Of a stretch of 64,000 bases of DNA, positions 1 to 64,000 are shown piece by piece. The notes below the pieces were generated by a model, which made no database searches, was not told the origin of the DNA, and saw only the letters and a program-made list of their open reading frames with translations. Source of the DNA: Acidimicrobiales bacterium. Its GTDB lineage: Bacteria > Actinomycetota > Acidimicrobiia > Acidimicrobiales > Aldehydirespiratoraceae. Numbering within the stretch: the stretch's first letter is position 1; each line of letters opens with the position of its first letter. A program made the translations under genes and the position numbers. The stretch is from the NCBI GenBank assembly GCA_049437325.1, contig JBMTIM010000007.1, forward strand, positions 10,818 to 74,817. Reading direction: 5' to 3'.

Positions 1-452
1 AGTTCGGCGCCCGGGTACGCGTCGAGCGCTGGACCGGCACCGATGCAGGTCTCCATGCGCTTGAAATACGGCAGGCAGTGCTCGTAGCTCCATGACTCCA
101 TGCCGGGAACGGCGGCCCACTTGTCGTAGTCCATCGGGTTGCCCCGTTGGAAGATCATGCCGTTGATGCTCGAGGAGCCACCGAGCACCTTGCCCCGAGC
201 GTGATACACCCGCCGGCCGCTCATTCCGGGCTCGGGTTCTGATTCATACTTCCAGTCGTAGAACCGGTTGCCGATGGCGAACATCAGCGCCGCCGGCATG
301 TGGATGTAGACATCCCAGCGGTAGTCGGGTCGCCCGGCCTCCAGCACCAACACCTGGGTGTTCGGATCGGCGCTCAGGCGATTGGCGAGTGCACAACCCG
401 CCGAGCCACCGCCCACGATCACATAGTCGTAGACCATCTCCTCGCTGCTCAT
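1..452 (-). CDS. GMC-family FAD oxidoreductase (choline/alcohol dehydrogenase-like), N-terminal part; the gene continues past the window start
   Basis: Hand translation of the minus strand from the ATG at 452 gives [44 protein letters not shown]...[26 protein letters not shown]. It has a GxGxxG FAD fold and GMC-type motifs. It is absent from the ORF track because it runs off the edge. Confidence 0.8.
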
Positions 453-678
453 CGCCCGTCCCTCCAGCGATCGCCGCCAGGCTCGACACCGTCCTTCAGG
501 CCACTCACCGTATCCCTTCCCGGACCAATGCCCGAACGCCCGGGCCGCGACCATCACCGACCAGGTCGTCATGGGCAGTGTCGGGCACCACGGTGCGGGC
601 CAGCGCGGCACCCGTCTCCGACGGAGCGGGGCGATCGGACATTCGGAGCAAACCCCAACCCTGCCCTACGCTCACACG

Positions 679-1683
679 ATGAGCCAGATCCTCGACGCCC
701 GGTCACTCGTCCCCACCGTCGACCTGTCGAACCCGTCGACCACCGAACTCGTTGCGGTCGACACAGCCTGTCGTGACCACGGATTCTTCCTGCTCATGGG
801 ACACGGGGCAGATGCCTTGATCGCCGACATGTGGGAAATCACCGCCGCATTCTTCGCCGAGGGTGAAGACGTCAAGGGTCCGATTCGACGCAATGCCGAC
901 AATGCGCTCGGGTACTGGGATCGAGAGTTGACCAAGCGCAAGCGCGACAACAAAGAGGTCTTCGACTACATCGATCCCGACCTCGACGCCCGCATCGCCA
1001 AGAACCGGTGGCCCGGCAGCGCATGGGCGCGCAGCGACGAGTTCACATCCACACTCTCTGCGTTCTTCGACACCTTCTCCGAACTTGCCACCGCCACGCT
1101 CGGCATCGTGCGCAGCGCGCTCGGACTCGACGACGGCGAGAGCGCCGAACAACTCGGTTTCGTCAACGCCCGCACGTCGTCGACCGTTCGGCTCAACCAC
1201 TACCCGGTGGACGATGTCGTGCCTGCGCCAGAGCGCAGCGGGCTGGCCGAACTCGGGCCGACCGCACTCGGCTACCACACCGACCCCGGGGTTCTCACCC
1301 TCCTGCTGCAAGACGGGGTTGGCGGCCTACAAGCCGAATCGACGACTCATGGTTGGATCGACGTGCCGCCCCTCGACGGTGCCATCGTCGTCAACCTCGG
1401 TGACGCCATGCAGGTCTGGACCAACGACCAGTACAAGGCGGCTGTTCACCGAGTCGTCCCCATGACCCAGCAGAGCCGCTATTCGATTCCCTACTTCTCC
1501 AACCCTCCCCGTGATGCTCGACTCGCCCCGCTCGCATCGGTGCTCGACGCCGCCGGCGCCACTCCCGTCTACCGCGACTTCGGGTGGACCGAGTACATCG
1601 CCGGTCGGGCCCAAGACAACTTCGCCGATCATGGTGTGGAAGACATTCAGATCTCGCACTTCAAGGTCGCCGCCGGTGCCTGA
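679..1683 (+). CDS. 2OG-Fe(II) oxygenase (isopenicillin-N-synthase-like family)
   Basis: ORF 571..1683, trimmed to the internal ATG at 679 (MSQILDARS...). It has an HxD motif (HTDPGVLTLLLQD), a distal HRV and a C-terminal RYSIPYF typical of this fold. Confidence 0.8.
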   Translation: MSQILDARSLVPTVDLSNPSTTELVAVDTACRDHGFFLLMGHGADALIADMWEITAAFFAEGEDVKGPIRRNADNALGYWDRELTKRKRDNKEVFDYIDPDLDARIAKNRWPGSAWARSDEFTSTLSAFFDTFSELATATLGIVRSALGLDDGESAEQLGFVNARTSSTVRLNHYPVDDVVPAPERSGLAELGPTALGYHTDPGVLTLLLQDGVGGLQAESTTHGWIDVPPLDGAIVVNLGDAMQVWTNDQYKAAVHRVVPMTQQSRYSIPYFSNPPRDARLAPLASVLDAAGATPVYRDFGWTEYIAGRAQDNFADHGVEDIQISHFKVAAGA

Positions 1684-3196
1684 GGGTCCCGTCGCATCCA
1701 CGACCGCCGGCCGAATCGGTGGGAGATACATCACCCGGGGCCCCGACGGCGTCGAGGACCGAGCCCCCATCGAGGCATTTCTGGGCGTCCCGTTCGCAGC
1801 TGCACCGATCGGCGACCGTCGCTGGCGGCCACCGCAACCACGGGAACCGTGGGACGGCATCGTCGAATGTGTTCGGCCCGCTACGGCGGCGGTGCAGGTC
1901 CTCCGCAAACCGGGCGGTCCCCTCCCTGCGCAGACCTACGCGATCGGTGAGGACTGCCTGAATCTCAACGTCTACACACCGGCCTGCGACGACGCCAAGC
2001 GGCCGGTGTTCTTCTGGGTCCATGGTGGGAGCTACCAGAATGGGCGAGGTGCCTCGAACGATGGCACACAGCTGTGCCGCAACGGCGACATGGTCGTCGT
2101 CACCGTCAACTACCGCATGGGTCTGCTCGGGTTCATCGACCTCGCCTGGCTGGACCGGGATCGAGCCGGATCGCACAACCTCGGCATCCAGGACCAGATC
2201 GCGGCCCTGCGGTGGGTCCGCGACAACATCGAGTCCTTCGGTGGCGATCCCGATCAGGTCACGATCTGCGGCGAGTCGGCGGGAGCCGGTTCGGTGCTTG
2301 CGATCCTTGCATCCCCGTCGGCGGACGGATTGTTCCACCGGGTCATCAGTCAGAGTGCACCAGCAGCGTTCGGACCACCCTTCGAGACCGTCGCACGCAA
2401 CCTCGCCGAGCATGTCGGTGCCACCTCGATCGACGATCTGCTGGCGCTGACAGCCGACGAGATCCTCTCCGCCCAAGACGCGCTCCTTACAGCCGGAACG
2501 CGCGCACTGGAGCAAACCGATCCACCGGCGCTCCCCGACAACGCCGGTCGAGGATTCCGGCCGGCGATCGACGGCATCACCGTCACCCGGGATGCCGCCC
2601 AGGCAGCAGGCGAGCGCGGTGTGCCGATCATGATCGGCACCAACGATGACGAAGGCACCATGTTCGCCCTTCATCTCGACCGGGCCATGACCCTCGACGG
2701 GCTTCGGGCGATGGCGGCGCAGCGAGTCGGTGACCGGGCCGATGAGGTGATCGCCGCCTACCAGCTCGAGTACCCCGATTTCACCCCTCACCAGATCGCC
2801 GTGCAGTGGATGGGTGACCTGCGCTTCTGGACGTGCTCACTCGACGTCGCCGACGCTGCCTCCGCTGCAGGTACACCGGTTCACGTCTATCGATTCGGCT
2901 GGAAGGCGCAGGGTCTCGGAGGCATGTTCGGCGCAATGCATGCCCTCGAAATCCCGTTCGTGTGGCAGACCATGCTCGGCTGGGACGTCGCCTTCGGCAT
3001 CGAGCCTCCCGAAGCATTGAGCGACCACCTCCACCGAGCCTGGATCAACTACGTCCGTACCGGCGATCCTGGCCATGAGGGCATCGGTGCATGGCCCCGC
3101 TACGACGCAGCGACGCGTCCGACGATGCGGTTCGACGAGCACACTCGGGTCGTCGATGATCCCGGCGCAGGCACGCACCGGGTCTGGCGCAACTGA
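1676..3196 (+). CDS. Type-B carboxylesterase/lipase
   Basis: ORF 1511..3196. It contains EDCLNLNVYTP, the GESAGA nucleophile elbow and FLGVPFAAAP. The likely GTG start at 1676 overlaps the upstream stop; the start is uncertain. Confidence 0.85.
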   Translation: MPEGPVASTTAGRIGGRYITRGPDGVEDRAPIEAFLGVPFAAAPIGDRRWRPPQPREPWDGIVECVRPATAAVQVLRKPGGPLPAQTYAIGEDCLNLNVYTPACDDAKRPVFFWVHGGSYQNGRGASNDGTQLCRNGDMVVVTVNYRMGLLGFIDLAWLDRDRAGSHNLGIQDQIAALRWVRDNIESFGGDPDQVTICGESAGAGSVLAILASPSADGLFHRVISQSAPAAFGPPFETVARNLAEHVGATSIDDLLALTADEILSAQDALLTAGTRALEQTDPPALPDNAGRGFRPAIDGITVTRDAAQAAGERGVPIMIGTNDDEGTMFALHLDRAMTLDGLRAMAAQRVGDRADEVIAAYQLEYPDFTPHQIAVQWMGDLRFWTCSLDVADAASAAGTPVHVYRFGWKAQGLGGMFGAMHALEIPFVWQTMLGWDVAFGIEPPEALSDHLHRAWINYVRTGDPGHEGIGAWPRYDAATRPTMRFDEHTRVVDDPGAGTHRVWRN

Positions 3197-3216
3197 CGCG
3201 TGGCCAGCATCCCTCG

Positions 3217-4128
3217 TCAGCAGGCCCGGTCTGCCCGACCCGATCGCTGGGATTCCGAGGCTGGAAGGGTTGCGATCAGCATCTCGGTCGGGGTCCTGGC
3301 ACCGAGGGCGAACTCCTCGCCGGCCGGGACCACCACTGCTTCACCCGGCCCCACGGTGGTGAGGCCCGACGGTCCGATGTAGTCGAGTTCGCCGGAACGC
3401 ACGAAACCGAAGAACAACTCGAAGTCGTGGGTTCGCAATGGCGGCGCTGCGCCGGCCGTTCGAGCGAGTCTGACGGCGGCCACGCCGCCGGTGGCATCCT
3501 CCACACCGAAATGCTGCAGCTCCCAGCCAGGGTCGGGCGAGTCGGTCCATCGGTCGTCGGCGTATTCGTGTCGAACGAAGCGTTGGCCCTGCCATCCGCG
3601 ATCAGGGTCGCCGACCCCATTGGGAAGTTCGAGCTCGTGGTCGCGATGCGTGTCGTGTTCGGCAGGCGCCCCGATCTCGACCACCTCCAGCCCATCACCG
3701 GACTCGAGGACTCGGTGCCGGATGCCGGGTGGCTGGATCACACAATCCCCCGGCGCCATCACGAACGGGTCGCCCTGATCTTCGTAGACGACCTTCACCC
3801 AGCCGGCGTGGCAGAAGATCATCTGGAACCGGATGTCGTGGTGATGGACATAGTCGGGAACGGGCCCACCCTCGGGAATCGAGATGTGCGACGCGATGAC
3901 CGCCCCGCCGAGACGGCTCGGGATCAGATCGCGGTACACCATCCCGGCTCGACCCGTGGTGGGCGGCGCATCGGCAGCCCGCTCCAGCCGGATCGCCTCG
4001 GGGCCGTCCATGTCGGCCCGGCGGGGATCGTCGGCCGGTGAGATCGTGGTGAGACGAAAGCCGACCGCTTCATGCTCGTCGATCGCCGCAAGCAGGTCTG
4101 GCACCGAGATCACACGTCGACCGGTCAT
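3217..4128 (-). CDS. Cupin-domain protein (two cupin-like halves)
   Basis: 303-aa ORF with HHHDIRFQMIFCHAGW and GDCVIQPPGIRHRV cupin-like motifs. The specific function is unknown. Confidence 0.55.
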   Translation of the reverse strand: MTGRRVISVPDLLAAIDEHEAVGFRLTTISPADDPRRADMDGPEAIRLERAADAPPTTGRAGMVYRDLIPSRLGGAVIASHISIPEGGPVPDYVHHHDIRFQMIFCHAGWVKVVYEDQGDPFVMAPGDCVIQPPGIRHRVLESGDGLEVVEIGAPAEHDTHRDHELELPNGVGDPDRGWQGQRFVRHEYADDRWTDSPDPGWELQHFGVEDATGGVAAVRLARTAGAAPPLRTHDFELFFGFVRSGELDYIGPSGLTTVGPGEAVVVPAGEEFALGARTPTEMLIATLPASESQRSGRADRAC

Positions 4129-4131
4129 CGC

Positions 4132-5811
4132 TCAGCTCTGCTGCTGTCGCTTCTGGATGTTGGCCCACTCGTCACGCAGTCCAACCGTTCGGTGGAACAG
4201 ATCGCCACCGTCGAGGTCTCGGGCGAAGTAACCGAGCCGTTCGAACTGGACGACGTCTCCCGGCGCGATGTCGACGATGGCCGGTTCGGCCTTCGCCCCC
4301 CTCATCTCGCGCGAGTCGGGATTGAGCGATGCGAGCGGGTCGGTGCCGTCAGAGCCGGGATGGGGGTCGGTGAACAGTCGTCCGTACAGCGCAACGTCGA
4401 GATCAACGGCGTGATCGGCCGAGACCCAGTGGATGGTGGCTTTGACCTTTCGGCCGTCAGGAGCTTGACCCCCTGCTGTCTCGGGGTCATAGGTGCACAG
4501 CACTCGGATCACCTCGCCGTCGGGACCGGTTTCGACGTCGTTGCAGGTGATGAAATAGCCGGCCCGCAGTCGCACTTCTCGTCCTGGCGCAAGGCGGAAG
4601 AACTTGTTCGGCGGGTCGAGCATGAAATCGTCTCGCTCGATGAAAAGTCGTCCCGAGAACGGCACCGCTCGGGTCCCGGCGGCTTCGTCTTCCGGATTGT
4701 TGATCGCCTCTCGGGTGTCATCGAGCCCTTCGGGCCAATTGGTGATGACGACCTCGATCGGGTCGAGCACCACCATTCGGCGAAGCGCATGGGTGTTGTG
4801 ATGTGTTCGAACGAACGACTCGAGCAATTCGATCTCGTGCACACCATTGACCTTTGCCACACCGATGTGGCCTGCGAACGCTCGGATCGCCTCGGGCGGG
4901 TAGCCGCGACGACGCAGCCCCTGCAACGTGGGCATCCGAGGGTCGTCCCACCCGTCGACATGGCCCTCGTGCACGAGTTGCAGCAGTTTCCGTTTGCTCA
5001 GCACGGTGTGGGTGAGGTTGAGCCGGGCGAACTCGGTCTGGCGGGGCCGGTCGGGGCCCTGACCGAGTTGCTCGAGGTACCAGTCGTACAGCGGGCGATG
5101 GCTGTCGAACTCGAGGGTGCAGATCGAGTGGGTGACGCCCTCGATTGCATCGGACTGGCCGTGGGCCCAATCGTAGGTGGGATACACCTTCCAGCGATCA
5201 CCGGTGCGGAAGTGATGCTGATCACGAATGCGGTACATCACGGGGTCACGCATCTGCATGTTCTCGTGACGCATGTCGATCTTGGCTCGCAGCACCCTCG
5301 AGCCCTCGGCGAACTCACCTGCGGTCATGCGGGCGAACAGATCGAGATTCTCCTCGACACTGCGCTGACGCCATGGTGACTCGACGCCCGGAGTGGTGAA
5401 GCCACCTCGGTTCTGGGAGATCGTTTCGGCGTCCTGATCATCCACATAGGCGAGCCCGGCCTCGATCAACTGCACCGCCCAGGCATGGAGCTGCTCGAAG
5501 TAGTCGGAGGCGTAGCGCACCTCTTCGGGCTCGAAGCCGAGCCAGCGGACATCGGCCTGGATGGCGTCGACGAAATGCTCATCCTCGGTTTCGGGGTTGG
5601 TGTCGTCGAAGCGGAGCATCGTGGTGCCCCCGAACTCGTCGGCCGCACCGAAGTTCAGACAGATCGACTTTGCGTGACCGATGTGGAGATAGCCATTCGG
5701 CTCCGGCGGGAAGCGCGTCTGCACCCGGCCTCCGTATGGGCCATCGATGCTGTCCTGCTTGAGCAGCTCTCGGACGAAGTCGGTCCCGGAGTTGCTGGTC
5801 GGCGCGTTCAC
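4132..5811 (-). CDS. glnS: Glutamine--tRNA ligase
   Basis: 559 aa. N-terminus FPPEPNGYLHIGHAKSICLNFG (HIGH motif), VLSKRKL (KMSKS-like) and a GlnRS-type C-terminal anticodon-binding region. Confidence 0.9.
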   Translation of the reverse strand: MNAPTSNSGTDFVRELLKQDSIDGPYGGRVQTRFPPEPNGYLHIGHAKSICLNFGAADEFGGTTMLRFDDTNPETEDEHFVDAIQADVRWLGFEPEEVRYASDYFEQLHAWAVQLIEAGLAYVDDQDAETISQNRGGFTTPGVESPWRQRSVEENLDLFARMTAGEFAEGSRVLRAKIDMRHENMQMRDPVMYRIRDQHHFRTGDRWKVYPTYDWAHGQSDAIEGVTHSICTLEFDSHRPLYDWYLEQLGQGPDRPRQTEFARLNLTHTVLSKRKLLQLVHEGHVDGWDDPRMPTLQGLRRRGYPPEAIRAFAGHIGVAKVNGVHEIELLESFVRTHHNTHALRRMVVLDPIEVVITNWPEGLDDTREAINNPEDEAAGTRAVPFSGRLFIERDDFMLDPPNKFFRLAPGREVRLRAGYFITCNDVETGPDGEVIRVLCTYDPETAGGQAPDGRKVKATIHWVSADHAVDLDVALYGRLFTDPHPGSDGTDPLASLNPDSREMRGAKAEPAIVDIAPGDVVQFERLGYFARDLDGGDLFHRTVGLRDEWANIQKRQQQS

Positions 5812-5873
5812 CCCGCCATGTTACGGTCGGCGCCACTGGGTGCAGCGGGAGGTTGGCTGCCAGACTGCGAGCC

Positions 5874-7043
5874 ATGACATCGCAGCTTCCGCTCGACGGC
5901 ATTCGCGTCATCGACTTCTCGCGTGTGCTCGCCGGGCCGCTCATCGGGCAACTCCTGGCCGATCTCGGCGCCGACGTGATCAAGGTGGAACGGCCCGACG
6001 GCGGGGACGACACTCGAGCGTGGGGTCCGCCCTGGAAGAACTACGCCACCGACGGGGAACCCGAGGACCTCGAGGCGACCTACTTCATGTCGCTCAACCG
6101 CAACAAGCGGTCGATCACGCTCGATCTCAAGAACGACGACGACATCGCCTTCGCTCGCCGACTCGCCCTCACCGGTGATGTCGTGCTCGACAACTTCCGG
6201 CCAGGTTTCATGGCGAAGATCGGGCTCGACCGGCAATCCCTTGCTGCCGACAAGCCGTCGATCATCACCGCGTCGGTCACCGCGTTCGGGTCCACGAGCA
6301 AGGCAGCCCACCTCCCCGGTCTCGACCTCGCCGTGCAAGCCATGTCCGGCATCATGCATCTGACCGGCGAGGTCGGTGAACGGCCCCTACGGGCCGGTGT
6401 GCCCGTCGTCGACATGCTGACCGGTTACAACGCGACCGTCGGCGTGCTGGCGGCGCTCCACGGCGTGAACCAGACCGGCACGGGCCGACATGTCGAAGTG
6501 TCGCTGATGGACGCAGGTCTGGCCGGCCTGCTCAACCATCAGACCGGGGTTCTGATGGGAGGTCAGGATCCGGGACGGGGCGGCAACAAGCACCACTCCA
6601 TTGCGCCGTACGAGAGCTACCGCTGTGCCGACGGAGACATGATCGTGGCCGCCGCCAACGACAAGCTCTACGCCAACCTCTGTCGAGAAATCGGCCGACC
6701 CGACCTGATCGACGATCCCCGGTTCGTCACCAACACCCTCCGGCGACGCAATGTGGAAGAACTCAACGCGATCCTCGAACCGATCTTCCTCACCGACACT
6801 CGATCGAGCTGGGTCGACCGCCTCCAGGCCGCGCAGGTCGCCTGCGGACCGGTCAACTCGCTTCCCGAAGCACTCGCCTGGGCCGAGGAGATGGGGATGG
6901 ATCCTCGTATCGACGGCCCCGACGACTACCGGGCGGTTCGCAATCCGATCCGACTCGACGGCGAGGTGATCAACACGGCCCGGCTCCGACCTCCCCGCCC
7001 CGGCGAACATTCCACCGAGGTCCGAAGCGACGTCGACCGATGA
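5874..7043 (+). CDS. Family III CoA-transferase (CaiB/BaiF type)
   Basis: ORF 5853..7043. The N-terminus IRVIDFSRVLAGPLIGQLLADLGADVIKVERP is characteristic. The ATG at 5874 is preferred. Confidence 0.85.
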   Translation: MTSQLPLDGIRVIDFSRVLAGPLIGQLLADLGADVIKVERPDGGDDTRAWGPPWKNYATDGEPEDLEATYFMSLNRNKRSITLDLKNDDDIAFARRLALTGDVVLDNFRPGFMAKIGLDRQSLAADKPSIITASVTAFGSTSKAAHLPGLDLAVQAMSGIMHLTGEVGERPLRAGVPVVDMLTGYNATVGVLAALHGVNQTGTGRHVEVSLMDAGLAGLLNHQTGVLMGGQDPGRGGNKHHSIAPYESYRCADGDMIVAAANDKLYANLCREIGRPDLIDDPRFVTNTLRRRNVEELNAILEPIFLTDTRSSWVDRLQAAQVACGPVNSLPEALAWAEEMGMDPRIDGPDDYRAVRNPIRLDGEVINTARLRPPRPGEHSTEVRSDVDR

Positions 7044-7432
7044 ACCATCGGCGGCTCGGCCTCGTCACGATCATCGTGCCGTCCTACGACGACGGCATCG
7101 AGCACTTCGTGGACGACCTCGGGTTCGAACTCGTCGACGACACCCCGCAGGACGGCAAGCGCTGGGTCATCGTTCGGCCCTCACCGGCATCGGAGACCGG
7201 CATTGTGCTGGCTGAGCCGACCACACCCGCACAGCACGCCGCACTCGGCAATCAACTCGGTGGTCGTGTCGGGTTCGTTCTCCACACCGACGACTTTGCG
7301 CGCGATCACGCCCGAATGCGAGCAGCCGGCGTGCACTTTCACGAAGAGCCACGTCACGAGCCGTACGGCATCGTCGCCGTGTTCGAGGACCGGTATGGCA
7401 ACGCCTGGGATCTGCTGCAGCCTGGCGACTAG
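7040..7432 (+). CDS. VOC/glyoxalase-family protein
   Basis: 130 aa with a small beta-alpha-beta-beta-beta type sequence. ATGA start/stop overlap with the upstream gene. Confidence 0.65.
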   Translation: MNHRRLGLVTIIVPSYDDGIEHFVDDLGFELVDDTPQDGKRWVIVRPSPASETGIVLAEPTTPAQHAALGNQLGGRVGFVLHTDDFARDHARMRAAGVHFHEEPRHEPYGIVAVFEDRYGNAWDLLQPGD

Positions 7433-8427
7433 CGCTGCTCGATCGCCACGATGGTGCCGGCTCCATGGTCGGTCGCCAACAGTCGCACACCGTCGACCAC
7501 AAGATGCTGAGGCCGATCGAGCTCGGCGGTGACCACGACCGGCGTGACCGGCGCGACCGCATCGATGTCGACCTCGACGATCGTTGCGTCGACCCAGAGC
7601 GCGACGAACAATCGAGATGGGTCCCACGGCGAGACCGCTAGGCCCGTCGGTGTGGCACCCGGCCCGAACAGTGCTTGCGACCGGGGCACACCGGCACACG
7701 GATCGGTGACACCCGCGGCCTCGACCGCTCGATTGTCACCCACACAGACGGGCCACCCATGATCGGTACCCTCCCGCACCGCGACCAACTCGTCGCTCGC
7801 CGGCGCACCGTCGAAGGTGCCATCGGAGATCTCGGTCGTCCACAGCCTGCCGTCGGCCCCGATCACATGGGCGTATGCATGCTTGAAACCCCACGCCACG
7901 TTGGTGACGACACCCTCGGCGTCGACAGCCCACAGGGCACCCGAGATCTCGTCGGGTGAACCACCGGGACCAGGGGGCAGCCGCTTCGTACCCGACGTGT
8001 CGAACAGGAGCCGATCGCCGTCCACCGTGAGGGTTCCCTGGGAACGCCCGTTGGATGCCATGTCGGCAACGACCACCGTGCGATTGGAGCCGTCGAGAGA
8101 ACTTCGGGTGAGGCGTCGTTCCTCCATCACCCAGAGCGCACCGGCGAACACCGCCACGCCGGTGGGCTTCTCGAGCCCGTCGAGAACCACCACGGGGACA
8201 GCATCGAGATCGTCGGGGTCGAAGCGGAGGACCTGGCCGGAGTCGTCGTTCTCAGCACCGTTCAGTTGGGCGACGTACCACGCATCGTCGGTGACCGCGA
8301 GTTGTGTCGGACCGTCGAGTCCACCGACCACCACGGTGATCGCATAGGCACCGGCTGAATCGTCAGGTCCGCAGCCCACAGCGAGCAGCATCAGCGCTGC
8401 GATCACGCCGGTGAGGCGCTGCTTCAT
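7429..8427 (-). CDS. Secreted/lipoprotein beta-propeller, PQQ-dependent sugar (sorbosone/glucose) dehydrogenase-like
   Basis: ORF 7429..8670, trimmed to the ATG at 8427. This gives MKQRLTGVIAALMLLAVGCGPDD (signal peptide plus lipobox Cys). A GTDHGWPVCVGDN motif is present. Confidence 0.6.
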   Translation of the reverse strand: MKQRLTGVIAALMLLAVGCGPDDSAGAYAITVVVGGLDGPTQLAVTDDAWYVAQLNGAENDDSGQVLRFDPDDLDAVPVVVLDGLEKPTGVAVFAGALWVMEERRLTRSSLDGSNRTVVVADMASNGRSQGTLTVDGDRLLFDTSGTKRLPPGPGGSPDEISGALWAVDAEGVVTNVAWGFKHAYAHVIGADGRLWTTEISDGTFDGAPASDELVAVREGTDHGWPVCVGDNRAVEAAGVTDPCAGVPRSQALFGPGATPTGLAVSPWDPSRLFVALWVDATIVEVDIDAVAPVTPVVVTAELDRPQHLVVDGVRLLATDHGAGTIVAIEQR

Positions 8428-8440
8428 CGAACGAACATCT

Positions 8441-9412
8441 TCATCGAACGAACACTGCGTCGGCAGCGGCTCGCCCCGACAGGAACGCGCCTTCCACCTT
8501 CGGACCGGCGAACGCTTCACCGGCCAGCGCGACCACCGGATGGTTCCCCCACACGACCGTCGCATCGGGATGAACGTCGACGGGGCCGGCGTAGCGCCAA
8601 CGCTGAATCTGGTGACCGACCAGCGCGTCGCGGTCACCAGCTTCACCGAGCGCATCGGCCGCCCACGCAAGGGCGCCGGTCAAGACGTCGTCGTCGGTGG
8701 TATTCCACAGCTCGCTGCTGCGTTCGTTCGAGAGATGGATCGTGACCGCAGGAACCGGCGAGATTCCCTTCGCTCGGTTGTCGGCAACGAAGGCGAGATC
8801 CGGGTGGTCGACGTACTGCGCCCCTCCGTGCGCAGCCAGTCCGGTCGGGTCGATCTGCGGAGCGAGCAGGACGGCGATCGTCGGTTTGTAGTGGATCTCT
8901 GCCAGCTGTTGCGCGACCGTCGGCTCGGGGAGCATCGCACCCAGGGCCAGCGTGGCGAGAGCCTGCGGCACAGGTGCGGTGTGAATGACTGCGTCGGCGG
9001 GATGATCGGCCAACTCGGCACGCAGGTCCATGATTCGGTGACCGAGCAGCGGTTCGAGTCCCGCATCGGCCGCAAGCCACTTGCACAGCGAGGTCATGCC
9101 GGCGCTGCCACGCCACCGGGGGTGTCCATCAGGATCGGGGCCGAAGCCGCGGGTCCATTCCACGACGGCTCCGGCATCGACAGCTGCGGCGACGACGCTG
9201 CTGAACGTCTCACTCCGGCTTGTGAAGAACTGCGCCCCGTGATCGAATCGCGCCACCCCGGCCGGGGTCTCGATTCGACGAGACGCCATCCGTCCACCGA
9301 CTCCACGAGCCTTGTCGACGATTCGCAGATCGTCCGGCTCGAGGCCGAGCTCGAGGAGACGACGAGCTGCGGCCAAGCCTGCGATCCCAGCACCGACAAT
9401 CAGTGTCCGCAT
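8441..9412 (-). CDS. NAD(P)/FAD-dependent oxidoreductase (amine-oxidase/renalase-like)
   Basis: The N-terminus MRTLIVGAGIAGLAAARRL is a dinucleotide-binding fold. 323 aa. Confidence 0.7.
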   Translation of the reverse strand: MRTLIVGAGIAGLAAARRLLELGLEPDDLRIVDKARGVGGRMASRRIETPAGVARFDHGAQFFTSRSETFSSVVAAAVDAGAVVEWTRGFGPDPDGHPRWRGSAGMTSLCKWLAADAGLEPLLGHRIMDLRAELADHPADAVIHTAPVPQALATLALGAMLPEPTVAQQLAEIHYKPTIAVLLAPQIDPTGLAAHGGAQYVDHPDLAFVADNRAKGISPVPAVTIHLSNERSSELWNTTDDDVLTGALAWAADALGEAGDRDALVGHQIQRWRYAGPVDVHPDATVVWGNHPVVALAGEAFAGPKVEGAFLSGRAAADAVFVR

Positions 9413-9416
9413 CGGA

Positions 9417-10277
9417 TCAGTCCACCAGCGCGTCGGCGCGAACCGGGGCCGAGGCTGCCGCCAAATGCGTATCGGTGACCTTGCCGTACAGACTCCGGGT
9501 CCGCTGCACCGATCCGACCGACCCGGGCGACTCGCTGAACGACATGATCAACAGCAGGCGCGTACTGGCCCCCTCGTTGGGGGTGACCCGATGTAACGAA
9601 AACCGGCCGAGGAAGAACTGCAGATCGCCGGGGCGAAGGTCGAGGGTGCGCACGTCGCGTCGATCGCCATCGAGAACCGCACCCACGCCGGCTTCGTTCT
9701 CATCCGTGGGATGACGGAGATCCGGCACGTATTCGAACAGCCCGCCCTGGTCGGCCGACTGCAAGAGCATCGTGATCGTGAACTCGTTGGTGTCGAAGTG
9801 CCAGTTGAATTCTTGGCCCGTCCGCTGGACGTTGACGATCATGTTCGAGACCGGATCGTCGTACACGTACAGGTCGTCCTTGCCGAGACAATCCCGCAGA
9901 AAGTCCTTGAGAGGAGACCAGTCGTACAGGCGCTTGGCGTGGGTCGAGTCGTCCCACTCGTCGGCTCGGACGAACCCGTTGGTTCGGGCAAAGAACCGAT
10001 TGCGGGGGTGATCGTCCGGAAGCGACGGGTCGGCGTCGCCCAGGTGGACGTTGGCTTTGTTGGCCGGGTTGTAGAACGCTCGCGGTTCACGCTCGCGCGC
10101 CTCGGCGAGCAGTTCACGACGTCCTGTGGTGCTGAGAAAGCCCGGGAGTACGGCACACCCATCGTCGGCCAAGCCAGCCCGAACCGATGCCACAAGATCA
10201 TCGCGGCGCTGGCCCATCGTCGCGATGGGATACCGACCCGTGTCGATCAGAGCCGATGGTCGACGCATCGTTCCCAT
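9417..10277 (-). CDS. Fe(II)/2-oxoglutarate-dependent oxygenase-like protein
   Basis: ORF 9417..10364. It has an HFDTNE (HxD) motif and a distal LHRV. The start is uncertain (candidate ATGs at 10364, 10277, 10268 and 10217). Confidence 0.55.
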   Translation of the reverse strand: MGTMRRPSALIDTGRYPIATMGQRRDDLVASVRAGLADDGCAVLPGFLSTTGRRELLAEAREREPRAFYNPANKANVHLGDADPSLPDDHPRNRFFARTNGFVRADEWDDSTHAKRLYDWSPLKDFLRDCLGKDDLYVYDDPVSNMIVNVQRTGQEFNWHFDTNEFTITMLLQSADQGGLFEYVPDLRHPTDENEAGVGAVLDGDRRDVRTLDLRPGDLQFFLGRFSLHRVTPNEGASTRLLLIMSFSESPGSVGSVQRTRSLYGKVTDTHLAAASAPVRADALVD

Positions 10278-10372
10278 ACGCGCCGAAGCGTAGGCGACGG
10301 TCGGAGCGCTTCGAAAAAACCAGCCAATTGGATGGGTTCCCGATCTGGACCATGTCCAGATCATCTGGATAG

Positions 10373-12562
<2,190 letters not shown>

Positions 12563-12590
12563 GATCGAGGCTCCTGTTCGAGACGGTGTG

Positions 12591-12627
12591 ATGCGCCGTC
12601 CCTGCCGCCATGGTGGGGACGGCGCAT
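12591..12627. terminator. Bidirectional stem-loop between convergent katG and the amidohydrolase gene
   Basis: Perfect 12-bp inverted repeat ATGCGCCGTCCC (12591-12602) / GGGACGGCGCAT (12616-12627). There is no clear U-tract. Confidence 0.45.
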
Positions 12628-12676
12628 TGCCGTTCAGGGGCGCTGGGGCCCGAGACCGCAGCCGCTCCCGGCTTCC

Positions 12677-13966
12677 CTACGACGGCCAGGGAACGCCGTA
12701 GTCCTCGAACCACCAGCGCGCCTCACGGATCGCGTTGGGGTCAGTGCGCAGGCCCGGGTCCTGATTGAGCTGTTCAGGGGTGGGGCCGATCTTGTCGGCG
12801 ATGACCCGCAGCGCGTCGGTGTCGAGGTCGTAACACTTGACTGCGTTGAGTCCGAGCAGCAACCGGGTTTCCTCGATCGGGATCTGCTGGAAGTCGGTCT
12901 CGAGACGAGTCCTGGTGTTCGGCCACGAGCCCTCGGGGTGCGGATAGTCGGTCCCCCACATGAGGGCATCGACACCATTGACGTAGCGCCGACGCAACTC
13001 GACCTTGCTCATCGTCGACGCCCCGATGAACACGTTCTCGCCGATGTACTCCGACGGCAAGCGCTCGATGAGGCCGTGGGTGCGGCTGCTCATCTTCTTG
13101 ACCTTCCAATTGGTGCCGCCGAACATCACATCGGTCTTCCACAGCAGATCGCCGAGCCACCATGACCCACACTCGACCGGTGCGTACTTGAAGTTGGGGA
13201 ATTTGTCGAACTTTCCCGAGAGCAGAAACTGCCACAGTGGGCGATGGGTCCAGAACGCGACCTCGAGCATGTACTGCGCCATGTTCTCGTTGTAGGCCAC
13301 GGCGTCGGCCTCGCCCGAGTGGGTGTGCACGACCAAGCCCGTCTCGTGACAGGCCTGCCAGACAGGGTCGTACATCTCGTGACCGTACGACGGCGCGTCG
13401 TGCCACATCGTGGGGATCATGATTCCTTTGATCCCCGGTTTGTCCGCAAGCGCGTGGATCTCCTTCACCGATTCCTCGACCCCGTGGGTGACGGGAACGA
13501 GTGCCACGCCGGCCCGGCGGGGCGGGTTCGTTGCGCAGAACTCCTCGAGCCACCGGTTGTGGGCCCGGGCACCGGCCCATGCCAGCGTCGGATCGGTGAT
13601 CGCGCCGGCATGGAGCCCGGCCCCGAACGGAGGAGCCTCCATCCCGGTGACCGCGTCGCCATCGGCGAAGATCACCTCACCGGCGATGCCATCGGCATCG
13701 AGCGCTTCGTCACGAATGTCGGGGTCGTATGCGCCTTTCAGACCGTGCTCGTTGTCGCGCTCCCACTGTTCGACGTACGCCCCGTTCATCTCCTCGACCA
13801 TCACTCGATGCTCGTGGCGGGTCGCGAGCCACTCGTCGAACTGCGGGTGGACGGACGACTCGAGGTACTCCCGATAGTCGTCGACGTACAGGCCGGCATG
13901 CGTGTCGGAACTGACGATGATGTATGGCTCGTTGGACTGATCGATGCCTTCGAGCGGGTTCGACAT
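12677..13966 (-). CDS. Amidohydrolase-family metal hydrolase (amidohydrolase_2/ACMSD-like)
   Basis: The 722-aa track ORF was trimmed to the ATG at 13966 (MSNPLEGIDQSNEPYIIVSSDTHAG...). The upstream 290 aa run antisense through the TetR gene and look non-coding. Confidence 0.75.
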   Translation of the reverse strand: MSNPLEGIDQSNEPYIIVSSDTHAGLYVDDYREYLESSVHPQFDEWLATRHEHRVMVEEMNGAYVEQWERDNEHGLKGAYDPDIRDEALDADGIAGEVIFADGDAVTGMEAPPFGAGLHAGAITDPTLAWAGARAHNRWLEEFCATNPPRRAGVALVPVTHGVEESVKEIHALADKPGIKGIMIPTMWHDAPSYGHEMYDPVWQACHETGLVVHTHSGEADAVAYNENMAQYMLEVAFWTHRPLWQFLLSGKFDKFPNFKYAPVECGSWWLGDLLWKTDVMFGGTNWKVKKMSSRTHGLIERLPSEYIGENVFIGASTMSKVELRRRYVNGVDALMWGTDYPHPEGSWPNTRTRLETDFQQIPIEETRLLLGLNAVKCYDLDTDALRVIADKIGPTPEQLNQDPGLRTDPNAIREARWWFEDYGVPWPS

Positions 13967-14024
13967 GACACTCTCTCTCGACTGTTGGTTGCCACTTGTA
14001 CGGCGTTCTAGTAAGACTTGCACA

Positions 14025-14675
14025 GTGTCCCAGAACGTCACACACGCCGTCAACACCGGTCGGCGCACCGGCCTCGACCGCAACGACATGGTGGCGGCTG
14101 CGCTCCATCTGGTCGAGTGCGAAGGACCTGCCGCACTCACGATGCGTCGGCTCGCGGCTGAACTCGACGTCACCACCAACACCGTGTACTGGCACGTCGG
14201 GTCTCGCGACGAACTGATCGCCGAACTCATCCGCAGCTGCTCGGCCCGGATGGCCGAGCGCGAGATCTTGGGCGAGACCCCGCAGCAACGCATCATCTCC
14301 GCAGCCCGAAACGTGTGGGACAGCGCGTTCGCGAACCGCGCCGTCACCTCCCTCGCCCACCAGACCGGCACGACGGCACTGCTGGAACATCCTCTCGAAG
14401 TTGCGCTTGCGCACGAGATCGAAGCAGCGGGCCTCACCGGCGAAGAGGCTGCGTTCGCGCTTCGCTCGATCCTGTCGACCGTCGGCGGGTTCTTGGTCGG
14501 CGCACTTCGCGACGAGTCGGCCATTCCCACCGACCTCCGGACTGCGACCCTGTGGTCGAAGACGGAGGCGGGCCTGGATCCTGCGACCGTCTCGGCACTC
14601 TCCGAACCGATCGACCACGCCCTGACCTTTGTGACGACACTCGAGGCAGTGGTTGCCGCCCACATCCCGGCGTGA
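14025..14675 (+). CDS. TetR-family transcriptional regulator
   Basis: N-terminal HTH MVAAALHLVECEGPAALTMRRLAAELDVTTNTVYWHV. It is divergent from the amidohydrolase gene. A GTG start at 14025 is proposed; the start is uncertain. Confidence 0.8.
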   Translation: MSQNVTHAVNTGRRTGLDRNDMVAAALHLVECEGPAALTMRRLAAELDVTTNTVYWHVGSRDELIAELIRSCSARMAEREILGETPQQRIISAARNVWDSAFANRAVTSLAHQTGTTALLEHPLEVALAHEIEAAGLTGEEAAFALRSILSTVGGFLVGALRDESAIPTDLRTATLWSKTEAGLDPATVSALSEPIDHALTFVTTLEAVVAAHIPA

Positions 14676-14714
14676 GGTTCGCCTTCGACCGTGAGCACAT
14701 GCAAGCCTGGGTCC

Positions 14715-15476
14715 ATGGCTGAAGCACCACAGGCCCGCCGCGGCGAAATCGCCGGATGGCCCAAGCTCGTGATCACGTACCCGACCGCAGCAGGCAACAT
14801 CGACCCATTGCTTCCGGACGGCATCGAACCAACCGGCGACACCACCGTCCAGATCGGGATCTACTGCGTCCCGATCCAGGGCGAACCCGAGTACGGCGTG
14901 TCGATCAAGGTTCCCGCCCGCTGGCAGGGCGTCGACGGCCAGTACAACCTCGGCATGGGTATCGATCAGGAAGCAGCGGTCTTCGTCTCGGGCGAACGCA
15001 ACGGCCAGCCGAAGTTCCTGTGTGAGATCGACTATTACCGCCTCGGGGACACAGTCGGCGCCCGGGCGACTCATCAGGGCTACACCTTCGTCGAGTACCA
15101 CGGCACAGTCACCGGTGAGGGGGCGCCCGGGCCCGAGTACACCGAACACGAATGGTGGACGAAGTACAGCCGCCAGATCGGTGGCGGTGACGGCTACGAC
15201 TTCGCCCCGGTGGTCGTCGACGTTGCGACCACGATGCAACCCGTTCACATCGAGCACCTCGACGGTGAACTCAGGCTGCTCGACTCACCGTGGGACCCGG
15301 TCGCCCGGTATCTGCCCGCCGACGGAGTGGTCGTCGCATCGCTCGTCACCCATCAGATGAAGGCGCGAACCATCTCCAACGCAGGCCCACTGAACCCCGA
15401 TACGTTCGCACACCATGCCGATGTCATCGGTGGCAGCCGCTGGCCCGGTACCAACGGTGGGCCCAAGCACACCTGA
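14715..15476 (+). CDS. Acetoacetate-decarboxylase-family (ADC-like) protein
   Basis: ORF 14691..15476. The overall sequence resembles the ADC beta-cone family. The call rests on recognition only; the start is either GTG 14691 or ATG 14715. Confidence 0.5.
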   Translation: MAEAPQARRGEIAGWPKLVITYPTAAGNIDPLLPDGIEPTGDTTVQIGIYCVPIQGEPEYGVSIKVPARWQGVDGQYNLGMGIDQEAAVFVSGERNGQPKFLCEIDYYRLGDTVGARATHQGYTFVEYHGTVTGEGAPGPEYTEHEWWTKYSRQIGGGDGYDFAPVVVDVATTMQPVHIEHLDGELRLLDSPWDPVARYLPADGVVVASLVTHQMKARTISNAGPLNPDTFAHHADVIGGSRWPGTNGGPKHT

Positions 15477-15491
15477 CCGCTGGAGTACGAC

Positions 15492-17090
15492 ATGACCTCA
15501 CTCGACTGGTGGCGCACCGGCGCCGTCTACCAGGTGTACATCCGCTCGTTCGCCGACGGGAACGGCGATGGGACTGGTGATGTCGAAGGTTTGCGGTCGA
15601 AGCTGCCGTACCTCGCCGATCTCGGTGTCGACGCCATATGGATCAACCCCTGGTATCCGTCACCCCTGCTCGACGGTGGCTACGACGTCGCCGACTACCG
15701 CGACATCAACCCTGCGTTCGGCACGCTCGTCCAGGCCGAGCACATGATCGCCGAGGCTCACGAACTCGGGATTCGGGTACTCCTCGATCTCGTCCCGAAC
15801 CACTGCAGCTGGGATCACACCTGGTTCACGGCGGCGCTCGACGCAGGCCCCGGCTCGCCGGAACGAGCCCGCTTCCATTTCCGCGACAGCCCGGACGGAC
15901 CACCGAACAACTGGCAGTCGGTCTTCGGTGGCCCGGCCTGGACCCAGGTCGATGACGGCCAGTGGTACCTGCACCTCTTCGACCCGAGCCAACCTGACCT
16001 CGACTGGACCCATCCCGACGTTCGCGACGAGTTCACCTCCATCCTGCGCTTCTGGCTCGACCGCGGCGCCGACGGTTTCCGGGTCGACGTTGCCCACGGC
16101 ATGGCGAAAGACCCGTCGTACCCGGACCTCACCGACCATGTGCAGATCCTCAGCAGCACCAAGATGCCCAATCATCCGCACTGGGACCGTGACGAGGTGC
16201 ACGACATCAATCGTCAGTGGCGCGCCGTACTCGACGAGTACGACGACCGGATGATGGTCGCCGAAGCATGGGTGTCGGAGGAATCATTGCCGAAGTATCT
16301 GCGATCCGACGAGTACCACCAGTCGTTCAGCTTCGACCTGCTCATGGCCGAGTGGGATGCCGAGGCGTACCGCTCGACGATTGCCGGCGTGTACGACCCC
16401 GCCAGCGCGCTCGGCGCCGCGAGCACATGGGTGCTGTCGAACCATGACGTCATGCGCCACACGACGCGCTTCGGGCTTCCCGCCGACGTCAGCTGGCGGA
16501 CCTGGCCCGTCACCGGACCGGTCGATGCGCTCGATTCCGAACTCGGTGAACGTCGGGCGCGAGCTGCTGCGCTGATCACCCTCGGACTCCCCGGGTCGTC
16601 CTACATCTATCAGGGCGAAGAGCTCGGGCTTCCGGAGGTGTGGGAGCTGCCATGGAACGTGCTCGACGACCCGGTCGCGCGACGAAGCGGGGGAACCCAG
16701 AAAGGACGGGACGGATGTCGCGTACCGATCCCCTGGACTGTGGGAGGCGCGTCGTACGGGTTCGGTGACGGCGACGCATGGCTGCCCCAACCAGAACGTT
16801 TCGCCGCCTACGCAGCCGACCGACAGATCGGTGTCGCCGGGTCGTTTCACTCGCTGTACCGGGACGCACTTCGGATCAGGCGGGAGCATTTCACCTCCGA
16901 TGCCGCCATGACCTGGATCGACAGCGATCCCGGCGTGCTCACCTATGAGCGAGGGAGCGGCGTTCGCTGCGTTGCCAACATGAGCTCGACGCCGGTGCCG
17001 ATGCCGGCGGGTGACATCCTGCTCACGTCACAGCCCGATCTGACCGACGGCCTCCCATCCGACACCGCCGTCTGGCTCTGGCCAGCCTGA
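15492..17090 (+). CDS. GH13 alpha-glucosidase / oligo-1,6-glucosidase-type enzyme
   Basis: WWRTGAVYQVYIRSFADGNGDGTGD, GADGFRVDVAHGM (nucleophile region), MVAEAW and SNHD. Confidence 0.85.
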   Translation: MTSLDWWRTGAVYQVYIRSFADGNGDGTGDVEGLRSKLPYLADLGVDAIWINPWYPSPLLDGGYDVADYRDINPAFGTLVQAEHMIAEAHELGIRVLLDLVPNHCSWDHTWFTAALDAGPGSPERARFHFRDSPDGPPNNWQSVFGGPAWTQVDDGQWYLHLFDPSQPDLDWTHPDVRDEFTSILRFWLDRGADGFRVDVAHGMAKDPSYPDLTDHVQILSSTKMPNHPHWDRDEVHDINRQWRAVLDEYDDRMMVAEAWVSEESLPKYLRSDEYHQSFSFDLLMAEWDAEAYRSTIAGVYDPASALGAASTWVLSNHDVMRHTTRFGLPADVSWRTWPVTGPVDALDSELGERRARAAALITLGLPGSSYIYQGEELGLPEVWELPWNVLDDPVARRSGGTQKGRDGCRVPIPWTVGGASYGFGDGDAWLPQPERFAAYAADRQIGVAGSFHSLYRDALRIRREHFTSDAAMTWIDSDPGVLTYERGSGVRCVANMSSTPVPMPAGDILLTSQPDLTDGLPSDTAVWLWPA

Positions 17091-17131
17091 ACTCCTTCTG
17101 CCATCTATTTTGGACTTGATACGGTCCACCG

Positions 17132-18205
17132 ATGGCGTCTTCCTTCCAAGTCAACCGATCGTCCATTCGCACCACACGACTCGTCGAACACGAACGGCGC
17201 GACCTCGTCGCAGGTGAGGTGCGCTTCTCGATCGATCACTTCGCCCTCACATCGAACAACGTCACGTACGCCGTTGCCGGCGACATGCTCGACTACTGGG
17301 GCTTCTTTCCCACCGACCTGCCGTGGGGTCATGTACCAGCGATGGGCTACGGCGACGTCGTCGAGTCGGCCAATCCCGCCATCGAGTCGGGCATGCGCTG
17401 CTTTGGCTTCTTCCCGATGGCCGACGAACACATCCTCACCGCCGAGGTAACCGAGACCGGTCTGCGCGACATCGGCACGCACCGCGCGAAGCACGCCCCG
17501 GTGTATCGACAGTTCGCCGACGTGGCCCACGACCCGGCCTACGACCGCGATCGAGAGGCGCAGGTCGCACTCCTGCGCGGATTGTTCATGACCGGGTGGT
17601 TGGCCGAAGACCTCCTCTTCGACAACGACAACTTCGGCGCCGAGGCCACCCTGATCACGAGCGCGTCGTCCAAGACCAGCATCGCCATGGCATGGACGGT
17701 GCATCAGCGCGGAGGCGTGAGTGTCGGCCTGACATCGGAGGGCAACCGCGCCTTCGTCGAAGCGCTGGGCTGTTACTCCGAGGTTCTCACCTACGACGAG
17801 ATCACTGCCCTCGACACCACTCGTCGAACGGTTGTCGTCGACATGGCCGGCAACGGGCGACTGCTGGCTGCGGTGCACAACCACTTCGGGGGCGCGTTGG
17901 CCTATTCGATGGCGATCGGCGGCAGCCATTGGGAATCGTTCGGTGACCGGCCCGAGATGGCCGGCCCTGCCCCCGTGTTCTTCTTTGCGCCCGGGCAGAT
18001 CGAAAAGCGCAATGCCGACTGGGGATTGGGTGAGCCGATGCGCCGCGTGGCTCACGCATTCGACTCCTTTGTGGAATTCACCGACGCGTGGCTCGACGTG
18101 CAGACCGACACCGGTCCGGATGCGCTGGTCGAGGCCTGGAACGGGCTGGTCGACGGCACGATCACCCCAGCCACCGGCCTCATGCGTTCTCTCACAAGAC
18201 CGTGA
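17132..18205 (+). CDS. DUF2855-like hypothetical protein
   Basis: 357-aa ORF. The N-terminal region (FALTSNNVTYAVAGDMLDYWGFFP) resembles DUF2855 proteins. Recognition only. Confidence 0.5.
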   Translation: MASSFQVNRSSIRTTRLVEHERRDLVAGEVRFSIDHFALTSNNVTYAVAGDMLDYWGFFPTDLPWGHVPAMGYGDVVESANPAIESGMRCFGFFPMADEHILTAEVTETGLRDIGTHRAKHAPVYRQFADVAHDPAYDRDREAQVALLRGLFMTGWLAEDLLFDNDNFGAEATLITSASSKTSIAMAWTVHQRGGVSVGLTSEGNRAFVEALGCYSEVLTYDEITALDTTRRTVVVDMAGNGRLLAAVHNHFGGALAYSMAIGGSHWESFGDRPEMAGPAPVFFFAPGQIEKRNADWGLGEPMRRVAHAFDSFVEFTDAWLDVQTDTGPDALVEAWNGLVDGTITPATGLMRSLTRP

Positions 18206-18230
18206 CCCGGTCGGTCTAGGCTCCCCGCCA

Positions 18231-18800
18231 ATGGAGAACACACCGGTCTTGGAGCAGTTGGTCGGGCGGTGCAAACAGGCGATCGCCGGTGACCGGGCCC
18301 GTGAAGACATCAGCACCGTGATGCAGGCGCTGTTCGAAGATCCAGAGACCCTCGCCGCGACGATCCCCCGATTCCGCGACGACGAGGTCGCCACAAGTCC
18401 CCGGGGATTTCGGCTCGGTGGTGAGCACATTTGTCACCAGTCCACCGATCTGACCGTCATGGTGCTCGACACGCTCCCGGGGGTGATCCAACCCCCACAC
18501 GATCACAACATGATTGCGATGATCGGCGTCTTCGAGGGGTGCGAGCAGCAGCGGTTCTGGACGCGAGGCCAGGACGGCATCACGCCCACCACCGGCCGCC
18601 TGCTCGAGGCCGGCGAAATGATGGTGCTCGGTGAGCGGGCAATCCATGCCATCAGTGCGCCGGATCATGCCCCGGCGAGGGCGATCCACGTCTACCTCGG
18701 TGACATCACCAACGCCGAACGATCGGTCCTCGACCCCGACACCCTCGACGAACACCCGATGACGAGCGAACGCTACGACGAATTCTGTCGTCCGGCGTAG
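18231..18800 (+). CDS. Cupin-type metal-binding protein (cysteine-dioxygenase-like fold)
   Basis: Track ORF 17832..18800, trimmed to the ATG at 18231 (MENTPVLEQL...). It contains HDHNMIAMIGVFEG and AIHAISAP His-rich cupin motifs. Confidence 0.5.
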   Translation: MENTPVLEQLVGRCKQAIAGDRAREDISTVMQALFEDPETLAATIPRFRDDEVATSPRGFRLGGEHICHQSTDLTVMVLDTLPGVIQPPHDHNMIAMIGVFEGCEQQRFWTRGQDGITPTTGRLLEAGEMMVLGERAIHAISAPDHAPARAIHVYLGDITNAERSVLDPDTLDEHPMTSERYDEFCRPA

Positions 18801-18837
18801 CGCGAGACGACGAGACGACGATCAGTTCGGCGATCCG

Positions 18838-19533
18838 TCACGCCAGCCGCACGAGCGCTTCATGCTCCACGGTGACAACGAGTTCATCACGCACGGTCAT
18901 GCGCATGTCCACAACGGCCCGCTCGCCAGCTCGTGTTGCGAAGCGGTCGACCTCCCACGACTCGACCACCACGGTGTCGCCCGGCCTGACCGCACCCAGA
19001 TGACGGATGCGACTTCGCGTGTGCACCCATGGACCATCGACGAGTTGCCGCTTGAACACCAGGTTGGCCAACGACGGCCATACAACCGGATGCACCACGT
19101 TCTCGTCGTCGTAGAGTCCGAGATGTTCGCCACACCGCGCTGCGTAACCGACCCATTGCTCGTTCATCACCTCGACGAGCGGCGCCAAGCGGGCCCCGTC
19201 GGGATCGCCGGGTACGGATGCGACCTGCTCGGGCACGAGCACGACACAGGCGCGACCATCGACCGACGCCGTCACTTCTCGCTCATCACCACCCACGACG
19301 ACCGGCTCGTCGGCAAGCACCGGGAGACGAAACCAGACCTCGTGGCCACCACCGGTGACCCACGCAGCTCCCCACGCCTCGGCGACCGGACGGGTCGCAT
19401 AGGCGAAGATCGTCGTTCCGGCCACGACCGCGCCGGCGAAGCCCGCCGCCAACCCACCCTCGACCGTGTGCACCGGGTTGTCCGCATGCTCTTCGAGATT
19501 GACTGCGTTGATCGACCACTCGGGAAACGACAC
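18838..19533 (-). CDS. MaoC-like/hotdog-fold dehydratase-type protein
   Basis: 231-aa ORF with coding-like composition and weak resemblance to double-hotdog proteins. Confidence 0.45.
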   Translation of the reverse strand: MSFPEWSINAVNLEEHADNPVHTVEGGLAAGFAGAVVAGTTIFAYATRPVAEAWGAAWVTGGGHEVWFRLPVLADEPVVVGGDEREVTASVDGRACVVLVPEQVASVPGDPDGARLAPLVEVMNEQWVGYAARCGEHLGLYDDENVVHPVVWPSLANLVFKRQLVDGPWVHTRSRIRHLGAVRPGDTVVVESWEVDRFATRAGERAVVDMRMTVRDELVVTVEHEALVRLA

Positions 19534-19662
19534 GCCACCACTTTGACCCAGCCGGGCTGTCGACGCAGCACTCGCTCCAAGCGGAGGAACATCGGACGTA
19601 TCTTCCCTCCGGCAGTCGCTGAAGTGGGTGGGCCGGTCGAGTGACGCCGTAGCCTCCGAACG

Positions 19663-20364
19663 ATGAGCGGGTTTTCCTTCGACCGGCGAGCATTCGTCGC
19701 TGGCTCCAGGGACATCATCGCCATAGGTTTTCCCGGCATTCCGTTCGGCATGGTGATCGGTGTCGTCATCGCCGAGTCGGGTATCGGCTCGTTCGTGGGC
19801 TGGGTCGGTTCATGGGTCATTCTCGCCGGCGCGGCAAATCTCGCCCTGCTCGAGTTGATGGCCGAACAGGCCAGCACGGCCGTGGTGCTGCTCACGGTGG
19901 TGTTCATCAACGCTCGACACGCGATGTACTCCGCAGCCCTGCGGCCGAGATTCGCGGGCTTCCCTCGCTGGTTCCGCTTCATCGGCCCCTACTTCCTGAT
20001 CGATCAAGTCTTCGCACTCGCAGCCTCACGGCCCGACGAGATTGCCGCCCGAGAACGGCTCTGGCACTACTTCGGCTCGGCGGTCACACTCTGGACACTC
20101 TGGGTCGCATCCGTCACCGCAGGCCTCCTGCTGGGCGACGTGATCGACCCCGATTGGCAGTTGACCTTCGCCGTTCCCCTGTTGTTCAGCGGGCTGATGC
20201 TGCTGAGCATCACCAACCGACCAGGGATCACCGCTGCGATGGTCGGAGGTGGGGTGGCGTTGCTGACGGCCGACGTTCCGCACGGTTCCGGCGTCATCAT
20301 CGCCATCCTCGCCGGAGTGAGTGCCGGGACAATCGCCGAAACACGGTCGGAGGTTGCGGCGTGA
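19663..20364 (+). CDS. azlC: AzlC-family branched-chain amino acid permease subunit
   Basis: 233-aa polytopic membrane protein, followed by an overlapping small AzlD-like gene. Confidence 0.75.
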   Translation: MSGFSFDRRAFVAGSRDIIAIGFPGIPFGMVIGVVIAESGIGSFVGWVGSWVILAGAANLALLELMAEQASTAVVLLTVVFINARHAMYSAALRPRFAGFPRWFRFIGPYFLIDQVFALAASRPDEIAARERLWHYFGSAVTLWTLWVASVTAGLLLGDVIDPDWQLTFAVPLLFSGLMLLSITNRPGITAAMVGGGVALLTADVPHGSGVIIAILAGVSAGTIAETRSEVAA

Positions 20365-20675
20365 GTCCCTGGGCAACCATCTTCGCGGCCGGGGCCATCA
20401 CCTACCTGACCCGTGCATCCTTCATCGCTGCCGGCGATCGGATCAGGTTGCCACCGGTGGTCGAACGCTCGCTCCACTATGTCGCGCCAGCATCATTCGC
20501 TGCCATCGCCCTGCCTGCGACACTCGGCGGGGATCGCTTCGCAAACGTCGGCGACGACTGGCCGCGTATCGCCGCCGTGTGCGTCGCATCAGCCGTCATC
20601 GTCCGCTGGCGCAACGTCCCCGCCAGCCTGCTGGCCGGGATGGTCACCCTCTGGGTGATCCTCGCTGTCAACTGA
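20361..20675 (+). CDS. azlD: AzlD-family membrane protein
   Basis: The GTG at 20361 overlaps the azlC stop (GTGA). 104 aa, hydrophobic (VSPWATIFAAGAITYLTRASFIAAG...). Confidence 0.7.
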   Translation: MSPWATIFAAGAITYLTRASFIAAGDRIRLPPVVERSLHYVAPASFAAIALPATLGGDRFANVGDDWPRIAAVCVASAVIVRWRNVPASLLAGMVTLWVILAVN

Positions 20676-21153
20676 ACCCGTTGGCCGTGAGATCGAGGCC
20701 CTCGATCCCCGTCCTCGGGTGCATCTCCTCGTAGGTGCGGCTGTAGCCGGTATGGCTGAGCTTCCAACCATCCGCCGTCTTGACATAGCGATCCTCGTAG
20801 AACGCCGCGCCGCGAAGGTTCACACCGAAGTCGGTGATGATCACCTGATCTTCGAGCTTCCACACCCCCGTTGCGGTCCCGTCGGCGAACACATCGATCT
20901 CGGGATGGTGACAGGCGTGGCTCGACAGAAACTCCGGCCGTCCCATGTTCTCGCGGAGAAAGGCGACGATTGCCGCAAGGTCGTCGAAGCTGTACGTACC
21001 ATCGGAATAGGCCGCCGTGCAGTCATCGGTCATGACCGAGGAGAGCTCGTCGAACCGATGTTGATCGAGCAGGCGAAGGTACCCGTACTTGCAGCGCTTG
21101 ATCAGCTCGATCTCGACGAGGAGTTCCGGTGTGACTGGCAAGGGCTCGTGCAT
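20668..21153 (-). CDS. SnoaL-like / NTF2-fold protein
   Basis: 161 aa. It resembles SnoaL-like polyketide-cyclase-fold proteins and is the last gene of the P450 operon. Confidence 0.6.
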   Translation of the reverse strand: MHEPLPVTPELLVEIELIKRCKYGYLRLLDQHRFDELSSVMTDDCTAAYSDGTYSFDDLAAIVAFLRENMGRPEFLSSHACHHPEIDVFADGTATGVWKLEDQVIITDFGVNLRGAAFYEDRYVKTADGWKLSHTGYSRTYEEMHPRTGIEGLDLTANGFS

Positions 21154-21167
21154 GGGACCATGCTGGC

Positions 21168-22415
21168 CTACGCAGTGAAGGGAAGCGATTCGTAGCGGCG
21201 CACGAACCCACCCGGTGCGAAACGCCCACCCGCCGGGTCGACCTCGAAGAACGGGAACCGCTCGAGCAACCGATCGAGCGTGACCCGACCCTGGAGACGG
21301 GCAGCCGACGCACCGAGACAGTGGTGGGCGCCGTACCCGAGGCTCACCGTTCTGTCGATGGCACGACCGACATCGAGGTCCCCCGCACTGGCCCCGAACT
21401 CACGCTCGTCGCGATTGGCAGACCCGTACAACAGCAGCACCTTGTCGCCAGCGGGAACCTCGCATCCATGCAACTCGACCTCAGTGGTCGTGGTGCGGGC
21501 CAGATTCTGCACCGGCGAGGTGAGACGCAGGAGCTCCTCGACCGCGTTCTCCATCAGTGATCGATCATCGAGCAGCCGTTGCCGCTCGTCACGGTGATCG
21601 GTCAACAATTCGGCTGACCCGCCCAGCATGCCGGTCATCGTGTCGTTCCCGCCGGTCACCATCGTGAAGACGAAACCGGTGATCCAGCCCGGCGACACAA
21701 CATCATCTCCGCTCTCGACCAGATCGGTCACGAGATCCTCTCCCGGTTCGACCTTTTTCCTGTCCATGAGCTCAGTCGCATAAGCGAACAGTGCAAGCGC
21801 AGCATCCATCGCCGTCTCGATCGCACCGACCGCGTTCGCCGACACGATGGCATCGGTCCAACCGTCGAACCGATCGCGATCGTTTGGAGGAACACCGAGG
21901 TAGTGCGCAACCACAAAGGACGGCAACGGCTTGAACAGGGCGGCCACAATGTCAACCGGCTGCTGGCCGGCGTCGGCGACACCGTCGAGCCGCCTATCGA
22001 CAAACTCCCGCACGGCGTGCTCGATCCGCGCGACTCGACGGGGCGTCATCTGTCGACTGACCAGCCGACGCATCACCGTGTGGTCGGGTGGATCCATCAT
22101 CACGATCGGCTGCTGGCCGGCCTCGAACATCGACATTGCGTCGGCATTCGGCGTGAGTCCCTGCGCAGATGAGAACGTAGCGGTGTCGCGCACCGCAGCG
22201 AACACGTCGGCAAAACGCGACAACACCCAGAAGTCGACGTTGTCGCCCTCGGCGGGCACGAAAAGAATCGGCGAGTCGTTGCGGAGCGCTCGGTAGTCGT
22301 CCCACGGTGAGCGCCACGTCTCACCACTGCGCAGGAAGAACCCCGTCTTCGCCATGGGAAAAGCATCCCACCTGGGTGGCGACGACAGATCCATCCACCA
22401 CTGCGCCGGGCGCAA
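21168..22415 (-). CDS. Cytochrome P450
   Basis: Heme loop FGYGAHHCLGASAARL, I-helix TGGNDTMT and an ExxR region. The start is uncertain (TTG 22415, ATG 22394 or ATG 22355). Confidence 0.9.
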   Translation of the reverse strand: MRPAQWWMDLSSPPRWDAFPMAKTGFFLRSGETWRSPWDDYRALRNDSPILFVPAEGDNVDFWVLSRFADVFAAVRDTATFSSAQGLTPNADAMSMFEAGQQPIVMMDPPDHTVMRRLVSRQMTPRRVARIEHAVREFVDRRLDGVADAGQQPVDIVAALFKPLPSFVVAHYLGVPPNDRDRFDGWTDAIVSANAVGAIETAMDAALALFAYATELMDRKKVEPGEDLVTDLVESGDDVVSPGWITGFVFTMVTGGNDTMTGMLGGSAELLTDHRDERQRLLDDRSLMENAVEELLRLTSPVQNLARTTTTEVELHGCEVPAGDKVLLLYGSANRDEREFGASAGDLDVGRAIDRTVSLGYGAHHCLGASAARLQGRVTLDRLLERFPFFEVDPAGGRFAPGGFVRRYESLPFTA

Positions 22416-22421
22416 ACGGTG

Positions 22422-22898
22422 TCAGGCCAAGAGGTCCCCGAGTTGCCCGGCGATCTCTTCCGGAGAGACGGTCGGACCGAACCGTTGGACGACCTCGCCG
22501 GCAGCGTTCACCAGAAACTTCTCGAAGTTCCATGCAATGTCGGACGTCTCGCCATCACCGGGCTGCTCGGCCTTGAGCCACGTGTAGAGCTCGGCGGCAT
22601 TGTCACCGTTGACATCGATTTTCGCGAACATCGGAAAGTCGACACCGAAGTTCTCGGTGACAAAGACCCGAATCTCCTCGGCCGATCCCGGCTCCTGACC
22701 ACCGAACTGATTGCACGGGAAGGCCAAGACTCGGACGCCGTTGTCATCATGATGAAGCGCACGCAGACCTGCGTACTGAGGCGCGAGGCCTCAAGCGGAC
22801 GCGACGTTGACGACGAGGCAGGCGGCATCGGCGAAATCGGAGAACGAGACCTGTTCACCTTCCAGCGATGCCATTTCGAATGCATGAAATCGGCTCAT
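22422..22898 (-). CDS. gpx: Glutathione peroxidase with an in-frame UGA at the catalytic position (probable selenocysteine enzyme)
   Basis: Hand translation from the ATG at 22898 gives MSRFHAFEMASLEGEQVSFSDFADAACLVVNVASA-TGA-GLAPQYAGLRALHHDDNGVRVLAFPCNQFGGQEPGS. This joins track ORF 22422..22727 in frame. The TGA (22791-22793) aligns with the Cys of the NVASxCGxTPQY motif. The full length is 158 codons, as in typical bacterial GPx. Confidence 0.8.
22757..22793 (-). promoter_or_regulatory. Candidate bacterial SECIS element directly 3' of the gpx UGA
   Basis: The mRNA reads UGA GGC CUC GCG CCU CAG UAC GCA GGU CUG CGU GCG C. It forms an ACGCA/UGCGU stem with a GGUC apical loop. The GCAGGUCUGC core (22763-22772) is identical to the apical part of the E. 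coli fdhF SECIS as I recall it. Confidence 0.65.
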
Positions 22899-22973
22899 GC
22901 GGCGGCAGCGTACCGGCCAACAACGCCTGTCGGCGTCGACCCTCCCACCGATCACCGACGATCACACCCCCGA

Positions 22974-23351
22974 TCACTCGGTCGATGGTGCTGCCCAGTC
23001 GGGATCGTCGAAGCGCTGGATCTCCACGAGATGCCCATCCGGGTCTCGCAGAAAGGCATGGGTGATCCCGAAACGATCGTTGTGGGCAACTGGACGTTCG
23101 AACACCAGCCCGGCAGCGACCAACGCAGCACAGTACGACTCGACGTCGTCTCGGACGAGCGTCACGATGAGCCCCGGTGCCCCCACCGGCCGGTCACTCA
23201 CACAGATACCGAGAAAGCCTGATTCGCTCACCTGGTAGATCCGGCACGATCCTTGGTCGACCACCAGCACCAACCCGAGACAGCCTTCGTAGAAGGCAGC
23301 CGACTCGTCGAGGTCGGTCACCGACAGAAACGTCACGAACGCATCGTTCAT
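22974..23351 (-). CDS. VOC/glyoxalase/bleomycin-resistance-family protein
   Basis: Track ORF 22974..24032, trimmed to the ATG at 23351 (MNDAFVTFLSVTDLDESAAFYEGCLGL...). 125 aa. Confidence 0.7.
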   Translation of the reverse strand: MNDAFVTFLSVTDLDESAAFYEGCLGLVLVVDQGSCRIYQVSESGFLGICVSDRPVGAPGLIVTLVRDDVESYCAALVAAGLVFERPVAHNDRFGITHAFLRDPDGHLVEIQRFDDPDWAAPSTE

Positions 23352-23477
23352 CGTGGCGAACCGTAGCCGGTCGGTTGGGTCTTCCGAGGCGCCCCGTTCC
23401 TCCGACCGTTCCGCCGCCGGTACCCTTACGGTTGCTGGGTTCCCGATCCGCGCTGAGCGGTCGCAGAGGTCGTTGCA

Positions 23478-26400
23478 TTGGATGCCGTTTCGAGCGCTGG
23501 TCACAGTGGTGGACCCCAGTCGGCCGGCACCGCTGGTTCGGTGCCGGTTCCGGTCGCCGTCGGCCCTCGCCGTGAGGCGGTGCACGAACCGACCCGCACG
23601 CAGCGGCTGATCTGGGCGAGTCAGCGTCGCTATGACGGGATCCCACTGGCCAACATGGGAGAGCGGGTGCGTATCCGCGGACCGCTCGACCCTCGTCGTT
23701 TCGTGGCGGCGTTCGATGCAGTCGTCCGAACGGTGGACGTGCTGCGTTCGGTCGTGGAACCCGACGGGTCGCGTATCGGCGTTCTGGCAGCACCCCCGGC
23801 CCAAACGCTCGTACTCGACGTGCCGATCGACGAACTCGAGGAATGGTCGGCCGAACGGATCGCGCAACCCATCGATGCAACCACCTGCGTGTACGACTCT
23901 GTTCTGCTCCACCATGGCGACGACGACTGGACGTGGTGGCTCGACATTCACCACATCGCCATCGATGCGTGGGGGGCAGCACGACTCGCCGAGGCCGTCT
24001 CGACCGCCTACCGCCACGACGGAGCTCCCCACGACGCTGATCTGGACAACGTCGTAACGGGATCATTCTTCGACTCGGTCGGCCCCGACGACGAGGCGGG
24101 CCCAACTCGAGCGGCAGAGTGGGCACAGGACGCACAGACAGCCGGACCGCAAGCCCCACTCACCCCGTACGGACCTCGAGGTGAGAGAACGACACGGGTC
24201 GATCGTTGCCCACTCCCCAGAGACGGCTGGCACGAGTCTCTGGATGAGGCGCTGCAAGGTCCGTACCGGGCCCTTTCTCCAGAACTCAGCCTTCTGGCCC
24301 TGTCGGCAATGGCAACAACGATTGCGATGCGACGGTTCGACGGCCGGTCGAGTGTGGTGGTCGGTGTCCCGGTCCATCATCGATCGGGCCGCTCCGGGAG
24401 CACGGCGATCGGGCCGATGATGGAGCTCTACCCGATGGTCGTCACCTTCGACGACAACGAGACCCATCGGGAGATGTTTGCTCGCACGGTCCGGTCGGTG
24501 ATGCAGGTCTTGCGAAGGGCTCGCCCGGGAGAGAGTCCCGACACGCCGTTCGAGATCGTGTTGAACGTCACCACAGCCCGGTGGGACACCTTCGCCGGCT
24601 ATCCGGCCCGGCGTGACTGGGTGCGATCGGGTCACGTCGAGCCGAACCACGCCATCCGCGTGCAGGTCTTCGACGAATTCGATCCATCGGTCGAGGGTGA
24701 CCACGTCTTGCGTTGGGAGCTGGACCTCAACCGCAGTCTTTCGATCGACGGTTCACACCGTGCCCTGCCGCGGCACTTCGCTGCGATCCTGCAGGGGATC
24801 CTCGACCCGCCTGCCGATCAGGCCGGTCGGACGGCTGTTGTCGACAACCACGAGCGGAAGGATCTTGCGGCGCTCAACCCACGACCGCTGGTTCGCAGCG
24901 TCGATCGCCCGGTCCATGACGTGATTCGTGAGCGCCTGACCGACACCCCCGACGACATCGTGGTCGAACACGGTGCCGTCACCATCACCGGGTCTGAGTT
25001 CGATCGACGAGCCGACGCACTTGCCCACCGACTCGTCGCCGACGGGCTTCGCCTCGGAGATCCGGTCGGACTGCGCATGGGGCGAAGCATCGAGGTCCTG
25101 ATCGCTGTCCACGGAGTGCTGCGAGCCGGTGGGCGGTTCGTGTTTCTCGACCCTGCAGACCCGGTCGGTCGGCACGAGACGATTGCCGCCGATGCGGGTC
25201 TGTTCACGATTCTCGATCGCCTCCCGTCCGAGGCGGCCACCGATTCAGACACCACCGACGCTCCCGGCCTCCCGACGGTCAACCTCGACGACGGGGCATA
25301 CATCCTGTACACGTCGGGCTCGACCGGGCTGCCGAAAGGGGTGCCGATCTCTCATCGGGGACTCGCCGACTACCTCGACTTCGCGGTCGAGTCGTACTGC
25401 GACCCGGCGAACCCTCCGTGGGTGGCACTGCACTCGGCACTCGTGTTCGACCTGTCCATCACCAGTGTTTTCCTTTCGATGCTGACCGGTGGTCGAACGG
25501 TCGTCTTCGACACCGATCCGGTCGAGGCGCTCGGCCAGATCAGTCGAGATCCCCGAATCACGTTCCTGAAGGGCACGCCGTCACAGCTCGAGATCCTCAC
25601 CCGCGTGGCGGATGGCCCACTGTCGATCGACACCTTCGTCGTGGGCGGAGAAGCGTTCCGACGCCCTGTGGCAGACCGGGTCCGTGTCCAATGTGCTGGA
25701 ACGGTCCGGATCTTCAACGAGTACGGCCCCACCGAAGCGGTGGTCGGCTGCATGATCCATGAGTACGACCCTGCGAGCGACATCGGTGTCGACGTTCCGA
25801 TCGGGCATGCTGCGCCAGGTAGCCGTCTCGTCGTCCTCGACGCGCTGGGTGAGGTTGCACCACCGGGCGTCTGGGGCGAACTCTTCGTGCACCGCCCCGG
25901 GATGGCGACCGGCTATCTCAACCGTCCGGAGCTGAGCCTCGAGCGGTTCGGGCCGCCGCCTGTCACCGACGACGATCGACTGGTGCTCGGCGACGACGAG
26001 ACCCTCCTTCATTCCACGGTCTGGTATCGCACCGGCGACCGCGTCCGAGTGGAACGTCTCGGTGTACTCGTGTACGGCGGCCGAGAGGACGACCAACTCA
26101 AGGTCAACGGCATCCGACTCGAGCCGGCCGAAGTCGAAGCCGCTCTGGTCTCCCATCCGGGGATCGACAACGCACTGGTGCGGGTGTGGCAGCCCACCGA
26201 CGCGGCCAACCGCATCGGTGTTCGACGGTGTGCACAGTGCGGTCTCGGTGTCGACGTCCCCGGGGTGGACATCGACGCCCTCGGTGTGTGCTCCGTGTGT
26301 CGGCAGTTCGAAGAAGTCGAACCACAGACGAGAGATTGGTTCCGAACCCCCGCCGACCTCGACGACCGCCTACGAACGGCTCGCGAGCGACGCACCGGGG

Positions 26401-29400
26401 ACTACGACTGCCTGCACCTGCTGTCGGGGGGGAAGGACTCGACCTATGCCCTGTATCAACTCGTCGAGCGGGGCTGGCAGGTCCACGCCCTGACCCTCGA
26501 CAACGGGTTCATCTCCGAGGGCGCGAAAGAAAACGTTCGACGGAGCATCGCCGACCTGGGGATCACCCACGAGTTCGTAACGACCGACGCAATGAACGCC
26601 ATCTTCGCCGACAGCCTCGATCGCTACTCCAACGTCTGCCAAGGTTGCTACAAGACGATCTACACCCTCGCCGTTGCCCGAGCCGAAGCGCTTGGCATCC
26701 CGGTGATCGTCACCGGCCTGTCGCGCGGGCAGTTCTTCGAAACCCGACTCGTCCCCCACCAATTCGAAGCGGGCCGTTTCGATCCCGCCGCCATCGACGC
26801 CACCGTGCTCGAGGCTCGACGGGTGTACCACGCAACCCACGATGCCGTGACCGAACTGTTGCCGGAGCAACGCGTCTTCGACGACCCGACCGTGCTCGAC
26901 CGCCTCGAGTTCCTGGACTTCTACCGCTACGTCGACGTGCCCTTGCACGAGCTCTACGACTTCCTCGAGCACCGTGCTCCATGGGTCCGGCCAGCCGACA
27001 CAGGACGATCGACGAACTGTCTCATCAACGTGGCCGGTATCCGAGTCCACCAGCAAGAGCGCGGCTACCACAACTACGCCGAGCCCTACAGCTGGGACGT
27101 CAGACTCGGCCACAAGACCCGCGACGAAGCCCTCGAGGAACTCGACGATCTCATCGATGAGACCGAGGTCACCGCCATTCTCGGGGAGATCGGATACGAA
27201 CCGAAGACGCAAGGCGTCCTGACCGCGTGGTACCAAAGCGTCGACGGCGTCGATCTCGACCCTGACGAACTTCGCCGATCGCTGCGCGACCGGCTGCCGG
27301 CCCACGCCATTCCCTCTGCATTCGTGCGGCTCGACGAGGTACCACTCGCTGCGAGCGCCAAAGCAGACCCCGATCTTCTTCCCGCCCCGACCCGCTTCCA
27401 CCGTCGAGGTGGAGCCGGTGTGCGGCCCGAGACCCCGACCGAGGAACGGCTCGTCACCATCTGGGGCGAGCTTCTCGGACTCGACTCGGTCGGGATCACC
27501 GACGACTTCTTCGACCTCGGGGGCGCCTCACTCGACGCCCTCGCTGTCGTCGCCCGAATCGACGCCGCGTTCGGCACGGATCTCCCCGACGCTGCGGTGT
27601 TCCGAGCCCGGACGATCGCAGAACTTGCCGCCATCGTGGATGGTGCCGAAGCGATCGATGCCCCGACACCTGTCGACCTACCCGACGGCCCGCTCCCCCT
27701 CTCCCCCGGAGAGGAGTACATGCTCTTCGAGTACCGGACCGACCCGATCAATCCCCGGTACAACGTCACCCGGCTCTACACCCTCGAAGGTCACGACGAG
27801 CCGATCGACATCGAGCAGCTCGAAACCGCACTTCGCGATGTGGTCATGCACCACGAAACCCTGCACACCTGTTTCGACCGCAACCGCACAACCCTCGACC
27901 GCACGACTGCCCTGCGCTTCGTCGACCTCGGCGCAGTGCGCCACGACGAACTCGACGACTGGTCGACCCGAATCCAGCGCGAACCATTCGACCTCGACGC
28001 CGGACCGCTGGTGCGGGCCCACGTCGGTGATCTCGGGGACGGGCGCGTTGCACTCTTCCTCGGCATGCATCACATCGTTCTCGGATCAGGCACGTTCGAC
28101 ACGTTCTGGAGCCAGATCACCCGCCGCGTGGCAGGGGAGGCCCTCCCCGACCTCCCGGTCAGCTACGCCCACCACAGCTTGCAGCAGCGGCGCCGGCACA
28201 CCGAAGACGACACCAGTGCACGATTCTGGGCCGACAGCTTCGGCGAGGCCGAAGCGGCATCGCTCCGGCTCGCCGTCGACGACACCGAACCCGACGGGTA
28301 CCTCGTCGCCTCGTCATCGGTCACTGTTGCGGAGATGAACGCCGTGGGGCGCACGGCGTTCTCGACCGCCCTGGCATCGGCCGGCATCGTCGTGTCGACG
28401 TTCTCCGGGTCGGGACAGGTCCAGATCGGGATCACAGCGTCGTCGAACGATCGCCCCGACACCGCCGAGGTAATCGGCTACTACCTGAACCCGATCGCAC
28501 TCTCGCTCTCGGTCGAGGCCAACGACACGTTCACCGACTTGGTCGGTCAGGCTGCCGACACGATGGAGGCGGCACTACCGCACCGGACGTACCCCTTCGC
28601 CTGGGTCGTTCGCGACGCCCGCGACGCCGGCCGCCCCGTACCCGACGTGTCGGTGATGCTTGCCTACGAGCGCATCGACCAGCCGACCTATCCGGGTGCA
28701 ACCGCCGAGCAACGGATCCTCGCCACCGGCTCGTCGGTCGCCGATGTCACCTTCTTCGTCCAAGAGCGCGGGGACGACATCCGCCTGGCCCTCGAGTACC
28801 GCGGTTCGGTCGTGAGCGAGCAGGCTGCCGAGCGACTGCTCGCCGCCTTCCGGACCACGCTGGAAGACGGTGTCCGGAATCCGACCAGGCACATCGCCCA
28901 CCTCACCGAACCCCATCGGGGAGATGATCTCGATGGGCCAGCGCTCGACGACACCGCACTGGTGCTGGAACGCCTGATCGGCCACATCGACACGACTCCG
29001 ACTGCAGCTGCAGTGGCGGACGCGACCGGCCGTGTACTCGACTACCGCAGTCTCGGGCGAGCCGTCGATGCCACAGCGGCCGCAGTGATCACAGCGCTCG
29101 ACGGCGTGCAACCGAAGAGGGTCGGTGTGGCGGTGGCCCGATCGATCGAGATGGTCGTCGGACTCTACGGAGCTCAGGTCGCCGGAGGTGCCGCCGTCCC
29201 GCTCGATCCAACCCTGCCCGACACCCGTCTCGCTGCCATCGCCAACGCAGCCGAGCTCGATGTCGTCATCACCGACGATCCGGACCGCCACCGTCGGTGG
29301 GCACCGCACACCGTGGCCGTTGCTGGTCCGACCGAAGGTGATACGGCCTCACTGGTCGAGCGGGTGCGCACGATCGACGGATCCGACGACAGTTACGTGA

Positions 29401-31496
29401 TCTTCACGTCGGGTTCGACGGGCGAGCCTCGCGGTGTTGCGGTGACCCACGCCAACCTGGCTGCGAGCACGGCGGCACGGGATGTCTGGTTCGACGGACG
29501 TCCGGATCGTTTCCTGGTCACCTCGAGTCCGGGATTCGACAGTTCAGTCGTCGGCCTCTACTGGCCTCTCGCCACCGGCGGCACCGTGGTCGTGCCCGGC
29601 GACGACGACGTGCGCAACGTCGATCGCCTCGGATCACTGATCGAGTCGCTCGACATCACCCACACGCTGATGGTGCCGAGCCTTGCCAGCGCTCTGCTCG
29701 AACGAGCGCCGACCGCCGTCGCCGGACTCACGGTGGCCATCGTGGCCGGCGAAGCATGTCCACCGGCAGTGGTCGAACGCCATCACGAAATCGCTCCAGC
29801 TGTTGCCCTCATCAACGAGTACGGTCCCACCGAGGCCACGGTCTGGTCGACGGTGCATCGACTCACCCACGGGGACGACCCCGTCCCGATCGGGCGCCCG
29901 ATTCCAGGTGCCACGGCCCGCGTCGTCGGTGCCGACGGCTCCGCGTCACCGGCGGAGGTGGCGGGTGAGTTGTGGATTGCGGGTCCCGGTGTGACGGCCG
30001 GGTACCTGAACGACCCGGACGCCACCGCAGAGCGATTCGTGGAGGCCGACGGTCGCCGGTGGTACCGCACCGGCGACCTCGTGCGCGCGGTCGGCGGCGT
30101 GCTTCGCTTCCTCGGACGGGTCGATGATCAGCTCAATGTGGGTGGCGTTCGACTCGAACCGGCCGAGGTCGAACGATTGCTCGACACCATCGACGGCATC
30201 ACCGCATCAGTGGTCGTCGCCGTCGGCGAGCCGCCCCTCTTGGTCGCCCACCTCGAGACGGATGGTCCGATCGAGGAGGCACACCTCCGTGCCCATCTCG
30301 GTGAGCGGCTGCCAGCGACTGCCGTTCCCCGCCGATTCGTCGCCCACCCCTCCCTGCCTCGGACCCAGAACGGCAAACTCGACCGCCATGCCGCCGCCGA
30401 GCTCGCAGTGCCGAGCCCGTCGGCCGCCCCGGAGATCACTGGGGGGACCGCAACCGAGCGAGCGGTGCTCGAAGCCTGGAGCACGGTGCTCGCCCCCACC
30501 CAGATCGACCCTGACACCGACTTCTTCGCGGCCGGGGGAGACTCGCTCACCGCGGTGGCGCTCGTCACCCGAATCGGTGATGCGCTCGGACGCACGATTC
30601 CGATCTCGACCCTGCTCGCCGGCCCATCGCCAACTGCGATGGTTCAACTCCTCGAGGCGGGCGATCGATCGTCGAGACCCTTCACCACCGTGCGAATGCA
30701 GTCCGGTGCACCCGACAGTCCTCTCGTACTCATCACACCCGCCTGGTTCAGCATTTTCGGCTACAGGGACATGGTCGAGGCATTCTCCGCCGACATCGAG
30801 GTCATCGCTCTCGACTACAACCCCGAGGCCAGCATGGCCCCGATCCTGACGGTCCCTCAGATCGTGACGGCGATGGAACCAGCCCTCGACGACCTTCCCA
30901 GTGGGAAGCGACCGGTGGTGGTGCTGGGCTGGTCGATCGGCGGTGTCGTTGCAGCCGAACTCGCCACCCGACTGCTCGAAGCGGGACGGCCGGTCGATCG
31001 CCTGGTACTCGTCGACACCATCTTCCCGACCGTCGACCGGGCACAGTGGTCGGTGCGGTGGTCGTATCGATGGTGGACGGCCAAGTCGTTGCTTCGCCCG
31101 GAGGGCGTGGCTGAACTACGCGAAGAAGTGTGGAGGTTCATCCGGCGACGGTTACCCACACCGATCGATCGAGCGATCCGGTGGGTGACTCGGGAGGCGT
31201 CGACGACGCCCGACGACGCAGCGCCCGCGGCCCCCGCACAGGCCGCGGTCGTCGCTGCGCCCGTGGGAGAGGTTCCCGAACAGGCGAACTACTTCGAGCC
31301 TCGACCACTCGAACTGCCGGTCACCTTCTATCGTGCATCCGGATCGAATCCAGGACACACCAGCAAGCTGTGGCGCACCATCACACCTGACTTTGACGAG
31401 GTCGTCGTCAAAGGGAGGCACAGGACTGTCAATTCGATCATGGATGCGGGTCGGGTCGGTCAGATCACCGCCGACATCGAACGACGGCTGCGCTGA
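23478..31496 (+). CDS. Non-ribosomal peptide synthetase, two modules: C-A(interrupted)-T-C-A-T-TE
   Basis: 2672 aa. C1: HHIAIDAWG (from 23949). A1: YILYTSGSTGLPKGV (25299), FNEYGPTEA, YRTGDRVRV, GREDDQLKVNGIRLEPAEVE, then the insert, then LPAHAIPSAF (A9) and PLAASAKAD (A10 Lys). T1: DLGGASLDAL (Ser codon 27528). C2: MHHIVLGSG (28065). A2: YVIFTSGSTGEPRGV (29394), INEYGPTEA, YRTGDLVR, LPRTQNGKLDR. T2: AAGGDSLTAV (Ser codon 30543). TE: GWSIGG (Ser codon 30933). The TTG start at 23478 is uncertain; in-frame GTGs lie downstream. Confidence 0.95.
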   Translation: MDAVSSAGHSGGPQSAGTAGSVPVPVAVGPRREAVHEPTRTQRLIWASQRRYDGIPLANMGERVRIRGPLDPRRFVAAFDAVVRTVDVLRSVVEPDGSRIGVLAAPPAQTLVLDVPIDELEEWSAERIAQPIDATTCVYDSVLLHHGDDDWTWWLDIHHIAIDAWGAARLAEAVSTAYRHDGAPHDADLDNVVTGSFFDSVGPDDEAGPTRAAEWAQDAQTAGPQAPLTPYGPRGERTTRVDRCPLPRDGWHESLDEALQGPYRALSPELSLLALSAMATTIAMRRFDGRSSVVVGVPVHHRSGRSGSTAIGPMMELYPMVVTFDDNETHREMFARTVRSVMQVLRRARPGESPDTPFEIVLNVTTARWDTFAGYPARRDWVRSGHVEPNHAIRVQVFDEFDPSVEGDHVLRWELDLNRSLSIDGSHRALPRHFAAILQGILDPPADQAGRTAVVDNHERKDLAALNPRPLVRSVDRPVHDVIRERLTDTPDDIVVEHGAVTITGSEFDRRADALAHRLVADGLRLGDPVGLRMGRSIEVLIAVHGVLRAGGRFVFLDPADPVGRHETIAADAGLFTILDRLPSEAATDSDTTDAPGLPTVNLDDGAYILYTSGSTGLPKGVPISHRGLADYLDFAVESYCDPANPPWVALHSALVFDLSITSVFLSMLTGGRTVVFDTDPVEALGQISRDPRITFLKGTPSQLEILTRVADGPLSIDTFVVGGEAFRRPVADRVRVQCAGTVRIFNEYGPTEAVVGCMIHEYDPASDIGVDVPIGHAAPGSRLVVLDALGEVAPPGVWGELFVHRPGMATGYLNRPELSLERFGPPPVTDDDRLVLGDDETLLHSTVWYRTGDRVRVERLGVLVYGGREDDQLKVNGIRLEPAEVEAALVSHPGIDNALVRVWQPTDAANRIGVRRCAQCGLGVDVPGVDIDALGVCSVCRQFEEVEPQTRDWFRTPADLDDRLRTARERRTGDYDCLHLLSGGKDSTYALYQLVERGWQVHALTLDNGFISEGAKENVRRSIADLGITHEFVTTDAMNAIFADSLDRYSNVCQGCYKTIYTLAVARAEALGIPVIVTGLSRGQFFETRLVPHQFEAGRFDPAAIDATVLEARRVYHATHDAVTELLPEQRVFDDPTVLDRLEFLDFYRYVDVPLHELYDFLEHRAPWVRPADTGRSTNCLINVAGIRVHQQERGYHNYAEPYSWDVRLGHKTRDEALEELDDLIDETEVTAILGEIGYEPKTQGVLTAWYQSVDGVDLDPDELRRSLRDRLPAHAIPSAFVRLDEVPLAASAKADPDLLPAPTRFHRRGGAGVRPETPTEERLVTIWGELLGLDSVGITDDFFDLGGASLDALAVVARIDAAFGTDLPDAAVFRARTIAELAAIVDGAEAIDAPTPVDLPDGPLPLSPGEEYMLFEYRTDPINPRYNVTRLYTLEGHDEPIDIEQLETALRDVVMHHETLHTCFDRNRTTLDRTTALRFVDLGAVRHDELDDWSTRIQREPFDLDAGPLVRAHVGDLGDGRVALFLGMHHIVLGSGTFDTFWSQITRRVAGEALPDLPVSYAHHSLQQRRRHTEDDTSARFWADSFGEAEAASLRLAVDDTEPDGYLVASSSVTVAEMNAVGRTAFSTALASAGIVVSTFSGSGQVQIGITASSNDRPDTAEVIGYYLNPIALSLSVEANDTFTDLVGQAADTMEAALPHRTYPFAWVVRDARDAGRPVPDVSVMLAYERIDQPTYPGATAEQRILATGSSVADVTFFVQERGDDIRLALEYRGSVVSEQAAERLLAAFRTTLEDGVRNPTRHIAHLTEPHRGDDLDGPALDDTALVLERLIGHIDTTPTAAAVADATGRVLDYRSLGRAVDATAAAVITALDGVQPKRVGVAVARSIEMVVGLYGAQVAGGAAVPLDPTLPDTRLAAIANAAELDVVITDDPDRHRRWAPHTVAVAGPTEGDTASLVERVRTIDGSDDSYVIFTSGSTGEPRGVAVTHANLAASTAARDVWFDGRPDRFLVTSSPGFDSSVVGLYWPLATGGTVVVPGDDDVRNVDRLGSLIESLDITHTLMVPSLASALLERAPTAVAGLTVAIVAGEACPPAVVERHHEIAPAVALINEYGPTEATVWSTVHRLTHGDDPVPIGRPIPGATARVVGADGSASPAEVAGELWIAGPGVTAGYLNDPDATAERFVEADGRRWYRTGDLVRAVGGVLRFLGRVDDQLNVGGVRLEPAEVERLLDTIDGITASVVVAVGEPPLLVAHLETDGPIEEAHLRAHLGERLPATAVPRRFVAHPSLPRTQNGKLDRHAAAELAVPSPSAAPEITGGTATERAVLEAWSTVLAPTQIDPDTDFFAAGGDSLTAVALVTRIGDALGRTIPISTLLAGPSPTAMVQLLEAGDRSSRPFTTVRMQSGAPDSPLVLITPAWFSIFGYRDMVEAFSADIEVIALDYNPEASMAPILTVPQIVTAMEPALDDLPSGKRPVVVLGWSIGGVVAAELATRLLEAGRPVDRLVLVDTIFPTVDRAQWSVRWSYRWWTAKSLLRPEGVAELREEVWRFIRRRLPTPIDRAIRWVTREASTTPDDAAPAAPAQAAVVAAPVGEVPEQANYFEPRPLELPVTFYRASGSNPGHTSKLWRTITPDFDEVVVKGRHRTVNSIMDAGRVGQITADIERRLR
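26220..27273 (+). other. PP-loop ATP-pyrophosphatase / amidotransferase-like domain embedded in NRPS adenylation domain 1
   Basis: Zinc-ribbon CAQCGLGVDVPGVDIDALGVCSVCRQF, then DYDCLHLLSGGKDSTYALYQLVERGWQVHALTLDNGF (SGGxDS PP-loop; Ser codon at 26424), CQGCYKT and a C-terminal WDVRLGHKTRDEALEEL. The pattern matches my recollection of the WbpG/PseA-type N-acetyl-sugar amidotransferase family. Confidence 0.7.
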
Positions 31497-31497
31497 A

Positions 31498-31767
31498 TCA
31501 GTCGAGCGAGGTGTCGCTGCGAGCCCGCAAATAGGTGACCATCGACGCGACCATGTCGAAATGCTCGATGACGATGTCGCCGGGGTCGATCGTGATGTCG
31601 AGCCGCGATTCGATCCATTCGACGACGAGCACGATGCCGAGTGAGTCGACGAGCCCGGTCAGGACGAGATCGGTGTCGGCCTCGAGCGGATGGTCACCGA
31701 TGGCCACCTCGGCGCGGATGAACGCAACCAATTCCTCGGAGAACGCTCGGTGATCAACGCTCGACAT
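31498..31767 (-). CDS. Free-standing acyl/peptidyl carrier protein
   Basis: Track ORF trimmed to the ATG at 31767. 89 aa; the GLVDSLGIVLVVEWIE phosphopantetheine-attachment motif is present. It lies 10 nt downstream of the adenylation gene. Confidence 0.75.
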   Translation of the reverse strand: MSSVDHRAFSEELVAFIRAEVAIGDHPLEADTDLVLTGLVDSLGIVLVVEWIESRLDITIDPGDIVIEHFDMVASMVTYLRARSDTSLD

Positions 31768-31777
31768 CGGGCGCAGA

Positions 31778-33370
31778 CTACCGGTCGGTCCCGTGGTCTC
31801 CTCGGTCATCCCCCACGCCGACCGCACGACCGACCGACCGCCTGTCGACCTTGCCGGTTCCTGTCCGCGGCAAGTCGTCGAGACCGACGACGCGGGACGG
31901 CACGGCATAGCGCGGGAGCGTCGCAGCAAGCTGACGGATCAGGTCGGCGTCACGGCCGTCCACCGTCGCAGCCTCCGGCGACACGACGGCGACGAGATGG
32001 TCGTCACCGCTCGCAGGGCGGTCGACCAGCACTGCGGCAGCATCGATCCCGTCGATGTCGAGGAGGGCTGCCTCGACCGCCTCGACCTCGACGCGGTGTC
32101 CACGAACCTTGACCTGATTGTCGACACGACCCACGAAGACGAGGTTCCCATCGGACCGCTCCGCAATCAGATCGCCCGTGCGGTACCAACGTCGGCCATC
32201 CTCTTCTGCAATGGACCGTGCATCGAGATCCGGGCGGTTCCAGTACCCGCGCATCATGGTGTCGGAACTGACCAGCAATTCTCCGGGTTCACCCGGGGCC
32301 ACCGGCCCGCCCGTCTCGTCGACCAACCGAAGTACAGCGCCGCTCCACGCTCGCCCGATCGGAATCGGGGCATCGTCCGTCGGTGGGGTGTCGAGGTTGT
32401 AGACGGTGCACTGATTGACCTCGGCCGGGCCGTAGATGTTCGAAACGCGAGCGGACGGAATGGCTCGCATGGCCCGAGCAAGCGCCGCTGGAGGGAACGG
32501 TTCACCCCCGTACAGAATCCAACGCAAGCTCTCGAGATCGTGATCCTCGATTGCGCCACGGGCAACCATCTGGTCGATGACGTACGGCACCGAGTACCAC
32601 ACGGTGATGCGCTCGTCTGCAATGAGCTTCGCCAAACTCGCCGGGAATCGCAGCACACCGTCGGGCACCACCAGGACTGACGCACCGACGAGCGGTGCTG
32701 CGTACAGCTCGAAGGTGGACTGATCGAAATGCAGCGGAGCGATGTTGGCGAGCCGGTCACTCGAGTCGATGGTGTAGGTCTCCGCTGCAAGCCGTGCATA
32801 GGTGAGGCCACTGCGGTGGGTGTGGGCCATGCCCTTCGGCGTGCCGGTGGAACCGGACGTGTACATGAGGTAGGCGAGATCGTCAGGATCGACACCCGGC
32901 CGTGGTGCCGGTTCGAGCCCGGCCAGACGGTCAGCTCCGACCGTCGACGAACCGGGACCCGAAACACTGTCGGCCAGCGGCGTGACCACGCCGGTGACCG
33001 ATGTTCCCGCCATGATCGCCACAAGCACATCTCCCGATGCAGCGGTGACGAGCGCCGACGCGCCGGCATCACGCAGTACCGCGTTGGTCGCCGCCACAGG
33101 TGCGAGCGCATCGAGGGGCACCATGACAGCACCGGCACGCAGCACACCATGAACCGATGCGAACGAGTGCACCGACTTGTGCAGATGGACTCCCACCCGG
33201 TCGCCGGGCTTCACTCCCGATCGCAAGAGCGCAGTCGCGATTCGACCAGCGAGATCGCGGTACTCGCCCCAGCTCAGACGGCTCCGACCGTCGGTGATCG
33301 CTTCGGTGTCCGCACCGGCGATCGTGACTGCTGTGTCGAGCAGGTCGTCGAGCGTCTCGATTTCGGTCAC
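31778..33370 (-). CDS. Free-standing adenylation enzyme (amino acid--carrier protein ligase, DltA-like architecture)
   Basis: 530 aa with a GTG start. Motifs: YLMYTSGSTGTPKGM, NIYGPAEV, YRTGDLI, GRVDNQVKVRGHRVEVEAVE and LPRTGTGKVDRR. Confidence 0.9.
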   Translation of the reverse strand: MTEIETLDDLLDTAVTIAGADTEAITDGRSRLSWGEYRDLAGRIATALLRSGVKPGDRVGVHLHKSVHSFASVHGVLRAGAVMVPLDALAPVAATNAVLRDAGASALVTAASGDVLVAIMAGTSVTGVVTPLADSVSGPGSSTVGADRLAGLEPAPRPGVDPDDLAYLMYTSGSTGTPKGMAHTHRSGLTYARLAAETYTIDSSDRLANIAPLHFDQSTFELYAAPLVGASVLVVPDGVLRFPASLAKLIADERITVWYSVPYVIDQMVARGAIEDHDLESLRWILYGGEPFPPAALARAMRAIPSARVSNIYGPAEVNQCTVYNLDTPPTDDAPIPIGRAWSGAVLRLVDETGGPVAPGEPGELLVSSDTMMRGYWNRPDLDARSIAEEDGRRWYRTGDLIAERSDGNLVFVGRVDNQVKVRGHRVEVEAVEAALLDIDGIDAAAVLVDRPASGDDHLVAVVSPEAATVDGRDADLIRQLAATLPRYAVPSRVVGLDDLPRTGTGKVDRRSVGRAVGVGDDRGDHGTDR

Positions 33371-33412
33371 CGGGTGCCGAGGCCTTTCTGGTCGGTCGCT
33401 ACGCTTTCCTCG

Positions 33413-34402
33413 ATGTCTACCCGATCCGACCCCGATGTGTCGCTGACCGCGAACGGCTTCGACGTCGATCGATCAGCCGGTCGATTGGGTGAACTCGAGC
33501 CGGCCAACGACCTGCTCGGTGATCCTCGAGCGCTTCGGGCAACGATGCAGGAACGCGGCTACCTGTTCTTTCGCGAGCTGATCGACCCGAAGATCGTGAG
33601 CGAGGCCCGCCTCGAGGTACTCGGCAAGTACGCCGTGCTCGGCGAGATCGACGATCGCCACCCGATCGAAGACGGCATTGCGGGGGATGGGGAGGCTGTG
33701 CCCGCAGTCAACCTCCGCGCATTTTCGGAGAGCATCCGCTCTGGGTACTGGTACCGGCGGGTCACCGACGGGCCGGAGGTCCTCGGAGTTGCAGGAGATC
33801 TGCTCGACGGTGTCGTCCAGATCTTCGCCATGCGATGGCCCCGGTTCGTCCGGCCCGGAGAGGGCTGTGGCTTTCACTGTGACGGCCCGTACATGAATCG
33901 AGGGACCGACCGCATTTTCTCCGCCTGGATCCCACTCGGCGACGTCACGCCGACGGAGGGCGCATTGATGGTGCTCGAGAACAGTCATCGCTCCGAGCGA
34001 CTGCTCTCGGGGTACCTTCGGGCCGATGCTGACCGCGATGGGCTGCAGTGGCTCGACGACGATCCCGTATCGGTGCAGGAACAGTACGGGGACCGATGGC
34101 TGACCACCGATTTCGAGGCAGGCGACGTCCTGTTCTTCGGCATGCACACACTGCATGGAGCGTTCGACAACCGGTCACCGGTGGGCCGATGCAGGCTTTC
34201 CTCGGACACTCGGTACCAGCGAGCCGACGAGCCGGCCGATCCGCGCTGGAACGGCGCTGACTTCGAGGGACACGGCGGAAGCCGCGTGTTCTATCCAGGC
34301 CTGGGCCGATGGAACAACGCCGACTTCCAAGACGAATGGAAGGATGTCGACGACCGAGGGCGCATCGTCCTGCGAGAGGAGACGGATCGTGACCGAAACT
34401 GA
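33413..34402 (+). CDS. Phytanoyl-CoA dioxygenase (PhyH)-family Fe(II)/2OG oxygenase
   Basis: Track ORF 32729..34402, trimmed to the ATG at 33413 (MSTRSDPDVSL...). It contains GFHCDG (HxD) and a distal HTLHGA. Confidence 0.7.
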   Translation: MSTRSDPDVSLTANGFDVDRSAGRLGELEPANDLLGDPRALRATMQERGYLFFRELIDPKIVSEARLEVLGKYAVLGEIDDRHPIEDGIAGDGEAVPAVNLRAFSESIRSGYWYRRVTDGPEVLGVAGDLLDGVVQIFAMRWPRFVRPGEGCGFHCDGPYMNRGTDRIFSAWIPLGDVTPTEGALMVLENSHRSERLLSGYLRADADRDGLQWLDDDPVSVQEQYGDRWLTTDFEAGDVLFFGMHTLHGAFDNRSPVGRCRLSSDTRYQRADEPADPRWNGADFEGHGGSRVFYPGLGRWNNADFQDEWKDVDDRGRIVLREETDRDRN

Positions 34403-35573
34403 CGCCGAACTCCTCGCCCTCGCCCGTGCGATGACCGACCTCGACCACCCGCTGAAGCGTGAGGCCGCGGACTGGGCAGCTGCCGAACTGGGTCAGGCCG
34501 ACCTCGTCGATGCCGATCATCGGTCCGTATTCGCGATCGACGACTGGCGGCGCTGTGCCGATCGCGGCATCCATCGTCTGATGGTTCCCGAGGAACACGG
34601 TGGCCTCGGAGCCGATCGGGCCACGACACTGCTCACCCTCGAGGGCCTCGGCTACGGCTGCAACGACAATGGGCTCACCTTTGCGCTTGCGAGCCAGATC
34701 GTGAGCTCACAGGTGACCCTCGTGCGATTCGCCACCGACGAACAGCGCGAACGCTGGCTGCCAGGGCTTCTGGACGGATCGATGTTCGCCGCACTGGCGA
34801 TGACCGAACCCGGCTCGGGTTCGGACGCGTTCTCCCTGCAAGCCACGGCAGCGAAGCAGGCTGACGGGACGTACCTGCTGAACGGTCACAAGGCCTATCT
34901 GACCTTCGGACCCGTTGCGGATCTGTGCATTGCCTTTGCGTCGACCCGCCCGGAGGCCGGAAGTTGGGGTGTTTCGGCGTTCCTCGTTCCCATGGATCTC
35001 CCCGGTGTCGTCCAGGGTCCGTTGCGCGAGAAGATGGGCATGCGCACCACCCCCTTCGGTGACATCGAATTTCGCGATGTGGTCCTCCCAGCCGACGCCC
35101 TGCTGAGTCGCGAGGGGGCCGGCGCAAGCATCTTCAGCGCGGTCCTCGACATCGAACGGGCCTACGTGTTCGCTCCGCAGATCGGCGCGATGGAACGGCA
35201 ACTGCACGACGCCACGGCGTACGCCCTCGAGCGCGAGCAGGGTGGTCAACCCATCGCCCGCTACCAGGCGGTCTCTCACCGCCTTGTCGCCATGAAAGAG
35301 CGGCATGAGCACTGCCGGTTGCTGCTCTACCGGGCGGCGATGGCCGACGTCACAGGCCGAGGAATGTCGCTCGCTGCCTCTCTGGCCAAAATCGCAACCG
35401 CTGACGCCGGAATCGCCTCGTCGATCGATGCCGCCCTGCTCCACGGCGCGAAAGGGTACGTTTCGGAGTTCGAGATCGAACGCCAGCTCCGTGATGCCGT
35501 CGGCGGGTTGGTCTACTCAGGCACCACCGACGTGCTGCGCAACATCGTCGCTCGGCACCTCGGCGTCGTCTGA
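34389..35573 (+). CDS. Acyl-CoA dehydrogenase-family flavoenzyme (probably acting on an acyl/aminoacyl-S-carrier protein)
   Basis: The GTG at 34389 overlaps the PhyH stop. 394 aa. Motifs: AMTEPGSGSD, LNGHKAYLT and a C-terminal VYSGTTDVLRN in place of the canonical YEGT. Confidence 0.85.
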   Translation: MTETDAELLALARAMTDLDHPLKREAADWAAAELGQADLVDADHRSVFAIDDWRRCADRGIHRLMVPEEHGGLGADRATTLLTLEGLGYGCNDNGLTFALASQIVSSQVTLVRFATDEQRERWLPGLLDGSMFAALAMTEPGSGSDAFSLQATAAKQADGTYLLNGHKAYLTFGPVADLCIAFASTRPEAGSWGVSAFLVPMDLPGVVQGPLREKMGMRTTPFGDIEFRDVVLPADALLSREGAGASIFSAVLDIERAYVFAPQIGAMERQLHDATAYALEREQGGQPIARYQAVSHRLVAMKERHEHCRLLLYRAAMADVTGRGMSLAASLAKIATADAGIASSIDAALLHGAKGYVSEFEIERQLRDAVGGLVYSGTTDVLRNIVARHLGVV

Positions 35574-36896
35574 TCCTGCGGGTACCCCCACCGGCAGCAA
35601 CCCGTCGCGTTCGACAGCGATCTGCCGAACTGCGGCAGCGATACCCGTGAAGACCATCGCCACCCAGAACGAGCGAGGCCAGTAGACGACCTTGAGGATG
35701 ATGTCGTTGATGCCTGCATCAACCTCGAACACTCGCTCCACCACCCAGACGCCACTCAACGCAGCGAGTCCCAGCGAACTGATCACCAGAATCGGTCGAT
35801 ACAGCCGGGTCTGGCGGAGCATGAAGAGACCCGGGAACGCAATGGCGATGATGACGAGTTGTCCGATCTCGATACCCACGTTTCGCCCGAGCAGGGAGAC
35901 CAACTGCGTGCCTCGGCCGATGTCGAGTTCCTGTACGAGCCCGGCGAAGCCCATACCGTGAAAGAGCCCGAACCCGAAGGCGAGCGCCCATTCACGATGC
36001 CCGAGCACCGGGCGAAGGTTGTGGAGTGCTGCTGCACCGATCGACAGCGCGATCAGCGTCTCCACCAACTGGGAGGGCGGCAGCGGGATGAGGTCGAGCC
36101 CGGCGAGCGTGAACGTGATCGAGTGGGCGATCGTGAACATCGTGGCCACCAGCACAAGTCGCCCGAGTGAGTAGGTGAAGCTCGGTGACGGGCTCCAGAT
36201 CGAGCCCGTGAGGAGCAGCACCGAGGTCAGCAGCAGCACGAGGATGAAGAAGATGTGGTCCGGACCGGTCTTGATGTGGTCGATACCGAGGTCGATGCTG
36301 TACCGGAAGTTGCGCCACTGGTTGGTCTCACCGAAGTCGATTTCGCCACCCGGTCGTTCTGCGGTGACGATCAGGAGTTCGTTGGCCTCCTCTTCGACGA
36401 TCCCTCTCTTCCAGTCGTTGGACACCAGCACGATGTTGTTGCGGCCCGGAATCTCGTCGAGAAACGGCGCGAAGACGGTCTCCACCACCTGTGGGACTGC
36501 GTCGAGCGGCATGGCGACGGTGAACGGCAGGATCACATAGCCGTTGCCGTTCACCCCAACCCCCTCCTCGTCGAGGAGTTCGAACCCGTCGAAGGTCAGC
36601 TCCCACACCTCGCCGTCGGCCCCGATCGCGCTCTTGTCCGTTGCGTACCGCTGGAGACGGTCGAGATTGGCCTCGACCTCGGCACTGATGTCGGCGACCG
36701 AACCCGACAGACGCAGGCCGAACACCGTACGAATATCGGGGTAGGGCATCTCGACGCGGCCACTCAGGGAGGAGTCACCGACATCCATGTAGAGATACGA
36801 CTCGTCGTTGCGGTGCGCACCTGCCGGAGAGGCGGACGACACCACAATGGTGACGGCAGCCGCCGCCCCGATGAGGACCCGCACAAACCGCAACAC
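35517..36896 (-). CDS. HupE/UreJ-family membrane protein with an N-terminal secreted domain
   Basis: Signal peptide MLRFVRVLIGAAAAVTIVVSSASPAGA. HupE signature GIDHIKTGPDHIFFIL and FGLFHGMGFAG. TTG start preceded by GGGAGG. Confidence 0.7.
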   Translation of the reverse strand: MLRFVRVLIGAAAAVTIVVSSASPAGAHRNDESYLYMDVGDSSLSGRVEMPYPDIRTVFGLRLSGSVADISAEVEANLDRLQRYATDKSAIGADGEVWELTFDGFELLDEEGVGVNGNGYVILPFTVAMPLDAVPQVVETVFAPFLDEIPGRNNIVLVSNDWKRGIVEEEANELLIVTAERPGGEIDFGETNQWRNFRYSIDLGIDHIKTGPDHIFFILVLLLTSVLLLTGSIWSPSPSFTYSLGRLVLVATMFTIAHSITFTLAGLDLIPLPPSQLVETLIALSIGAAALHNLRPVLGHREWALAFGFGLFHGMGFAGLVQELDIGRGTQLVSLLGRNVGIEIGQLVIIAIAFPGLFMLRQTRLYRPILVISSLGLAALSGVWVVERVFEVDAGINDIILKVVYWPRSFWVAMVFTGIAAAVRQIAVERDGLLPVGVPAGSDDAEVPSDDVAQHVGGA

Positions 36897-37045
36897 TCAC
36901 GCCTCCCTGGCTTCGATCTCGCTGGAGACTAGCGAACGGGTGGCTCGATGCAGGACTCGCGACCCGGTTGAACAGCAACCCGAGCCGTGCCCCAACCCTG
37001 CGCCAACGGTGCCTTCCGAACGATGTGGTTCTGCAGCGGCCGCAG

Positions 37046-38080
37046 CTATGCCTTGGTTCGCGTCGCCGACCAGTGCGACAGCGCACCAGTTGGTTGGAAT
37101 CGCTCAGGGCGGTCCTCTGCGGCGAGCGTGTCGGTGGCGAGCCACAAGCGTTTGAGCCAACGCACCTGACCGTGCTCGGGATCATCCTCGTACTCCCGAC
37201 GGCCGTGCAAGACGTGATAGTTGTTCACGAACTGCATGTCACCCGGCTGGAACCGCATCTCGACCCAGTGCTCGGGATCGTCCACGAGCGCCGAGTACGC
37301 CTTCATCGCAGCCAACTGCATTTCGGTGAGGCGGGGTGTCGTGTCGTGCCGCTGGGAGGCCAGGACGAACTGCGGGATGTAGCGGATGAACAGACGATCA
37401 CCATGCCGGGTGAACGCAGGAACGTGATAGTAGGGCCTCCCTCCGTCCGGCTGCTCACCCCGATAGTCGTAGGGCAGTCCCTCGTAGAGCACAGCGGCCA
37501 GTTCGGGATCCGACTCGGCCAACAGGTTGTGGCAGAGCAGGGCATTGGAGATGAGGCTCTCGCCACCGGCGATGCCGGGATCGAGACACAGCAGACCGAC
37601 CAGATCGGAACCGTCGGAGTGGAATCCGAGCGCCGAACCACCCATCTCGTACCCGCGGATGTTCGGGTCGTCGGGGGACTTGCCGGCATCTTTGACGTCA
37701 CCGAGCAGGTGACCGCGGGCGTTCTGGGCCCACGGGATACCGAGGTGCATGCCGATTCCCCAGTAGATCCACGACGCATCGTCGAAGCCGAGACGATCGA
37801 CCGGGAGCCCGCAGATGCGATGGAAGCCCCGTCCGTTGATCAGTTCGTCGGCCATCTCGTCGAGCACCGACGCAAACGTCGGAAGCGGAAAGTGCTCCGC
37901 TCCCACGTCGAGCACTTCGTCGGTTGCCGCGCGTGCGAACGCCAAGGCCGCCTCGAGTTCGGCGATCTCGGTGTCGGTCAGGTGATGCGTCCACATCGAA
38001 GCATCGGCGACATCGGCGGCACGCCATTCGGCATGACGCTCGAGCGGTTCCACACGGTCGGGGGTCATGGTGGCGATCAT
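37046..38080 (-). CDS. TauD/TfdA-family Fe(II)/2OG dioxygenase
   Basis: 344 aa with an LGFHSDGSD (HxD) motif. ATGA overlap with the upstream aminoacylase gene. Confidence 0.75.
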   Translation of the reverse strand: MIATMTPDRVEPLERHAEWRAADVADASMWTHHLTDTEIAELEAALAFARAATDEVLDVGAEHFPLPTFASVLDEMADELINGRGFHRICGLPVDRLGFDDASWIYWGIGMHLGIPWAQNARGHLLGDVKDAGKSPDDPNIRGYEMGGSALGFHSDGSDLVGLLCLDPGIAGGESLISNALLCHNLLAESDPELAAVLYEGLPYDYRGEQPDGGRPYYHVPAFTRHGDRLFIRYIPQFVLASQRHDTTPRLTEMQLAAMKAYSALVDDPEHWVEMRFQPGDMQFVNNYHVLHGRREYEDDPEHGQVRWLKRLWLATDTLAAEDRPERFQPTGALSHWSATRTKA

Positions 38081-39813
38081 GAGGACACTCCAGTACTCGC
38101 CGGGGCGGGTTGCGGTCCGCGTACGAGGCGGCCCGGTAATTCGCCGGTCGCCTCGCCGTCGCGATACGTCTCGACACCGGCGACGAAGGTGTGGCGGTAC
38201 CCATCAGCTCGCTGCACGATGCGACGACCGCCAGCCGGCAGGTCGTAGAGCAATTCGGGCTGGCGGACGCGAAGGCGATCGAAGTCGATCACGTTGAGGT
38301 CGGCTCGGTATCCCGGCGCGATCACTCCACGATCCTCGAGGCCCACGACCGACGCTGTGTCGGCACACTGCCGCTTGATGAGGAACTCGAGTTCGATCTT
38401 CTCTCCGTTGCGATCACGGCCCCAGTGTTGCAGCAGGGTCGTGGGGAAGGAGCCGTCGCAGATCGTGCCGACATGGGCGCCACCGTCGGACAACGCCGGG
38501 ACGGTGTACGGATGTGTCAGTAGCTCGCGGGTGCCGTCGAGATTGCCCTTGCCGAAGTTCGAGAACGGCACCCACAGCATGGCGGTCCCGTCGTTTTCCA
38601 GCATTGCGTCGAGCGCCACCTCCGCCGCCGCTCGGTCGGTGCGCTGCGCGATTGCCAGAATCGAGTCACTCGGATCGGGCTCGTAGTTCGGATCCTCTCC
38701 CAAGGCGAACATGATCTCGTACTTCTCGATCAGGCGACCGCCGACGGCCTGCATCTCCTTGCCCCCAGCCGCGGCGAGCAACCGGGCTCGAACGTCGCGG
38801 TCGCGCAGCATCTCGTTTCGTTCGGATCGCGGAAGATCGGCAATCTCTCGATACACCGGATTGACAAGGAAGGGGTTGAGCGTGCACTCGAAGCCCAACA
38901 ACACACCGATCGGGCGCACGGCGGTCTGACCGGTGACACAGAGGTCGTCCTCGCGGGCGTGCTCGATGTGTTCGAGAATGCGCCGGTGGTAGTCGTAACC
39001 ACGCGGCGACTCGACCAGCGTGAAGCTCACGGGACGTCCGGACGACTCGGTCATCGCCCGGACGAGGGCAAATTCGGCATCGATGTCGGCGAAGTCGCTC
39101 ACGAGTTGCAACACGCCCCGACCGGTGGCCCCGATCGCCTCGGCGATCCCGACGAGTTCGTCGCGGGCTGCGGTCAGCGTGGGAGTCGGCTCACCGAGGG
39201 ACGTCTTGTGATTCTGGGTGCGACTGGTGGTGAACCCGAGGAATCCGGCGTCGACACCCTCGGCTGCGAGTCGTCCCATCTCGGCGATGTCGTCTGGTGT
39301 TGCGTCCTCACCCTTTGCACCGCGCTCCCCCATCACGTGCAACCGCAGCGCCGCATGTGGGACCTGTGCCGCAATGTCCATGTCCTTCGGCCCATCGAGC
39401 GCGTCGAGATAGTCCCCGAGCGTGTTCCACTCCCAGGTCAGTCCCTCGTGCAGCGCCGTTCCAGGAATGTCCTCGACCCCCTCCATCAACTGCACGAGAC
39501 GTTCGTGGTCGGCGTCATGGACCGGCGCGAACCCCACCCCACAGTTGCCGAAAACCACGGTTGTGACACCGTGCCACGAGGACGGCTGCATCGTTGCCTC
39601 CCACGTTGCTTGGCCGTCGTAGTGCGTATGGATGTCGACGAATCCAGGTGCAACGAGCATGCCTGTCGCATCGATCTCGCGCCTGCCGGACCCTTCGATC
39701 ACACCAACCGCCGTGACGAAACCCCCATCGATCGCCACGTCGGTGACCCGCCGTGGCGAGCCGGTACCGTCGATGAGCGTGCCACCTCGTATGACCAGAT
39801 CGTGCGATGCCAT
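38077..39813 (-). CDS. N-acyl-D-amino-acid deacylase (D-aminoacylase)-family amidohydrolase
   Basis: Track ORF trimmed to the ATG at 39813 ([20 protein letters not shown]...). It has the [12 protein letters not shown] metal-binding motif. 578 aa. Confidence 0.8.
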
Positions 39814-39863
39814 ACCTCCATGATGCCGCTTGCTAGGTCTCGGCGTCACGTTCGTGGCAACCT

Positions 39864-40637
39864 GTGTCCGTGTCACGCCCTTCACCGTTTCACGCCGCCG
39901 CCGAGATCCGTGCAATCGGTGAGTTCGGTTCGTTTGCGCTTGGGGCGCCAATGCTCCGCCGATTCCTCCCGACGGGCAATCGCCCCGTCTTCGTCATGCC
40001 GGGCTTTCTCGCCGACGACGCCAGCACCGCCCCACTTCGCAGAACGCTCGACTCCCTCGGACACGTCACCTACGGCTGGGACCTCGGTCGCAATCTTGGC
40101 CCTACTCCTGACATCCTCGACGGGATCGTGGAACGCCTCGACGACCTCCATCACGCACACGGTGAGATCGACATCATCGGATGGAGCCTTGGCGGCATCT
40201 TTGGCCGCGAACTCGCTCGGGTGGCCCCACACACGATCCGTCAGGTCATCACGCTGGGCAGCCCGTTCCAGATCGCGACGCCCACGGACAGCAACGCGTC
40301 GGCGGCGTACCGATCGCTCAGCCATCTTCACGCACCCGGACTCGAGATGCGGGTACCGGCGTACGTCCGCGAACCCCTCGCGGTTCCTGCGACATCGATC
40401 TACACCCGCAGCGACGGTGTGGTCCAGTGGCACCACTGCCTCAACCACGACGAGGAGCACACCGAGAACGTCGAGGTGTACGGCAGCCATTGTGGACTGG
40501 GATTCAACCTCGCTGCCCTGATCGTGGTGGCCGACCGTCTGGCCCAGCCAGCGGACAGCTGGAGGCCATTCCGGGTCCGACGAGCGCTCCGGGGCCTCTT
40601 CCCCACCGCACCGACCTACCGAGTGCCGGCGGCCTGA
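39864..40637 (+). CDS. Alpha/beta-fold hydrolase
   Basis: 257 aa with a GTG start and the GWSLGG nucleophile elbow. Confidence 0.6.
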   Translation: MSVSRPSPFHAAAEIRAIGEFGSFALGAPMLRRFLPTGNRPVFVMPGFLADDASTAPLRRTLDSLGHVTYGWDLGRNLGPTPDILDGIVERLDDLHHAHGEIDIIGWSLGGIFGRELARVAPHTIRQVITLGSPFQIATPTDSNASAAYRSLSHLHAPGLEMRVPAYVREPLAVPATSIYTRSDGVVQWHHCLNHDEEHTENVEVYGSHCGLGFNLAALIVVADRLAQPADSWRPFRVRRALRGLFPTAPTYRVPAA

Positions 40638-40660
40638 GCGCAGCGGCCCGATTCGACAGA

Positions 40661-42580
40661 TCAGGCCGACAGCTCCGGGCGATCCCTGAAGAACTCCAGG
40701 GCTTCCGGGTTCGCCAGCGCCTCGACGTTCTTGAGTTCACGCCCGGCCACGAGGTCACGGACCGCGAGTTCGGTAATCTTCCCGCTGCGCGTGCGGGGAA
40801 TGTCGTCGACCGCAGCAATCACCGCCGGTACGTGTCGCGGGGTGACCTCAGCACGGATCCGTTCCTGGATACGCCTTCGGAGAGCATCGTCGAGTTCGTG
40901 GCCTTCCGCCATCTTGACGAACAGCACGATGCGCGTGTCGTTCTCCCATGGTTGACCGATCACCACGCTCTCCTCGATCTCGGGCATGGTGTCGACCCGT
41001 CGATAGATCTCCGCAGTGCCGATGCGCACACCACCGGGATTGAGCGTGGCATCAGAACGGCCGCTGATGACAAAGCCGCCACGCGCAGTACGTGAGATGA
41101 AGTCGCCGTGGTGCCACATCCCCTCGAACCGGTCGAAGTAGGCGGCGTCGTAGCGCTCGTTGTCCGGATCGTTCCAGAAGCAGATCGGTGTCGACGGGAA
41201 CGGTGCGCGACACACGAGTTCGCCTTCGACCCCAGCCGCCGCCGATATGCCATCCTCATCGACCACATCGACAGCCATCGCCAGGGCCGGCACCTGGATC
41301 TCTCCCGCGTACACCGGTGCCACCGGGTTTCCGATCACCAGACATCCGCAGAGATCCGTCCCACCCGACATCGACACCAGATGAACGTCGGTCTTGATGG
41401 CGTCGTACACGAAAGCAAAGCCTTCCGGGTTCAGCGTCGAACCGGTGGAGGTGAGCGTTCGGACAGTCGACAGGTCGTGGGTGTCGAGCGGCCGGATCGC
41501 TGCATGAGCACATGCATCGAGAAACTTCGCCGACGTCCCCAACAGGGTGACGCCAACCTCATCGGCAAGATCGAACAGCCGGTTGTGGTCGGGCCACGTC
41601 GGCGACCCGTCGTACAGGACCACTGTTGCATCAGCTGCGAGGACCGACGCGAGCCAGTTCCACATCATCCAGCCAGCAGTCGTGAAGTAGAACACGCGGT
41701 CACCGGAACGAATATCGCAGTGCAACACCTGTTCAGTGAGGTGCTTGAGCAACACGCCACCGGCTCGGTGGACGATGCACTTGGGCTTCCCCGTCGTACC
41801 GGACGAGAACAGCACGTACCACGGATGGTCGAACGGCAGCGGTTCGAACGTGATCGTCGTCGCTTCGACATGGTCGAGCCAGCCCGATTCGATCACGACC
41901 ACCGACGTGACCGTGGGCAACAACGACCGAATCTCGTCGAGTCGGGCAAGACAGTCGTGCCGCTTGCCGTTGTACGCATAGTCCGGCACGGCAAACAACA
42001 CCGTCGGTTCGATCTGACCGAACCGATCGACCACTCCATCGACGCCGAAGTCGGGAGACGTCGACGCAAACGTTGCACCAAGCCCCGCCGCTGCAAGCAT
42101 CACGGCACAGGTCTCCGGCCGGTTCGGTAGCCATGCGGCAACCCGGTCGCCAACTCCCACGCCGGCCTGGCGGAGCAGGACCTGAATGCGAGCCACCATG
42201 TCGTGCAGTTCGGCCCGTGTGACATCGACCGCTTCGCCGTCCTCACCCCGGAAGATGATCGCCAGATCGTCGGTCGGTTCGCCGAGCAGATTCTCGGCCA
42301 CATTGAGGGTTGCGTTCGGGAGAAAGCGGACATCCCGAAATCGATCGGCGTCTTCGACAAGGCGTTCTCCGCGGTCACCGACGACCCCACAGAACTCCCA
42401 CGCCTTGGCCCAGAACGTGTCGGGCGACGCCACGCTCCACTCGTGAAAGCGGTCGTAGGCAGCCACGGGATCAGAGGGAAGTTCGAATCCGACGTCGGCT
42501 GACACCGTCGTCATGAAGCGGTACAGATTGGTCGAGTGAATCCGCTCGAGATCAGGTGACCAGAGGGGCACATCGGGCAT
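40661..42580 (-). CDS. Acetoacetate--CoA ligase (acetoacetyl-CoA synthetase)
   Basis: 639 aa. N-terminus PLWSPDLERIHSTNLYRF, and YFTTAGWMMWNW plus FSSGTTGKPK AMP-binding motifs. Confidence 0.85.
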   Translation of the reverse strand: MPDVPLWSPDLERIHSTNLYRFMTTVSADVGFELPSDPVAAYDRFHEWSVASPDTFWAKAWEFCGVVGDRGERLVEDADRFRDVRFLPNATLNVAENLLGEPTDDLAIIFRGEDGEAVDVTRAELHDMVARIQVLLRQAGVGVGDRVAAWLPNRPETCAVMLAAAGLGATFASTSPDFGVDGVVDRFGQIEPTVLFAVPDYAYNGKRHDCLARLDEIRSLLPTVTSVVVIESGWLDHVEATTITFEPLPFDHPWYVLFSSGTTGKPKCIVHRAGGVLLKHLTEQVLHCDIRSGDRVFYFTTAGWMMWNWLASVLAADATVVLYDGSPTWPDHNRLFDLADEVGVTLLGTSAKFLDACAHAAIRPLDTHDLSTVRTLTSTGSTLNPEGFAFVYDAIKTDVHLVSMSGGTDLCGCLVIGNPVAPVYAGEIQVPALAMAVDVVDEDGISAAAGVEGELVCRAPFPSTPICFWNDPDNERYDAAYFDRFEGMWHHGDFISRTARGGFVISGRSDATLNPGGVRIGTAEIYRRVDTMPEIEESVVIGQPWENDTRIVLFVKMAEGHELDDALRRRIQERIRAEVTPRHVPAVIAAVDDIPRTRSGKITELAVRDLVAGRELKNVEALANPEALEFFRDRPELSA

Positions 42581-43616
42581 GCGCCCACACTACGGTCTCG
42601 GCGTGGCCTCGATACCGAGAGCGGCCGTTCGTCGTCCGATCAGCTACGGCATCAGCACCGTTGCGGCAGTGCTGTTCTTGGTGCTCACGCCCGTCGTGCT
42701 TCCCCTGCTGTACCTGACCGATCTCGCCACCGGTCGTGTTCGCGGCAAACGAGCACGAGTCTGGCTCCTCCTCGGCTCCACGATCTGGTTCGAGTACCTG
42801 GGAGTCTTCGGCGCAGGTGCGCTCTGGCTTCGCTATCTCGGGGGCCGGATCGACCACGAGGGTTGGCTCGCCGCGAACTACCGACTGGAGTTCTGGTGGT
42901 GCCGCCACCATCGCAACAACCTCCGCCGCTTCGCCGGAGTGCAACTCACCCTCCTCGACGACCAACCCCTTCGCGGTGGTCGCTCCATCGTGATCTCGCG
43001 ACATTCGAGCCACATCGATGCGATCGTGCCGCTGACCGTGCTCGAAATGGTCGGCCGAACCCCGTGCTACACCCTCAAGCAAGATCTGCAGTGGGCACCG
43101 GCAATGGACCTCGTCGGTCAACGAACCCACAACGTCTGGATCGATCGCACCCCTCGGCCCGGCTCACCGATGATGACCAAGATCGAACGACTGGCGAGGA
43201 CCATGCCCCCTGACGGCAGTGCCGTCATCTTCCCCGAGGGGACCTTCCGCACCAAAGAGCGTCACGATCGAGCGATTGCGAGGCTGCAGCGAACCAAACC
43301 CGCATTGGCCAACCGCGCCGATCGCCTCCGATACGTTCTCCCGCCGCGACCGGCCGGCACACTCGCTCTGCTCCGCGGCGCGCCCGACGCTGATCTCGTC
43401 ATCCTCGCCAACGTCGGTACCGAAGGCCGAAGCGACATCTCCGACATCATCGCCACGATCGACGAGCCCCATCCGATCACCGTCATGGCCACCCGTCATG
43501 CCCGTGCCGACGTCCCCGAAGACGAAGACGAATTCACCGAGTGGCTCGTCGACCGATGGCTCGAGATGGACGACTGGATCCACGAGCAGCTGATGACAGG
43601 TGCACACCGGTCATGA
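42579..43616 (+). CDS. Lysophospholipid/1-acylglycerol-3-phosphate acyltransferase-family protein
   Basis: HSSHIDA (HxxxxD) and FPEGTF motifs, with N-terminal TM segments. The start is uncertain because the ATG overlaps the divergent start codon. Confidence 0.65.
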   Translation: MRPHYGLGVASIPRAAVRRPISYGISTVAAVLFLVLTPVVLPLLYLTDLATGRVRGKRARVWLLLGSTIWFEYLGVFGAGALWLRYLGGRIDHEGWLAANYRLEFWWCRHHRNNLRRFAGVQLTLLDDQPLRGGRSIVISRHSSHIDAIVPLTVLEMVGRTPCYTLKQDLQWAPAMDLVGQRTHNVWIDRTPRPGSPMMTKIERLARTMPPDGSAVIFPEGTFRTKERHDRAIARLQRTKPALANRADRLRYVLPPRPAGTLALLRGAPDADLVILANVGTEGRSDISDIIATIDEPHPITVMATRHARADVPEDEDEFTEWLVDRWLEMDDWIHEQLMTGAHRS

Positions 43617-43761
43617 CGTTGACCCCGCTGATCGGTCTGACGCTGCGCAGCACCAGTGGTATCGCCAGCTCCTGCCGAGACGCATGTTCACCTCGCGACG
43701 GCACTTCCCTGACCTGCAGCGCTTCGTTCACACACCACCGTCCAACCGTGGAGATCGACAC

Positions 43762-44541
43762 ATGACCGTACGACCCGCCGACCCTGCCGACCTCCAGTTC
43801 GCCATCGACATTGCTCGGCGTGCCGGGGCGATCACCCTCGATCTGTTCCGCAGCACCACGTTGCGGGTGGACCACAAAGGTGATGGGTCCCCGGTAACCG
43901 CAGCCGACCTCGCTGCCGAGACCTTCCTCCGCCAACAGCTGATCGACACCCATCCCGGCGACGGGATTGTCGGCGAGGAGCACGGCAACAAAGACGCCAC
44001 AACCGGAAGGACGTGGGTCGTTGATCCGATCGATGGAACCAAAGCGTTCACCAGGGGTGTTCCGCTTTTTGCGACACTGATCGCACTGATCGACGAGCAC
44101 GGTCCTGCTATCGGTGTGATCCACCTACCCGGACTCGACGAGACAGTCGCAGCCGGCCGGGGCCTGGGGGCCACCGTGAACGGCGAGCCGTGTCGCGTCT
44201 CGGATCATGTCGGTGTCGAGGGGGCCTACATCATGACCAGTGGCTTTTCCTACTGGCCCGATGAGGCCCTCGCTTCCATCATGGCGAGCCCGGCTGTGCT
44301 TCGAACGTGGGGTGATGCCTATGGCTACACGCTGGTCGCGACCGGCCGAGCGGAGGCGATGATCGATCCCATGGCCAACCCGTGGGACGTGGCACCGATG
44401 GCGGTGATCATCCCTGAAGCAGGTGGCACGTTCTCTGGCTTCGACGGTTCGACCGGACCTGACGCCTGGCGATGCGGTTCGGGCATGGCAACGAACGGCT
44501 CCCTTCAGCCGGACCTGCTCGAACTGTGGGGAGCCGACTGA
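43762..44541 (+). CDS. Inositol-monophosphatase-family phosphatase (possibly a histidinol-phosphatase type)
   Basis: Track ORF trimmed to the ATG at 43762. It contains VGEEHG and WVVDPIDGTKAF motifs. Confidence 0.8.
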   Translation: MTVRPADPADLQFAIDIARRAGAITLDLFRSTTLRVDHKGDGSPVTAADLAAETFLRQQLIDTHPGDGIVGEEHGNKDATTGRTWVVDPIDGTKAFTRGVPLFATLIALIDEHGPAIGVIHLPGLDETVAAGRGLGATVNGEPCRVSDHVGVEGAYIMTSGFSYWPDEALASIMASPAVLRTWGDAYGYTLVATGRAEAMIDPMANPWDVAPMAVIIPEAGGTFSGFDGSTGPDAWRCGSGMATNGSLQPDLLELWGAD

Positions 44542-44566
44542 GCAGCAGGCTCTCGCTCCCCAGCGA

Positions 44567-45226
44567 TCAACCTGCGGCCAACTGATCGAAGATCTGCCGG
44601 TACCCGGCGTCGGGCTCCGACGGCGCAACGCCGAGTGGACTCTCACAGGTGGCGCCTGCCTCCGGAGCGGTCTCGGAAACTCGACCAAGTTGCGCTTCGG
44701 CAAACCTGGCCACGACAGGGGCGCTGATGTCCTCGACTGCGACCTGACGTTGCCATGCCGACACCACGATCGGATTCACGAGCCCGGGATACGGGGCGGC
44801 CAAGTAGTGGCCATCCGTGGCGACGAGCGCAGCGATGGCCTCGATCGCCGCGCCGGGAAGGTTGGGGTCGTACGCAATCCAGATTGCGCCGTGTTCCATC
44901 GAATGAACGGCAGTCTCATCGCGAATCGGCTCGGTGTAGAAACCACATGCCTGCCATACCGGGAAATGTGCGCCACTCGTCGGGGGACTGGTCGAGTACT
45001 CCACGTCACACAGAACGTGGTCAACGGCCGTCGCCTCGTATTCGACAACAACACCGAGCTCGAGAGCGGCAGGCGTCGGCCGCTCGACGGTTGGGCACGG
45101 ATCCCCGCTCTCGGCCCCCTGTAGATCATCCTCCGCCGGCGTGAGACCGCACGACGAAGCGCTGATGACGGCAAGCCCGACAAGCCAACCGGTGAGCAAC
45201 CTGACACGACAGCTACGGCGACCCAT
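44567..45226 (-). CDS. DUF3105-like secreted/lipoprotein
   Basis: Signal/lipobox LAVISASSCG. The HSMEHGAIWIAY motif resembles DUF3105. Recognition only. Confidence 0.55.
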   Translation of the reverse strand: MGRRSCRVRLLTGWLVGLAVISASSCGLTPAEDDLQGAESGDPCPTVERPTPAALELGVVVEYEATAVDHVLCDVEYSTSPPTSGAHFPVWQACGFYTEPIRDETAVHSMEHGAIWIAYDPNLPGAAIEAIAALVATDGHYLAAPYPGLVNPIVVSAWQRQVAVEDISAPVVARFAEAQLGRVSETAPEAGATCESPLGVAPSEPDAGYRQIFDQLAAG

Positions 45227-45274
45227 GGAACGCCACGCTATCGACTCCTCAACGGCTCCCGGATCAGCGCAGTA

Positions 45275-46219
45275 TCAACGACCGACGAGCACCGGTGCAT
45301 CAGACTCGATCAGATTGATCCGTTCGAGACGATCGGCGAACAACGACGCATCGGCGATGTCCTTTGCATACACCGCCTTCCGGCGGGCAACCCGCCCACT
45401 GGACCGTGATGGATCGGGTGCATCAGCGCCGTACTGCGCCTCGATGCCCTCCTGCAACATCACCAGCGATTCCGACCGCAACTGACTGACGCGAGACTCG
45501 GTGACGCCAAGCAGCTCTGCCAAGTCCTGGCTGGTACGACCCTCGAGGAAATAACCCACGACAACGATGCGATGACGCTCGGGGAGCAAGCTGATTGCGT
45601 CACGGAGATACCCGTGCAACTCACGGTTCTCCAGTTCGAAGGATGGTTCAGGCGCGTGATCGTCGACAAGCACGTCGACGAGTGTGAGATCGTTCTCGAT
45701 CCCATCCGCAGCTTCGTGCTCGAGTGCGAGTACGACGCTGCGAAACATCCGATCCTTGAGTTGGTCGAGTTCGCTTTGGCTCATCCCCAGCGCCTCGGCA
45801 ATTTCTTCCTTGCTCGGCACTCGGCCAAGTTCGGTTGCGAGACGCTGCTCGACGTTCTCGAGTTTGCGACCGAAGCTACGAACCGAACGCGGGGCCCAAT
45901 CGGCAGCCCGGACGGCATCCAGAATCGCACCGCGAATTCGTTGCGCAGCAAACCGTTCGAACGGAACCCCGCGGGATTCGTCGAACCGACGGGCCGCTTC
46001 GACGAGGCCCAGGGCGCCGGACCGCGCCAGTTCGTCACGGTCGACATGACGGGGGAACTGAACCGCCACCTGGAACACGATGTGCTTCACCAGCGAGAGA
46101 TTCGCCTCGATCAAATCGGCCAGCTCGACCGGAATCGAGTCAGCGCCCAGGGTGGGGCGTTCACGTCGACGTGAAGCTCTCGTTCGTCGCATTGGCTGTT
46201 CTGTTTCGCCCAGAGTCAT
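45275..46219 (-). CDS. Sigma-70-family RNA polymerase sigma factor (FliA/WhiG/SigB-like group 3)
   Basis: Region 2: GLVEAARRFDESRGVPFERFAAQRIRGAI. Region 4 HTH: SQDLAELLGVTESRVSQLRSE. A tail of about 60 aa follows region 4. The start is uncertain (TTG 46279, ATG 46219 or ATG 46192). Confidence 0.85.
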   Translation of the reverse strand: MTLGETEQPMRRTRASRRRERPTLGADSIPVELADLIEANLSLVKHIVFQVAVQFPRHVDRDELARSGALGLVEAARRFDESRGVPFERFAAQRIRGAILDAVRAADWAPRSVRSFGRKLENVEQRLATELGRVPSKEEIAEALGMSQSELDQLKDRMFRSVVLALEHEAADGIENDLTLVDVLVDDHAPEPSFELENRELHGYLRDAISLLPERHRIVVVGYFLEGRTSQDLAELLGVTESRVSQLRSESLVMLQEGIEAQYGADAPDPSRSSGRVARRKAVYAKDIADASLFADRLERINLIESDAPVLVGR

Positions 46220-46439
46220 CGCCCAGCATCTTTCACGATCTCCGGGGAACACACCCCCGGACAGTTTCCAACGGAGCAAGAATCGACTCGGTCGGTGAAA
46301 ACCTTTAGCGATCTTTTGCGATGGCAGACAGCTCGGTCAATTCGGCGTCTGCTTTTGCATTCTTCGGAAGGTTTCAACAGCGCCTTGACGATTCGTCCAA
46401 CTTTCCCTGCCGCCGTCGTTCTGCGAACCCTGCGTTCGT

Positions 46440-47432
46440 TCAGACGAAGGTGGTGATTCCCTCGAAACGCACCGGCTTCACTCCTTGACCGGCAAGCGTG
46501 TCGAGCATGGAGACCGTGTCGTTGACCCCCGCCAGGCCCGAAGAGCCGGGAGCAAGCCGACCCCGAACAACCTCGAGTGTCGTTGCGGTCGCCATTGCGC
46601 CCGCCGCAACCGCTGGGCGTTCGACAGCCCCGAAGACCGAGACGCGACGTTCGACCCCTACTCTGCCGCGCAATTCGACGCGCACTGCGCCAATTCCTCC
46701 CTCTGGATGCGGTCGACGCAGCATCGGCAGGGGGGCTGTGAGTCGATCGCGACGCGTCGCCGCTTGACGGGCGGTCACCCGCTGAACCCGATCGAAGTGA
46801 CCCACCAACAGCAGAGGGTCTGGCAATGCGGCTCGGTAGCAATCGCGGCCGCCGACCGGATCGGGGAACCACGCCAATTCTCGACCGGATCCCCCGGCAC
46901 GACGCGTCCATCGACCATCGCGCCAGTCGACGCCAGTGGAGCTCAATGCCCGGTGATGTTGGCGAGCACACGCCGGACCACCCGTACCAACCTTCGCCAC
47001 GTGAATCTCGTCGATCTCGTCGTAGTCGCGAGCGCCGTGCCGGGCCAACAGACATGTCAGCCCAGGCATGAACCCTGCACCGACCACGACTGGGACGCCG
47101 TGATAGGTGGCCTCGTCATCGAGCGCGAGCAGACGCCGAACCTCCGATGTCTGGTTGGACGTCGTCACCACCGGCACACCTGCGTGGACTCCTCGGCGAG
47201 CGACGGCAACCTGACTTCCCGGCGGCGTTGCGACGACAATCGCGTCGTAGTGGGCTTCGATACGGCGGCCAACGCCACGCGTCACCCACCCATCAAAGGA
47301 CGCCGTCAAGTCGTCGAGTCGTTCCTCGCTCGAGTCTCGCACCTCGAGTGCCTCGACGAGACCCGTCGATCGCAACTGCCGCGCAATGCGAGCGCCAGTC
47401 GCACCGGCGCCGAAAAGAAGGATTCGAGTCAT
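46440..47432 (-). CDS. Saccharopine-dehydrogenase-like NAD(P)-binding protein
   Basis: Track ORF trimmed to the ATG at 47432. The N-terminus MTRILLFGAGATGARIARQL is a Rossmann fold. 330 aa. Confidence 0.65.
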   Translation of the reverse strand: MTRILLFGAGATGARIARQLRSTGLVEALEVRDSSEERLDDLTASFDGWVTRGVGRRIEAHYDAIVVATPPGSQVAVARRGVHAGVPVVTTSNQTSEVRRLLALDDEATYHGVPVVVGAGFMPGLTCLLARHGARDYDEIDEIHVAKVGTGGPACARQHHRALSSTGVDWRDGRWTRRAGGSGRELAWFPDPVGGRDCYRAALPDPLLLVGHFDRVQRVTARQAATRRDRLTAPLPMLRRPHPEGGIGAVRVELRGRVGVERRVSVFGAVERPAVAAGAMATATTLEVVRGRLAPGSSGLAGVNDTVSMLDTLAGQGVKPVRFEGITTFV

Positions 47433-47584
47433 CAGCGAAGGTCGTCGCCTCGCAACTCGCGCCAACCACCGGTTTGCGGCGGCACACCGCCGCTCCCCCG
47501 CACCCGAACCGCTGCTGCGACTGCAATCCCAACCGTGATCGCGACGATGGTTCGGCGAATGACAGCGATGAAACCTGCGCCCAT
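47432..47584 (-). CDS. Candidate 50-aa single-TM protein, translationally coupled to the downstream gene
   Basis: Hand translation gives MGAGFIAVIRRTIVAITVGIAVAAAVRVRGSGGVPPQTGGWRELRGDDLR. Its stop overlaps the next ATG (TGATG). It falls below the track length cutoff. Confidence 0.3.
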   Translation of the reverse strand: MGAGFIAVIRRTIVAITVGIAVAAAVRVRGSGGVPPQTGGWRELRGDDLR

Positions 47585-47642
47585 GGACCCTCCCGATGAT
47601 TCGACACGGGCGCCGCCGGCGATGATGCCGGGGCACGAAGCG

Positions 47643-47716
<74 letters not shown>

Positions 47717-47731
47717 GTGCGGCCGCCAACG

Positions 47732-48568
47732 TTACCGGTCACCATCGGCATTGGCGACTTCGTCGTGGGCCTCGTCACCAATGTCAATGTCTGATTCGAT
47801 CCTGTTCTCAGCATCGAGCCTGTTCTCAGCATCGAGGTCGTCGTCGAAATCGCCCGCCTGGTCCATCACTGGCTCCTCCATCGTCTGGAGTGGCGGTTCG
47901 GGCATCGGGATGTGCACGGGACCAGGGATCGGTGCTGGTGGAACCGCTGCCGACGGTGAAGCACCTGTGATTCGCGACATGACCGTGCGGCGCGGGCGGA
48001 GGCGCTTTGGTCTGGGACGAGCTGTCTCTTCCTCGACGACCGTGAACCGAACGCCACCCGTCAGATCAGAGATCAGGTTGAACAGCACCGCCATCAGGAC
48101 CGTGAAACCCGAACCGGCAACCACAACGACCAGGCCTCCGATGGCACTCGCACGGAAGATCTGATCGGCGTTGAACGTGAAGCTTTCGAGAGCGAACAGT
48201 TCCGTGATGAAGGTCTCGACGTTGTCGACGGTGCCCGAACTCACGGCAAGGCTCCAGAGGATGACGCCGGCGATCAGGAGGATCACCCACAAACAGAAGG
48301 AGAAAATCAGCGCAACCTTCAAGACTGACCAGGGCTCGACGTGGCGAACCAGGCGCCGCACCTTCCGAGCGCGAAGCTTTCCCGCAGTGCGTCGATCCCG
48401 ATAGGAGGGGCGCTGGACGGGTTGCGGACCGACCGGGGTCAAGCCCGGAGCGCGCTGAGAAGCGCCTGGCGCAGCATCGCCAACACTGTCGAGATCATTC
48501 GGCAGCACAAGCTCTTCGCCTGTGGCGAGTTGAAACGTCGCGTCGTCGGGTTCGGGCAGGGTGCTCAT
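47732..48568 (-). CDS. DUF3566-family membrane protein (the conserved actinobacterial gene usually found downstream of gyrA)
   Basis: VRHVEPWSVLKVALIFSFCLWVILLIAGVILW...VLFNLISDLTGGVRFTVVEEE, with low-complexity acidic/Pro-rich termini. Confidence 0.7.
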   Translation of the reverse strand: MSTLPEPDDATFQLATGEELVLPNDLDSVGDAAPGASQRAPGLTPVGPQPVQRPSYRDRRTAGKLRARKVRRLVRHVEPWSVLKVALIFSFCLWVILLIAGVILWSLAVSSGTVDNVETFITELFALESFTFNADQIFRASAIGGLVVVVAGSGFTVLMAVLFNLISDLTGGVRFTVVEEETARPRPKRLRPRRTVMSRITGASPSAAVPPAPIPGPVHIPMPEPPLQTMEEPVMDQAGDFDDDLDAENRLDAENRIESDIDIGDEAHDEVANADGDR

Positions 48569-48609
48569 GGACTGTCAGGAGTGTACGGGATTGGACCGCT
48601 GCGCCTCTT

Positions 48610-49452
48610 TCACTCTGCGCTGGAGCGGCCCTCGAGCACTGCGGCGAGATGGCCACGCCACTCATCGATGTTCTTGTATGCGGCAACGTCGGTCGGCATG
48701 GTGCGCAACTCCTCCCCCAATCCGGCGTCGACGCTCTCCAGCACGTCGATCAGTGGCCACCGGTGCACTCGAATCGTGAAGACTGCGGCATCAGGATGGC
48801 CGACCAGACGTCGGATGGTCTGCCGTTCGACCCGCATCCAGAGTTCATCGATCGGGTCGATCACAGCGGTGGGAGCTTGGCGATCCTCTACCGGGAGCCG
48901 TAGGCGATCGTCGCCGACCAGTGACCAATTGGGGCGCCACACCAACGACCCGGGCCGAAGACGATCGAAAAATCGGTCGACAGTATCGGCAATGTCCTCG
49001 TAGCGAGGGACCGGATCGTGAACGGCTCGCAGACCGAGACCAATCTTGTCGGCGGGGCTCCAGCGAGTGGGGAAGCAGACCGCCGCTGCGGTCAGCCGCC
49101 ACCCCGATGCACCGCGCTCGAGGAGACAGAGGTCCTCCTGTACAGCGCGCGCCGACCATTCGAGTGGGTGCTGTGCAGCACGATCGGGAGGCAGTGGAAG
49201 TTCCCGCTCGGTGAGCTCATCTGCGACGAGATCGGCGATTTCGGCCGCAGGCTCCTCTGAACCAGGAACGAAGGCCAGCGCATCGGCTCGATGCTCGCGC
49301 AACACTCGGCGCTTCTCGGCAAGATACGTGCTGTACGCATCGTCGAACTGCAGCCACTCCTCGGGGGCCAACCCTCGGGTCGCGAGACGCCAACGAAACC
49401 CGCCCTTCGCGAACAGCGAAACCGGGATGACCTCGGTGAAGGTGTGCGGCAC
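48610..49452 (-). CDS. DUF3445-like protein (heme-dependent oxidative N-demethylase-related family)
   Basis: 280-aa ORF. The N-terminus FRWRLATRGLAPEEWLQFDDAY..YLAEKRRVL resembles DUF3445. Recognition only. Confidence 0.5.
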   Translation of the reverse strand: MPHTFTEVIPVSLFAKGGFRWRLATRGLAPEEWLQFDDAYSTYLAEKRRVLREHRADALAFVPGSEEPAAEIADLVADELTERELPLPPDRAAQHPLEWSARAVQEDLCLLERGASGWRLTAAAVCFPTRWSPADKIGLGLRAVHDPVPRYEDIADTVDRFFDRLRPGSLVWRPNWSLVGDDRLRLPVEDRQAPTAVIDPIDELWMRVERQTIRRLVGHPDAAVFTIRVHRWPLIDVLESVDAGLGEELRTMPTDVAAYKNIDEWRGHLAAVLEGRSSAE

Positions 49453-49467
49453 ACCGCCAGTTTGACC

Positions 49468-49800
49468 TCAGCTCGGCACCCAGCGCACCACCGCCACTGC
49501 ACGAGCACGCGCCCTCACGTCGCCCACGAGCACCAGCACCGTGACGGTCGAACCCACCTGTCGGTACTCGAGCAATGCTGCACCGTTGGCACTGGCGATC
49601 GTTCGCGCCTCTCGCTCGCCGGCGGCGGCGCCCGCCAGCGCCGCTGCATCGGCGGCAGTTCGGGCCCGAGCTGCATCGTCGAGTACTGGTGCCATCCGGA
49701 CCAACACGACGATCAGGCTCAACCCGATCATCCAGAGCAACATCATCCACGGCAGTGCTTGCCCAGCTTCGCCGTGCCAACACACGCGGCCCATCTCCAC
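49468..49800 (-). CDS. TadE-like small membrane protein (Rv3654c-like)
   Basis: A TM segment is followed by AAARARTAADAAALAGAAAG and then ANGAALLEYRQVGSTVTVLV, a pattern typical of that family. The start is uncertain. Confidence 0.4.
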   Translation of the reverse strand: MEMGRVCWHGEAGQALPWMMLLWMIGLSLIVVLVRMAPVLDDAARARTAADAAALAGAAAGEREARTIASANGAALLEYRQVGSTVTVLVLVGDVRARARAVAVVRWVPS

Positions 49801-49863
49801 TCTCCATCCTCCGGCTCACGCCGGTTGCGTCGAGGGGGAAGCGAGATGGGGCGATGACGCCGG

Positions 49864-52389
49864 TCAGTCAGCGGTGGGCTCGTCCTCCGTGGATCTGTCG
49901 GCACCGTCGTCGACGATCGCATCCTCAGCGCCGCTGACCAATGCGATCGAGGCCACCGAATCGTCTGCGTCGGGAGTGATGACCTTTACACCACTGGCTG
50001 CGCGACCCTGCCGGGAGATGTCAGCTGCAGTGGTTCGGATCAGGACACCCTTGCGAGTGACCGCCAGAATCTCGTCGTCGTCTTCCACGACAAGTGTGCC
50101 GACAACCGACCCCCGCCCCTCGACGATCTTGATGCCGACCACACCCATTCCACCTCGACCCTTTGTCGGATAGCCGTCGACGTCGGTCCGCTTGCCGAAT
50201 CCCTGTTCGGTGATGTGGAGCAGGGAGGCGCCGTCTCGCGCAATGTCGCACGCAACCACAGCATCGCTCGGCTTCTTGAATTTGAGACCCACGACGCCCG
50301 CTGCATTGCGGCCCATTTCACGGACCTGATCTTCTCTGAAACGGATGGTTTGACCGAACCGACTCGACAGCAGGATGTCGTACACGCCGTTGGTCGGGAT
50401 GACTTCCACCAGTTCGTCGTCGTCGTTCAGTTTGATCGCGATCAAGCCGGCGCGCAGCGACGAGTCGTAGGCGTTGAAGCGGGTCTTCTTGACGCGACCC
50501 TTGGCCGTCGCAAAGAAGAGGTATCGCTTCGTCTCGTAGTCGCGAGTGTCGATGATTGCTTGAATCGTTTCACCTTCGTGCAGTGGGAGCAGGTTGACGA
50601 TCGCCGTGCCTCGCGACGTTCGACTCGCAACCGGTATCTCGTGTGCCTTCAGGCGATAGACCCGCCCACGGGTCGAGAAGAACAACAGATAGCTGTGGGC
50701 GGTGGTTTGGATCAGATGGGTGACGGTGTCCTCGTCTTTGAGTTTGGTCCCTGCGATACCGCGACCCCCGCGGCCCTGCGACCGGAACTCATCTGCCGGT
50801 GTGGTCTTCACATAGCCAGTCGCCGTCATCGTGAACACCAACGGGTCGTCGTCGATGAGGTCCTCGATATTGAACTCGCCTGGATCGATCTCGAGACTCG
50901 AACGCCGATCCTCCCCGAAGTCATCAGCGATCGCTTGGAGTTCCTCGGTGATGACGGAGCGGAGTCTGGCGTCGTCGCCGAGGATCGCTTCGAGTTCACC
51001 AATGGTCTCACGAAGTTTCCCGGCCTCCTCCTCGAGGTCCGTGCGACCAAGCCGGGTCAAGCGGCCGAGTTGCATGTCGAGGATGTGGTTGGCCTGCACT
51101 TCGGAGAAGGCAACGGCTTCGCCCCCACCCGCTGGAACGATGCCGGCCATGAGCGCCTCTCTGGCGGCTCCCCGATCTTCGCTCGACCGAATCGTCGCGA
51201 TGATCTCGTCGATCAGGTCGAGTGCATTCAACAGCCCCTCGACGATGTGAAGTCGCTTCTGGGCCTGATCCAGACGATATTCCGACCGGCGGGTGACAAC
51301 TTCGATCTGATGATCGACGTAGGCCACCAGCGCGTCGCGCAACGTGAGTGTGCGAGGTACGCCACCAACCAGAGCGACCATGTTCACCCCGAAGCTCGTT
51401 TGGAGTGGCGTCGCTTTCCAGAGATTGTTCAGCACCACTTCCGGATTGGCATCGCGTTTGAGGGTGATCACGAATCGCGTGTCATCGCCGGACGACTCGT
51501 CATTGACATCGGCGATCCCGTCGAGTTCGCGGCTGTTGACCAATTCGGAGATCTTGCGGGCCACAGCCCCTGCCGACACCTGGTACGGGAAGGCGGTGAC
51601 CACCAATGCTTGCCGTTGACCTCGCTCGACCACATCGACCGACGCTCGCATTTTCACCGATCCGCGTCCGGTTCGATAGGCCGATTCGATGCCGACGCGG
51701 CCGAGAATCTGACCACCGGTCGGAAAGTCGGGTCCCTTGACGAACTCCATGAGTTCCTCTGTTGTTGCGTCGGGATTGGCGAGCAAGTGGGTGACGGCCG
51801 CACACACCTCGTTGAGATTGTGGGGCGGGATGTTGGTGGCCATACCCACCGCAATGCCCTGACTGCCGTTGACCAACAGGTTTGGAAAGCGAGCAGGCAA
51901 CACCGCTGGTTCGGTGAAGTCGCCCGAATAGTTGTCGATGAAATCGACCGTGTCTTCATCGATGTCGGCCAGCATCTGCATCGCTAGCCGGTCGAGTCGG
52001 GATTCGGTGTAACGCGCAGCAGCCGGAGGATCTTCGGGAGATCCGTAGTTTCCGTGAAAGTCGATCAGCGGATGGCGCAAGGAGAAGGGTTGAGCCATCC
52101 GAGCCAGTGCGTCGTAGATCGCACTGTCGCCGTGGGGATGGAAGCGTGCCATCACGTCGCCGGTGACACGGGCACATTTCACATGGGCTCGATCAGGGCG
52201 AAAGCCTTGGTCGTACATCGACCACAGAATGCGGCGGTGGACCGGTTTCAGGCCGTCACGAGCATCCGGAAGCGCGCGGCTGATGATGACCGACATTGCG
52301 TAGTCGAGAAAGGAGCTTTCCATCTCCTCTTGGATCTCGATGATCGTGACATCTTCAGGTTGTGTGTCTTCGACGGGTGTGTCTGACAT
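49864..52389 (-). CDS. gyrA: DNA gyrase subunit A
   Basis: 841 aa. It contains [12 protein letters not shown], the [10 protein letters not shown] active-site Tyr region and a C-terminal beta-pinwheel. Confidence 0.97.
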
Positions 52390-52440
52390 CTCTGTGCGTG
52401 TACCTCTCTGCGCCGGTGTCGCCGGTTGGTGAGACCTCGA

Positions 52441-54498
52441 CTAGAAGTCCAAGTTCCGAACTTCGCGAGCATTGGTGACGATGAAGTTCTTGCGCTGCTC
52501 GACGTCGTCACCCATGAGAATCGACATGATCTCATCGGCGATCGCGGCCTGTTCGACCGACACCTGCAAGAGCGACCGAGTCGCAACGTCCATCGTGGTG
52601 TCGCGCAACTCGTCCCAGTCCATTTCACCCAAACCCTTCAAGCGGGCGAAGTCCTTCGTGTAATTGGGCCGTTCAGCCAGGAAGGCTTCCTTGGCCACGT
52701 CGTCTTTGAGGTACACCGTCTCTTTGTTGGAGACCTTCGTGCTGTACAGGGGTGGCTGGGCGATGTAGACGTAGCCCGCCTCGACCAGAGGACGCATCTG
52801 ACGGAAGAAGAAGGTCAGCAGCAGGGTACGAATGTGGCTGCCGTCGACGTCGGCGTCAGCGAGCAGGATGACCTTGTGGTAGCGAGCCTGTGTGATGTCG
52901 AACTCGTCGGCAAACCCGGCTCCGATGGCCGTGATGAGGGTCTGCACCTCGTTGTTTTTCAGCATCTTGTCGATACGGGCTCGTTCGACGTTCAGGATCT
53001 TGCCGCGAATCGGCAGGATCGCCTGGGTTTCAGGATCTCGAGCCCGCACGGCGGAGCCACCGGCCGAGTCCCCCTCCACAATGAAGAGTTCCCGCCGCTC
53101 GGGTTCCTTGGCCGAACAATCCTTGAGTTTGTCGGGCATCCCGGCACCATCGAGCAGGGACTTCGATCGGATCGCCTTTCGAGCATCGGCGGCAGCGACT
53201 CGGGCACGGGCTGCGTTCGTTGCTTTTGTGACGATCGCCTTGCCCTCCCCCGGATGCTCCTCGAGCCAATCCGCCATTCGCTCGTTGGTGACCTTCTCGA
53301 CGAGCGATCGCATCGACACGTTTCCAAGTTTGGATTTGGTCTGACCTTCGAACTGGGGTTCGCCGATGCGGGCGGAAATGATCGCAGTAAGTCCTTCCCG
53401 AATGTCTTCACCGGTGAGGTTGTCGTCTTTTTCTTTGAGCAGCCCTTTGTCTCGGGCGTAGGCGTTCACCGTGCGGGTGACCGCAGTACGAAATCCCTGC
53501 TCGTGCATACCACCTTCGAGCGTGGCGATGCCGTTGGCGAAACTGTGCAGTCCGTCGGTGTTGAACCCGGTGTTCCACTGGAACGCAATCTCGACCTCGT
53601 GTGGGTTGTTGTCGATCTGCTCGGTGCCCGAGAAATAGCCCACCGCGGTGAACAGCGCTTCTTTGGACGAGTTCACATGACGAACGAAGTCGATGATGCC
53701 CCCGTCATATTTGAACGTCACCCATCCGTCAGGATCGTCGGTGACGACGGTGGAACTCTCCCGGAGATCGCGCACCCGTATCTCGAGTCCGCGGTTGAGG
53801 AACGCCATCATCTGGAACCGTTCGACAAGCGTCTGGAACCGAAAGTCGATCTCGTCGAAAATCAGTGGATCTGGCCAGAAACGAACGGTGGTACCGGTGC
53901 GAGGCTCTCCTGCGTCGCTGCGGGGTGATGCACCGATGACTGCCAGGCGCTCCTGCAGTTCGCCGCCATTGCCGAACACCATCGCGTGTCGATCACCGTT
54001 GCGATCGATCTCGACCTGGACCCGGCGAGACAGGGCATTGACGACAGAGATTCCGACCCCGTGCAGGCCACCGGAGACCTTGTAGCCGTCACCACCGAAC
54101 TTGCCGCCGGCGTGAAGAACGGTGAGCACCACCTCGGCAGCGGACAGGTCTTCGTATTTTGGGTGCCTGTCGACCGGGATACCACGGCCGTCGTCGCTGA
54201 CCTCACACGAGCCATCGGCCAGAATCGATACGTCGATACGGGTGCAGTGACCAGCCATGGCCTCATCCACCGAGTTGTCGACGACCTCCCAGACGAGATG
54301 ATGCAACCCCGTCGGACCAGTCGATCCGATGTACATCCCAGGTCGTTTTCTGACCGCTTCGAGACCCTCGAGAACGGTGATGTCCTGTGCTCCGTACGAC
54401 GATGATTCAGTGGTGGTCAACGCGGACTCCTGCCCAGCCGCTGCATGTCCCATCTCCGATGATCGATCAGCGGGATCTCGGTCATCGTCGTCGCTCAC
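52441..54498 (-). CDS. gyrB: DNA gyrase subunit B
   Basis: 685 aa with a GTG start 8 nt after GGAG. It contains GLHHLVWEVVDNSVDE, LHGVG, EGDSAGG and PLRGKILNVE-type motifs. Confidence 0.97.
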   Translation of the reverse strand: MSDDDDRDPADRSSEMGHAAAGQESALTTTESSSYGAQDITVLEGLEAVRKRPGMYIGSTGPTGLHHLVWEVVDNSVDEAMAGHCTRIDVSILADGSCEVSDDGRGIPVDRHPKYEDLSAAEVVLTVLHAGGKFGGDGYKVSGGLHGVGISVVNALSRRVQVEIDRNGDRHAMVFGNGGELQERLAVIGASPRSDAGEPRTGTTVRFWPDPLIFDEIDFRFQTLVERFQMMAFLNRGLEIRVRDLRESSTVVTDDPDGWVTFKYDGGIIDFVRHVNSSKEALFTAVGYFSGTEQIDNNPHEVEIAFQWNTGFNTDGLHSFANGIATLEGGMHEQGFRTAVTRTVNAYARDKGLLKEKDDNLTGEDIREGLTAIISARIGEPQFEGQTKSKLGNVSMRSLVEKVTNERMADWLEEHPGEGKAIVTKATNAARARVAAADARKAIRSKSLLDGAGMPDKLKDCSAKEPERRELFIVEGDSAGGSAVRARDPETQAILPIRGKILNVERARIDKMLKNNEVQTLITAIGAGFADEFDITQARYHKVILLADADVDGSHIRTLLLTFFFRQMRPLVEAGYVYIAQPPLYSTKVSNKETVYLKDDVAKEAFLAERPNYTKDFARLKGLGEMDWDELRDTTMDVATRSLLQVSVEQAAIADEIMSILMGDDVEQRKNFIVTNAREVRNLDF

Positions 54499-54702
54499 GG
54501 TTCATCTCCAAAACCCCTCTGTGAGCAGGCAAAATCGAGGGTTTCAGGGGTTCTCGGCGCCCGTGTCGAGCGCTGGTCGAGAGGGCCGTTCACGGTCCTG
54601 ACATTCTACCAGTTACACGGGTGTGATTCGTGTCAGACGAGGCCCGTGATTCCGGCTTGCAGACCCGGGTTTTAGGGTCGTCTCGGTGACCCTGAAACCC
54701 GG
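54499..54702 (-). promoter_or_regulatory. gyrB leader carrying four copies of a GGGUUU(Y)AGGG-type element that can form alternative stems
   Basis: Forward-strand copies: CCAAAACCCC 54508-54517, GGGTTTCAGGGG 54538-54549, GGGTTTTAGGGT 54667-54678 and ACCCTGAAACCC 54689-54700. A 15-bp hairpin (54665-54702, one mismatch) spans the upstream stop codon. Confidence 0.4.
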
Positions 54703-54992
54703 ACGTGAACGCTGGTGATCCGCTCCGATCCAGTTGTCTCGGCCAGGCGTTCGAGGACCTGTTTCTCGAGCCACCGGAACTCGTTGGCCCACACCGAGTC
54801 GTCGGCCGCCACCACCAGCCGAGCCCCCTCGATCACGGCGGGCCGCGTGTGTCGGGCTAGATCGGGACCAACAATGGAACTCCAGCCCCGGAAGATCCCG
54901 TCGAGCACATCCACCGACGGCGCGTCGAGATTCCCGAGTAGATGATCGAGACTCGTTGCAATCGGACGTGGGTCGCTGTCTCGTCGAGTCAT
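54672..54992 (-). CDS. DUF721-family protein (DciA-like)
   Basis: 106 aa at the conserved position between recF and gyrB, with a 4-nt overlap with recF. The sequence pattern is LLGNL...WSSIVGPDLARHTRPAVIEGARLVVAADDSVWANEFRW. Confidence 0.75.
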   Translation of the reverse strand: MTRRDSDPRPIATSLDHLLGNLDAPSVDVLDGIFRGWSSIVGPDLARHTRPAVIEGARLVVAADDSVWANEFRWLEKQVLERLAETTGSERITSVHVRVSGSPRRP

Positions 54993-56074
54993 GGAACGAC
55001 CGATGTCACGTCACCACGGTGAACGCGGATCACCTGGTCGGGCTGAGCCCCCGGCGGAAGTTCGGCCGCCGTCGTGAGGATGTGTTGCCCGGCTGGGAGC
55101 GCTTCGAGGAGTGCGGCAGCACGATTCGGATCCAGCTCGGAAAACACGTCATCGAGCAGCAGCACCGGTTCAGCGATGCCCGCAGCTCGGACGATGCCGT
55201 CAGCCGCGAGCCGCAGAGCGAGCGCAAGCGAACGCTGCTCGCCCTGCGATGCATGTGTCCTGGCCGGGAGTCCACCAATGCACAGCAGCACGTCATCTCG
55301 GTGAGGGCCAACCGACGTGATTCCGCGCCGCACATCACTGTCGCGAGCTCGTACGAGTGCGTCAGCGAGCGATCCGTCCCACGACGACTGATAGACCGCA
55401 CTGACGTCTGCTGATTCACGCGACACAGCGTCATAGGCGCTTCCGAGCGTCGTCGCCATCTCGGCCAGCAGCTCGGTTCGTGCTGCCAGCAGGCGGTCGC
55501 CCAACTCCGCAAGTTTGGTGTCCCACACATCGAGGGTGAAGGCAGCATCCGCATCGAGGCGCCCATGTACGCCTCGCAGCAATGCATTGCGCTGTTTCAG
55601 AACCCGTTCGACATCACCCCTGAGCGAACGGTTTCTGGGCTGACGGGCAGCAACAGCGGCGTCCAGCCATCCTCTGCGCATCGTCGGACCACCCTTCACC
55701 AGTTCGAGGTCATCCGGTGAGAACACCGTTGTGTGCAACACGCTCGCAAGATCGCTCATCCGCTGCACTCGTTGTCGATTGACCTGCACCCTGTTTCGTC
55801 CTGCTCGCTGGACTGCTGCTTCGATCAGTTGCTCTCGCCCGTCGTCGGCTTCGACCGTTGCACGCGCAATCGCAGTGTCAGCTCCAACGCGGATCAATGC
55901 GTCGTCGACCGCACCGCGAAAGCTCCCGAGTCCTGCCAACCATCCGATGGCCTCGATCAAGTTGGTCTTTCCGTGTCCGTTTTCGCCAATGATCGCGGTG
56001 AGTCCATCGCAAAACGAGACGTTCGCCTGTTCGTACGACCGCCAGTCGACGAGCGACAGCGTTCGGATCTTCAC
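54989..56074 (-). CDS. recF: DNA replication/repair protein RecF
   Basis: 361 aa with Walker A GENGHGKTNLIEAI and the ABC-type signature SQGEQRSLALALRLA. Confidence 0.95.
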   Translation of the reverse strand: MKIRTLSLVDWRSYEQANVSFCDGLTAIIGENGHGKTNLIEAIGWLAGLGSFRGAVDDALIRVGADTAIARATVEADDGREQLIEAAVQRAGRNRVQVNRQRVQRMSDLASVLHTTVFSPDDLELVKGGPTMRRGWLDAAVAARQPRNRSLRGDVERVLKQRNALLRGVHGRLDADAAFTLDVWDTKLAELGDRLLAARTELLAEMATTLGSAYDAVSRESADVSAVYQSSWDGSLADALVRARDSDVRRGITSVGPHRDDVLLCIGGLPARTHASQGEQRSLALALRLAADGIVRAAGIAEPVLLLDDVFSELDPNRAAALLEALPAGQHILTTAAELPPGAQPDQVIRVHRGDVTSVVP

Positions 56075-56080
56075 CGAGGC

Positions 56081-57181
56081 TCAGCTGACCCGAACTGGCA
56101 TCAGCAGATACAGAAAGGCCGGGTCATCAGCTGACTTGAGCAAGGCTGGTTTCAACTCATCGACCGTTTCGAGTGTTATTTCGTCACCCGGTGCCACTTC
56201 GATACCGTCGATCAGATATTCCGGGTTGAACGCAACGGTCAGGTCTTCACCGTGGTACGTCGCCTCGACCGATTCGTGCGCTTGCCCCACGTCTTGCGTC
56301 ACGGCGACCAGCTCCAGACCAGTCGCTGACATTGCGAGTCGAACGGGCGTGGACTCCTGGGCCAGGAGCCGAACTCGGCGCACAGCATCGAGCAGGGCAT
56401 CGCGGCTGACCGTGAGCGTGTTCGGATGATTGCTCGGAATCAGCCCTCGATAGTTCGGGAAGTCACCCTCGATCAATCGGGTGGTGATGCTCACCGAGCC
56501 GACATCGAACGATGCATCTCGCTCGCCCAGCCGCAGCGTGATCGTTTCGGCTTCACCCACCACCCTGGACAGCTCCTTGAGTGCCCGGCTCGGAACGAGC
56601 ACCTTCTGTCCCTCTCCGAGAATCGCTGTGCCATCGAGATCTCGCACCGACAGCCGGTATGAATCCGTCGAGACAAGGCGAAGTCCCTGCTCCTCAGCAG
56701 CCATCAACACACCGGTGAGAATCGGCCGGGCGTCATCGCTCGAGGCAGCTTTCTCGACCTGGTCGATTGCGGCACAAAACGCCCTTGCATCGAGGGTGAC
56801 TGCGTCACCGTCCGCTGCGGAGAGTTCGGGAAACTCGTCTGCGGGAATGACTCGTATCGAAAACTCGGCGGGCGCCTGTACGACTCGAGCATCGTCGTCT
56901 TCGATCGAGAGATCGACCGCACCCGGGCGCAACGACCTGACCACATCCGAGATCAGTTTCGACGGAAGCACTGCGACACCATCTTCAGCGCCGGCAACCT
57001 CGACATCGACCGTGATCGTGAGATCGAGATCGCTCCCGGTGACCGTCAGGTGATCTCCGATCAACTCCAGTCGCACACCTGCCAGTACGGGAAGCGCGCC
57101 GCCACGAGTCGTCACGGCTCGGCCGGCAGCTCCGAGCGCCTCTACGAGCGTGTCTCGTTCACAACGGAACCTCAGGCTCAT
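56081..57181 (-). CDS. dnaN: DNA polymerase III beta sliding clamp
   Basis: Track ORF trimmed to the ATG at 57181 (MSLRFRCERDTLVEALGAAGRAV...), preceded by AGGAG. 366 aa. Confidence 0.95.
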   Translation of the reverse strand: MSLRFRCERDTLVEALGAAGRAVTTRGGALPVLAGVRLELIGDHLTVTGSDLDLTITVDVEVAGAEDGVAVLPSKLISDVVRSLRPGAVDLSIEDDDARVVQAPAEFSIRVIPADEFPELSAADGDAVTLDARAFCAAIDQVEKAASSDDARPILTGVLMAAEEQGLRLVSTDSYRLSVRDLDGTAILGEGQKVLVPSRALKELSRVVGEAETITLRLGERDASFDVGSVSITTRLIEGDFPNYRGLIPSNHPNTLTVSRDALLDAVRRVRLLAQESTPVRLAMSATGLELVAVTQDVGQAHESVEATYHGEDLTVAFNPEYLIDGIEVAPGDEITLETVDELKPALLKSADDPAFLYLLMPVRVS

Positions 57182-57415
57182 GGTGCGATTACTTCTCCTG
57201 GTTGGATGGAACTCAGATAATAGAAGTTCATAGGGCTTGTGGATTGTGGATGGTGGTGTTTTTTGTTTGGAATTCCAGGGAAGTGCTGTCCCCAGCGTCT
57301 CCCTGTTCGTGCACACCCTCGAGGTGGAGTCGGAGGTGGGAGGGGAAACTGGTGATGTTGTCCCCGGCATTTCCCGACGAGCTCCCCCTCGTGTCCCCAG
57401 GGTGTTGCACAGGGA
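57182..57415. other. dnaA-dnaN intergenic DnaA-box cluster (candidate oriC module)
   Basis: TGTGGATTG 57238-57246 and TGTGGATGG 57245-57253 are complements of xxATCCACA. Three TGTCCCC-type 9-mers lie at 57286-57294, 57358-57366 and 57391-57399. TGTTGCACA lies at 57403-57411. A/T-rich patches lie at 57214-57236 and 57254-57275. Confidence 0.6.
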
Positions 57416-58789
57416 TCACTCGTTGAGTCGTTGCTGCAGTTCGGTGACTTTGTCGAAAATTTGTTGACGTTCACCCATACGCGCCTCGATCTTTCGACAC
57501 GCATGCATGACCGTGGTGTGATCTCGGTTGCCGAATTCCTTGCCGATGTCGGGGAAGGACAAATCGGTCATGTTGCGGGTGACGTACATTGCGACTTGGC
57601 GAGCATCGCCCAGCGGCCGGCGCGGGCTGCCGCCGACTATCTGGTCGATGTCGAAGCCGAACATCTCTGCGGTGAGCGTGATGATGCGTTCTGCAGTGAC
57701 CGGTTGTTTGGTGGTGAGCGTGATGAGATCGCGGAGGACGAGCGCAGCCAAGTCGGTGGTGAGCGGCTGTTGCGTCAGGTTTGCGTAGGCGGTGACTTTG
57801 ATGAGGGCGCCTTCGAGTTCACGAATGGAGTCCGTGATGTTCTCAGCGATGAACGACAGCACCTCGTCGGGGATGTCGATCGTTTTCGAGTCGGCCTTCT
57901 TCGACAGGATGGCAAGGCGCGTCTCGAGGTCCGGCCGTTGGATGTCGGTGATCAGTCCCCATTTGAAACGGCTGCGAAGTCGATCCTCCAGGGTCGGCAT
58001 CGCATCGGGGGTCCGATCCGATGACAGGACGATCTGCTTGTCGTTCTGGTGAAGTTCGTTGAAGGTGTGGAAAAACTCCTCTTGAAGGCCGTCCTTGCCT
58101 TCCATGAACTGGATGTCGTCGATCAGGAGCACATCGACGTCGCGATACCGCCGTTTGAAGGCTGGCAGGGTGTTCGTTCGGATTGCTTCGACGAACTCGT
58201 TGAGGAACGTTTCGGTGGAGACATAGCGAACCCGGTAGTTGGGATAGTGATGCGCTACGTAATGCGCAATCCCTCGAAGCAGGTGCGTCTTGCCGAGCCC
58301 AGAGTCACCGTGGATGAAGAGGGGGTTGTAACTTGCGGCAGGAGTCTCGGCAACGGACAGCGCAGCAGCGTGAGCGAATCGGTTGCTGGGACCGATGACG
58401 AAATGCTCGAACGTGAACTTTTCTTCGTGTCCGCCAGGGGTCGGGGGACTCGCACTCGGAGCGGCAGTGGACCGGGTGTCCGGCGCGGTCAAACCCAGCG
58501 TTGCGTCGGGCGGGTCGATGTCGATTTGTGACCAGTCGGTGTCGATCTCGACGCGTACCGAGACATCGTCGGTTGTCTCGTCAATTGCGTCCTGCACCAG
58601 TCCCAGGTATCTGCCTTCGATGCGCTCCTTCTGGAGTCCGTTCGGAACGACGAGCACCAGTTCACGATCGTCGAAGGCAACGGCTTTCGCCCCACTGAAG
58701 GTGGTTCGCCAGACTGCATCGCTCACCTGGGCTCGGATACTGGCAGCACATGTCGTCCACAGGCCATCTGCGTCCCCGAGTTCGTCCAC
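57416..58789 (-). CDS. dnaA: Chromosomal replication initiator DnaA
   Basis: 457 aa with a GTG start. Walker A GDSGLGKTHLL, Walker B LLIDDIQF and the C-terminal DNA-binding region DHTTVMHACRKI. Confidence 0.97.
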   Translation of the reverse strand: MDELGDADGLWTTCAASIRAQVSDAVWRTTFSGAKAVAFDDRELVLVVPNGLQKERIEGRYLGLVQDAIDETTDDVSVRVEIDTDWSQIDIDPPDATLGLTAPDTRSTAAPSASPPTPGGHEEKFTFEHFVIGPSNRFAHAAALSVAETPAASYNPLFIHGDSGLGKTHLLRGIAHYVAHHYPNYRVRYVSTETFLNEFVEAIRTNTLPAFKRRYRDVDVLLIDDIQFMEGKDGLQEEFFHTFNELHQNDKQIVLSSDRTPDAMPTLEDRLRSRFKWGLITDIQRPDLETRLAILSKKADSKTIDIPDEVLSFIAENITDSIRELEGALIKVTAYANLTQQPLTTDLAALVLRDLITLTTKQPVTAERIITLTAEMFGFDIDQIVGGSPRRPLGDARQVAMYVTRNMTDLSFPDIGKEFGNRDHTTVMHACRKIEARMGERQQIFDKVTELQQRLNE

Positions 58790-59244
58790 CTTGTTCCACT
58801 CCCCTATTCACAGCGTCATCCACAGGTGTGGAGAACGACCTCGACTCGATTTGAGAGGAAGCAGGAGCAGCACATGGAAAAACATGTGCAGGAAGACCCG
58901 TGACCCCTCCGCTGGTCGGCGAACATAGCAAGAGGAAATCAGTCCGCAAATCACGTCCCAGAAACGACGCAAACCCCCTGTTCAGGGGACTTTTCTTGGT
59001 GGTAAATGACACTGGTGAAACATGAAATATCATGAATGTTGTTTGATGTGAGTCCCAGAATCGTGCTCGAACGGTGACACAAACAGCCGTGGAGCGGCGG
59101 CCACGCGTGTTGGTGGACTGGGTTCGCAACCGTAGCGTGATGCCCTGATGGGCTCGGTGTGCCCCCTCGATCTGTATCGGGGTATCCGACCCCTAAGAGT
59201 TTGTTGTCTCCGTGTGGTTTCGGCCCATGCGGTCTGGAGGAGTT
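58790..59244. other. rpmH-dnaA intergenic region: DnaA boxes, an A/T-rich tract and divergent promoters (candidate oriC module)
   Basis: Inverted box pair TCATCCACA 58816-58824 / TGTGGAGAA 58827-58835. TCGTCCACA lies just inside dnaA. The A/T-rich stretch at about 58990-59050 (GGTAAATGACACTGGTGAAACATGAAATATCATGAATGTTGTTTGATG) stands out in an otherwise GC-rich window. Confidence 0.6.
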
Positions 59245-59379
59245 ATGAAACGCCCGTATCAACCCAATGTTCGGAAACGAGCCAAGAAGCACGGGTTTCG
59301 GAGTCGCATGAGCACACGCGGTGGCCGAGCTGTCATCCGATCGCGTCGCCAGAAGGGCCGCGCTCGTCTGTCGGCATGA
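59245..59379 (+). CDS. rpmH: 50S ribosomal protein L34
   Basis: Hand translation gives [44 protein letters not shown], with a GGAGGA RBS. It is below the track length cutoff. Confidence 0.95.
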
Positions 59380-59735
59380 TCGAACGGCTTTCGGGCCGTC
59401 CGAGCTTCGCCGAACTGCACGCTCGGGGAACTCGGACGGGACGAGGGCCAATGCGACTGGTGAGCTGTGTCGATCTCTCGCAACGTGTCCGGATCGGGTA
59501 CGCGATTCCGCGCTCGGTGGGATCGGCCGTCGTGAGAAACCGACTCCGGCGCCGGCTGCGAGCGGTGCTGGCCGAACTCGACAACGAGGTTGGTCTTCCT
59601 GGAGGGAAACACCTCGTTCGAGTGAGCGCACCGCTGACCGACTGGTCGCATGCCAAACTTCGCACCACGATGGCTGATTTGATGCAACGTTCCGCCGGTA
59701 CGGCGATCGAGGATCTCGAGGGAGGTCCTTCGTGA
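59376..59735 (+). CDS. rnpA: Ribonuclease P protein component
   Basis: The ATG overlaps the rpmH stop (ATGA). 119 aa with the basic [11 protein letters not shown] motif, at the conserved position. Confidence 0.85.
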
Positions 59736-59962
59736 GCCGCGCGGCCCGGCTGCTCAGGGCAGGAGCACAGTGCTATCAGCGCCTTGCAACCGGGCGTCCG
59801 TCGCCATGCCGATTCATCCCGTCGTGTTCGGTCTATGCCGTGGAAGCGCTCGAATGCCACGGGGCGGTCCGCGGAGGCTGGTACGCCGCACGCCGAATCT
59901 GCCGTTGTCATCCTTGGGGTAATTGTGGCTATGACCCCGTACCTCTGCCTGAGGAGCACTGA
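59732..59962 (+). CDS. yidD: Membrane protein insertion efficiency factor YidD
   Basis: 76 aa. It contains [19 protein letters not shown] and [10 protein letters not shown] motifs. Confidence 0.85.
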
Positions 59963-61050
59963 TGTTCGATCTGTTTTTTGACCTGATCGCGTCGACACTT
60001 GCGTTCTTCTATGACGTCTATCCGTCGTACGGGTTCGCAGTCATGTGCCTGACCCTGGCGGTGATGGTTGTCGTGACACCGTTGACGTTGAAGAGCACTC
60101 GGTCGATGTTGCAGATGCAACGGTTGCAGCCAGAACTGAAGGCCATCCAAAACCGATACAAGGATGACCGTCAGAAGATGAACGAAGAGTTGATGGCGTT
60201 CTACCAAGAGAACAACATCAATCCGTTGGGTGGATGTCTCCCGTTGCTCGTCCAACTCCCCGTCTTTTTGGTTCTTTTCCGCGTGGTGCAAGGCATCACT
60301 CGACGCGTGACTGATTTCGGTCTCCAGGCGGGATGGACTGCAGGAAGCGGCACGAGCGCCGGCGAGCTCTCGCCGCTCGGTAATCCTGATCTTCCGTTCG
60401 ATCCGGAGAACCTTCCGGCCGACAGTGAGATGTATCGAAATCTGACGTCCGGAACGACCGAGATGGATTTCATTTCGATCGATCTGTCCCGGACGCCCCT
60501 CGAAGCAGCAGGTGAGAGCATCGTGGGGGCACTCCCCTACTTCGTGCTGATCGTGATCGTGCTGATCTCCAGCCTGTATCAACAGCGGCAAATCCGCGGC
60601 CGGAACTCGGGTGCGCAGATCAATCCGCAGCAAGAAATGATCATGAAGATTCTGCCGTGGATGCTTCCGGTCTTTTCCTTGACCATGCCCGCTGCGCTCG
60701 TCATCTATTTCGTGGTGAGCAATCTGTATCGGATTGGGCAGCAGGGCTACATCACACAATCGCTCTACAAGGGTGAAGACAGTCTGGGTGCGCAAGCTCG
60801 ACGCTCGCGCGAAGAAGCCTCGAACTCCGAATCCAGTCGGACGACGAAGGGATCCGGTGGGCGAACGACAGAGAAAAAGGGTCAGCCAACACCGAAACGA
60901 AACACTGCACAGGGAAAGAAGGGCGGGAAGCCGGCGGCTCGAGCCAAAGGAACCGGTGCAGGTCGAACAGGACGCGCACCAACCCGCCATGGCACCGGTG
61001 GAGGCCGGGTAACCAAGCCCGGGACCCAGAACGACAAACGCAAACGCTGA
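59962..61050 (+). CDS. yidC: Membrane protein insertase YidC (short Gram-positive type with a basic C-terminal tail)
   Basis: 362 aa. It contains LKSTRSMLQMQRLQPELKAIQNRYKDDRQKMNEELMAFYQENNINPLGGCLPLLVQLP and a Lys/Arg/Gly-rich tail. Confidence 0.9.
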   Translation: MFDLFFDLIASTLAFFYDVYPSYGFAVMCLTLAVMVVVTPLTLKSTRSMLQMQRLQPELKAIQNRYKDDRQKMNEELMAFYQENNINPLGGCLPLLVQLPVFLVLFRVVQGITRRVTDFGLQAGWTAGSGTSAGELSPLGNPDLPFDPENLPADSEMYRNLTSGTTEMDFISIDLSRTPLEAAGESIVGALPYFVLIVIVLISSLYQQRQIRGRNSGAQINPQQEMIMKILPWMLPVFSLTMPAALVIYFVVSNLYRIGQQGYITQSLYKGEDSLGAQARRSREEASNSESSRTTKGSGGRTTEKKGQPTPKRNTAQGKKGGKPAARAKGTGAGRTGRAPTRHGTGGGRVTKPGTQNDKRKR

Positions 61051-61088
61051 ACCCGCCTCATCAACGCGACGCTCAGCGAGAAAAGAGA

Positions 61089-62018
61089 ATGAATCCCATG
61101 GAATGGGTGGAGAAGACCGCCAAGTCGGTGGAAGAGGCAAAGGAAGCAGCGTTGGACGCCCTCGGCGTTCACGGGGACGAAGCAGAATTCGAGGTTGTCA
61201 CCGAGGCACGAACCGGCCTTTTCGGCCGCGTGAAGGAAGATGCTCGGGTTCGTGCCCGGGTCCGCCCCACGACCCCGAGAGCGAAGGACGATCGGCGCCG
61301 TAAACGGGGTCGTTCAGGAAACGAGCAAAGGCGCACCGGGAAGGCTGGACATCGTCAGCGAAACGGGGGAGAGTCTCAGGGAGACGCCAACACGGTTCGT
61401 ACTGATGCGCAAGAAGGGACCTCTCGTCCAACCGAGCCGAACAGGGACACCGACCGTAAGTCGAAGCAGTCGGATCACCGAAATGGCAAGCAGAAGACCG
61501 AAAAGAAGCAAGAAAAGAGCGTGAAGATGAGCGATGAACCATCGATGCCACTCCCCCAGCAGGCTGATCTCGCCGAGCAGTTTGTGAGCGGCCTGGCGGA
61601 GGTGATGGGTGCAACAGTGTCGTTTGCTCGTGAAGATGTGAGCGACGACGAAATCCGGATTACCGTACGTGGCCAGAATCTCGGCCGAATGATCGGTCCT
61701 CGAGGTGGAACGGCCATGGCAGTCGATGATCTCGTCCGGACTGTGTTGCAGCGTCATGGTACCAGCCGCGATGGTCGCGTCAGGATCGACATCGGTGGCC
61801 TGAAGGCTCGTCGAGCAGAGGCCCTGGCGGCGTTCTGTCGTGAGCAGGCTGCGGCAGTTCGTAGTGATGGAACACCCCGTGCTCTGGACCCGATGGGCGG
61901 CGCAGATCGAAAAATCGTGCATGACACGATTGCGGAAGAGCAGGGCGTGGAAACGACATCGGAGGGCGAAGAGCCGAATCGGCGAGTCATCATTGTTCCA
62001 GCCGGTGATGCTGAGTGA
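61089..62018 (+). CDS. jag: Jag/KhpB-type RNA-binding protein (Jag-N, KH and R3H domains) with a long basic low-complexity linker
   Basis: 309 aa. It has a KH GxxG motif (MIGPRGGTAMAV) and an R3H region (DRKIVHDTI), at the conserved position after yidC. Confidence 0.85.
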   Translation: MNPMEWVEKTAKSVEEAKEAALDALGVHGDEAEFEVVTEARTGLFGRVKEDARVRARVRPTTPRAKDDRRRKRGRSGNEQRRTGKAGHRQRNGGESQGDANTVRTDAQEGTSRPTEPNRDTDRKSKQSDHRNGKQKTEKKQEKSVKMSDEPSMPLPQQADLAEQFVSGLAEVMGATVSFAREDVSDDEIRITVRGQNLGRMIGPRGGTAMAVDDLVRTVLQRHGTSRDGRVRIDIGGLKARRAEALAAFCREQAAAVRSDGTPRALDPMGGADRKIVHDTIAEEQGVETTSEGEEPNRRVIIVPAGDAE

Positions 62019-62655
62019 TGCTCTAGCGGCGTCCCTCGAGGAGGCGTGGGTTCCCGCCCGTCGAGTGGGAGCGCTGGGTACGGCCAGCATCGAAGAATTG
62101 TGGGAACACACCGCCGGGTTCGCCTTGGCGGTGTGTTCCGCGTTTGGAGCAGACTGTTCCACGTGGAACGGTCGCGTTCTCGATGCGGGGACTGGTTCCG
62201 GTATTCCAGGTGTCCTCCTTGCATGTCAGCTTCCGATGGCTGAACTGGTGCTGGTCGACAGCTCGGACCGCCGTCTCGACCATGTTCGGGCTGCAGTTCG
62301 GGCCTTGGAACTCGCTGACCGGGTTCGCGTCGTTCATGGTCGGTTGGATGACCTCGCCCATGAGAGCGCCCACCGCTCATCGTATGAGGTGGTAGTGGCG
62401 CGTCTGTTGGCGGAGCCCGCCGAGACAGCAGAACTGGTGCTTCCCTGTGTTGCGCGCGGTGGCGTGGCGATCGTTTCATGCCGTCAGAATCAGACCGCCG
62501 AGTGGCGCCGGCTTACGGAGAACATCGCCGGCGTGGAGGCTGCCACAAGCACCTCTGGTTCTCGAGGAACCTATGTGACAGTCGCAGTAACGGATGAACT
62601 CCCCCGGTCATACCCCCGTCGCAGCGCAGTGCGTGTGCGGAAGCCGCTGACTTGA
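62008..62655 (+). CDS. rsmG: 16S rRNA (guanine527-N7)-methyltransferase RsmG
   Basis: Track ORF 61840..62655, trimmed to the ATG at 62008 (the GTG at 62005 is also possible). It has the SAM motif VLDAGTGSGIPGVLLA. Confidence 0.85.
   Translation: MLSDALAASLEEAWVPARRVGALGTASIEELWEHTAGFALAVCSAFGADCSTWNGRVLDAGTGSGIPGVLLACQLPMAELVLVDSSDRRLDHVRAAVRALELADRVRVVHGRLDDLAHESAHRSSYEVVVARLLAEPAETAELVLPCVARGGVAIVSCRQNQTAEWRRLTENIAGVEAATSTSGSRGTYVTVAVTDELPRSYPRRSAVRVRKPLT
62155..62170. promoter_or_regulatory. parS-like palindrome inside rsmG
   Basis: TGTTCCACGTGGAACG. The core GTTCCACGTGGAAC is a perfect palindrome. It differs at 2 positions from the TGTTNCACGTGAAACA consensus. Confidence 0.4.
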
Positions 62656-62666
62656 GCGACGCCGCA

Positions 62667-62682
62667 CGTTCCACGTGAAACA
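62667..62682. promoter_or_regulatory. parS centromere-like site upstream of parA
   Basis: CGTTCCACGTGAAACA matches TGTTNCACGTGAAACA at 15 of 16 positions. Confidence 0.75.
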
Positions 62683-62765
62683 TGGAGGGGGTCCTTGACC
62701 TCATCCAGGAAAGCGGCGAACATACGCTCCTCTACTGCAAAGGAGACGCCGTGGGCGATGCCACC

Positions 62766-63542
62766 ATGGACGAGCCGCGCATTTTTGCGGTCGCCAACCA
62801 GAAGGGAGGTGTCGGAAAGACGACGACAACCGTCAATCTTGGGGCCTGCTTTGCGGAGTTGGGAAATCGAGTTCTGATCGTCGATCTCGATCCACAAGCG
62901 AACGCCAGTACCGGACTCGGCTTGAATCCTCGTCAACTCGATCATTCCCTGTATGACGTTCTGCTGCAAGGTGTCCCGATGGAGGATGTGATCGAACCGG
63001 TAGCGGTCAAGAATCTCTACGTGGCCCCGGCGAGCCTCGACCTCGCAGGAGCAGAGATCGAACTTGTCCCCGCCTTCTCACGCGAGCAAAAGCTGAAGGA
63101 GGCTATCGCCTCGGTAGCTGATGACTACGACATCGTTTTGATTGACTGCCCGCCGTCGCTGGGTCTTCTCACCATCAATGGTTTGACGGCGGCGACTGAA
63201 GTGCTCGTACCGATTCAGACGGAGTACTACGCACTCGAGGGCCTCGGTCAGTTGATTCGCAATGTTGATCTCGTGACACGGAACCTGAATCCGGAACTGG
63301 TGCTCAGTACGATCGTGCTCGTCATGTTCGATGCGCGCACAAAACTGTCAGGCCAGGTGGCAGACGAGGTGCGCGAGCATTTTGGCGACAAGGTGATGCG
63401 TCATGTGATCCCTCGAACTGTTCGGTTGAGCGAGGCCCCAAGTTTCGGACAACCAATTACAGTATTCGACCCGTTGTCCCGAGGCGCCATCGCGTATCGG
63501 GACCTGGCAAAGGAGATTCTCGGTGTCAGCGACGAGGCGTAG
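62766..63542 (+). CDS. parA: Chromosome partitioning ATPase ParA/Soj
   Basis: Deviant Walker A NQKGGVGKTTTTVNL. The start may be the ATG at 62766 or upstream, because the ORF opens at 62682. Confidence 0.9.
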   Translation: MDEPRIFAVANQKGGVGKTTTTVNLGACFAELGNRVLIVDLDPQANASTGLGLNPRQLDHSLYDVLLQGVPMEDVIEPVAVKNLYVAPASLDLAGAEIELVPAFSREQKLKEAIASVADDYDIVLIDCPPSLGLLTINGLTAATEVLVPIQTEYYALEGLGQLIRNVDLVTRNLNPELVLSTIVLVMFDARTKLSGQVADEVREHFGDKVMRHVIPRTVRLSEAPSFGQPITVFDPLSRGAIAYRDLAKEILGVSDEA

Positions 63543-64000
63543 TGGGCTCGGGAAGGGACTGAGTTCACTCATCCCGGCCGATGTGGAAGGGGAGACCGGA
63601 GCGTTTCGCGAAGTTGACATCACTCTGGTTCGACCCAATCGATACCAACCTCGGGATCATTTCGACGAGGAAACACTGACATCACTTGCGGCGTCGATCA
63701 GTGAGGTTGGTGTCATTCAGCCAATCATCGTGCGAGAGGCTGATGATGGCTATGAACTGATTGCGGGGGAGCGGCGGTGGCGGGCGGCGAAGCGAGCGGG
63801 CTTGCCAGTGATTCCTGCCATTGTTCGCACTGCAGACGACGTGTCAGCGCTCGAATCGGCAGTGGTCGAGAATCTTCATCGACAAGATCTCAATGCCCTC
63901 GAGGAGGCTGCGGCTTACCAGCAATTGATGGAAGACTTCGGCATGACGCAGGCGCAGGTTGCCAGCCGGGTGGGGCGGAGCCGATCTGCAGTTGCGAACA
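63523..64000 (+). CDS. parB: Chromosome partitioning protein ParB/Spo0J (5' part; continues past the window end)
   Basis: The GTG at 63523 gives VSATRRSGLGKGLSSLIPA..., then VRPNRYQPRDHFDEE, LIAGERRWRAAKRAGL and the HTH QAQVASRVGRSRSAVAN. Confidence 0.9.
   Translation, partial: MSATRRSGLGKGLSSLIPADVEGETGAFREVDITLVRPNRYQPRDHFDEETLTSLAASISEVGVIQPIIVREADDGYELIAGERRWRAAKRAGLPVIPAIVRTADDVSALESAVVENLHRQDLNALEEAAAYQQLMEDFGMTQAQVASRVGRSRSAVAN

Follow-up and report, generated by a model that had tools for sequence, protein, structure and literature searches.

A glutathione peroxidase gene with a probable UGA-encoded selenocysteine and an fdhF-like SECIS hairpin in an Acidimicrobiales-related bacterium

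Results

Gene structure and family membership

The DNA analysed here, referred to below as the window, is a stretch of 64 kb with a GC content of about 65%, which includes a chromosomal origin region (dnaA, dnaN, recF, gyrB and gyrA at 49.8-58.8 kb, and parA at 62.7 kb). On its minus strand, a complete coding sequence of the glutathione peroxidase (GPx) family occupies positions 22422..22898, in one frame that starts at the ATG 22898-22896 and terminates at the TGA 22424-22422. This frame has 158 sense positions and a sole internal stop, the TGA at 22793-22791, and its translation reads MSRFHAFEMASLEGEQVSFSDFADAACLVVNVASA*GLAPQYAGLRALHH...GDLLA*. By alignment of the catalytic column, the internal codon (22791..22793, minus strand) is residue 36 and stands at the peroxidatic position, where it is read here as selenocysteine (Sec); the gene is accordingly called Sec-GPx. 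The mechanical list of open reading frames cuts it into two pieces, 22791..22955 and 22422..22727. An earlier examination of the letters and this list (the sequence-only reading) had proposed a probable selenoprotein split by the ORF track, in a single frame running from 22898 to 22422 and broken by the TGA alone. The minus-strand translation bears out the frame, and the comparative data described below support the proposal in favour of Sec.

When U is replaced by C, residues 4-109 of the product match the whole Pfam GSHPx profile (PF00255; positions 1-108 of 108) at E 1.3e-36, with a score of 124.9 bits where 27 is the cut-off, and solved GPx structures align with residues 4-157, the best being 2v1m (E 2.7e-40). 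In the 2v1m alignment the TGA of the window falls in the catalytic Cys/Sec column; the earlier assignment of the TGA in LVVNVASA[TGA]GLAPQYAGL to the peroxidatic Cys/Sec was correct. The translation contains FPCNQFGGQEPG and IAWNFEKFLV and so shows the catalytic residues Gln (FPCNQF) and Trp-Asn (WNFEKF); the GPx catalytic tetrad consists of Sec/Cys, Gln (FPCNQF), Trp and Asn (WNF). An N-terminal MSRFHxF is kept among the relatives of the gene. One residue close to the UGA is peculiar to the window: sequence comparison identified codon 39 (22782..22784, minus strand), GCG for Ala, as a window-specific change of the Thr of the UxxT motif. Thr was found at this position in 11/11 conspecific contigs, 14/14 other Sec-type and 69/69 Cys-type sequences, and the window reads U-G-L-A where its lineage has the motif. 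Ala39 is either a real variant, which may impair activity, or an error of assembly.

Directly downstream of Sec-GPx lies a cytochrome P450 gene (21168..22415, minus strand; Pfam p450), called as 395 aa in conspecific contigs and probably co-transcribed with Sec-GPx. The third gene of this same-strand run encodes a SnoaL_4 domain (20668..21153, minus strand; Pfam SnoaL_4, E 9e-25), and the order GPx-P450-SnoaL_4 is common to 11 conspecific contigs. Upstream, on the opposite strand, is a large NRPS gene, and katG is found about 10 kb from Sec-GPx. In one of the related loci, L005, a mycothiol-dependent formaldehyde dehydrogenase gene adjoins Sec-GPx.

The catalytic codon among relatives

The closest relatives of the gene in genome databases belong to metagenome-assembled genomes (MAGs) labelled Acidimicrobiales, Acidimicrobiaceae, Ilumatobacteraceae or Actinomycetota, and the window population itself is represented by 12 further contigs from independent assemblies, at 99.1-99.6% DNA identity. 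TGA occupies the catalytic column in 10/11 conspecific contigs and in the related loci L001-L012, L014 and L095. Other species with TGA number 13 (57-81% protein identity) and are for the most part MAGs of Acidimicrobiales; ten of these (L001-L010; 60-81%) are Acidimicrobiales or Actinomycetota species, while the carriers beyond Actinomycetota are a Myxococcota MAG (L011) and two Gammaproteobacteria MAGs (L012 and L014). L095 is a contig from Antarctic seawater. In 69 homologues the same column holds TGC or TGT. Upstream (35 codons) and downstream (122 codons) of the TGA alike, the protein is conserved in one frame and synonymous sites vary freely; the invariant Ala at -3, for instance, is encoded in four ways and the invariant Ser at -2 in five, drawn from both TCN and AGY. 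An in-frame UGA aligned with a redox Cys (69 Cys and 15 Sec homologues), between flanks that are both conserved, is the pattern by which a bacterial selenoprotein is recognised.

Gene finders commonly divide selenoprotein genes of this type in two. Among the best 120 database homologues, 30 are fragments of 101-124 residues that begin past the UGA position; the truncated homologues inspected start two or more codons downstream of it, and in one source the UGA is rendered as Trp.

Two relatives carry other codons at this site. The conspecific contig L081, 99.58% identical to the window at the DNA level, has TGT together with the same downstream hairpin (described below). A neighbour-joining tree places it inside the Sec clade, and it is without the resolving Cys of Cys-type enzymes, which together indicate that TGA is the ancestral state; the most plausible account of its TGT is a very recent change from Sec to Cys, which would be segregating in the population. 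The second, the relative L094, has CGA (Arg) at the catalytic codon, with the hairpin intact.

A hairpin downstream of the UGA

As observed in both minimum-free-energy (MFE) and consensus folds, the RNA past the UGA forms a SECIS-type apical hairpin, GUACGCA-GGUC-UGCGUGC (22759..22776, minus strand), with its 5' arm at 22776-22770, its loop at 22769-22766 and its 3' arm at 22765-22759. The hairpin starts 14 nt after the UGA, the decamer GCAGGUCUGC 18 nt after it and the loop 21 nt after it. The sequence-only reading had located GCAGGUCUGC at this distance of 18 nt, inside a stem ACGCA-GGUC-UGCGU, and this was confirmed. It had also suggested that the stem could be extended by GU/GC and by GCGC/GCGC. 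The former extension holds, and with it the MFE helix comprises 7 bp closed by the GGUC loop; the latter is not supported, in that the upstream segment pairs with the UGA instead. This segment folds into UGAGGC/GCCUCA, and its first G is specific to the window and absent from every relative. The resulting small 5' helix, which holds the UGA (loop CUCGC; 22777..22793, minus strand; MFE fold), is less conserved than the apical hairpin: 92.9% of its cells are paired, and its A-U pair is gone in 4/14 sequences. Part of it may simply follow from the codons for Gly and Pro-Gln.

A stem-loop that follows soon after the UGA and carries G/U in its apical loop (here 7 bp and GGUC) is what is expected of a bacterial SECIS element. 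The 45-nt segment made up of the UGA and the hairpin gave z = -2.3, with 2/200 shuffles folding equally well, and the 21-nt hairpin alone gave z = -3.05; a 66-nt segment around the hairpin was unremarkable against shuffles (z = -0.47). The exact 14-mer of the hairpin has one occurrence in the window. Rfam searches of the whole window at gathering thresholds, and of 22650-22900 under permissive settings, returned only a tRNA-Ile and two chance-level matches to non-SECIS families.

The decamer had been likened to the apical stem and GGUC loop of the Escherichia coli fdhF SECIS, and GCAGGUCUGC is indeed identical in that element. The 45-nt fdhF SECIS, which includes the decamer of the window, occurs with 100% identity in the fdhF genes of over 5,400 E. 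coli genomes. The two elements share this decamer, which is made up of a GGUC tetraloop and the same three closing pairs, and an in-frame location just 3' of the UGA. They differ in that a U bulges out beneath the three apical pairs of the experimentally defined fdhF element, the 7-bp helix of the window being continuous; in that the loop starts 21 nt after the UGA in the window as compared to 18 nt in fdhF, i.e. one codon further; and in that fdhF forms one long hairpin of 40 nt, in place of which the window has a separate small lower helix. The host proteins are unrelated.

Conservation of the hairpin at synonymous sites

Most of the hairpin is supplied by codons +5 to +10 (CAG TAC GCA GGT CTG CGT). 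Across 14 species-level Sec sequences each of these positions uses one codon, with the exception of one CGC, and it is the last two bases of the 3' arm that vary. At invariant residues, single-codon use was seen at 5/6 positions within the hairpin as compared to 1/43 outside it (Fisher p = 1.9e-5), and on average 0.17 sequences depart from the majority codon in the hairpin, against 4.6 elsewhere in the gene. In the window, GCA accounts for 17% of Ala codons, CGT for 15% of Arg, GGT for 28% of Gly and CTG for 33% of Leu, and the joint probability of the six hairpin codons, given their amino acids, is 0.0013. The earlier suggestion that the hairpin codons are atypical for this genome was thus right in part: GCA and CGT are minor codons here.

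The stem is paired in 98% of cells across the 14 species and, two single mismatches aside, its only variation is a one-sided U-A/U-G change (9 versus 5). Compensatory double changes were sought in the stem over these 14 species and none were found. Because the stem hardly varies, covariation analysis is uninformative here; support for the RNA element therefore comes from the freezing of synonymous sites and from the strict association of TGA with the hairpin.

This association was evident in both directions. The sequence-only reading had called for a comparison with Cys-type orthologues, with TGC or TGT in place of TGA and loss of the hairpin as the outcome to look for, and both features hold in 68 such homologues from many phyla, all of which are without the hairpin. 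Cys-type genes with the same PQYAGL peptide use other codons for it (GCC, GCG, GGC, GGG, CTC etc.), and the Arg of the 3' arm (CGU), present in 15/15 Sec sequences, is replaced in Cys-type homologues by E or Q. Conversely, a scan of metagenome contigs for the 20-mer CCNCAGTACGCAGGTCTGCG yielded at least 120 stretches, and 119 of those listed were GPx genes. Among the matches listed, the catalytic codon was TGA in 119/119 of these genes and Cys in none, and the contigs that host them range in GC from 0.45 to 0.73. The frozen synonymous sites and the joint conservation of TGA and hairpin support selection on RNA structure, as had been proposed, rather than a recent nonsense mutation. A close relative with the same hairpin and a Cys codon had been named beforehand as evidence to the contrary; L081 is formally such a case, yet it is 1 allele of 12 and, given its place in the Sec clade and its missing resolving Cys, does not show the hairpin to be a by-product of coding.

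Loss of the resolving cysteine

Where a resolving Cys is present, it lies about 46 residues after the peroxidatic residue. In this column 15/15 Sec sequences have V or A (Val in the window), and 68/69 Cys-type sequences have Cys; the sole Cys-type sequence without it is L081, all other Cys-type sequences (68/68) having it. The resolving Cys that marks a 2-Cys GPx of the Gpx3/BtuE type is thus missing from the product of the window, and the Sec clade to which it belongs is monophyletic.

According to established GPx enzymology, an external thiol acts directly on the selenenic acid of vertebrate GPx1-4 to reduce it. With the resolving Cys missing, the same is most likely true of the Sec clade, and an intramolecular-disulfide, thioredoxin-dependent cycle is probably not used by its members. 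Actinomycetota typically use mycothiol rather than glutathione.

Search for the Sec machinery and for further selenoproteins

No selA, selB, selD or tRNA-Sec gene was found in the 64-kb window. The flanks of related loci and 670 kb of metagenomic flanks contained no selA, selB or tRNA-Sec, and selD in L005 only. The E. coli proteins SelA, SelB and SelD, used as tblastn queries on the window and every locus, yielded the L005 selD and GTPase-domain noise only, and ARAGORN detected no tRNA-Sec in the window, 15 related loci and 120 metagenome loci. The selD of L005 lies 8.6 kb from Sec-GPx, is fused to an N-terminal oxidoreductase domain and scores 276 bits against TIGR00476 (cut-off 125). The homologues of this SelD are mostly fused SelD proteins of the Rhodobacteraceae type; the one contig inspected, P0177, belongs to an unrelated organism and has selU next door. 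In Actinomarinales, another order of Acidimicrobiia, selA, selB, selC and selD are reported in 84/84 complete genomes (preprint 10.64898/2026.04.03.716425).

A second selenoprotein was also looked for in the window. Two crude scans, for in-frame TGA codons with coding-like GC3 on both sides and for TGA followed by a hairpin with a GGUC or GGUU loop, returned the GPx site and, beyond it, only 5-bp chance hairpins antisense to real genes.

Discussion

Taken together, these results indicate, with a probability that we put at roughly 90%, that positions 22898-22422 of the minus strand are one functional gene for a thiol peroxidase of the GPx family, with a UGA-encoded Sec as its peroxidatic residue. 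One other explanation is that the gene is a pseudogene, in which a TGC or TGT of a Cys-type GPx has recently mutated to TGA and from which at most fragments are made. The contig of 99.6% identity with TGT would fit this, as would the splitting of Sec-GPx by gene callers and the unusual change of Thr to Ala that the window allele carries three codons on. However, in both halves of the gene the protein is constrained, in one frame, and synonymous sites drift freely, which is incompatible with a pseudogene and also with two separate products; TGA is shared by 11/12 conspecifics, 13 other species and 119/119 hairpin-bearing environmental genes among the matches listed; and the TGT allele, placed inside the Sec clade and without the resolving Cys, points to TGA as the older state. 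Comparative data already contradict a pseudogene, and we consider it extremely improbable. The TGA might also be an error of sequencing or assembly for TGT or TGC, in line with the one conspecific contig that reads TGT. Since the TGA recurs in ten independent assemblies, in 13 other species and in 119 metagenomic loci among the matches listed, such an error is contradicted already by the replicate assemblies, and its probability is close to nil.

The hairpin, for its part, might merely result from the coding of QYAGLR and have no function as RNA, the UGA being read through or terminating independently of it. A by-product of this kind would be in keeping with the family-wide conservation of the PQYxGL peptide in GPx, with the lack of compensatory covariation in the stem and with the retention of the hairpin beside a Cys codon in L081. 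It would not account for the Cys-type genes, which encode PQYAGL with many codons and never form the hairpin, nor for the fixation of four- to sixfold degenerate codons as GCA, GGT, CTG and CGT across hosts with a GC of 0.45-0.73, two of the four being minor codons in the window; and only the Sec clade has the Arg of the 3' arm (15/15, against E or Q elsewhere). We attach scarcely any probability to it. A last scenario, which we regard as highly unlikely, is that the UGA is decoded as an amino acid other than Sec, by near-cognate reading as Trp or Cys or by a lineage-specific reassignment, or that the Sec machinery has been lost in the strain. Apart from the selD of L005, no gene of the machinery turned up in the window, the related loci or the metagenomic flanks, and the Sec/Cys and Sec/Arg alleles might reflect a relaxed need for Sec. 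But TGA is the terminator of Sec-GPx itself and of 23/28 window genes examined, and UGA is therefore not reassigned; moreover, the site is the redox-active position at which Sec is known in the GPx family, the local element matches a SECIS that binds SelB, and the Sec machinery exists in the class (Actinomarinales).

Standard bacterial Sec insertion is accordingly the reading best supported by the analysis. By analogy with fdhF, the hairpin GUACGCA-GGUC-UGCGUGC would bind SelB carrying Sec-tRNA(Sec) as the ribosome nears the UGA, and SelB would deliver Sec to the A site, outcompeting release factor 2. Translation would then run on to the true terminator, the UGA at 22424-22422. In the finished enzyme, peroxide would oxidise the Sec to a selenenic acid, which an external thiol would reduce. 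The cis elements of this scheme are present and selectively maintained; SelB and the other trans factors we infer.

Sec-containing members of this family are known from other bacteria. The GPX-like family (PF00255, UxxT) is listed among the prokaryotic selenoprotein families 'predicted with high confidence' (PMC13188914); a single bacterial example of Sec-GPx, from Treponema denticola, the species in which the family was first predicted, was on record in 2006 (PMC1794560), and the Global Ocean Sampling data contained 40 Sec and 3,287 Cys forms of GPx-like proteins (PMC2398784). Like this family, the gene of the window has the PF00255 domain, places Sec at the peroxidatic residue and carries its SECIS hairpin within the coding sequence, just past the UGA. 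It differs in its host, an Acidimicrobiales-related member of Actinomycetota, and in the UGLA of the window. The prokaryotic selenoprotein literature consulted here describes neither a near-invariant hairpin across lineages nor the loss of the resolving Cys, nor Sec/Cys and Sec/Arg alleles.

With the thioredoxin-dependent Cys-type GPx enzymes (yeast Gpx3/Hyr1, plant GPx5 and bacterial enzymes of the BtuE type) the product shares the fold and the catalytic Gln, Trp and Asn, and it is 45-60% identical to many bacterial members; these enzymes have a peroxidatic and a resolving Cys, whereas the Sec clade has Sec and Val or Ala. The best matches among solved structures were animal Sec-GPx enzymes of the GPx4 type (Schistosoma mansoni GPx, 2v1m, and human GPX4; E 1e-40 to 1e-33), which are likewise short, monomer-type GPx proteins with Sec in the same column. 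Enzymes of the animal GPx4 type are, like the Sec clade, without a resolving Cys. The eukaryotic SECIS has another structure and lies in the 3' UTR, whereas that of the window is inside the coding region.

Sec-GPx-like proteins are already established in prokaryotes, and the known picture of bacterial Sec decoding is unchanged by this gene. What goes beyond the routine is a SECIS that is the same letter for letter across very different genomes, the coupling of Sec with the loss of the resolving Cys, and natural alleles with Sec, Cys and Arg. The bins that contain Sec-GPx are labelled Actinomycetota, Myxococcota and Gammaproteobacteria. A possible interpretation, which we put forward tentatively and hold to be on the doubtful side, is that these genes form a distinct, horizontally spread '1-Sec' subfamily of GPx, without a resolving Cys and with a near-invariant SECIS (in contigs of 45-73% GC), in which Sec segregates against TGT and CGA in the wild, and which in mycothiol-using Actinomycetota might act as a mycothiol-dependent peroxidase instead of one that relies on glutathione or thioredoxin. 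If this is true, the subfamily would be a natural system in which to measure the fitness of Sec versus Cys; the TGA, TGT and CGA alleles are in any case a natural handle on the exchange of Sec and Cys.

Annotators should treat the gene as a single selenoprotein of 158 residues, the truncation of its homologues being systematic. Its hairpin is a very clean case of an RNA signal overriding codon choice within a coding sequence, and the way in which Sec goes together with a lost resolving Cys mirrors the division of animal enzymes into Sec-GPx and Cys-GPx. As for the organism, the sequences indicate that an Acidimicrobiales-related marine lineage may use selenium in its defence against peroxide.

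Variation at the catalytic codon

The codon read as Sec in the glutathione peroxidase-family (GPx) gene (22422-22898, minus strand; UGA at 22791-22793, codon 36) was found in two other forms. A contig of the window's own population, L081 (ENA ERZ27313181 k141_150515; 99.58% DNA identity), carries TGT, encoding Cys, at L081:3464-3466; in this allele the SECIS hairpin (22759-22776, minus strand, in the window) is intact and the second, resolving Cys typical of Cys-type GPx is absent. The population appears to be polymorphic for Sec and Cys at this codon. In the relative L094 (ENA ERZ23499074 scaffold_14248; 80% protein identity), the SECIS is likewise intact and the catalytic codon is CGA (Arg; L094:1589-1591), to be explained by an inactivating change from TGA to CGA or else by an error in the sequence.

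Two further codons of the gene were seen to vary. Codon 39 (22782-22784) is GCG (Ala) in the window only, while all other sequences have Thr at this position, the T of the UxxT motif of prokaryotic GPX-like selenoproteins. At codon 143 (22470-22472) the population displays three alleles: the window has ACC (Thr), ten contigs share ATC (Ile), and L081 carries AGC (Ser).

SECIS core and selD in related genomes

The SECIS core, TACGCAGGUCUGCG, was detected a second time, letter for letter, in an Acidimicrobiales MAG (L007:2386-2399, minus strand), where it is intergenic, lying directly after a TAA stop and ahead of an unrelated gene; no UGA was found upstream of this copy. By a rough count, chance alone would give approximately 0.01 exact matches to the core in all the sequence that was searched.

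In another related MAG, a selD gene (L005:12-1421, plus strand), which scores 276 bits with TIGR00476 (cut-off 125), is located 8.6 kb upstream of that genome's own Sec-GPx gene. Its product carries a pyridine-nucleotide-disulfide oxidoreductase domain as an N-terminal fusion, and the nearest database relatives of this SelD are mostly fused proteins of the Rhodobacteraceae type. Immediately 3' of the GPx gene in the same locus is a gene for a mycothiol-dependent formaldehyde dehydrogenase.

Genomic surroundings of the GPx gene

Directly upstream of the GPx gene, a structural polymorphism was observed within the one population (window 22919-31496 compared to L082-L084, L087-L089 and L193). In the window, L085 and L086, a glyoxalase-domain gene is followed by a non-ribosomal peptide synthetase (NRPS) gene; in other contigs this place is taken by Cupin_8, an Acyl_transf_3 gene and a methyltransferase, and then an NRPS that is only ~80% identical over 4.3 kb, with flanks that are >99% identical. 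The NRPS of the window (23478-31496, plus strand; 2,672 residues) contains two condensation-adenylation-PCP modules along with a thioesterase. Its residues 977-1085 weakly match the PP-loop ATPase families ThiI and QueC, suggestive of an insert that would be unusual for an NRPS.

A katG gene encoding a catalase-peroxidase of 717 aa (10409-12562, plus strand; Pfam 'peroxidase' in conspecific contigs) lies ~10 kb away from the Sec-GPx gene, so that two peroxide-detoxifying genes share this neighbourhood.

The window also covers the region around the chromosome's origin of replication (49864-58789 on the minus strand; 62682-63542), comprising dnaA (57416-58789), dnaN (56081-57370), recF (54989-56074), gyrB (52441-54498) and gyrA (49864-52389), all on the minus strand, together with parA (62682-63542). 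The cumulative GC skew reaches its minimum at ~56 kb, where the skew switches from negative to positive, and the GC content of the window, ~0.65, falls to ~0.59 past 50 kb. The sole tRNA of the window, and its sole Rfam match, is a tRNA-Ile (GAU) at 47642-47716 on the minus strand.

Annotation of the selenoprotein in databases

In the JGI translation of L095, a contig from Antarctic seawater, the TGA is rendered as W. Fragments of 101-124 residues make up 30 of the 120 closest homologues (protein database matches P0004-P0117), and many of them begin with 'MTPQYAGLR', two codons past the UGA. These fragments show that the Sec-GPx selenoprotein is systematically mis-annotated.

Follow-up and report, generated by a model that had tools for sequence, protein, structure and literature searches.

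Gene organisation of the locus

The stretch of DNA analysed (the window; 64,000 nucleotides of an Acidimicrobiales bacterium, GCA_049437325.1 JBMTIM010000007.1:10818-74817) carries an NRPS gene, in the 2672-aa product of which Pfam matches were obtained for two Condensation, two AMP-binding and two PP-binding domains and one Thioesterase domain. The first adenylation domain (A1) contains an insert, referred to here as AMDH after the corresponding domain of CysH. The features of the gene, with the evidence for each, are listed below in window coordinates.

23478..31496, + strand: NRPS gene, 2672 aa, C0-A1(AMDH)-T1-C2-A2-T2-TE (ORF list and translation; Pfam)
23598..24887, + strand: N-terminal condensation domain C0, motif HHIAIDAW at aa 158 (Pfam Condensation 64.4 bits, aa 41-350; motif)
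24927..26195, + strand: A1 core and first part of the A1 C-terminal subdomain, through a8 and the next strand, ALVRVWQP (Pfam AMP-binding)
26196..27215, + strand: AMDH domain (aa 907-1246), zinc-ribbon and PP-loop insert with predicted NASAT-like fold (CysH homology, TIGR03573, AF2 model, Foldseek)
27216..27413, + strand: remainder of the A1 C-terminal subdomain, with strand VLTAWYQS, a9 and the a10 Lys (motifs; AMP-binding_C restored on excision)
27420..27650, + strand: carrier domain T1, GGASLDA (Pfam PP-binding; T-domain HMM built for this analysis)
27696..31445, + strand: module 2 and release, C2 (HHIVLGS), A2, T2 and TE (Pfam; motifs)

In T1, to which the Asn substrate is presumably tethered, the serine motif GGASLDA lies at aa 1348, and the specificity code of A2 reads DSVLIAEVW. 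Four genes downstream were considered together with the NRPS gene.

31778..33370, - strand: stand-alone adenylate-forming enzyme, conserved cluster partner (TIGR01733 337.7 bits, cutoff 317.4)
33413..34402, + strand: PhyH-family Fe(II)/2-oxoglutarate dioxygenase with HxD motif (Pfam PhyH 57.9 bits)
34389..35573, + strand: acyl-CoA-dehydrogenase-family enzyme, conserved cluster partner (NF045652 325 bits and NF053553 318 bits, both below cutoff; synteny)
35517..36896, - strand: HupE/UreJ_2 membrane protein, often adjoining the cluster in relatives (Pfam 132.8 bits)

The stand-alone adenylate-forming enzyme is syntenic in most Acidimicrobiia loci, and copies of the dioxygenase with 70-74% identity occur in 18 related loci. 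The acyl-CoA-dehydrogenase-family enzyme, whose ORF reaches up to 34155 with a predicted start at 34389, is closest to the prolyl-PCP dehydrogenases RedW/PigA.

Interruption of the first adenylation domain

The a8 motif of A1 (GREDDQLKVNGIRLEPAEVE, aa 868-887, nt 26079-26138) is separated from a9 (LPAHAIPSAF, aa 1273-1282) by 385 aa, whereas the two motifs of A2 lie 45 aa apart, which gives a net insertion of ~340 aa; the a10 Lys is located within SAKAD (aa 1293-1297). The initial annotation had noticed that a8 of module 1 is not directly followed by a9 and a10 and had placed about 350 intervening aa at 26190-27290, limits that are essentially right and are set here at 26196-27215. The ribbon, PP-loop, CQGC, a9, SAKAD and T domain, which it had read in one frame, are all found in the 2672-aa ORF.

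Pfam AMP-binding_C was matched only in module 2 of the intact protein. In silico excision of aa 907-1246 (nt 26196-27215) yielded AMP-binding, PP-binding and a full-length AMP-binding_C match (profile positions 1-76 of 76, 32.1 bits, cutoff 24.5), so that the segment read initially as a9 and a10 does align to adenylation-domain models. At the family level, the flanks of the insert align to LgrA residues 565-622 and 621-780. The domain is inserted within the C-terminal subdomain of A1, at the hairpin loop that connects a8 with a9, the junction proposed at the outset and borne out by both the excision and the LgrA alignment. A foreign domain is nested between a8 and a9 with the adenylation motifs otherwise intact, an arrangement known from adenylation domains interrupted by M, KR, Ox or MOx domains (Labby 2015; Lundy 2020, PMC8341866), in which the tailoring domain of the a8-a9 loop acts on the T-bound residue, as would AMDH; the latter differs from these inserts in being an ATP-dependent PP-loop domain. 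Neither albicidin nor cystobactamid nor an insert of the amidotransferase type is mentioned in two papers on interrupted adenylation domains, PMC8341866 and PMC11355689.

By codon position, the GC content of the insert is like that of its flanks (GC3 0.80), and the identical in-frame architecture occurs in at least 73 independent genomes and 145 cluster representatives. Therefore, the insert is genuine and neither a frameshift nor an assembly artefact; the single ORF likewise contradicts its being a separate gene, an outcome that had been named initially as refuting.

Sequence motifs and predicted fold of the insert

The conserved motifs of the domain are as follows.

26229..26300, + strand: tetracysteine ribbon CAQC...GVCSVC, aa 918-941 (invariant in 141/141 family members)
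26424..26441, + strand: PP-loop SGGKDS, aa 983-988, ATP pyrophosphatase motif (invariant in 141/141)
26637..26648, + strand: CQGC, aa 1054-1057, first two Cys of a CxxC...C triad (invariant; HMMER-aligned to the CxxC of mmLarE)
27018..27020, + strand: Cys1181 in GRSTNC, third Cys of the triad (invariant in two alignments and in 141/141 representatives)

The ribbon cysteines (CAQC, aa 918-921; CSVC, aa 938-941) fit the tetracysteine motif CxxCXn[GN]xCxxC, which is defined for N-acetyl-sugar amidotransferases (NASATs) and binds Zn in LpNASAT (PMC10607449). SGGKDS is the only occurrence of SGGxDS in the window and corresponds to what Gross et al. (PMC7966384) named 'core region 1', SGGKD. A further motif, RLGHKTRDEALEEL, is found at aa 1209-1222.

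Profile searches of the insert returned significant PP-loop/amidotransferase matches (TIGR03573, ThiI and QueC). The match to TIGR03573 (E 2.3e-26) covers profile positions 3-318 of 344 at 93 bits, far under the cutoff of 203.2. The Pfam ThiI and QueC matches exceed the gathering scores, that to QueC (PF06508) being limited to profile positions 2-75 of 210, i.e. the PP-loop region; TIGR00364 scored 27.9 bits (cutoff 150.3), and a full-length QueC domain with its C-terminal Zn site was not detected in the insert with either Pfam or TIGR00364. An AF2 model of the domain (pLDDT 90.3) retrieved with Foldseek the Legionella NASAT 8wex_B at rank 1 (E 7.5e-11, TM 0.55/0.54), followed by [4Fe-4S]-LarE, YcfA, TtuA and AsnB. 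The modelled fold is that of an N-acetyl-sugar amidotransferase relative, with a Zn ribbon and a PP-loop Rossmann domain. The initial assignment to the WbpG/PseA-type ribbon and PP-loop family agrees with the TIGR03573 match, the CxxC..[GN]xCxxC motif and 8wex as the best structural match.

Counterparts in cystobactamid and albicidin biosynthesis

The AMDH domain of CysH (cystobactamid, Cystobacter velatus), the sequence of which was obtained from the Source Data of PMC7966384, shares 47% identity with the insert in BLASTP (156/330 aa, E 4e-114) and aligns with every family-invariant residue. AlbIV (albicidin, Xanthomonas albilineans), for which the domain had been proposed earlier, carries a homologue. 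Both share with the insert SGGKDS, seven Cys and the C-terminal GRSTNC...YHNY...PYSWDVR block, and in both the identical insertion point lies in an Asn-specific adenylation domain followed by a T domain, as here. On sequence grounds, the insert is a new copy of the characterised cystobactamid/albicidin AMDH domain and not a new kind of enzyme. The initial statement that no PP-loop interruption of an adenylation domain had been characterised is contradicted by CysH (PMC7966384), by AlbIV and by a 2022 review that already terms the domain alpha-ANH-like (PMC8949500).

Gross et al. (2021, PMC7966384) studied the AMDH domain of CysH both by deletion in vivo and by assay in vitro and showed that L-Asn on the carrier is either dehydrated to beta-cyano-L-Ala or converted to its isomer isoAsn. 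A change of -18 Da on CysH-bound Asn was observed only with AMDH present, and all isoAsn and cyanoAla products were lost on its deletion. The authors called the mechanism of the domain unknown, and the use of ATP by AMDH was not separated from that by the adenylation domain (PMC7966384).

The specificity code of A1, read from an alignment with the N-terminal parts of CysH and AlbIV given in PMC7966384, is DLTKVGEVG (Asn type) as compared with DLTKIGEVG in CysH and AlbIV, and A1 is predicted from it to activate L-Asn. All 73 related host adenylation domains carry DLTK[VI]GE[VI]G with at most one residue changed; the Asn code of the hosts was also observed by Gross et al. (PMC7966384).

In the cystobactamid and albicidin pathways, the A-AMDH-T unit is a protein of its own (CysH, AlbIV) and serves an inactive module in trans, whereas the interrupted adenylation domain described here is part, in cis, of a C-A-T-C-A-T-TE synthetase from an Acidimicrobiia genome. 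In databases, ~570 protein clusters carry an AMDH domain, and the in-cis C-A(AMDH)-T is the commonest layout. The partners also differ, the PhyH dioxygenase, RedW-like dehydrogenase and stand-alone adenylating enzyme occurring here without the CysJ/CysQ/CysB set and without pABA machinery; CysJ of cystobactamid is a dioxygenase of the TauD/SyrP type.

The insert could instead have no catalytic role, being either an artefact of sequencing or assembly or a remnant that is decayed or purely structural. Nothing specific points to this apart from the split AMP-binding_C of module 1 being missed by Pfam in the intact protein. The continuous ORF with flank-like codon statistics, the PP-loop and seven Cys unchanged across 141 diverged representatives, the same architecture in relatives from at least 546 stretches of species-representative genomes and the confident structure model all argue against such a reading, which the conservation in itself contradicts and which is given only a minimal chance.

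Comparison with amidotransferases and other PP-loop enzymes

The NASATs (TIGR03573; WbpG, WbuX, LpNASAT PDB 8wex) have in common with AMDH the overall fold, the Zn ribbon and the SGGxDS PP-loop, and the profile match is colinear over 315 of 344 positions; the identity, however, is ~20%. NASATs are free-standing enzymes of glycan clusters acting on a nucleotide sugar, whereas AMDH is embedded in an NRPS and its substrate would be a tethered amino acid. This likeness in fold and motifs would favour a working amidotransferase, in which an amide or carboxyl carbonyl of the tethered residue is adenylated and ammonia added to give an amidine, as by WbpG/WbuX on N-acetyl sugars, or an amide. Since the TIGR03573 score lies under its cutoff, amidotransferase chemistry is not transferable to the insert, and the same score equally leaves room for different chemistry in the AMDH clade. 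Annotated NASATs adjoin HisH/HisF or AsnB (the plasmid NASATs compared have hisH/hisF, AglZ/HisF2 or asnB as neighbours), but no glutaminase, HisH/HisF or AsnB-like ammonia donor occurs among the genes predicted in the window, and amidination is unlikely because of this missing ammonia-delivering partner. Moreover, the homologue CysH yields a -18 Da product and isoAsn but no amidine, and the consistently Asn-specific host domain points to the side-chain carboxamide as the substrate. Amidotransfer is thus considered highly improbable.

A chemical parallel to a dehydrating AMDH is offered by QueC/ToyM, ArtA/NitB and PesC, in which the amide oxygen is proposed to be adenylated and AMP lost to give a nitrile. 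QueC shares with AMDH the PP-loop/alpha-ANH ATP site (covered by the Pfam QueC match to ~75 residues at the start of the Rossmann domain), and the alignment is confined to the PP-loop region. QueC/ToyM, ArtA/NitB and PesC work as separate proteins, on free substrates or on peptides; QueC also performs an amidation step, and AMDH additionally isomerises.

A third cysteine triad and a putative Fe-S site

The triad formed by C1054, C1057 and C1181 (CxxC...C) is lacking in LpNASAT (8wex) and in two of the three plasmid NASATs. In the HMMER alignment, CQGC falls on the CxxC of the [4Fe-4S] enzyme mmLarE, and the CXXC-C motif of LarE binds [4Fe-4S] (PMC9283937). As the triad is invariant in 141/141 AMDH domains and missing from most amidotransferases compared, it suggests a putative Fe-S site, an observation that goes beyond the searchable literature.

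TtuA, TtcA, LarE of T. maritima and M. maripaludis and CtaC likewise carry a CxxC ~65 residues past the PP-loop and a distal third Cys, and AMDH has the CXXC-C triad of the [4Fe-4S] PP-loop enzymes (TtuA/LarE-Tm type), which also rank next after NASAT as its structural matches. The insert might therefore be viewed as an Fe-S-dependent sulfur-inserting enzyme of the CtaC (closthioamide), TtuA or [4Fe-4S]-LarE type that converts a tethered amide to a thioamide. The dark brown colour of purified CysH (PMC7966384) and the description of CtaC as an Fe-S alpha-ANH enzyme on carrier-bound substrates (PMC6772006) are in keeping with this view. TtuA, TtcA, LarE and CtaC transfer sulfur, but the CysH assays and the cystobactamid/albicidin structures reveal nitrile and isoAsn and no sulfur, and neither a cysteine desulfurase nor a sulfur-carrier gene was detected in the cluster. 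Sulfur insertion is accordingly rated a shade less probable even than amidotransfer.

Probable function of the interrupted module

The favoured reading, with a probability of roughly 85%, is that module 1 activates Asn and that its AMDH, of the CysH/AlbIV family, modifies the T1-bound residue to a nitrile and/or isoAsn. The function is transferred by analogy from the 47%-identical CysH. Of the bifunctional adenylation domain envisaged in the initial annotation, the ATP-dependent activation of a carbonyl in the tethered residue is compatible with current knowledge, whereas amidation or amidination is unsupported, given the products of CysH.

In the proposed sequence of events, A1 would adenylate L-Asn, as its code implies, and load T1, the phosphopantetheine arm of which would bring Asn-S-T1 into the AMDH active site. 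The PP-loop and a second ATP would then adenylate the side-chain carboxamide oxygen to an O-AMP imidate, by analogy with QueC/ToyM, ArtA, PesC and the albicidin proposal; ATP-dependent amide-to-nitrile chemistry via an AMP-imidate has precedent (PMC13060819). Loss of AMP would give beta-cyano-L-alanyl-S-T1, or rearrangement would give isoasparaginyl-S-T1, as in CysH after beta-hydroxylation, both outcomes being known only for CysH. The PhyH dioxygenase may hydroxylate the tethered residue, but its not being of the TauD/SyrP type of CysJ counts against the favoured reading. From the modified residue, C0 and C2 would assemble a short acyl- or aminoacyl-dipeptide, to be released by the TE. Compared with its amidotransferase relatives, AMDH would have lost the requirement for an ammonia donor and has a possible binding site for an Fe-S cluster in the additional, invariant CxxC...C triad. 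A conserved and hitherto uncharacterised gene cluster of the Acidimicrobiia, to which the AMDH-containing NRPS belongs, likewise goes beyond the searchable literature.

Interruption of the adenylation domain A1

The NRPS gene is a single unbroken ORF with the predicted organisation C0-A1(AMDH)-T1-C2-A2-T2-TE. The ORF list and the translation place the following features in its frame (aa numbers refer to the NRPS protein).

23478-31496, + strand: NRPS gene, 2672 aa
aa 868-887: motif a8 of A1, GREDDQLKVNGIRLEPAEVE
aa 918, 938, 983-988 and 1054: insert motifs CAQC, CSVC, SGGKDS and CQGC, respectively
aa 1209: C-terminal motif of the insert, RLGHKTRDEALEEL
aa 1273: motif a9, LPAHAIPSAF
aa 1293-1297: SAKAD, with the a10 lysine
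aa 1348: T1 serine motif, GGASLDA

Every motif quoted in the initial annotation for the insert, a8, a9, a10 and T1 was recovered in one frame, while the limits it gave for the insert (26190-27290) were refined to domain limits of 26196-27215 (aa 907-1246). From a8 to a9, module 1 spans 385 aa and module 2 of the NRPS 45 aa, which leaves about 340 additional residues in A1. The Pfam domains of the intact NRPS occur in the order Condensation, AMP-binding, PP-binding, Condensation, AMP-binding, AMP-binding_C, PP-binding and Thioesterase, with no AMP-binding_C match in module 1. In silico excision of aa 907-1246 gives module 1 an AMP-binding domain, a full-length AMP-binding_C domain (profile positions 1-76 of 76; 32.1 bits, cutoff 24.5) and a PP-binding domain. 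In a family-level profile search of the PDB, the sequences on either side of the insert map to LgrA residues 565-622 and 621-780, the two sides of one loop in the C-terminal subdomain; as the search with the alignment including the flanks was dominated by the A- and T-domains, it was rerun with an insert-only alignment. Excision and the common LgrA loop thus bear out the earlier proposal that the downstream a9 and a10 complete the A domain. The insert has the codon-position GC of its flanks (GC3 0.80) and the in-frame A-insert-A arrangement was found again in dozens of independent genomes, which rules out both a frameshift and an artefact of assembly. The interruption of A1 is real.

Fold, family and identity of the insert

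The insert matches TIGR03573 (WbuX, N-acetyl sugar amidotransferase, NASAT) of NCBIfam with an E-value of 2.3e-26 over profile positions 3-318 of 344, at a score (93 bits) below the curated cutoff of 203; Pfam ThiI and QueC exceed their gathering scores within the PP-loop region only. Its N-terminal cysteines match the NASAT signature CxxCXn[GN]xCxxC, the zinc-binding motif of the Legionella enzyme (PMC10607449). An AlphaFold2 model of the insert from a 45-sequence input (pLDDT 90.3, pTM 0.85) has the Legionella NASAT (8wex) as its closest PDB structure (E 7.5e-11, TM 0.55), followed by [4Fe-4S]-LarE, YcfA, TtuA, asparagine synthetase and carbapenam synthetase. Profile match, tetracysteine signature and top structural match together uphold the initial assignment to a zinc-ribbon and PP-loop domain of the NASAT type.

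The same domain, AMDH, is known from CysH of cystobactamid biosynthesis, a stand-alone NRPS with the organisation A-AMDH-T (Gross et al., Nat Commun 2021, PMC7966384). When CysH is loaded with L-Asn, its mass falls by 18 Da as beta-cyano-L-alanine forms, a loss not seen in CysH without AMDH; a heterologous producer from which AMDH was deleted no longer makes any isoasparagine- or cyanoalanine-linked cystobactamids (PMC7966384). Gross et al. called the mechanism unknown and without a structural template (PMC7966384), and a 2022 review labels the domain alpha-ANH-like (PMC8949500). The insert is 47% identical to the CysH AMDH across 330 residues (E 4e-114; reference sequence from the Source Data of PMC7966384). 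Every residue invariant in the family is also present in CysH. The specificity code of A1, DLTKVGEVG, was extracted with a GrsA reference fragment, by which the known GrsA code DAWTIAAIC was correctly recovered, and compares with DLTKLGEVGK, the Stachelhaus code for Asn. CysH and AlbIV of albicidin biosynthesis carry DLTKIGEVG in the alignment to their N-terminal sequences, from which the A1 code was read (for AlbIV the first ~400 residues, from PMC7966384), and all 73 readable A domains of related hosts have DLTK[VI]GE[VI]G or a one-residue variant. On account of the identity to CysH, the invariant residues and the Asn-type code, the insert has, as judged from sequence, all the features of an AMDH. 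It is thus a further member of a family characterised in 2021 and not the new enzyme type that had been envisaged. Literature searches for NASAT together with NRPS gave no match, those for the AMDH mechanism or Fe-S gave nothing beyond Gross et al. and one review, and two papers on interrupted A domains (PMC8341866, PMC11355689) do not include an ATP-dependent PP-loop insert type.

Along with the NASAT family, the initial annotation had favoured its chemistry, namely a working amidotransferase that makes an amidine or an amide. Three NASATs annotated on plasmids adjoin hisH/hisF, AglZ/HisF2 or asnB, whereas neither a glutaminase nor a HisH/HisF gene was found among the predicted genes of the 64-kb window, and the strict pairing with A domains specific for Asn suggests that the carboxamide of Asn is the substrate. 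Amidation or amidination is therefore unlikely.

Distribution of the AMDH domains

A word-indexed search gave 796 matches at E < 1e-5, almost all of them flanked by A- or T-domain sequence, and an exhaustive phmmer search of 1.84 billion representatives gave about 570 clusters, counted at 50% identity, at E-values up to 1e-30. In 100 of 145 representatives the AMDH begins at about residue 900, and the protein lengths peak at about 1400, 1900 and 2700 aa, which makes the in-cis C-A(AMDH)-T form the norm, far commoner than the stand-alone A-AMDH-T form studied in CysH. At least 546 stretches in a scan of species-representative genomes encode a relative; among the matches listed, the closest (up to 84%) are from MAGs of Ilumatobacteraceae and other Acidimicrobiia, which makes this group the probable origin of the window, and Xanthomonas does not appear.

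A free-standing AMDH-like protein of 323 aa, annotated as '7-cyano-7-deazaguanine synthase', is encoded on a Bacillus thuringiensis HD1002 plasmid (NZ_CP009349.1, 330008-330979; L084:4001-4972 in our set of loci) and on six other Bacillus plasmids of ~359-648 kb. It is 29% identical to the insert and retains the ribbon and the PP-loop as well as the CxxC...C triad described below; its gene is flanked by an ACP gene on one side and by two adenylate-forming enzymes and two PCP genes on the other. This protein may represent a trans-acting version of the AMDH chemistry.

The gene cluster in Acidimicrobiia

The bimodular NRPS and two of its partner genes, marked below as conserved partners, recur together in most Acidimicrobiia loci. 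The genes near the NRPS in the window are as follows.

31778-33370, - strand: stand-alone adenylate-forming enzyme, conserved partner (TIGR01733 just above cutoff; code DQFYLGINQ)
33413-34402, + strand: PhyH-family Fe(II)/2-oxoglutarate dioxygenase, partner in the nearest relatives
~34389-35573, + strand: acyl-CoA-dehydrogenase-family protein closest to RedW/PigA (below cutoff), conserved partner
35517-36896, - strand: HupE/UreJ_2 membrane protein, beside the cluster in many Acidimicrobiia loci (up to 66% identity)

The adenylating gene lies downstream of the NRPS on the opposite strand in the window and directly upstream on the same strand in the related loci L002-L045, which indicates a local rearrangement. 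The PhyH gene, missed by a codon-usage gene caller and found by reading ORF translations, occupies the 3' portion of a long, spurious ORF, which overlaps the gene of the adenylating enzyme on the other strand. Copies conserved at 70-74% occur in 18 related Ilumatobacteraceae loci, where they immediately precede the gene of the RedW-like dehydrogenase. A scan of the window and five related loci with our own T-domain HMM and the GxDS motif revealed no free-standing carrier protein. Therefore, instead of a pyrrolyl-PCP, the adenylating enzyme and the RedW-like dehydrogenase may provide C0 with an (enoyl-)acyl-CoA starter. The A2 code is DSVLIAEVW. C0 has the motif HHIAIDAW and C2 has HHIVLGS (28068-28091, aa 1531-1538), in which Gly replaces the Asp of the canonical HHxxxDG. 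The HupE/UreJ_2 family is linked to Ni/Co uptake, and this neighbour hints that the product could be metal-related.

Just past the cluster, a TauD dioxygenase and an Amidohydro_3 protein occur in tandem (37046-39951, - strand); they are not syntenic in related loci and hence probably lie outside the cluster. The TauD gene (37046-38080), considered as a CysJ analogue, has unrelated dioxygenases as its best matches and is probably unrelated. A HalD-like protein (Halogenase D, PF23169) adjoins a flavin amine-oxidoreductase-like protein (8441-10364, - strand), with a 2OG-Fe(II) oxygenase further upstream (571-1683, + strand); the three are possible tailoring genes of another pathway. The window also holds a chromosomal origin gene set (49864-63542).

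49864-52389, - strand: gyrA
52441-54498, - strand: gyrB
54989-56074, - strand: recF
57416-58789, - strand: dnaA
62682-63542, + strand: ParA-like ATPase

The NRPS cluster thus lies about 25 kb from dnaA. GC falls from ~0.65 to ~0.59 across the origin region, with a turn of the cumulative GC skew near 54-56 kb. The gyrA and gyrB genes were rejected as a sign of a gyrase-targeting product, being an ordinary housekeeping pair.

Cysteine triad and putative catalytic mechanism

Beyond the four ribbon cysteines, three cysteines (C1054, C1057 and C1181; CxGC ... GRSTNC) are invariant in the flanked and the insert-only alignments and in all 141 representatives drawn from different 50%-identity clusters. 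HMMER aligns the CxxC of the insert to that of Methanococcus maripaludis LarE, a [4Fe-4S] enzyme, and in Thermotoga maritima LarE the CXXC-C motif has been shown to ligate the cluster (PMC9283937). In contrast to the AMDH, the solved amidotransferase (8wex) lacks the triad, as do two of the three plasmid NASATs. A genuine NASAT with hisH/hisF neighbours on the Rhodobacteraceae plasmid CP049031.1 (L082:1510-2715) has the CxxC together with a third Cys at the aligned position, so the triad is not confined to the AMDH and may be an ancestral trait of some NASATs. Purified CysH is dark brown, and Gross et al. sought only the radical-SAM motif CxxCxxxC (PMC7966384). The invariance of the triad, the LarE alignment, the brown CysH and the absence from most NASATs checked make an Fe-S site at the triad a reasonable hypothesis.

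In the homologue CysH, the domain has been demonstrated to act on Asn bound to the neighbouring T domain and to give a nitrile or isoAsn; the same would apply here by analogy, with cyanoalanine, isoAsn or both as possible products. A1 would load L-Asn onto T1, the PP-loop would adenylate the oxygen of the side-chain amide and departure of AMP would yield the nitrile. A similar AMP-loss route has been proposed for QueC/ToyM, ArtA/NitB and PesC (PMC13060819), and a phosphorylation version of the amide-to-nitrile route for albicidin (PMC8949500). The product choice of CysH depends on earlier beta-hydroxylation by CysJ (PMC7966384). The conserved PhyH dioxygenase could play a CysJ-like part, which is speculation since the two belong to different families.

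In a broader reading, to which we give a chance of about one in four, the AMDH would be an Fe-S-dependent branch of the PP-loop/NASAT fold and the product of the Ilumatobacteraceae cluster a nitrile- or isoAsn-containing acyl-dipeptide. The triad would hold a [4Fe-4S]-type cluster beside the ATP site, at a position equivalent to the LarE/TtuA cluster ligands, and this would serve non-redox Lewis-acid chemistry and not sulfur transfer, both in amide dehydration and in the unexplained Asn-to-isoAsn 'aminomutase' step. If true, it would explain the brown colour of CysH.

The NASAT structure 8wex, available since the work of Gross et al., together with the confident model and the invariant triad, allows concrete, testable hypotheses of the AMDH mechanism, namely that it passes through an AMP-imidate and that the domain may have an Fe-S site. 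Besides this mechanistic hypothesis, the value of the finding lies in an unexplored Acidimicrobiia cluster: the AMDH is a direct genome-mining handle for nitrile- or isoasparagine-containing natural products and a marker of a conserved but unstudied gene cluster in Acidimicrobiia of marine and freshwater origin.

Follow-up and report, generated by a model that had tools for sequence, protein, structure and literature searches.

Trios of a stand-alone adenylation (A) enzyme, a small free carrier protein and an ACAD-family flavoprotein, encoded together, are known from PltF/PltL/PltE of pyoluteorin biosynthesis, and the same type recurs in RedM/RedO/RedW and PigI/PigG/PigA of the prodiginines and in AnaC/AnaD/AnaB of anatoxin-a. 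[quoted passage not shown] Known peptide metallophores include methanobactin, the diisonitrile chalkophores and staphylopine, while the ATCUN motif, H2N-X-X-His, constitutes an amino-terminal Cu/Ni site which forms 5-5-6 chelate rings with Cu(II) or Ni(II). The aminomutase/amide dehydratase (AMDH) domain of CysH (cystobactamid) and AlbIV (albicidin) combines an SGGKD PP-loop with a zinc ribbon and resides within an Asn-code A domain (Gross et al. 2021). It converts carrier-bound asparagine into β-cyanoalanine or isoasparagine, and its homologues are all inserted in an A domain with an Asn code (PMC7966384). The recently described anglerase-HupE/UreJ-2 proteins (Ang-1/Ang-2) comprise a signal peptide, an N-terminal His, a β-sandwich and a PF13795 membrane domain with an H-x5-D-H motif. 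Ang domains bind Cu2+ at ~60-74 nM and Ang-1 binds Ni2+ at 220 nM, with Cu(II)/Ni(II) binding at the mono-histidine brace measured for RbAng-1a and MmAng-2a only (PMC12537917).

The locus described here derives from an uncultured marine-type actinobacterium (Acidimicrobiales bacterium GCA_049437325.1) and lies within a window of 64,000 nucleotides, this being the whole stretch of DNA that was analysed. It probably functions as one unit, in which a proline-type starter made by such a trio is followed by an AMDH-modified Asn and a His, with release by a thioesterase (TE). Its genes and domains, in window positions, are as follows.

23478-31496, + strand: NRPS gene, 2,672 aa from a TTG start (open reading frame with Pfam/NCBIfam domains)
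23598-24857, + strand: C1, N-terminal condensation domain, HHIAIDAW (PF00668, E 1.3e-17, residues 41-350)
24915-27377, + strand: A1, interrupted adenylation domain, code DLTKVGEVGK (predicted Asn), A10 Lys present (SAKAD)
~26229-27212, + strand: putative AMDH, zinc ribbon plus PP-loop ATPase, inserted in A1 (CysH match)
27435-27647, + strand, approximate limits: T1, carrier domain, FDLGGASL (motif; PP-binding in two stretches)
27696-28904, + strand: C2, condensation domain (PF00668, residues 1407-1809)
28989-30377, + strand: A2, adenylation domain, code DSVLIAEVWK (predicted His)
30462-30653, + strand: T2, carrier domain, FAAGGDSL (PP-binding, residues 2329-2392)
30723-31445, + strand: thioesterase domain, GWSIGG (PF00975, residues 2416-2656)
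31498-31767, - strand: free carrier protein gene, 89 aa, convergent with the NRPS gene (PF00550)
31778-33370, - strand: stand-alone A enzyme, 530 aa, code DQFYLGIQCK (TIGR01733)
33413-34402, + strand: PhyH-family dioxygenase, 329 aa (PF05721)
34389-35573, + strand: ACAD-family flavoprotein, 394 aa, GTG start (RedW/PigA models; AnaB match)
35517-36896, - strand: anglerase-HupE/UreJ-2 permease, 459 aa (PF13795), beyond the region of the preliminary description and part of the conserved set
37046-38080, - strand: TauD-family dioxygenase (Pfam), possible accessory gene
38077-39951, - strand: Amidohydro_3 enzyme (Pfam), possible accessory gene

Every gene call is backed by Pfam/NCBIfam models, namely AMP-binding (E 9e-123), Condensation (1e-54), PP-binding, Thioesterase, PhyH (6e-15) and three Acyl-CoA_dh domains, and the motifs HHIAIDAW, SGGKDS, GGASL, GGDSL and GWSIGG can be read in the NRPS. 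The start of the latter is uncertain, lying either at the TTG at 23478 or ~34 codons further in, and the later position is perhaps the true one, since a homologue sharing 98% identity is 2,638 aa long. Most of the arrangement given in the preliminary description is borne out: the NRPS and carrier protein genes converge 1 nt apart (NRPS stop 31494-31496, carrier protein stop from 31498), the stop of the stand-alone A gene lies 10 nt before the carrier protein start, and 42 nt separate the A gene from the divergent PhyH gene. The 'GTGA overlap' of the PhyH and ACAD genes was, however, misread, as a GTGA is present at 34389-34392 but its TGA is out of the PhyH frame. The PhyH stop is the TGA at 34400-34402, giving an overlap of 14 nt, while the corresponding genes of relatives overlap by 4 nt. 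The TauD and Amidohydro_3 genes, which are possibly accessory to the cluster, are kept beside it in the two nearest relatives only; the window TauD protein is closest to FrbJ/7n7v, and the TauD gene at locus L025 is not orthologous to it.

The domain order C-A-T-C-A-T-TE previously given for the NRPS holds, as does the absence of E and MT domains, but the synthetase is not a plain one: A1 is split by a tailoring domain, so that the architecture is C-A(AMDH)-T-C-A-T-TE. The insert of ~330 aa is located between A8 (GREDDQLKVNGIRLE) and A9/A10 (LPAHAIPSAF ... SAKAD), shares 47% identity over 330 aa with the AMDH domain of CysH (BLASTP; E 1e-114) and has the conserved SGGKDS PP-loop, zinc-ribbon cysteines and CxGC; the region also scores 93.5 bits with TIGR03573 (WbuX). 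The A1 code, kept as DLTK[V/I]GEVGK in all loci read, corresponds to the Asn/3-cyanoalanine signature DLTKIGEVGK, while that of A2 matches the His signature DSALIAEVWK at 9/10 positions (PMC12283262). Paralogous loci carry the latter exactly, and DS[VA]L[IV/M]AEVWK or a near-variant occurs in every locus with a readable A2. The codes thus predict Asn (A1) and His (A2) as extender residues, and the middle residue is expected to be further modified by the embedded AMDH. The HHxxxDG motif of C2 reads HHIVLGSG, its Asp being exchanged for Gly in this lineage alone (relatives have HHxxxD), a point against the proposed assembly. C1, which in most relatives is encoded directly downstream of the free carrier protein gene, is proposed as the acceptor of the carrier-bound starter. 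With three A, three carrier, two C and one TE domain, the locus fits a collinear tripeptide, and this count supports the earlier suggestion that the N-terminal C domain accepts a starter to which two amino acids are added before TE release. No condensation domains other than the two of this NRPS were found in the genome (95.7% complete), which encodes two PPTases.

The free A enzyme (TIGR01733, 338 bits) finds its best stand-alone PDB match in the proline ligase PltF (6o6e; 284 bits), although an in-line LgrA domain ranks ahead of it overall. The code DQFYLGIQCK agrees with the consensus of stand-alone Pro enzymes, L(L/F)YLALVC (PMC3874040), at four of eight positions (239, 278, 299 and 331), while each of the three positions that contact proline in CcbC has another residue (L>Q at 236, A>G at 301 and V>Q at 330), suggesting that the substrate may be something other than proline itself. 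As read from this code, the pocket appears non-canonical for proline with its scaffold half kept. Among sister loci, the free A code shifts by degrees from the canonical DLLYLALVC (L044) through DLLYLGVGC to DQFYLGVQC. The 89-aa carrier protein (PF00550; E 2e-5) has its phosphopantetheine Ser in GLVDSLG and, in the PDB, matches free peptidyl carrier proteins as well as 6cxt chain A, which is paired with the ACAD-like 6cxt_B. The top four PDB matches of the ACAD protein are 4irn (AnaB; 284 bits), 6cxt_B, and 5zw0 and 6af6 (~220 bits each), of which three (4irn, 5zw0 and 6af6) are labelled prolyl-carrier-protein dehydrogenases. Its best NCBIfam models, RedW (325 bits) and PigA (318 bits), exceed any other ACAD model by ~100 bits, at about half of their equivalog cut-offs (650 and 500, respectively). 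The MCAD Glu is missing (YSGT) and an alternative Glu is located on the preceding helix (...IERA...), as in the aligned 4irn and 6cxt_B. These features assign the ACAD, at the level of sequence, to the prolyl-carrier-protein dehydrogenase group and, together with the likeness of the A enzyme to PltF, support the initial reading that the trio prepares a tethered starter.

The iron triad of the PhyH protein (H155-x-D157...H248) is intact and invariant in 31 homologues, indicating an Fe(II)/2-oxoglutarate enzyme of the hydroxylase rather than the halogenase type, and its fold matches include PtlH, SnoN and the proline hydroxylase H11. As its gene adjoins the NRPS in seven of 19 distinct loci, it is an optional member of the cluster. 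Conservation of the protein sequence is unusually high, at 70-75% between distant loci. All seven PhyH-linked loci show the polar Q/Q pocket in the free A enzyme, while the same-genus locus L015 has the Q/Q code but no PhyH orthologue.

Co-conservation of the cassette with the NRPS is evident across the class: the ACAD and free A genes each adjoin the NRPS gene in 15/19 distinct loci, down to ~40% protein identity and in varied gene orders. The A and carrier protein genes mostly lie directly upstream of the NRPS gene in the same direction, the carrier protein gene abutting or overlapping the NRPS start in most loci, and are inverted and downstream in this genus. Among 41 related genomes, the NRPS, an ACAD orthologue (at least 49% identity) and the permease are present in the same eight; at that level the permease was not found in the 33 others, while ACAD homologues of 43-47% identity occur in three related genomes without the NRPS. 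A Dlt-type D-alanylation cassette, the alternative raised in the preliminary description, is ruled against by the absence of DltD (PF04914) from the 95.7%-complete genome and by scores far under the cut-offs of the DltA and DltC models. The conserved gene cluster is real.

The permease consists of a signal peptide, a β-sandwich metal-binding domain and a membrane domain with H-x5-D-H (PF13795; E 1e-38), the same parts as in the anglerases. An alignment of 36 homologues (53-90% identity) shows A27 and H28, the latter being His1 after cleavage, to be invariant. A sequence search gave no match between the permease and RbAng-1a; the best PDB fold match of its AF2 model (pLDDT 79.8) is, however, 9GCE, the Cu-bound Ang-1 domain of RbAng-1a (E 1.1e-4; TM-score on target 0.59; 16% identity). 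By homology to anglerases, it is a putative copper/nickel uptake protein, and its gene adjoins the NRPS in 12/19 loci.

In the proposed pathway, the stand-alone A enzyme would charge the 89-aa carrier protein with an α-amino acid, proline or a polar proline-like derivative being most likely, and the ACAD would dehydrogenate it on the carrier to a pyrrolyl-2-carboxyl unit, as PltE, RedW and PigA do, or to a pyrroline-carboxyl unit, as AnaB does. PhyH, where present, would carry out a hydroxylation, probably of this starter. C1 would then join the starter to T1-held asparagine, which the AMDH may turn into β-cyano-alanine, or into isoasparagine if the Asn is hydroxylated first, whereupon C2 would add histidine and the TE would release the product. 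What we infer here are the identity of the starter, the outcome of the AMDH reaction, the substrate of PhyH and the role of the product, which is possibly a starter-Asn*-His tripeptide acting as an ATCUN-like Cu/Ni chelator.

The starter may alternatively not derive from proline, the free A enzyme loading another polar α-amino acid that the ACAD converts into an α,β-dehydro (after hydrolysis α-keto) acyl unit. The Gln residues replacing hydrophobic contacts at 236 and 330, the Gly for Ala at 301, the ranking of LgrA ahead of PltF and the ACAD scores under the RedW and PigA equivalog cut-offs all speak for such a starter. We nonetheless regard it as unlikely, since the scaffold positions of the code match the stand-alone proline consensus and sister loci grade from its canonical form, three-quarters of the best structural relatives of the ACAD are labelled as prolyl-carrier-acting, and the carrier protein matches 6cxt_A, which was solved together with the ACAD-like 6cxt_B. 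A comparably doubtful alternative concerns PhyH, which might hydroxylate T1-bound Asn and so switch the AMDH product from nitrile to isoasparagine; despite its different fold, it would then stand in for CysJ/AlbVIII. In cystobactamid biosynthesis, the AMDH outcome is determined by a 2-oxoglutarate hydroxylase that acts in trans (PMC7966384), and both the optional occurrence of PhyH, as expected of a tailoring switch, and its unusual conservation are compatible with this role. However, the PhyH gene always overlaps that of the ACAD and diverges from the A and carrier protein genes rather than from the NRPS gene, its presence coincides in all seven loci with the Q/Q pocket of the free A enzyme, and CysJ is a SyrP-like protein of the TauD family and not a PhyH. 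That the A, carrier protein, ACAD and PhyH genes are an unrelated neighbour, Dlt-like or glycan-decorating, which does not feed the NRPS is most improbable and already largely refuted. While the ACAD homologues in three relatives without the NRPS would fit this, the cassette remains adjacent in 15 of the 19 loci despite rearrangements, with the carrier protein gene mostly at the NRPS start, and the ACAD orthologue accompanies the NRPS in all eight relatives that have it. Furthermore, neither further C domains nor a DltD occur in the genome, and the leading C domain of the NRPS would otherwise be without a donor.

Returning to the proline-type starter followed by modified Asn and His, the constant co-occurrence of the permease with the NRPS implies that the product may be metal-scavenging, and this partner together with the X-X-His form of the product suggests that the peptide may bind Cu(II)/Ni(II). 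We tentatively propose that a (hydroxy)pyrrole- or pyrroline-carboxyl-(cyanoalanine/isoasparagine)-His peptide might mimic an ATCUN site, capturing extracellular Cu(II) or Ni(II) and passing the metal or the complex to the permease. A slightly stronger possibility, if still short of an even chance, is that the peptide is not a metallophore but some other metabolite, such as an antibiotic or a signal, and that the permease is linked to the cluster otherwise, for example through the metal need of a pathway enzyme. Albicidin and the cystobactamids, the sole characterised AMDH products, are topoisomerase inhibitors; neither a riboswitch nor a regulator responsive to metal was seen, and the conserved set includes neither an exporter nor a receptor of the kind typical of siderophore loci. 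A true ATCUN site, moreover, has a free N-terminal amine that a pyrrole-capped peptide lacks, and this counts against the metal reading. Opposed to the non-metallophore alternative are the occurrence of the permease in 8/8 NRPS-bearing genomes and its adjacency in most loci, the agreement of the predicted residue order with that of the ATCUN site, and the Cu2+ and Ni2+ affinities of Ang domains. Should the metal reading be true, the product would represent an undescribed chalkophore/nickelophore class in uncultured aquatic Acidimicrobiia, and the first physiological partner proposed for the anglerases.

All parts of this system are known, and their combination and its product are uncharacterised. 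Unlike the cassettes of the PltF/PltL/PltE type, which deliver their starter to a PKS or an acyltransferase, the trio described here has Q, G and Q at the proline contacts, an ACAD under the equivalog cut-offs and a PhyH gene that overlaps the ACAD gene, and its starter would go to an NRPS C domain. Delivery from a type II proline cassette to the N-terminal C domain of a modular NRPS is shared with hormaomycin biosynthesis, from which this much smaller system differs in its predicted AMDH-Asn and His chemistry and in having no halogenase. The predicted product would resemble an ATCUN peptide in placing His third, after two amide-linked units and an N-donor ring, and in having a Cu/Ni uptake partner, but it would be non-ribosomal, with a pyrrole or pyrroline nitrogen rather than a free amine as the N-terminal donor. 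While the A-T modules CysH and AlbIV stand alone and their product has to be ferried to the assembly line, the AMDH is here in line, within the C-A(AMDH)-T module of a bimodular synthetase, and neither a SyrP-like CysJ homologue nor a CysQ-type O-methyltransferase is conserved with it. Finally, whereas the gene neighbours reported for anglerases do not include an NRPS (PMC12537917), the permease gene is here tied to an NRPS cluster.

[quoted passage not shown] The features of the locus and its flanks are as follows.

20668-23351, - strand: operon with SnoaL_4 and P450 genes, divergent from the NRPS
23478..31496, + strand: NRPS, one long reading frame encoding a 2672-aa synthetase
31498..31767, - strand: 89-aa carrier protein with an ATG start, convergent with the NRPS
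31778..33370, - strand: 530-aa stand-alone adenylating enzyme
33413..34402, + strand: PhyH-family gene
34389..35573, + strand: ACAD gene with a GTG start
35517..36896, - strand: HupE-like permease with a signal peptide, an N-terminal domain of ~170 residues and a PF13795 membrane domain
37046-39951, - strand: FrbJ-like TauD dioxygenase and Amidohydro_3 (D-aminoacylase-like) genes, overlapping by 4 nt

As previously described, a single nucleotide separates the stop codon of the NRPS (31494-31496) from that of the convergent CP gene, the stop of the A gene lies 10 nt upstream of the CP start codon, and the PhyH and ACAD genes diverge from this pair. PhyH is on the opposite strand, 42 nt from the A gene. 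The "GTGA overlap" reported for PhyH and ACAD was not borne out, as the GTGA at 34389-34392 holds the ACAD start while its TGA is out of the PhyH frame; since PhyH ends at 34400-34402, the two genes overlap by 14 nt. At their 3′ ends, ACAD and the permease gene convergent with it furthermore share 57 nt (35517-35573). The C-A-T-C-A-T-TE domain series of the synthetase stands, but it is not a plain one, in that the first A domain (A1) carries an embedded domain.

This insert is ~330 residues long, features both a CxxC...CxxC ribbon and an SGGKDS PP-loop, and directly follows the A8 motif; the A9 motif and A10 lysine of A1 are encountered only beyond it. Pfam returned only weak ThiI/QueC similarity, and the insert aligned over its full length to TIGR03573, the NCBIfam model of N-acetyl-sugar amidotransferase, with a score under the cut-off. 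A WbuX-like amidine- or thioamide-forming domain, the first reading of the insert, was dropped after direct comparison with the aminomutase/amide-dehydratase (AMDH) domain of CysH, for which the sequence printed in the source data of PMC7966384 was used. The two share 47% identity over 330 residues (e-value: 1e-114) and, as judged from this alignment, the A1 insert is a member of the published AMDH family. The AMDH domains of CysH and AlbIV dehydrate carrier-bound L-Asn to β-cyano-L-alanine, and where the residue is first β-hydroxylated by CysJ, AMDH isomerises it to an isoasparagine (Gross et al. 2021, PMC7966384). The BLAST homologues of AMDH, which are many and none of them linkable to a known product, all occur within Asn-code A domains (PMC7966384).

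The codes of the A domains were taken at the Stachelhaus positions and read manually off the motif segments, as regex extraction was unreliable at the first positions. A1 reads DLTKVGEVGK and A2 reads DSVLIAEVWK, and DLTK[V/I]GEVGK together with DS[VA]L[IV]AEVWK, or near-variants of these, were found again in the related loci that were readable for codes. In a 2025 signature survey, DLTKIGEVGK corresponds to Asn and 3-cyanoalanine and DSALIAEVWK to His, including β-hydroxy-His (PMC12283262). The T-domain motifs (GGASL and GGDSL) and the TE motif (GWSIGG) look intact. The second condensation domain (C2) bears HHIVLGSG (28065-28091), with Gly in place of the Asp of HHxxxDG, in an otherwise intact NRPS gene. 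As this form is restricted to the window and the related genomes G012 and G004, while other relatives keep HHxxxD, it represents a recent lineage-specific change. Taken together, the NRPS and cassette supply three A domains, three carriers, two C domains and one TE, a tally which fits a predicted collinear tripeptide, starter - Asn* - His, where Asn* is the AMDH-modified Asn. The NRPS family offers a compact setting of three residues that could allow AMDH chemistry to be read out.

The best PDB matches of ACAD are 4irn (284 bits; labelled prolyl-ACP dehydrogenase), which we take to be AnaB, and 6cxt_B (247 bits), followed by 5zw0 and 6af6 (both labelled L-prolyl-PCP dehydrogenase; ~220 bits), and all four outscore ordinary acyl-CoA dehydrogenases. 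The active site was compared with 4irn and 6cxt_B, the two matches shown as alignments, and common to all three proteins are YSGT instead of the YEGT of MCAD and a Glu residue in the helix that precedes it. Among NCBIfam models, ACAD scores highest against RedW (325 bits) and PigA (318 bits), both under their equivalog cut-offs, with the next ACAD model at 221 bits. Hits for the carrier protein were to free PCPs and to 6cxt chain A, which in that entry partners the ACAD-like chain. For the free A enzyme (code: DQFYLGIQCK), PltF is the top stand-alone PDB match, with an in-line LgrA domain scoring above it. Stand-alone proline A domains have the consensus L(L/F)YLALVC, and in CcbC the proline is touched by positions 236, 301 and 330 only (PMC3874040). 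The free A enzyme retains the scaffold positions F239, Y278, L299 and C331 of this code and is changed at exactly the three proline-contact positions, to Q, G and Q, respectively. Across the family, the codes range from the canonical DLLYLALVC (locus L044) through DLLYLGVGC and DMLYLGVAC to DQFYLG[IV]QC. From its code, the enzyme is read as a putative proline-type loader whose pocket has become wider and polar.

The preliminary description had proposed that the cassette furnishes the starter unit of the NRPS, and had named as its rival a free A enzyme that loads a carrier protein outside the cluster, such as that of a Dlt-type system. The tie between cassette and NRPS, named there as a refutation test, was evaluated in 19 distinct loci for which sufficient flanking sequence was available, taken from genomes of this genus and order and from a sample of 301 genomes of the class. 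An ACAD orthologue and the free A gene each adjoin the NRPS in 15/19 loci, the HupE-like gene in 12/19 and PhyH in 7/19. In most loci the A-CP pair is located directly upstream of the NRPS in the same direction, such that the CP gene borders on or overlaps the NRPS start, and PhyH-ACAD diverge from A-CP; in the window's genus the A-CP block is inverted and located downstream of the NRPS. That the linkage outlasts this rearrangement argues that cassette and NRPS form a functional unit. Furthermore, eight of 41 relatives encode the NRPS, and it is in these same eight that the HupE-like protein and the ACAD orthologue (49% identity or more) occur. The window genome, which is 95.7% complete, encodes two PPTases but no MbtH and no DltD, and its only condensation domains are the two of the NRPS. 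On account of the linkage and co-occurrence, and of the absence of DltD and of further condensation domains from this genome, the Dlt-type alternative is rejected, and the proposed logic of cassette and NRPS is supported and sharpened. ACAD homologues with 43-47% identity are also found in relatives without the AMDH-NRPS (G034:C55:39455-40552, G040:C25:5331-6425 and G029:C2:33566-34696) and probably belong to other proline-type cassettes.

The iron-binding triad of PhyH (H155-x-D157...H248) is invariant, which identifies the protein as hydroxylase-type; a SyrB2/KtzD-like halogenase, partnered by a KtzA-like cyclopropanase in ACAD, was ruled out since the triad is H-x-D rather than H-x-A/G. Its fold is uninformative as to the substrate, as PtlH, SnoN and the proline hydroxylase H11 are matched about equally well, by a model with a pLDDT of only 72. 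PhyH may act on the starter, as its position in the operon favours, or else, by analogy to CysJ, on Asn bound to T1. All seven loci with an adjacent PhyH have Gln at positions 236 and 330 of the free A code (Q/Q), although these loci may belong to one clade. A strict correlation, in which the Q/Q pocket would accept the product of PhyH, is weakened by locus L015 of the same genus, where the Q/Q code is accompanied only by a PhyH paralogue of 58% identity encoded on a different contig. Off-cluster paralogues with 56-58% identity occur in three same-genus genomes without a PhyH adjoining the cluster (G015:C131:7379-8299, G013:C51:4004-4924 and G004:C12:36454-37389), and are further from the window PhyH than the orthologues in distant loci of other families (70-74% identity).

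The TauD/Amidohydro_3 pair is conserved next to the cluster in no relatives other than the nearest two (G012 and G010), and the upstream P450/SnoaL operon is present only in a 98%-identical relative and absent upstream of the G010 NRPS; on the basis of this narrow conservation neither is counted as core. A role for TauD as a CysJ/SyrP analogue is likewise unsupported, its nearest structures being FrbJ and 7n7v, and the TauD gene of locus L025 is not orthologous to it. A spurious 267-aa reading frame (22419..23222, + strand) shadows the minus-strand SnoaL_4/P450 operon. Variant clusters are also observed. In L023 (ena contig_11226, 2.05 Mb; locus coordinates 8194-23970), free A and carrier protein are missing and a third C domain terminates the NRPS; next in order are a methyltransferase, a second synthetase (C-A-T-TE) with an A pocket devoid of Asp235 (β-amino-acid-like), and ACAD, while the permease diverges upstream. 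A subfamily of NRPS homologues of ~3100 aa (P0089, P0093, P0094, P0096, P0097 and others) bears an additional methyltransferase domain (PF13649/PF08241) within the synthetase itself. The L024 and L025 clusters are flanked (locus coordinates ~3000-5900 and 17900-20000) by a Cupin_8 (JmjC-like) oxygenase and two to three methyltransferases, with an additional ferredoxin-P450 pair in L024, and these genes are lineage-specific tailoring sets.

The HupE-like permease has an invariant His immediately after the predicted signal cleavage site and an invariant H-x5-D-H motif in its PF13795 domain, and its fold matches 9GCE, followed by the zinc-binding proteins PA4063 and ZrgA. Its last 18 residues are unconserved and modelled with low confidence. 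The G004 orthologue (G004:C52:20508-21872) contains one in-frame TGA inside the match, which could reflect a sequencing error, a pseudogene or recoding. X-X-His is the residue order of the ATCUN Cu/Ni site, and this order in the predicted tripeptide, combined with a Cu/Ni uptake protein that co-occurs strictly with the NRPS, suggests, by inference, that the NRPS product may be a metal-binding peptide. Against this, the only characterised AMDH products are antibiotics, and neither a regulatory RNA nor a metal regulator turned up: the Rfam scan of the window was negative for metal riboswitches, and scanning for promoters and terminators was uninformative. The sole Rfam match in the window is one tRNA gene (47643-47716, - strand).

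More than 1100 homologues of the NRPS are found in metagenomes, nearly all from uncultured Acidimicrobiia, and the family is patchy in the class sample (13/301 genomes; 9/136 genera). The locus is a bona fide orphan NRPS cluster that is conserved and, at present, of moderate interest; it would be considerably more interesting if the product is a metallophore and, if not, it is still a clean conserved cluster of known parts. The hosts are abundant uncultured Acidimicrobiia, in which Cu and Ni acquisition is essentially unstudied. Each part falls within a described family (type II proline-style cassette, AMDH-Asn module, His module and anglerase permease), while no description of their combination, of the in-line AMDH module, of any product, or of the altered loader pocket with a PhyH partner was found in the literature searched. 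Anglerases, the subject of the paper behind 9GCE, are mono-histidine-brace domains which bind Cu2+ at ~60-74 nM, with Ang-1 also binding Ni2+ (220 nM), and are fused to HupE/UreJ-2 permeases, the Ang-2 type being restricted to Actinomycetota (PMC12537917). These fusion proteins were described in 2025 without a known ligand source, and a strictly co-occurring small-peptide synthetase makes the ligand question testable. No NRPS neighbours are mentioned in that paper (PMC12537917), whereas in the family of the window the permease gene adjoins the NRPS in 12/19 loci.
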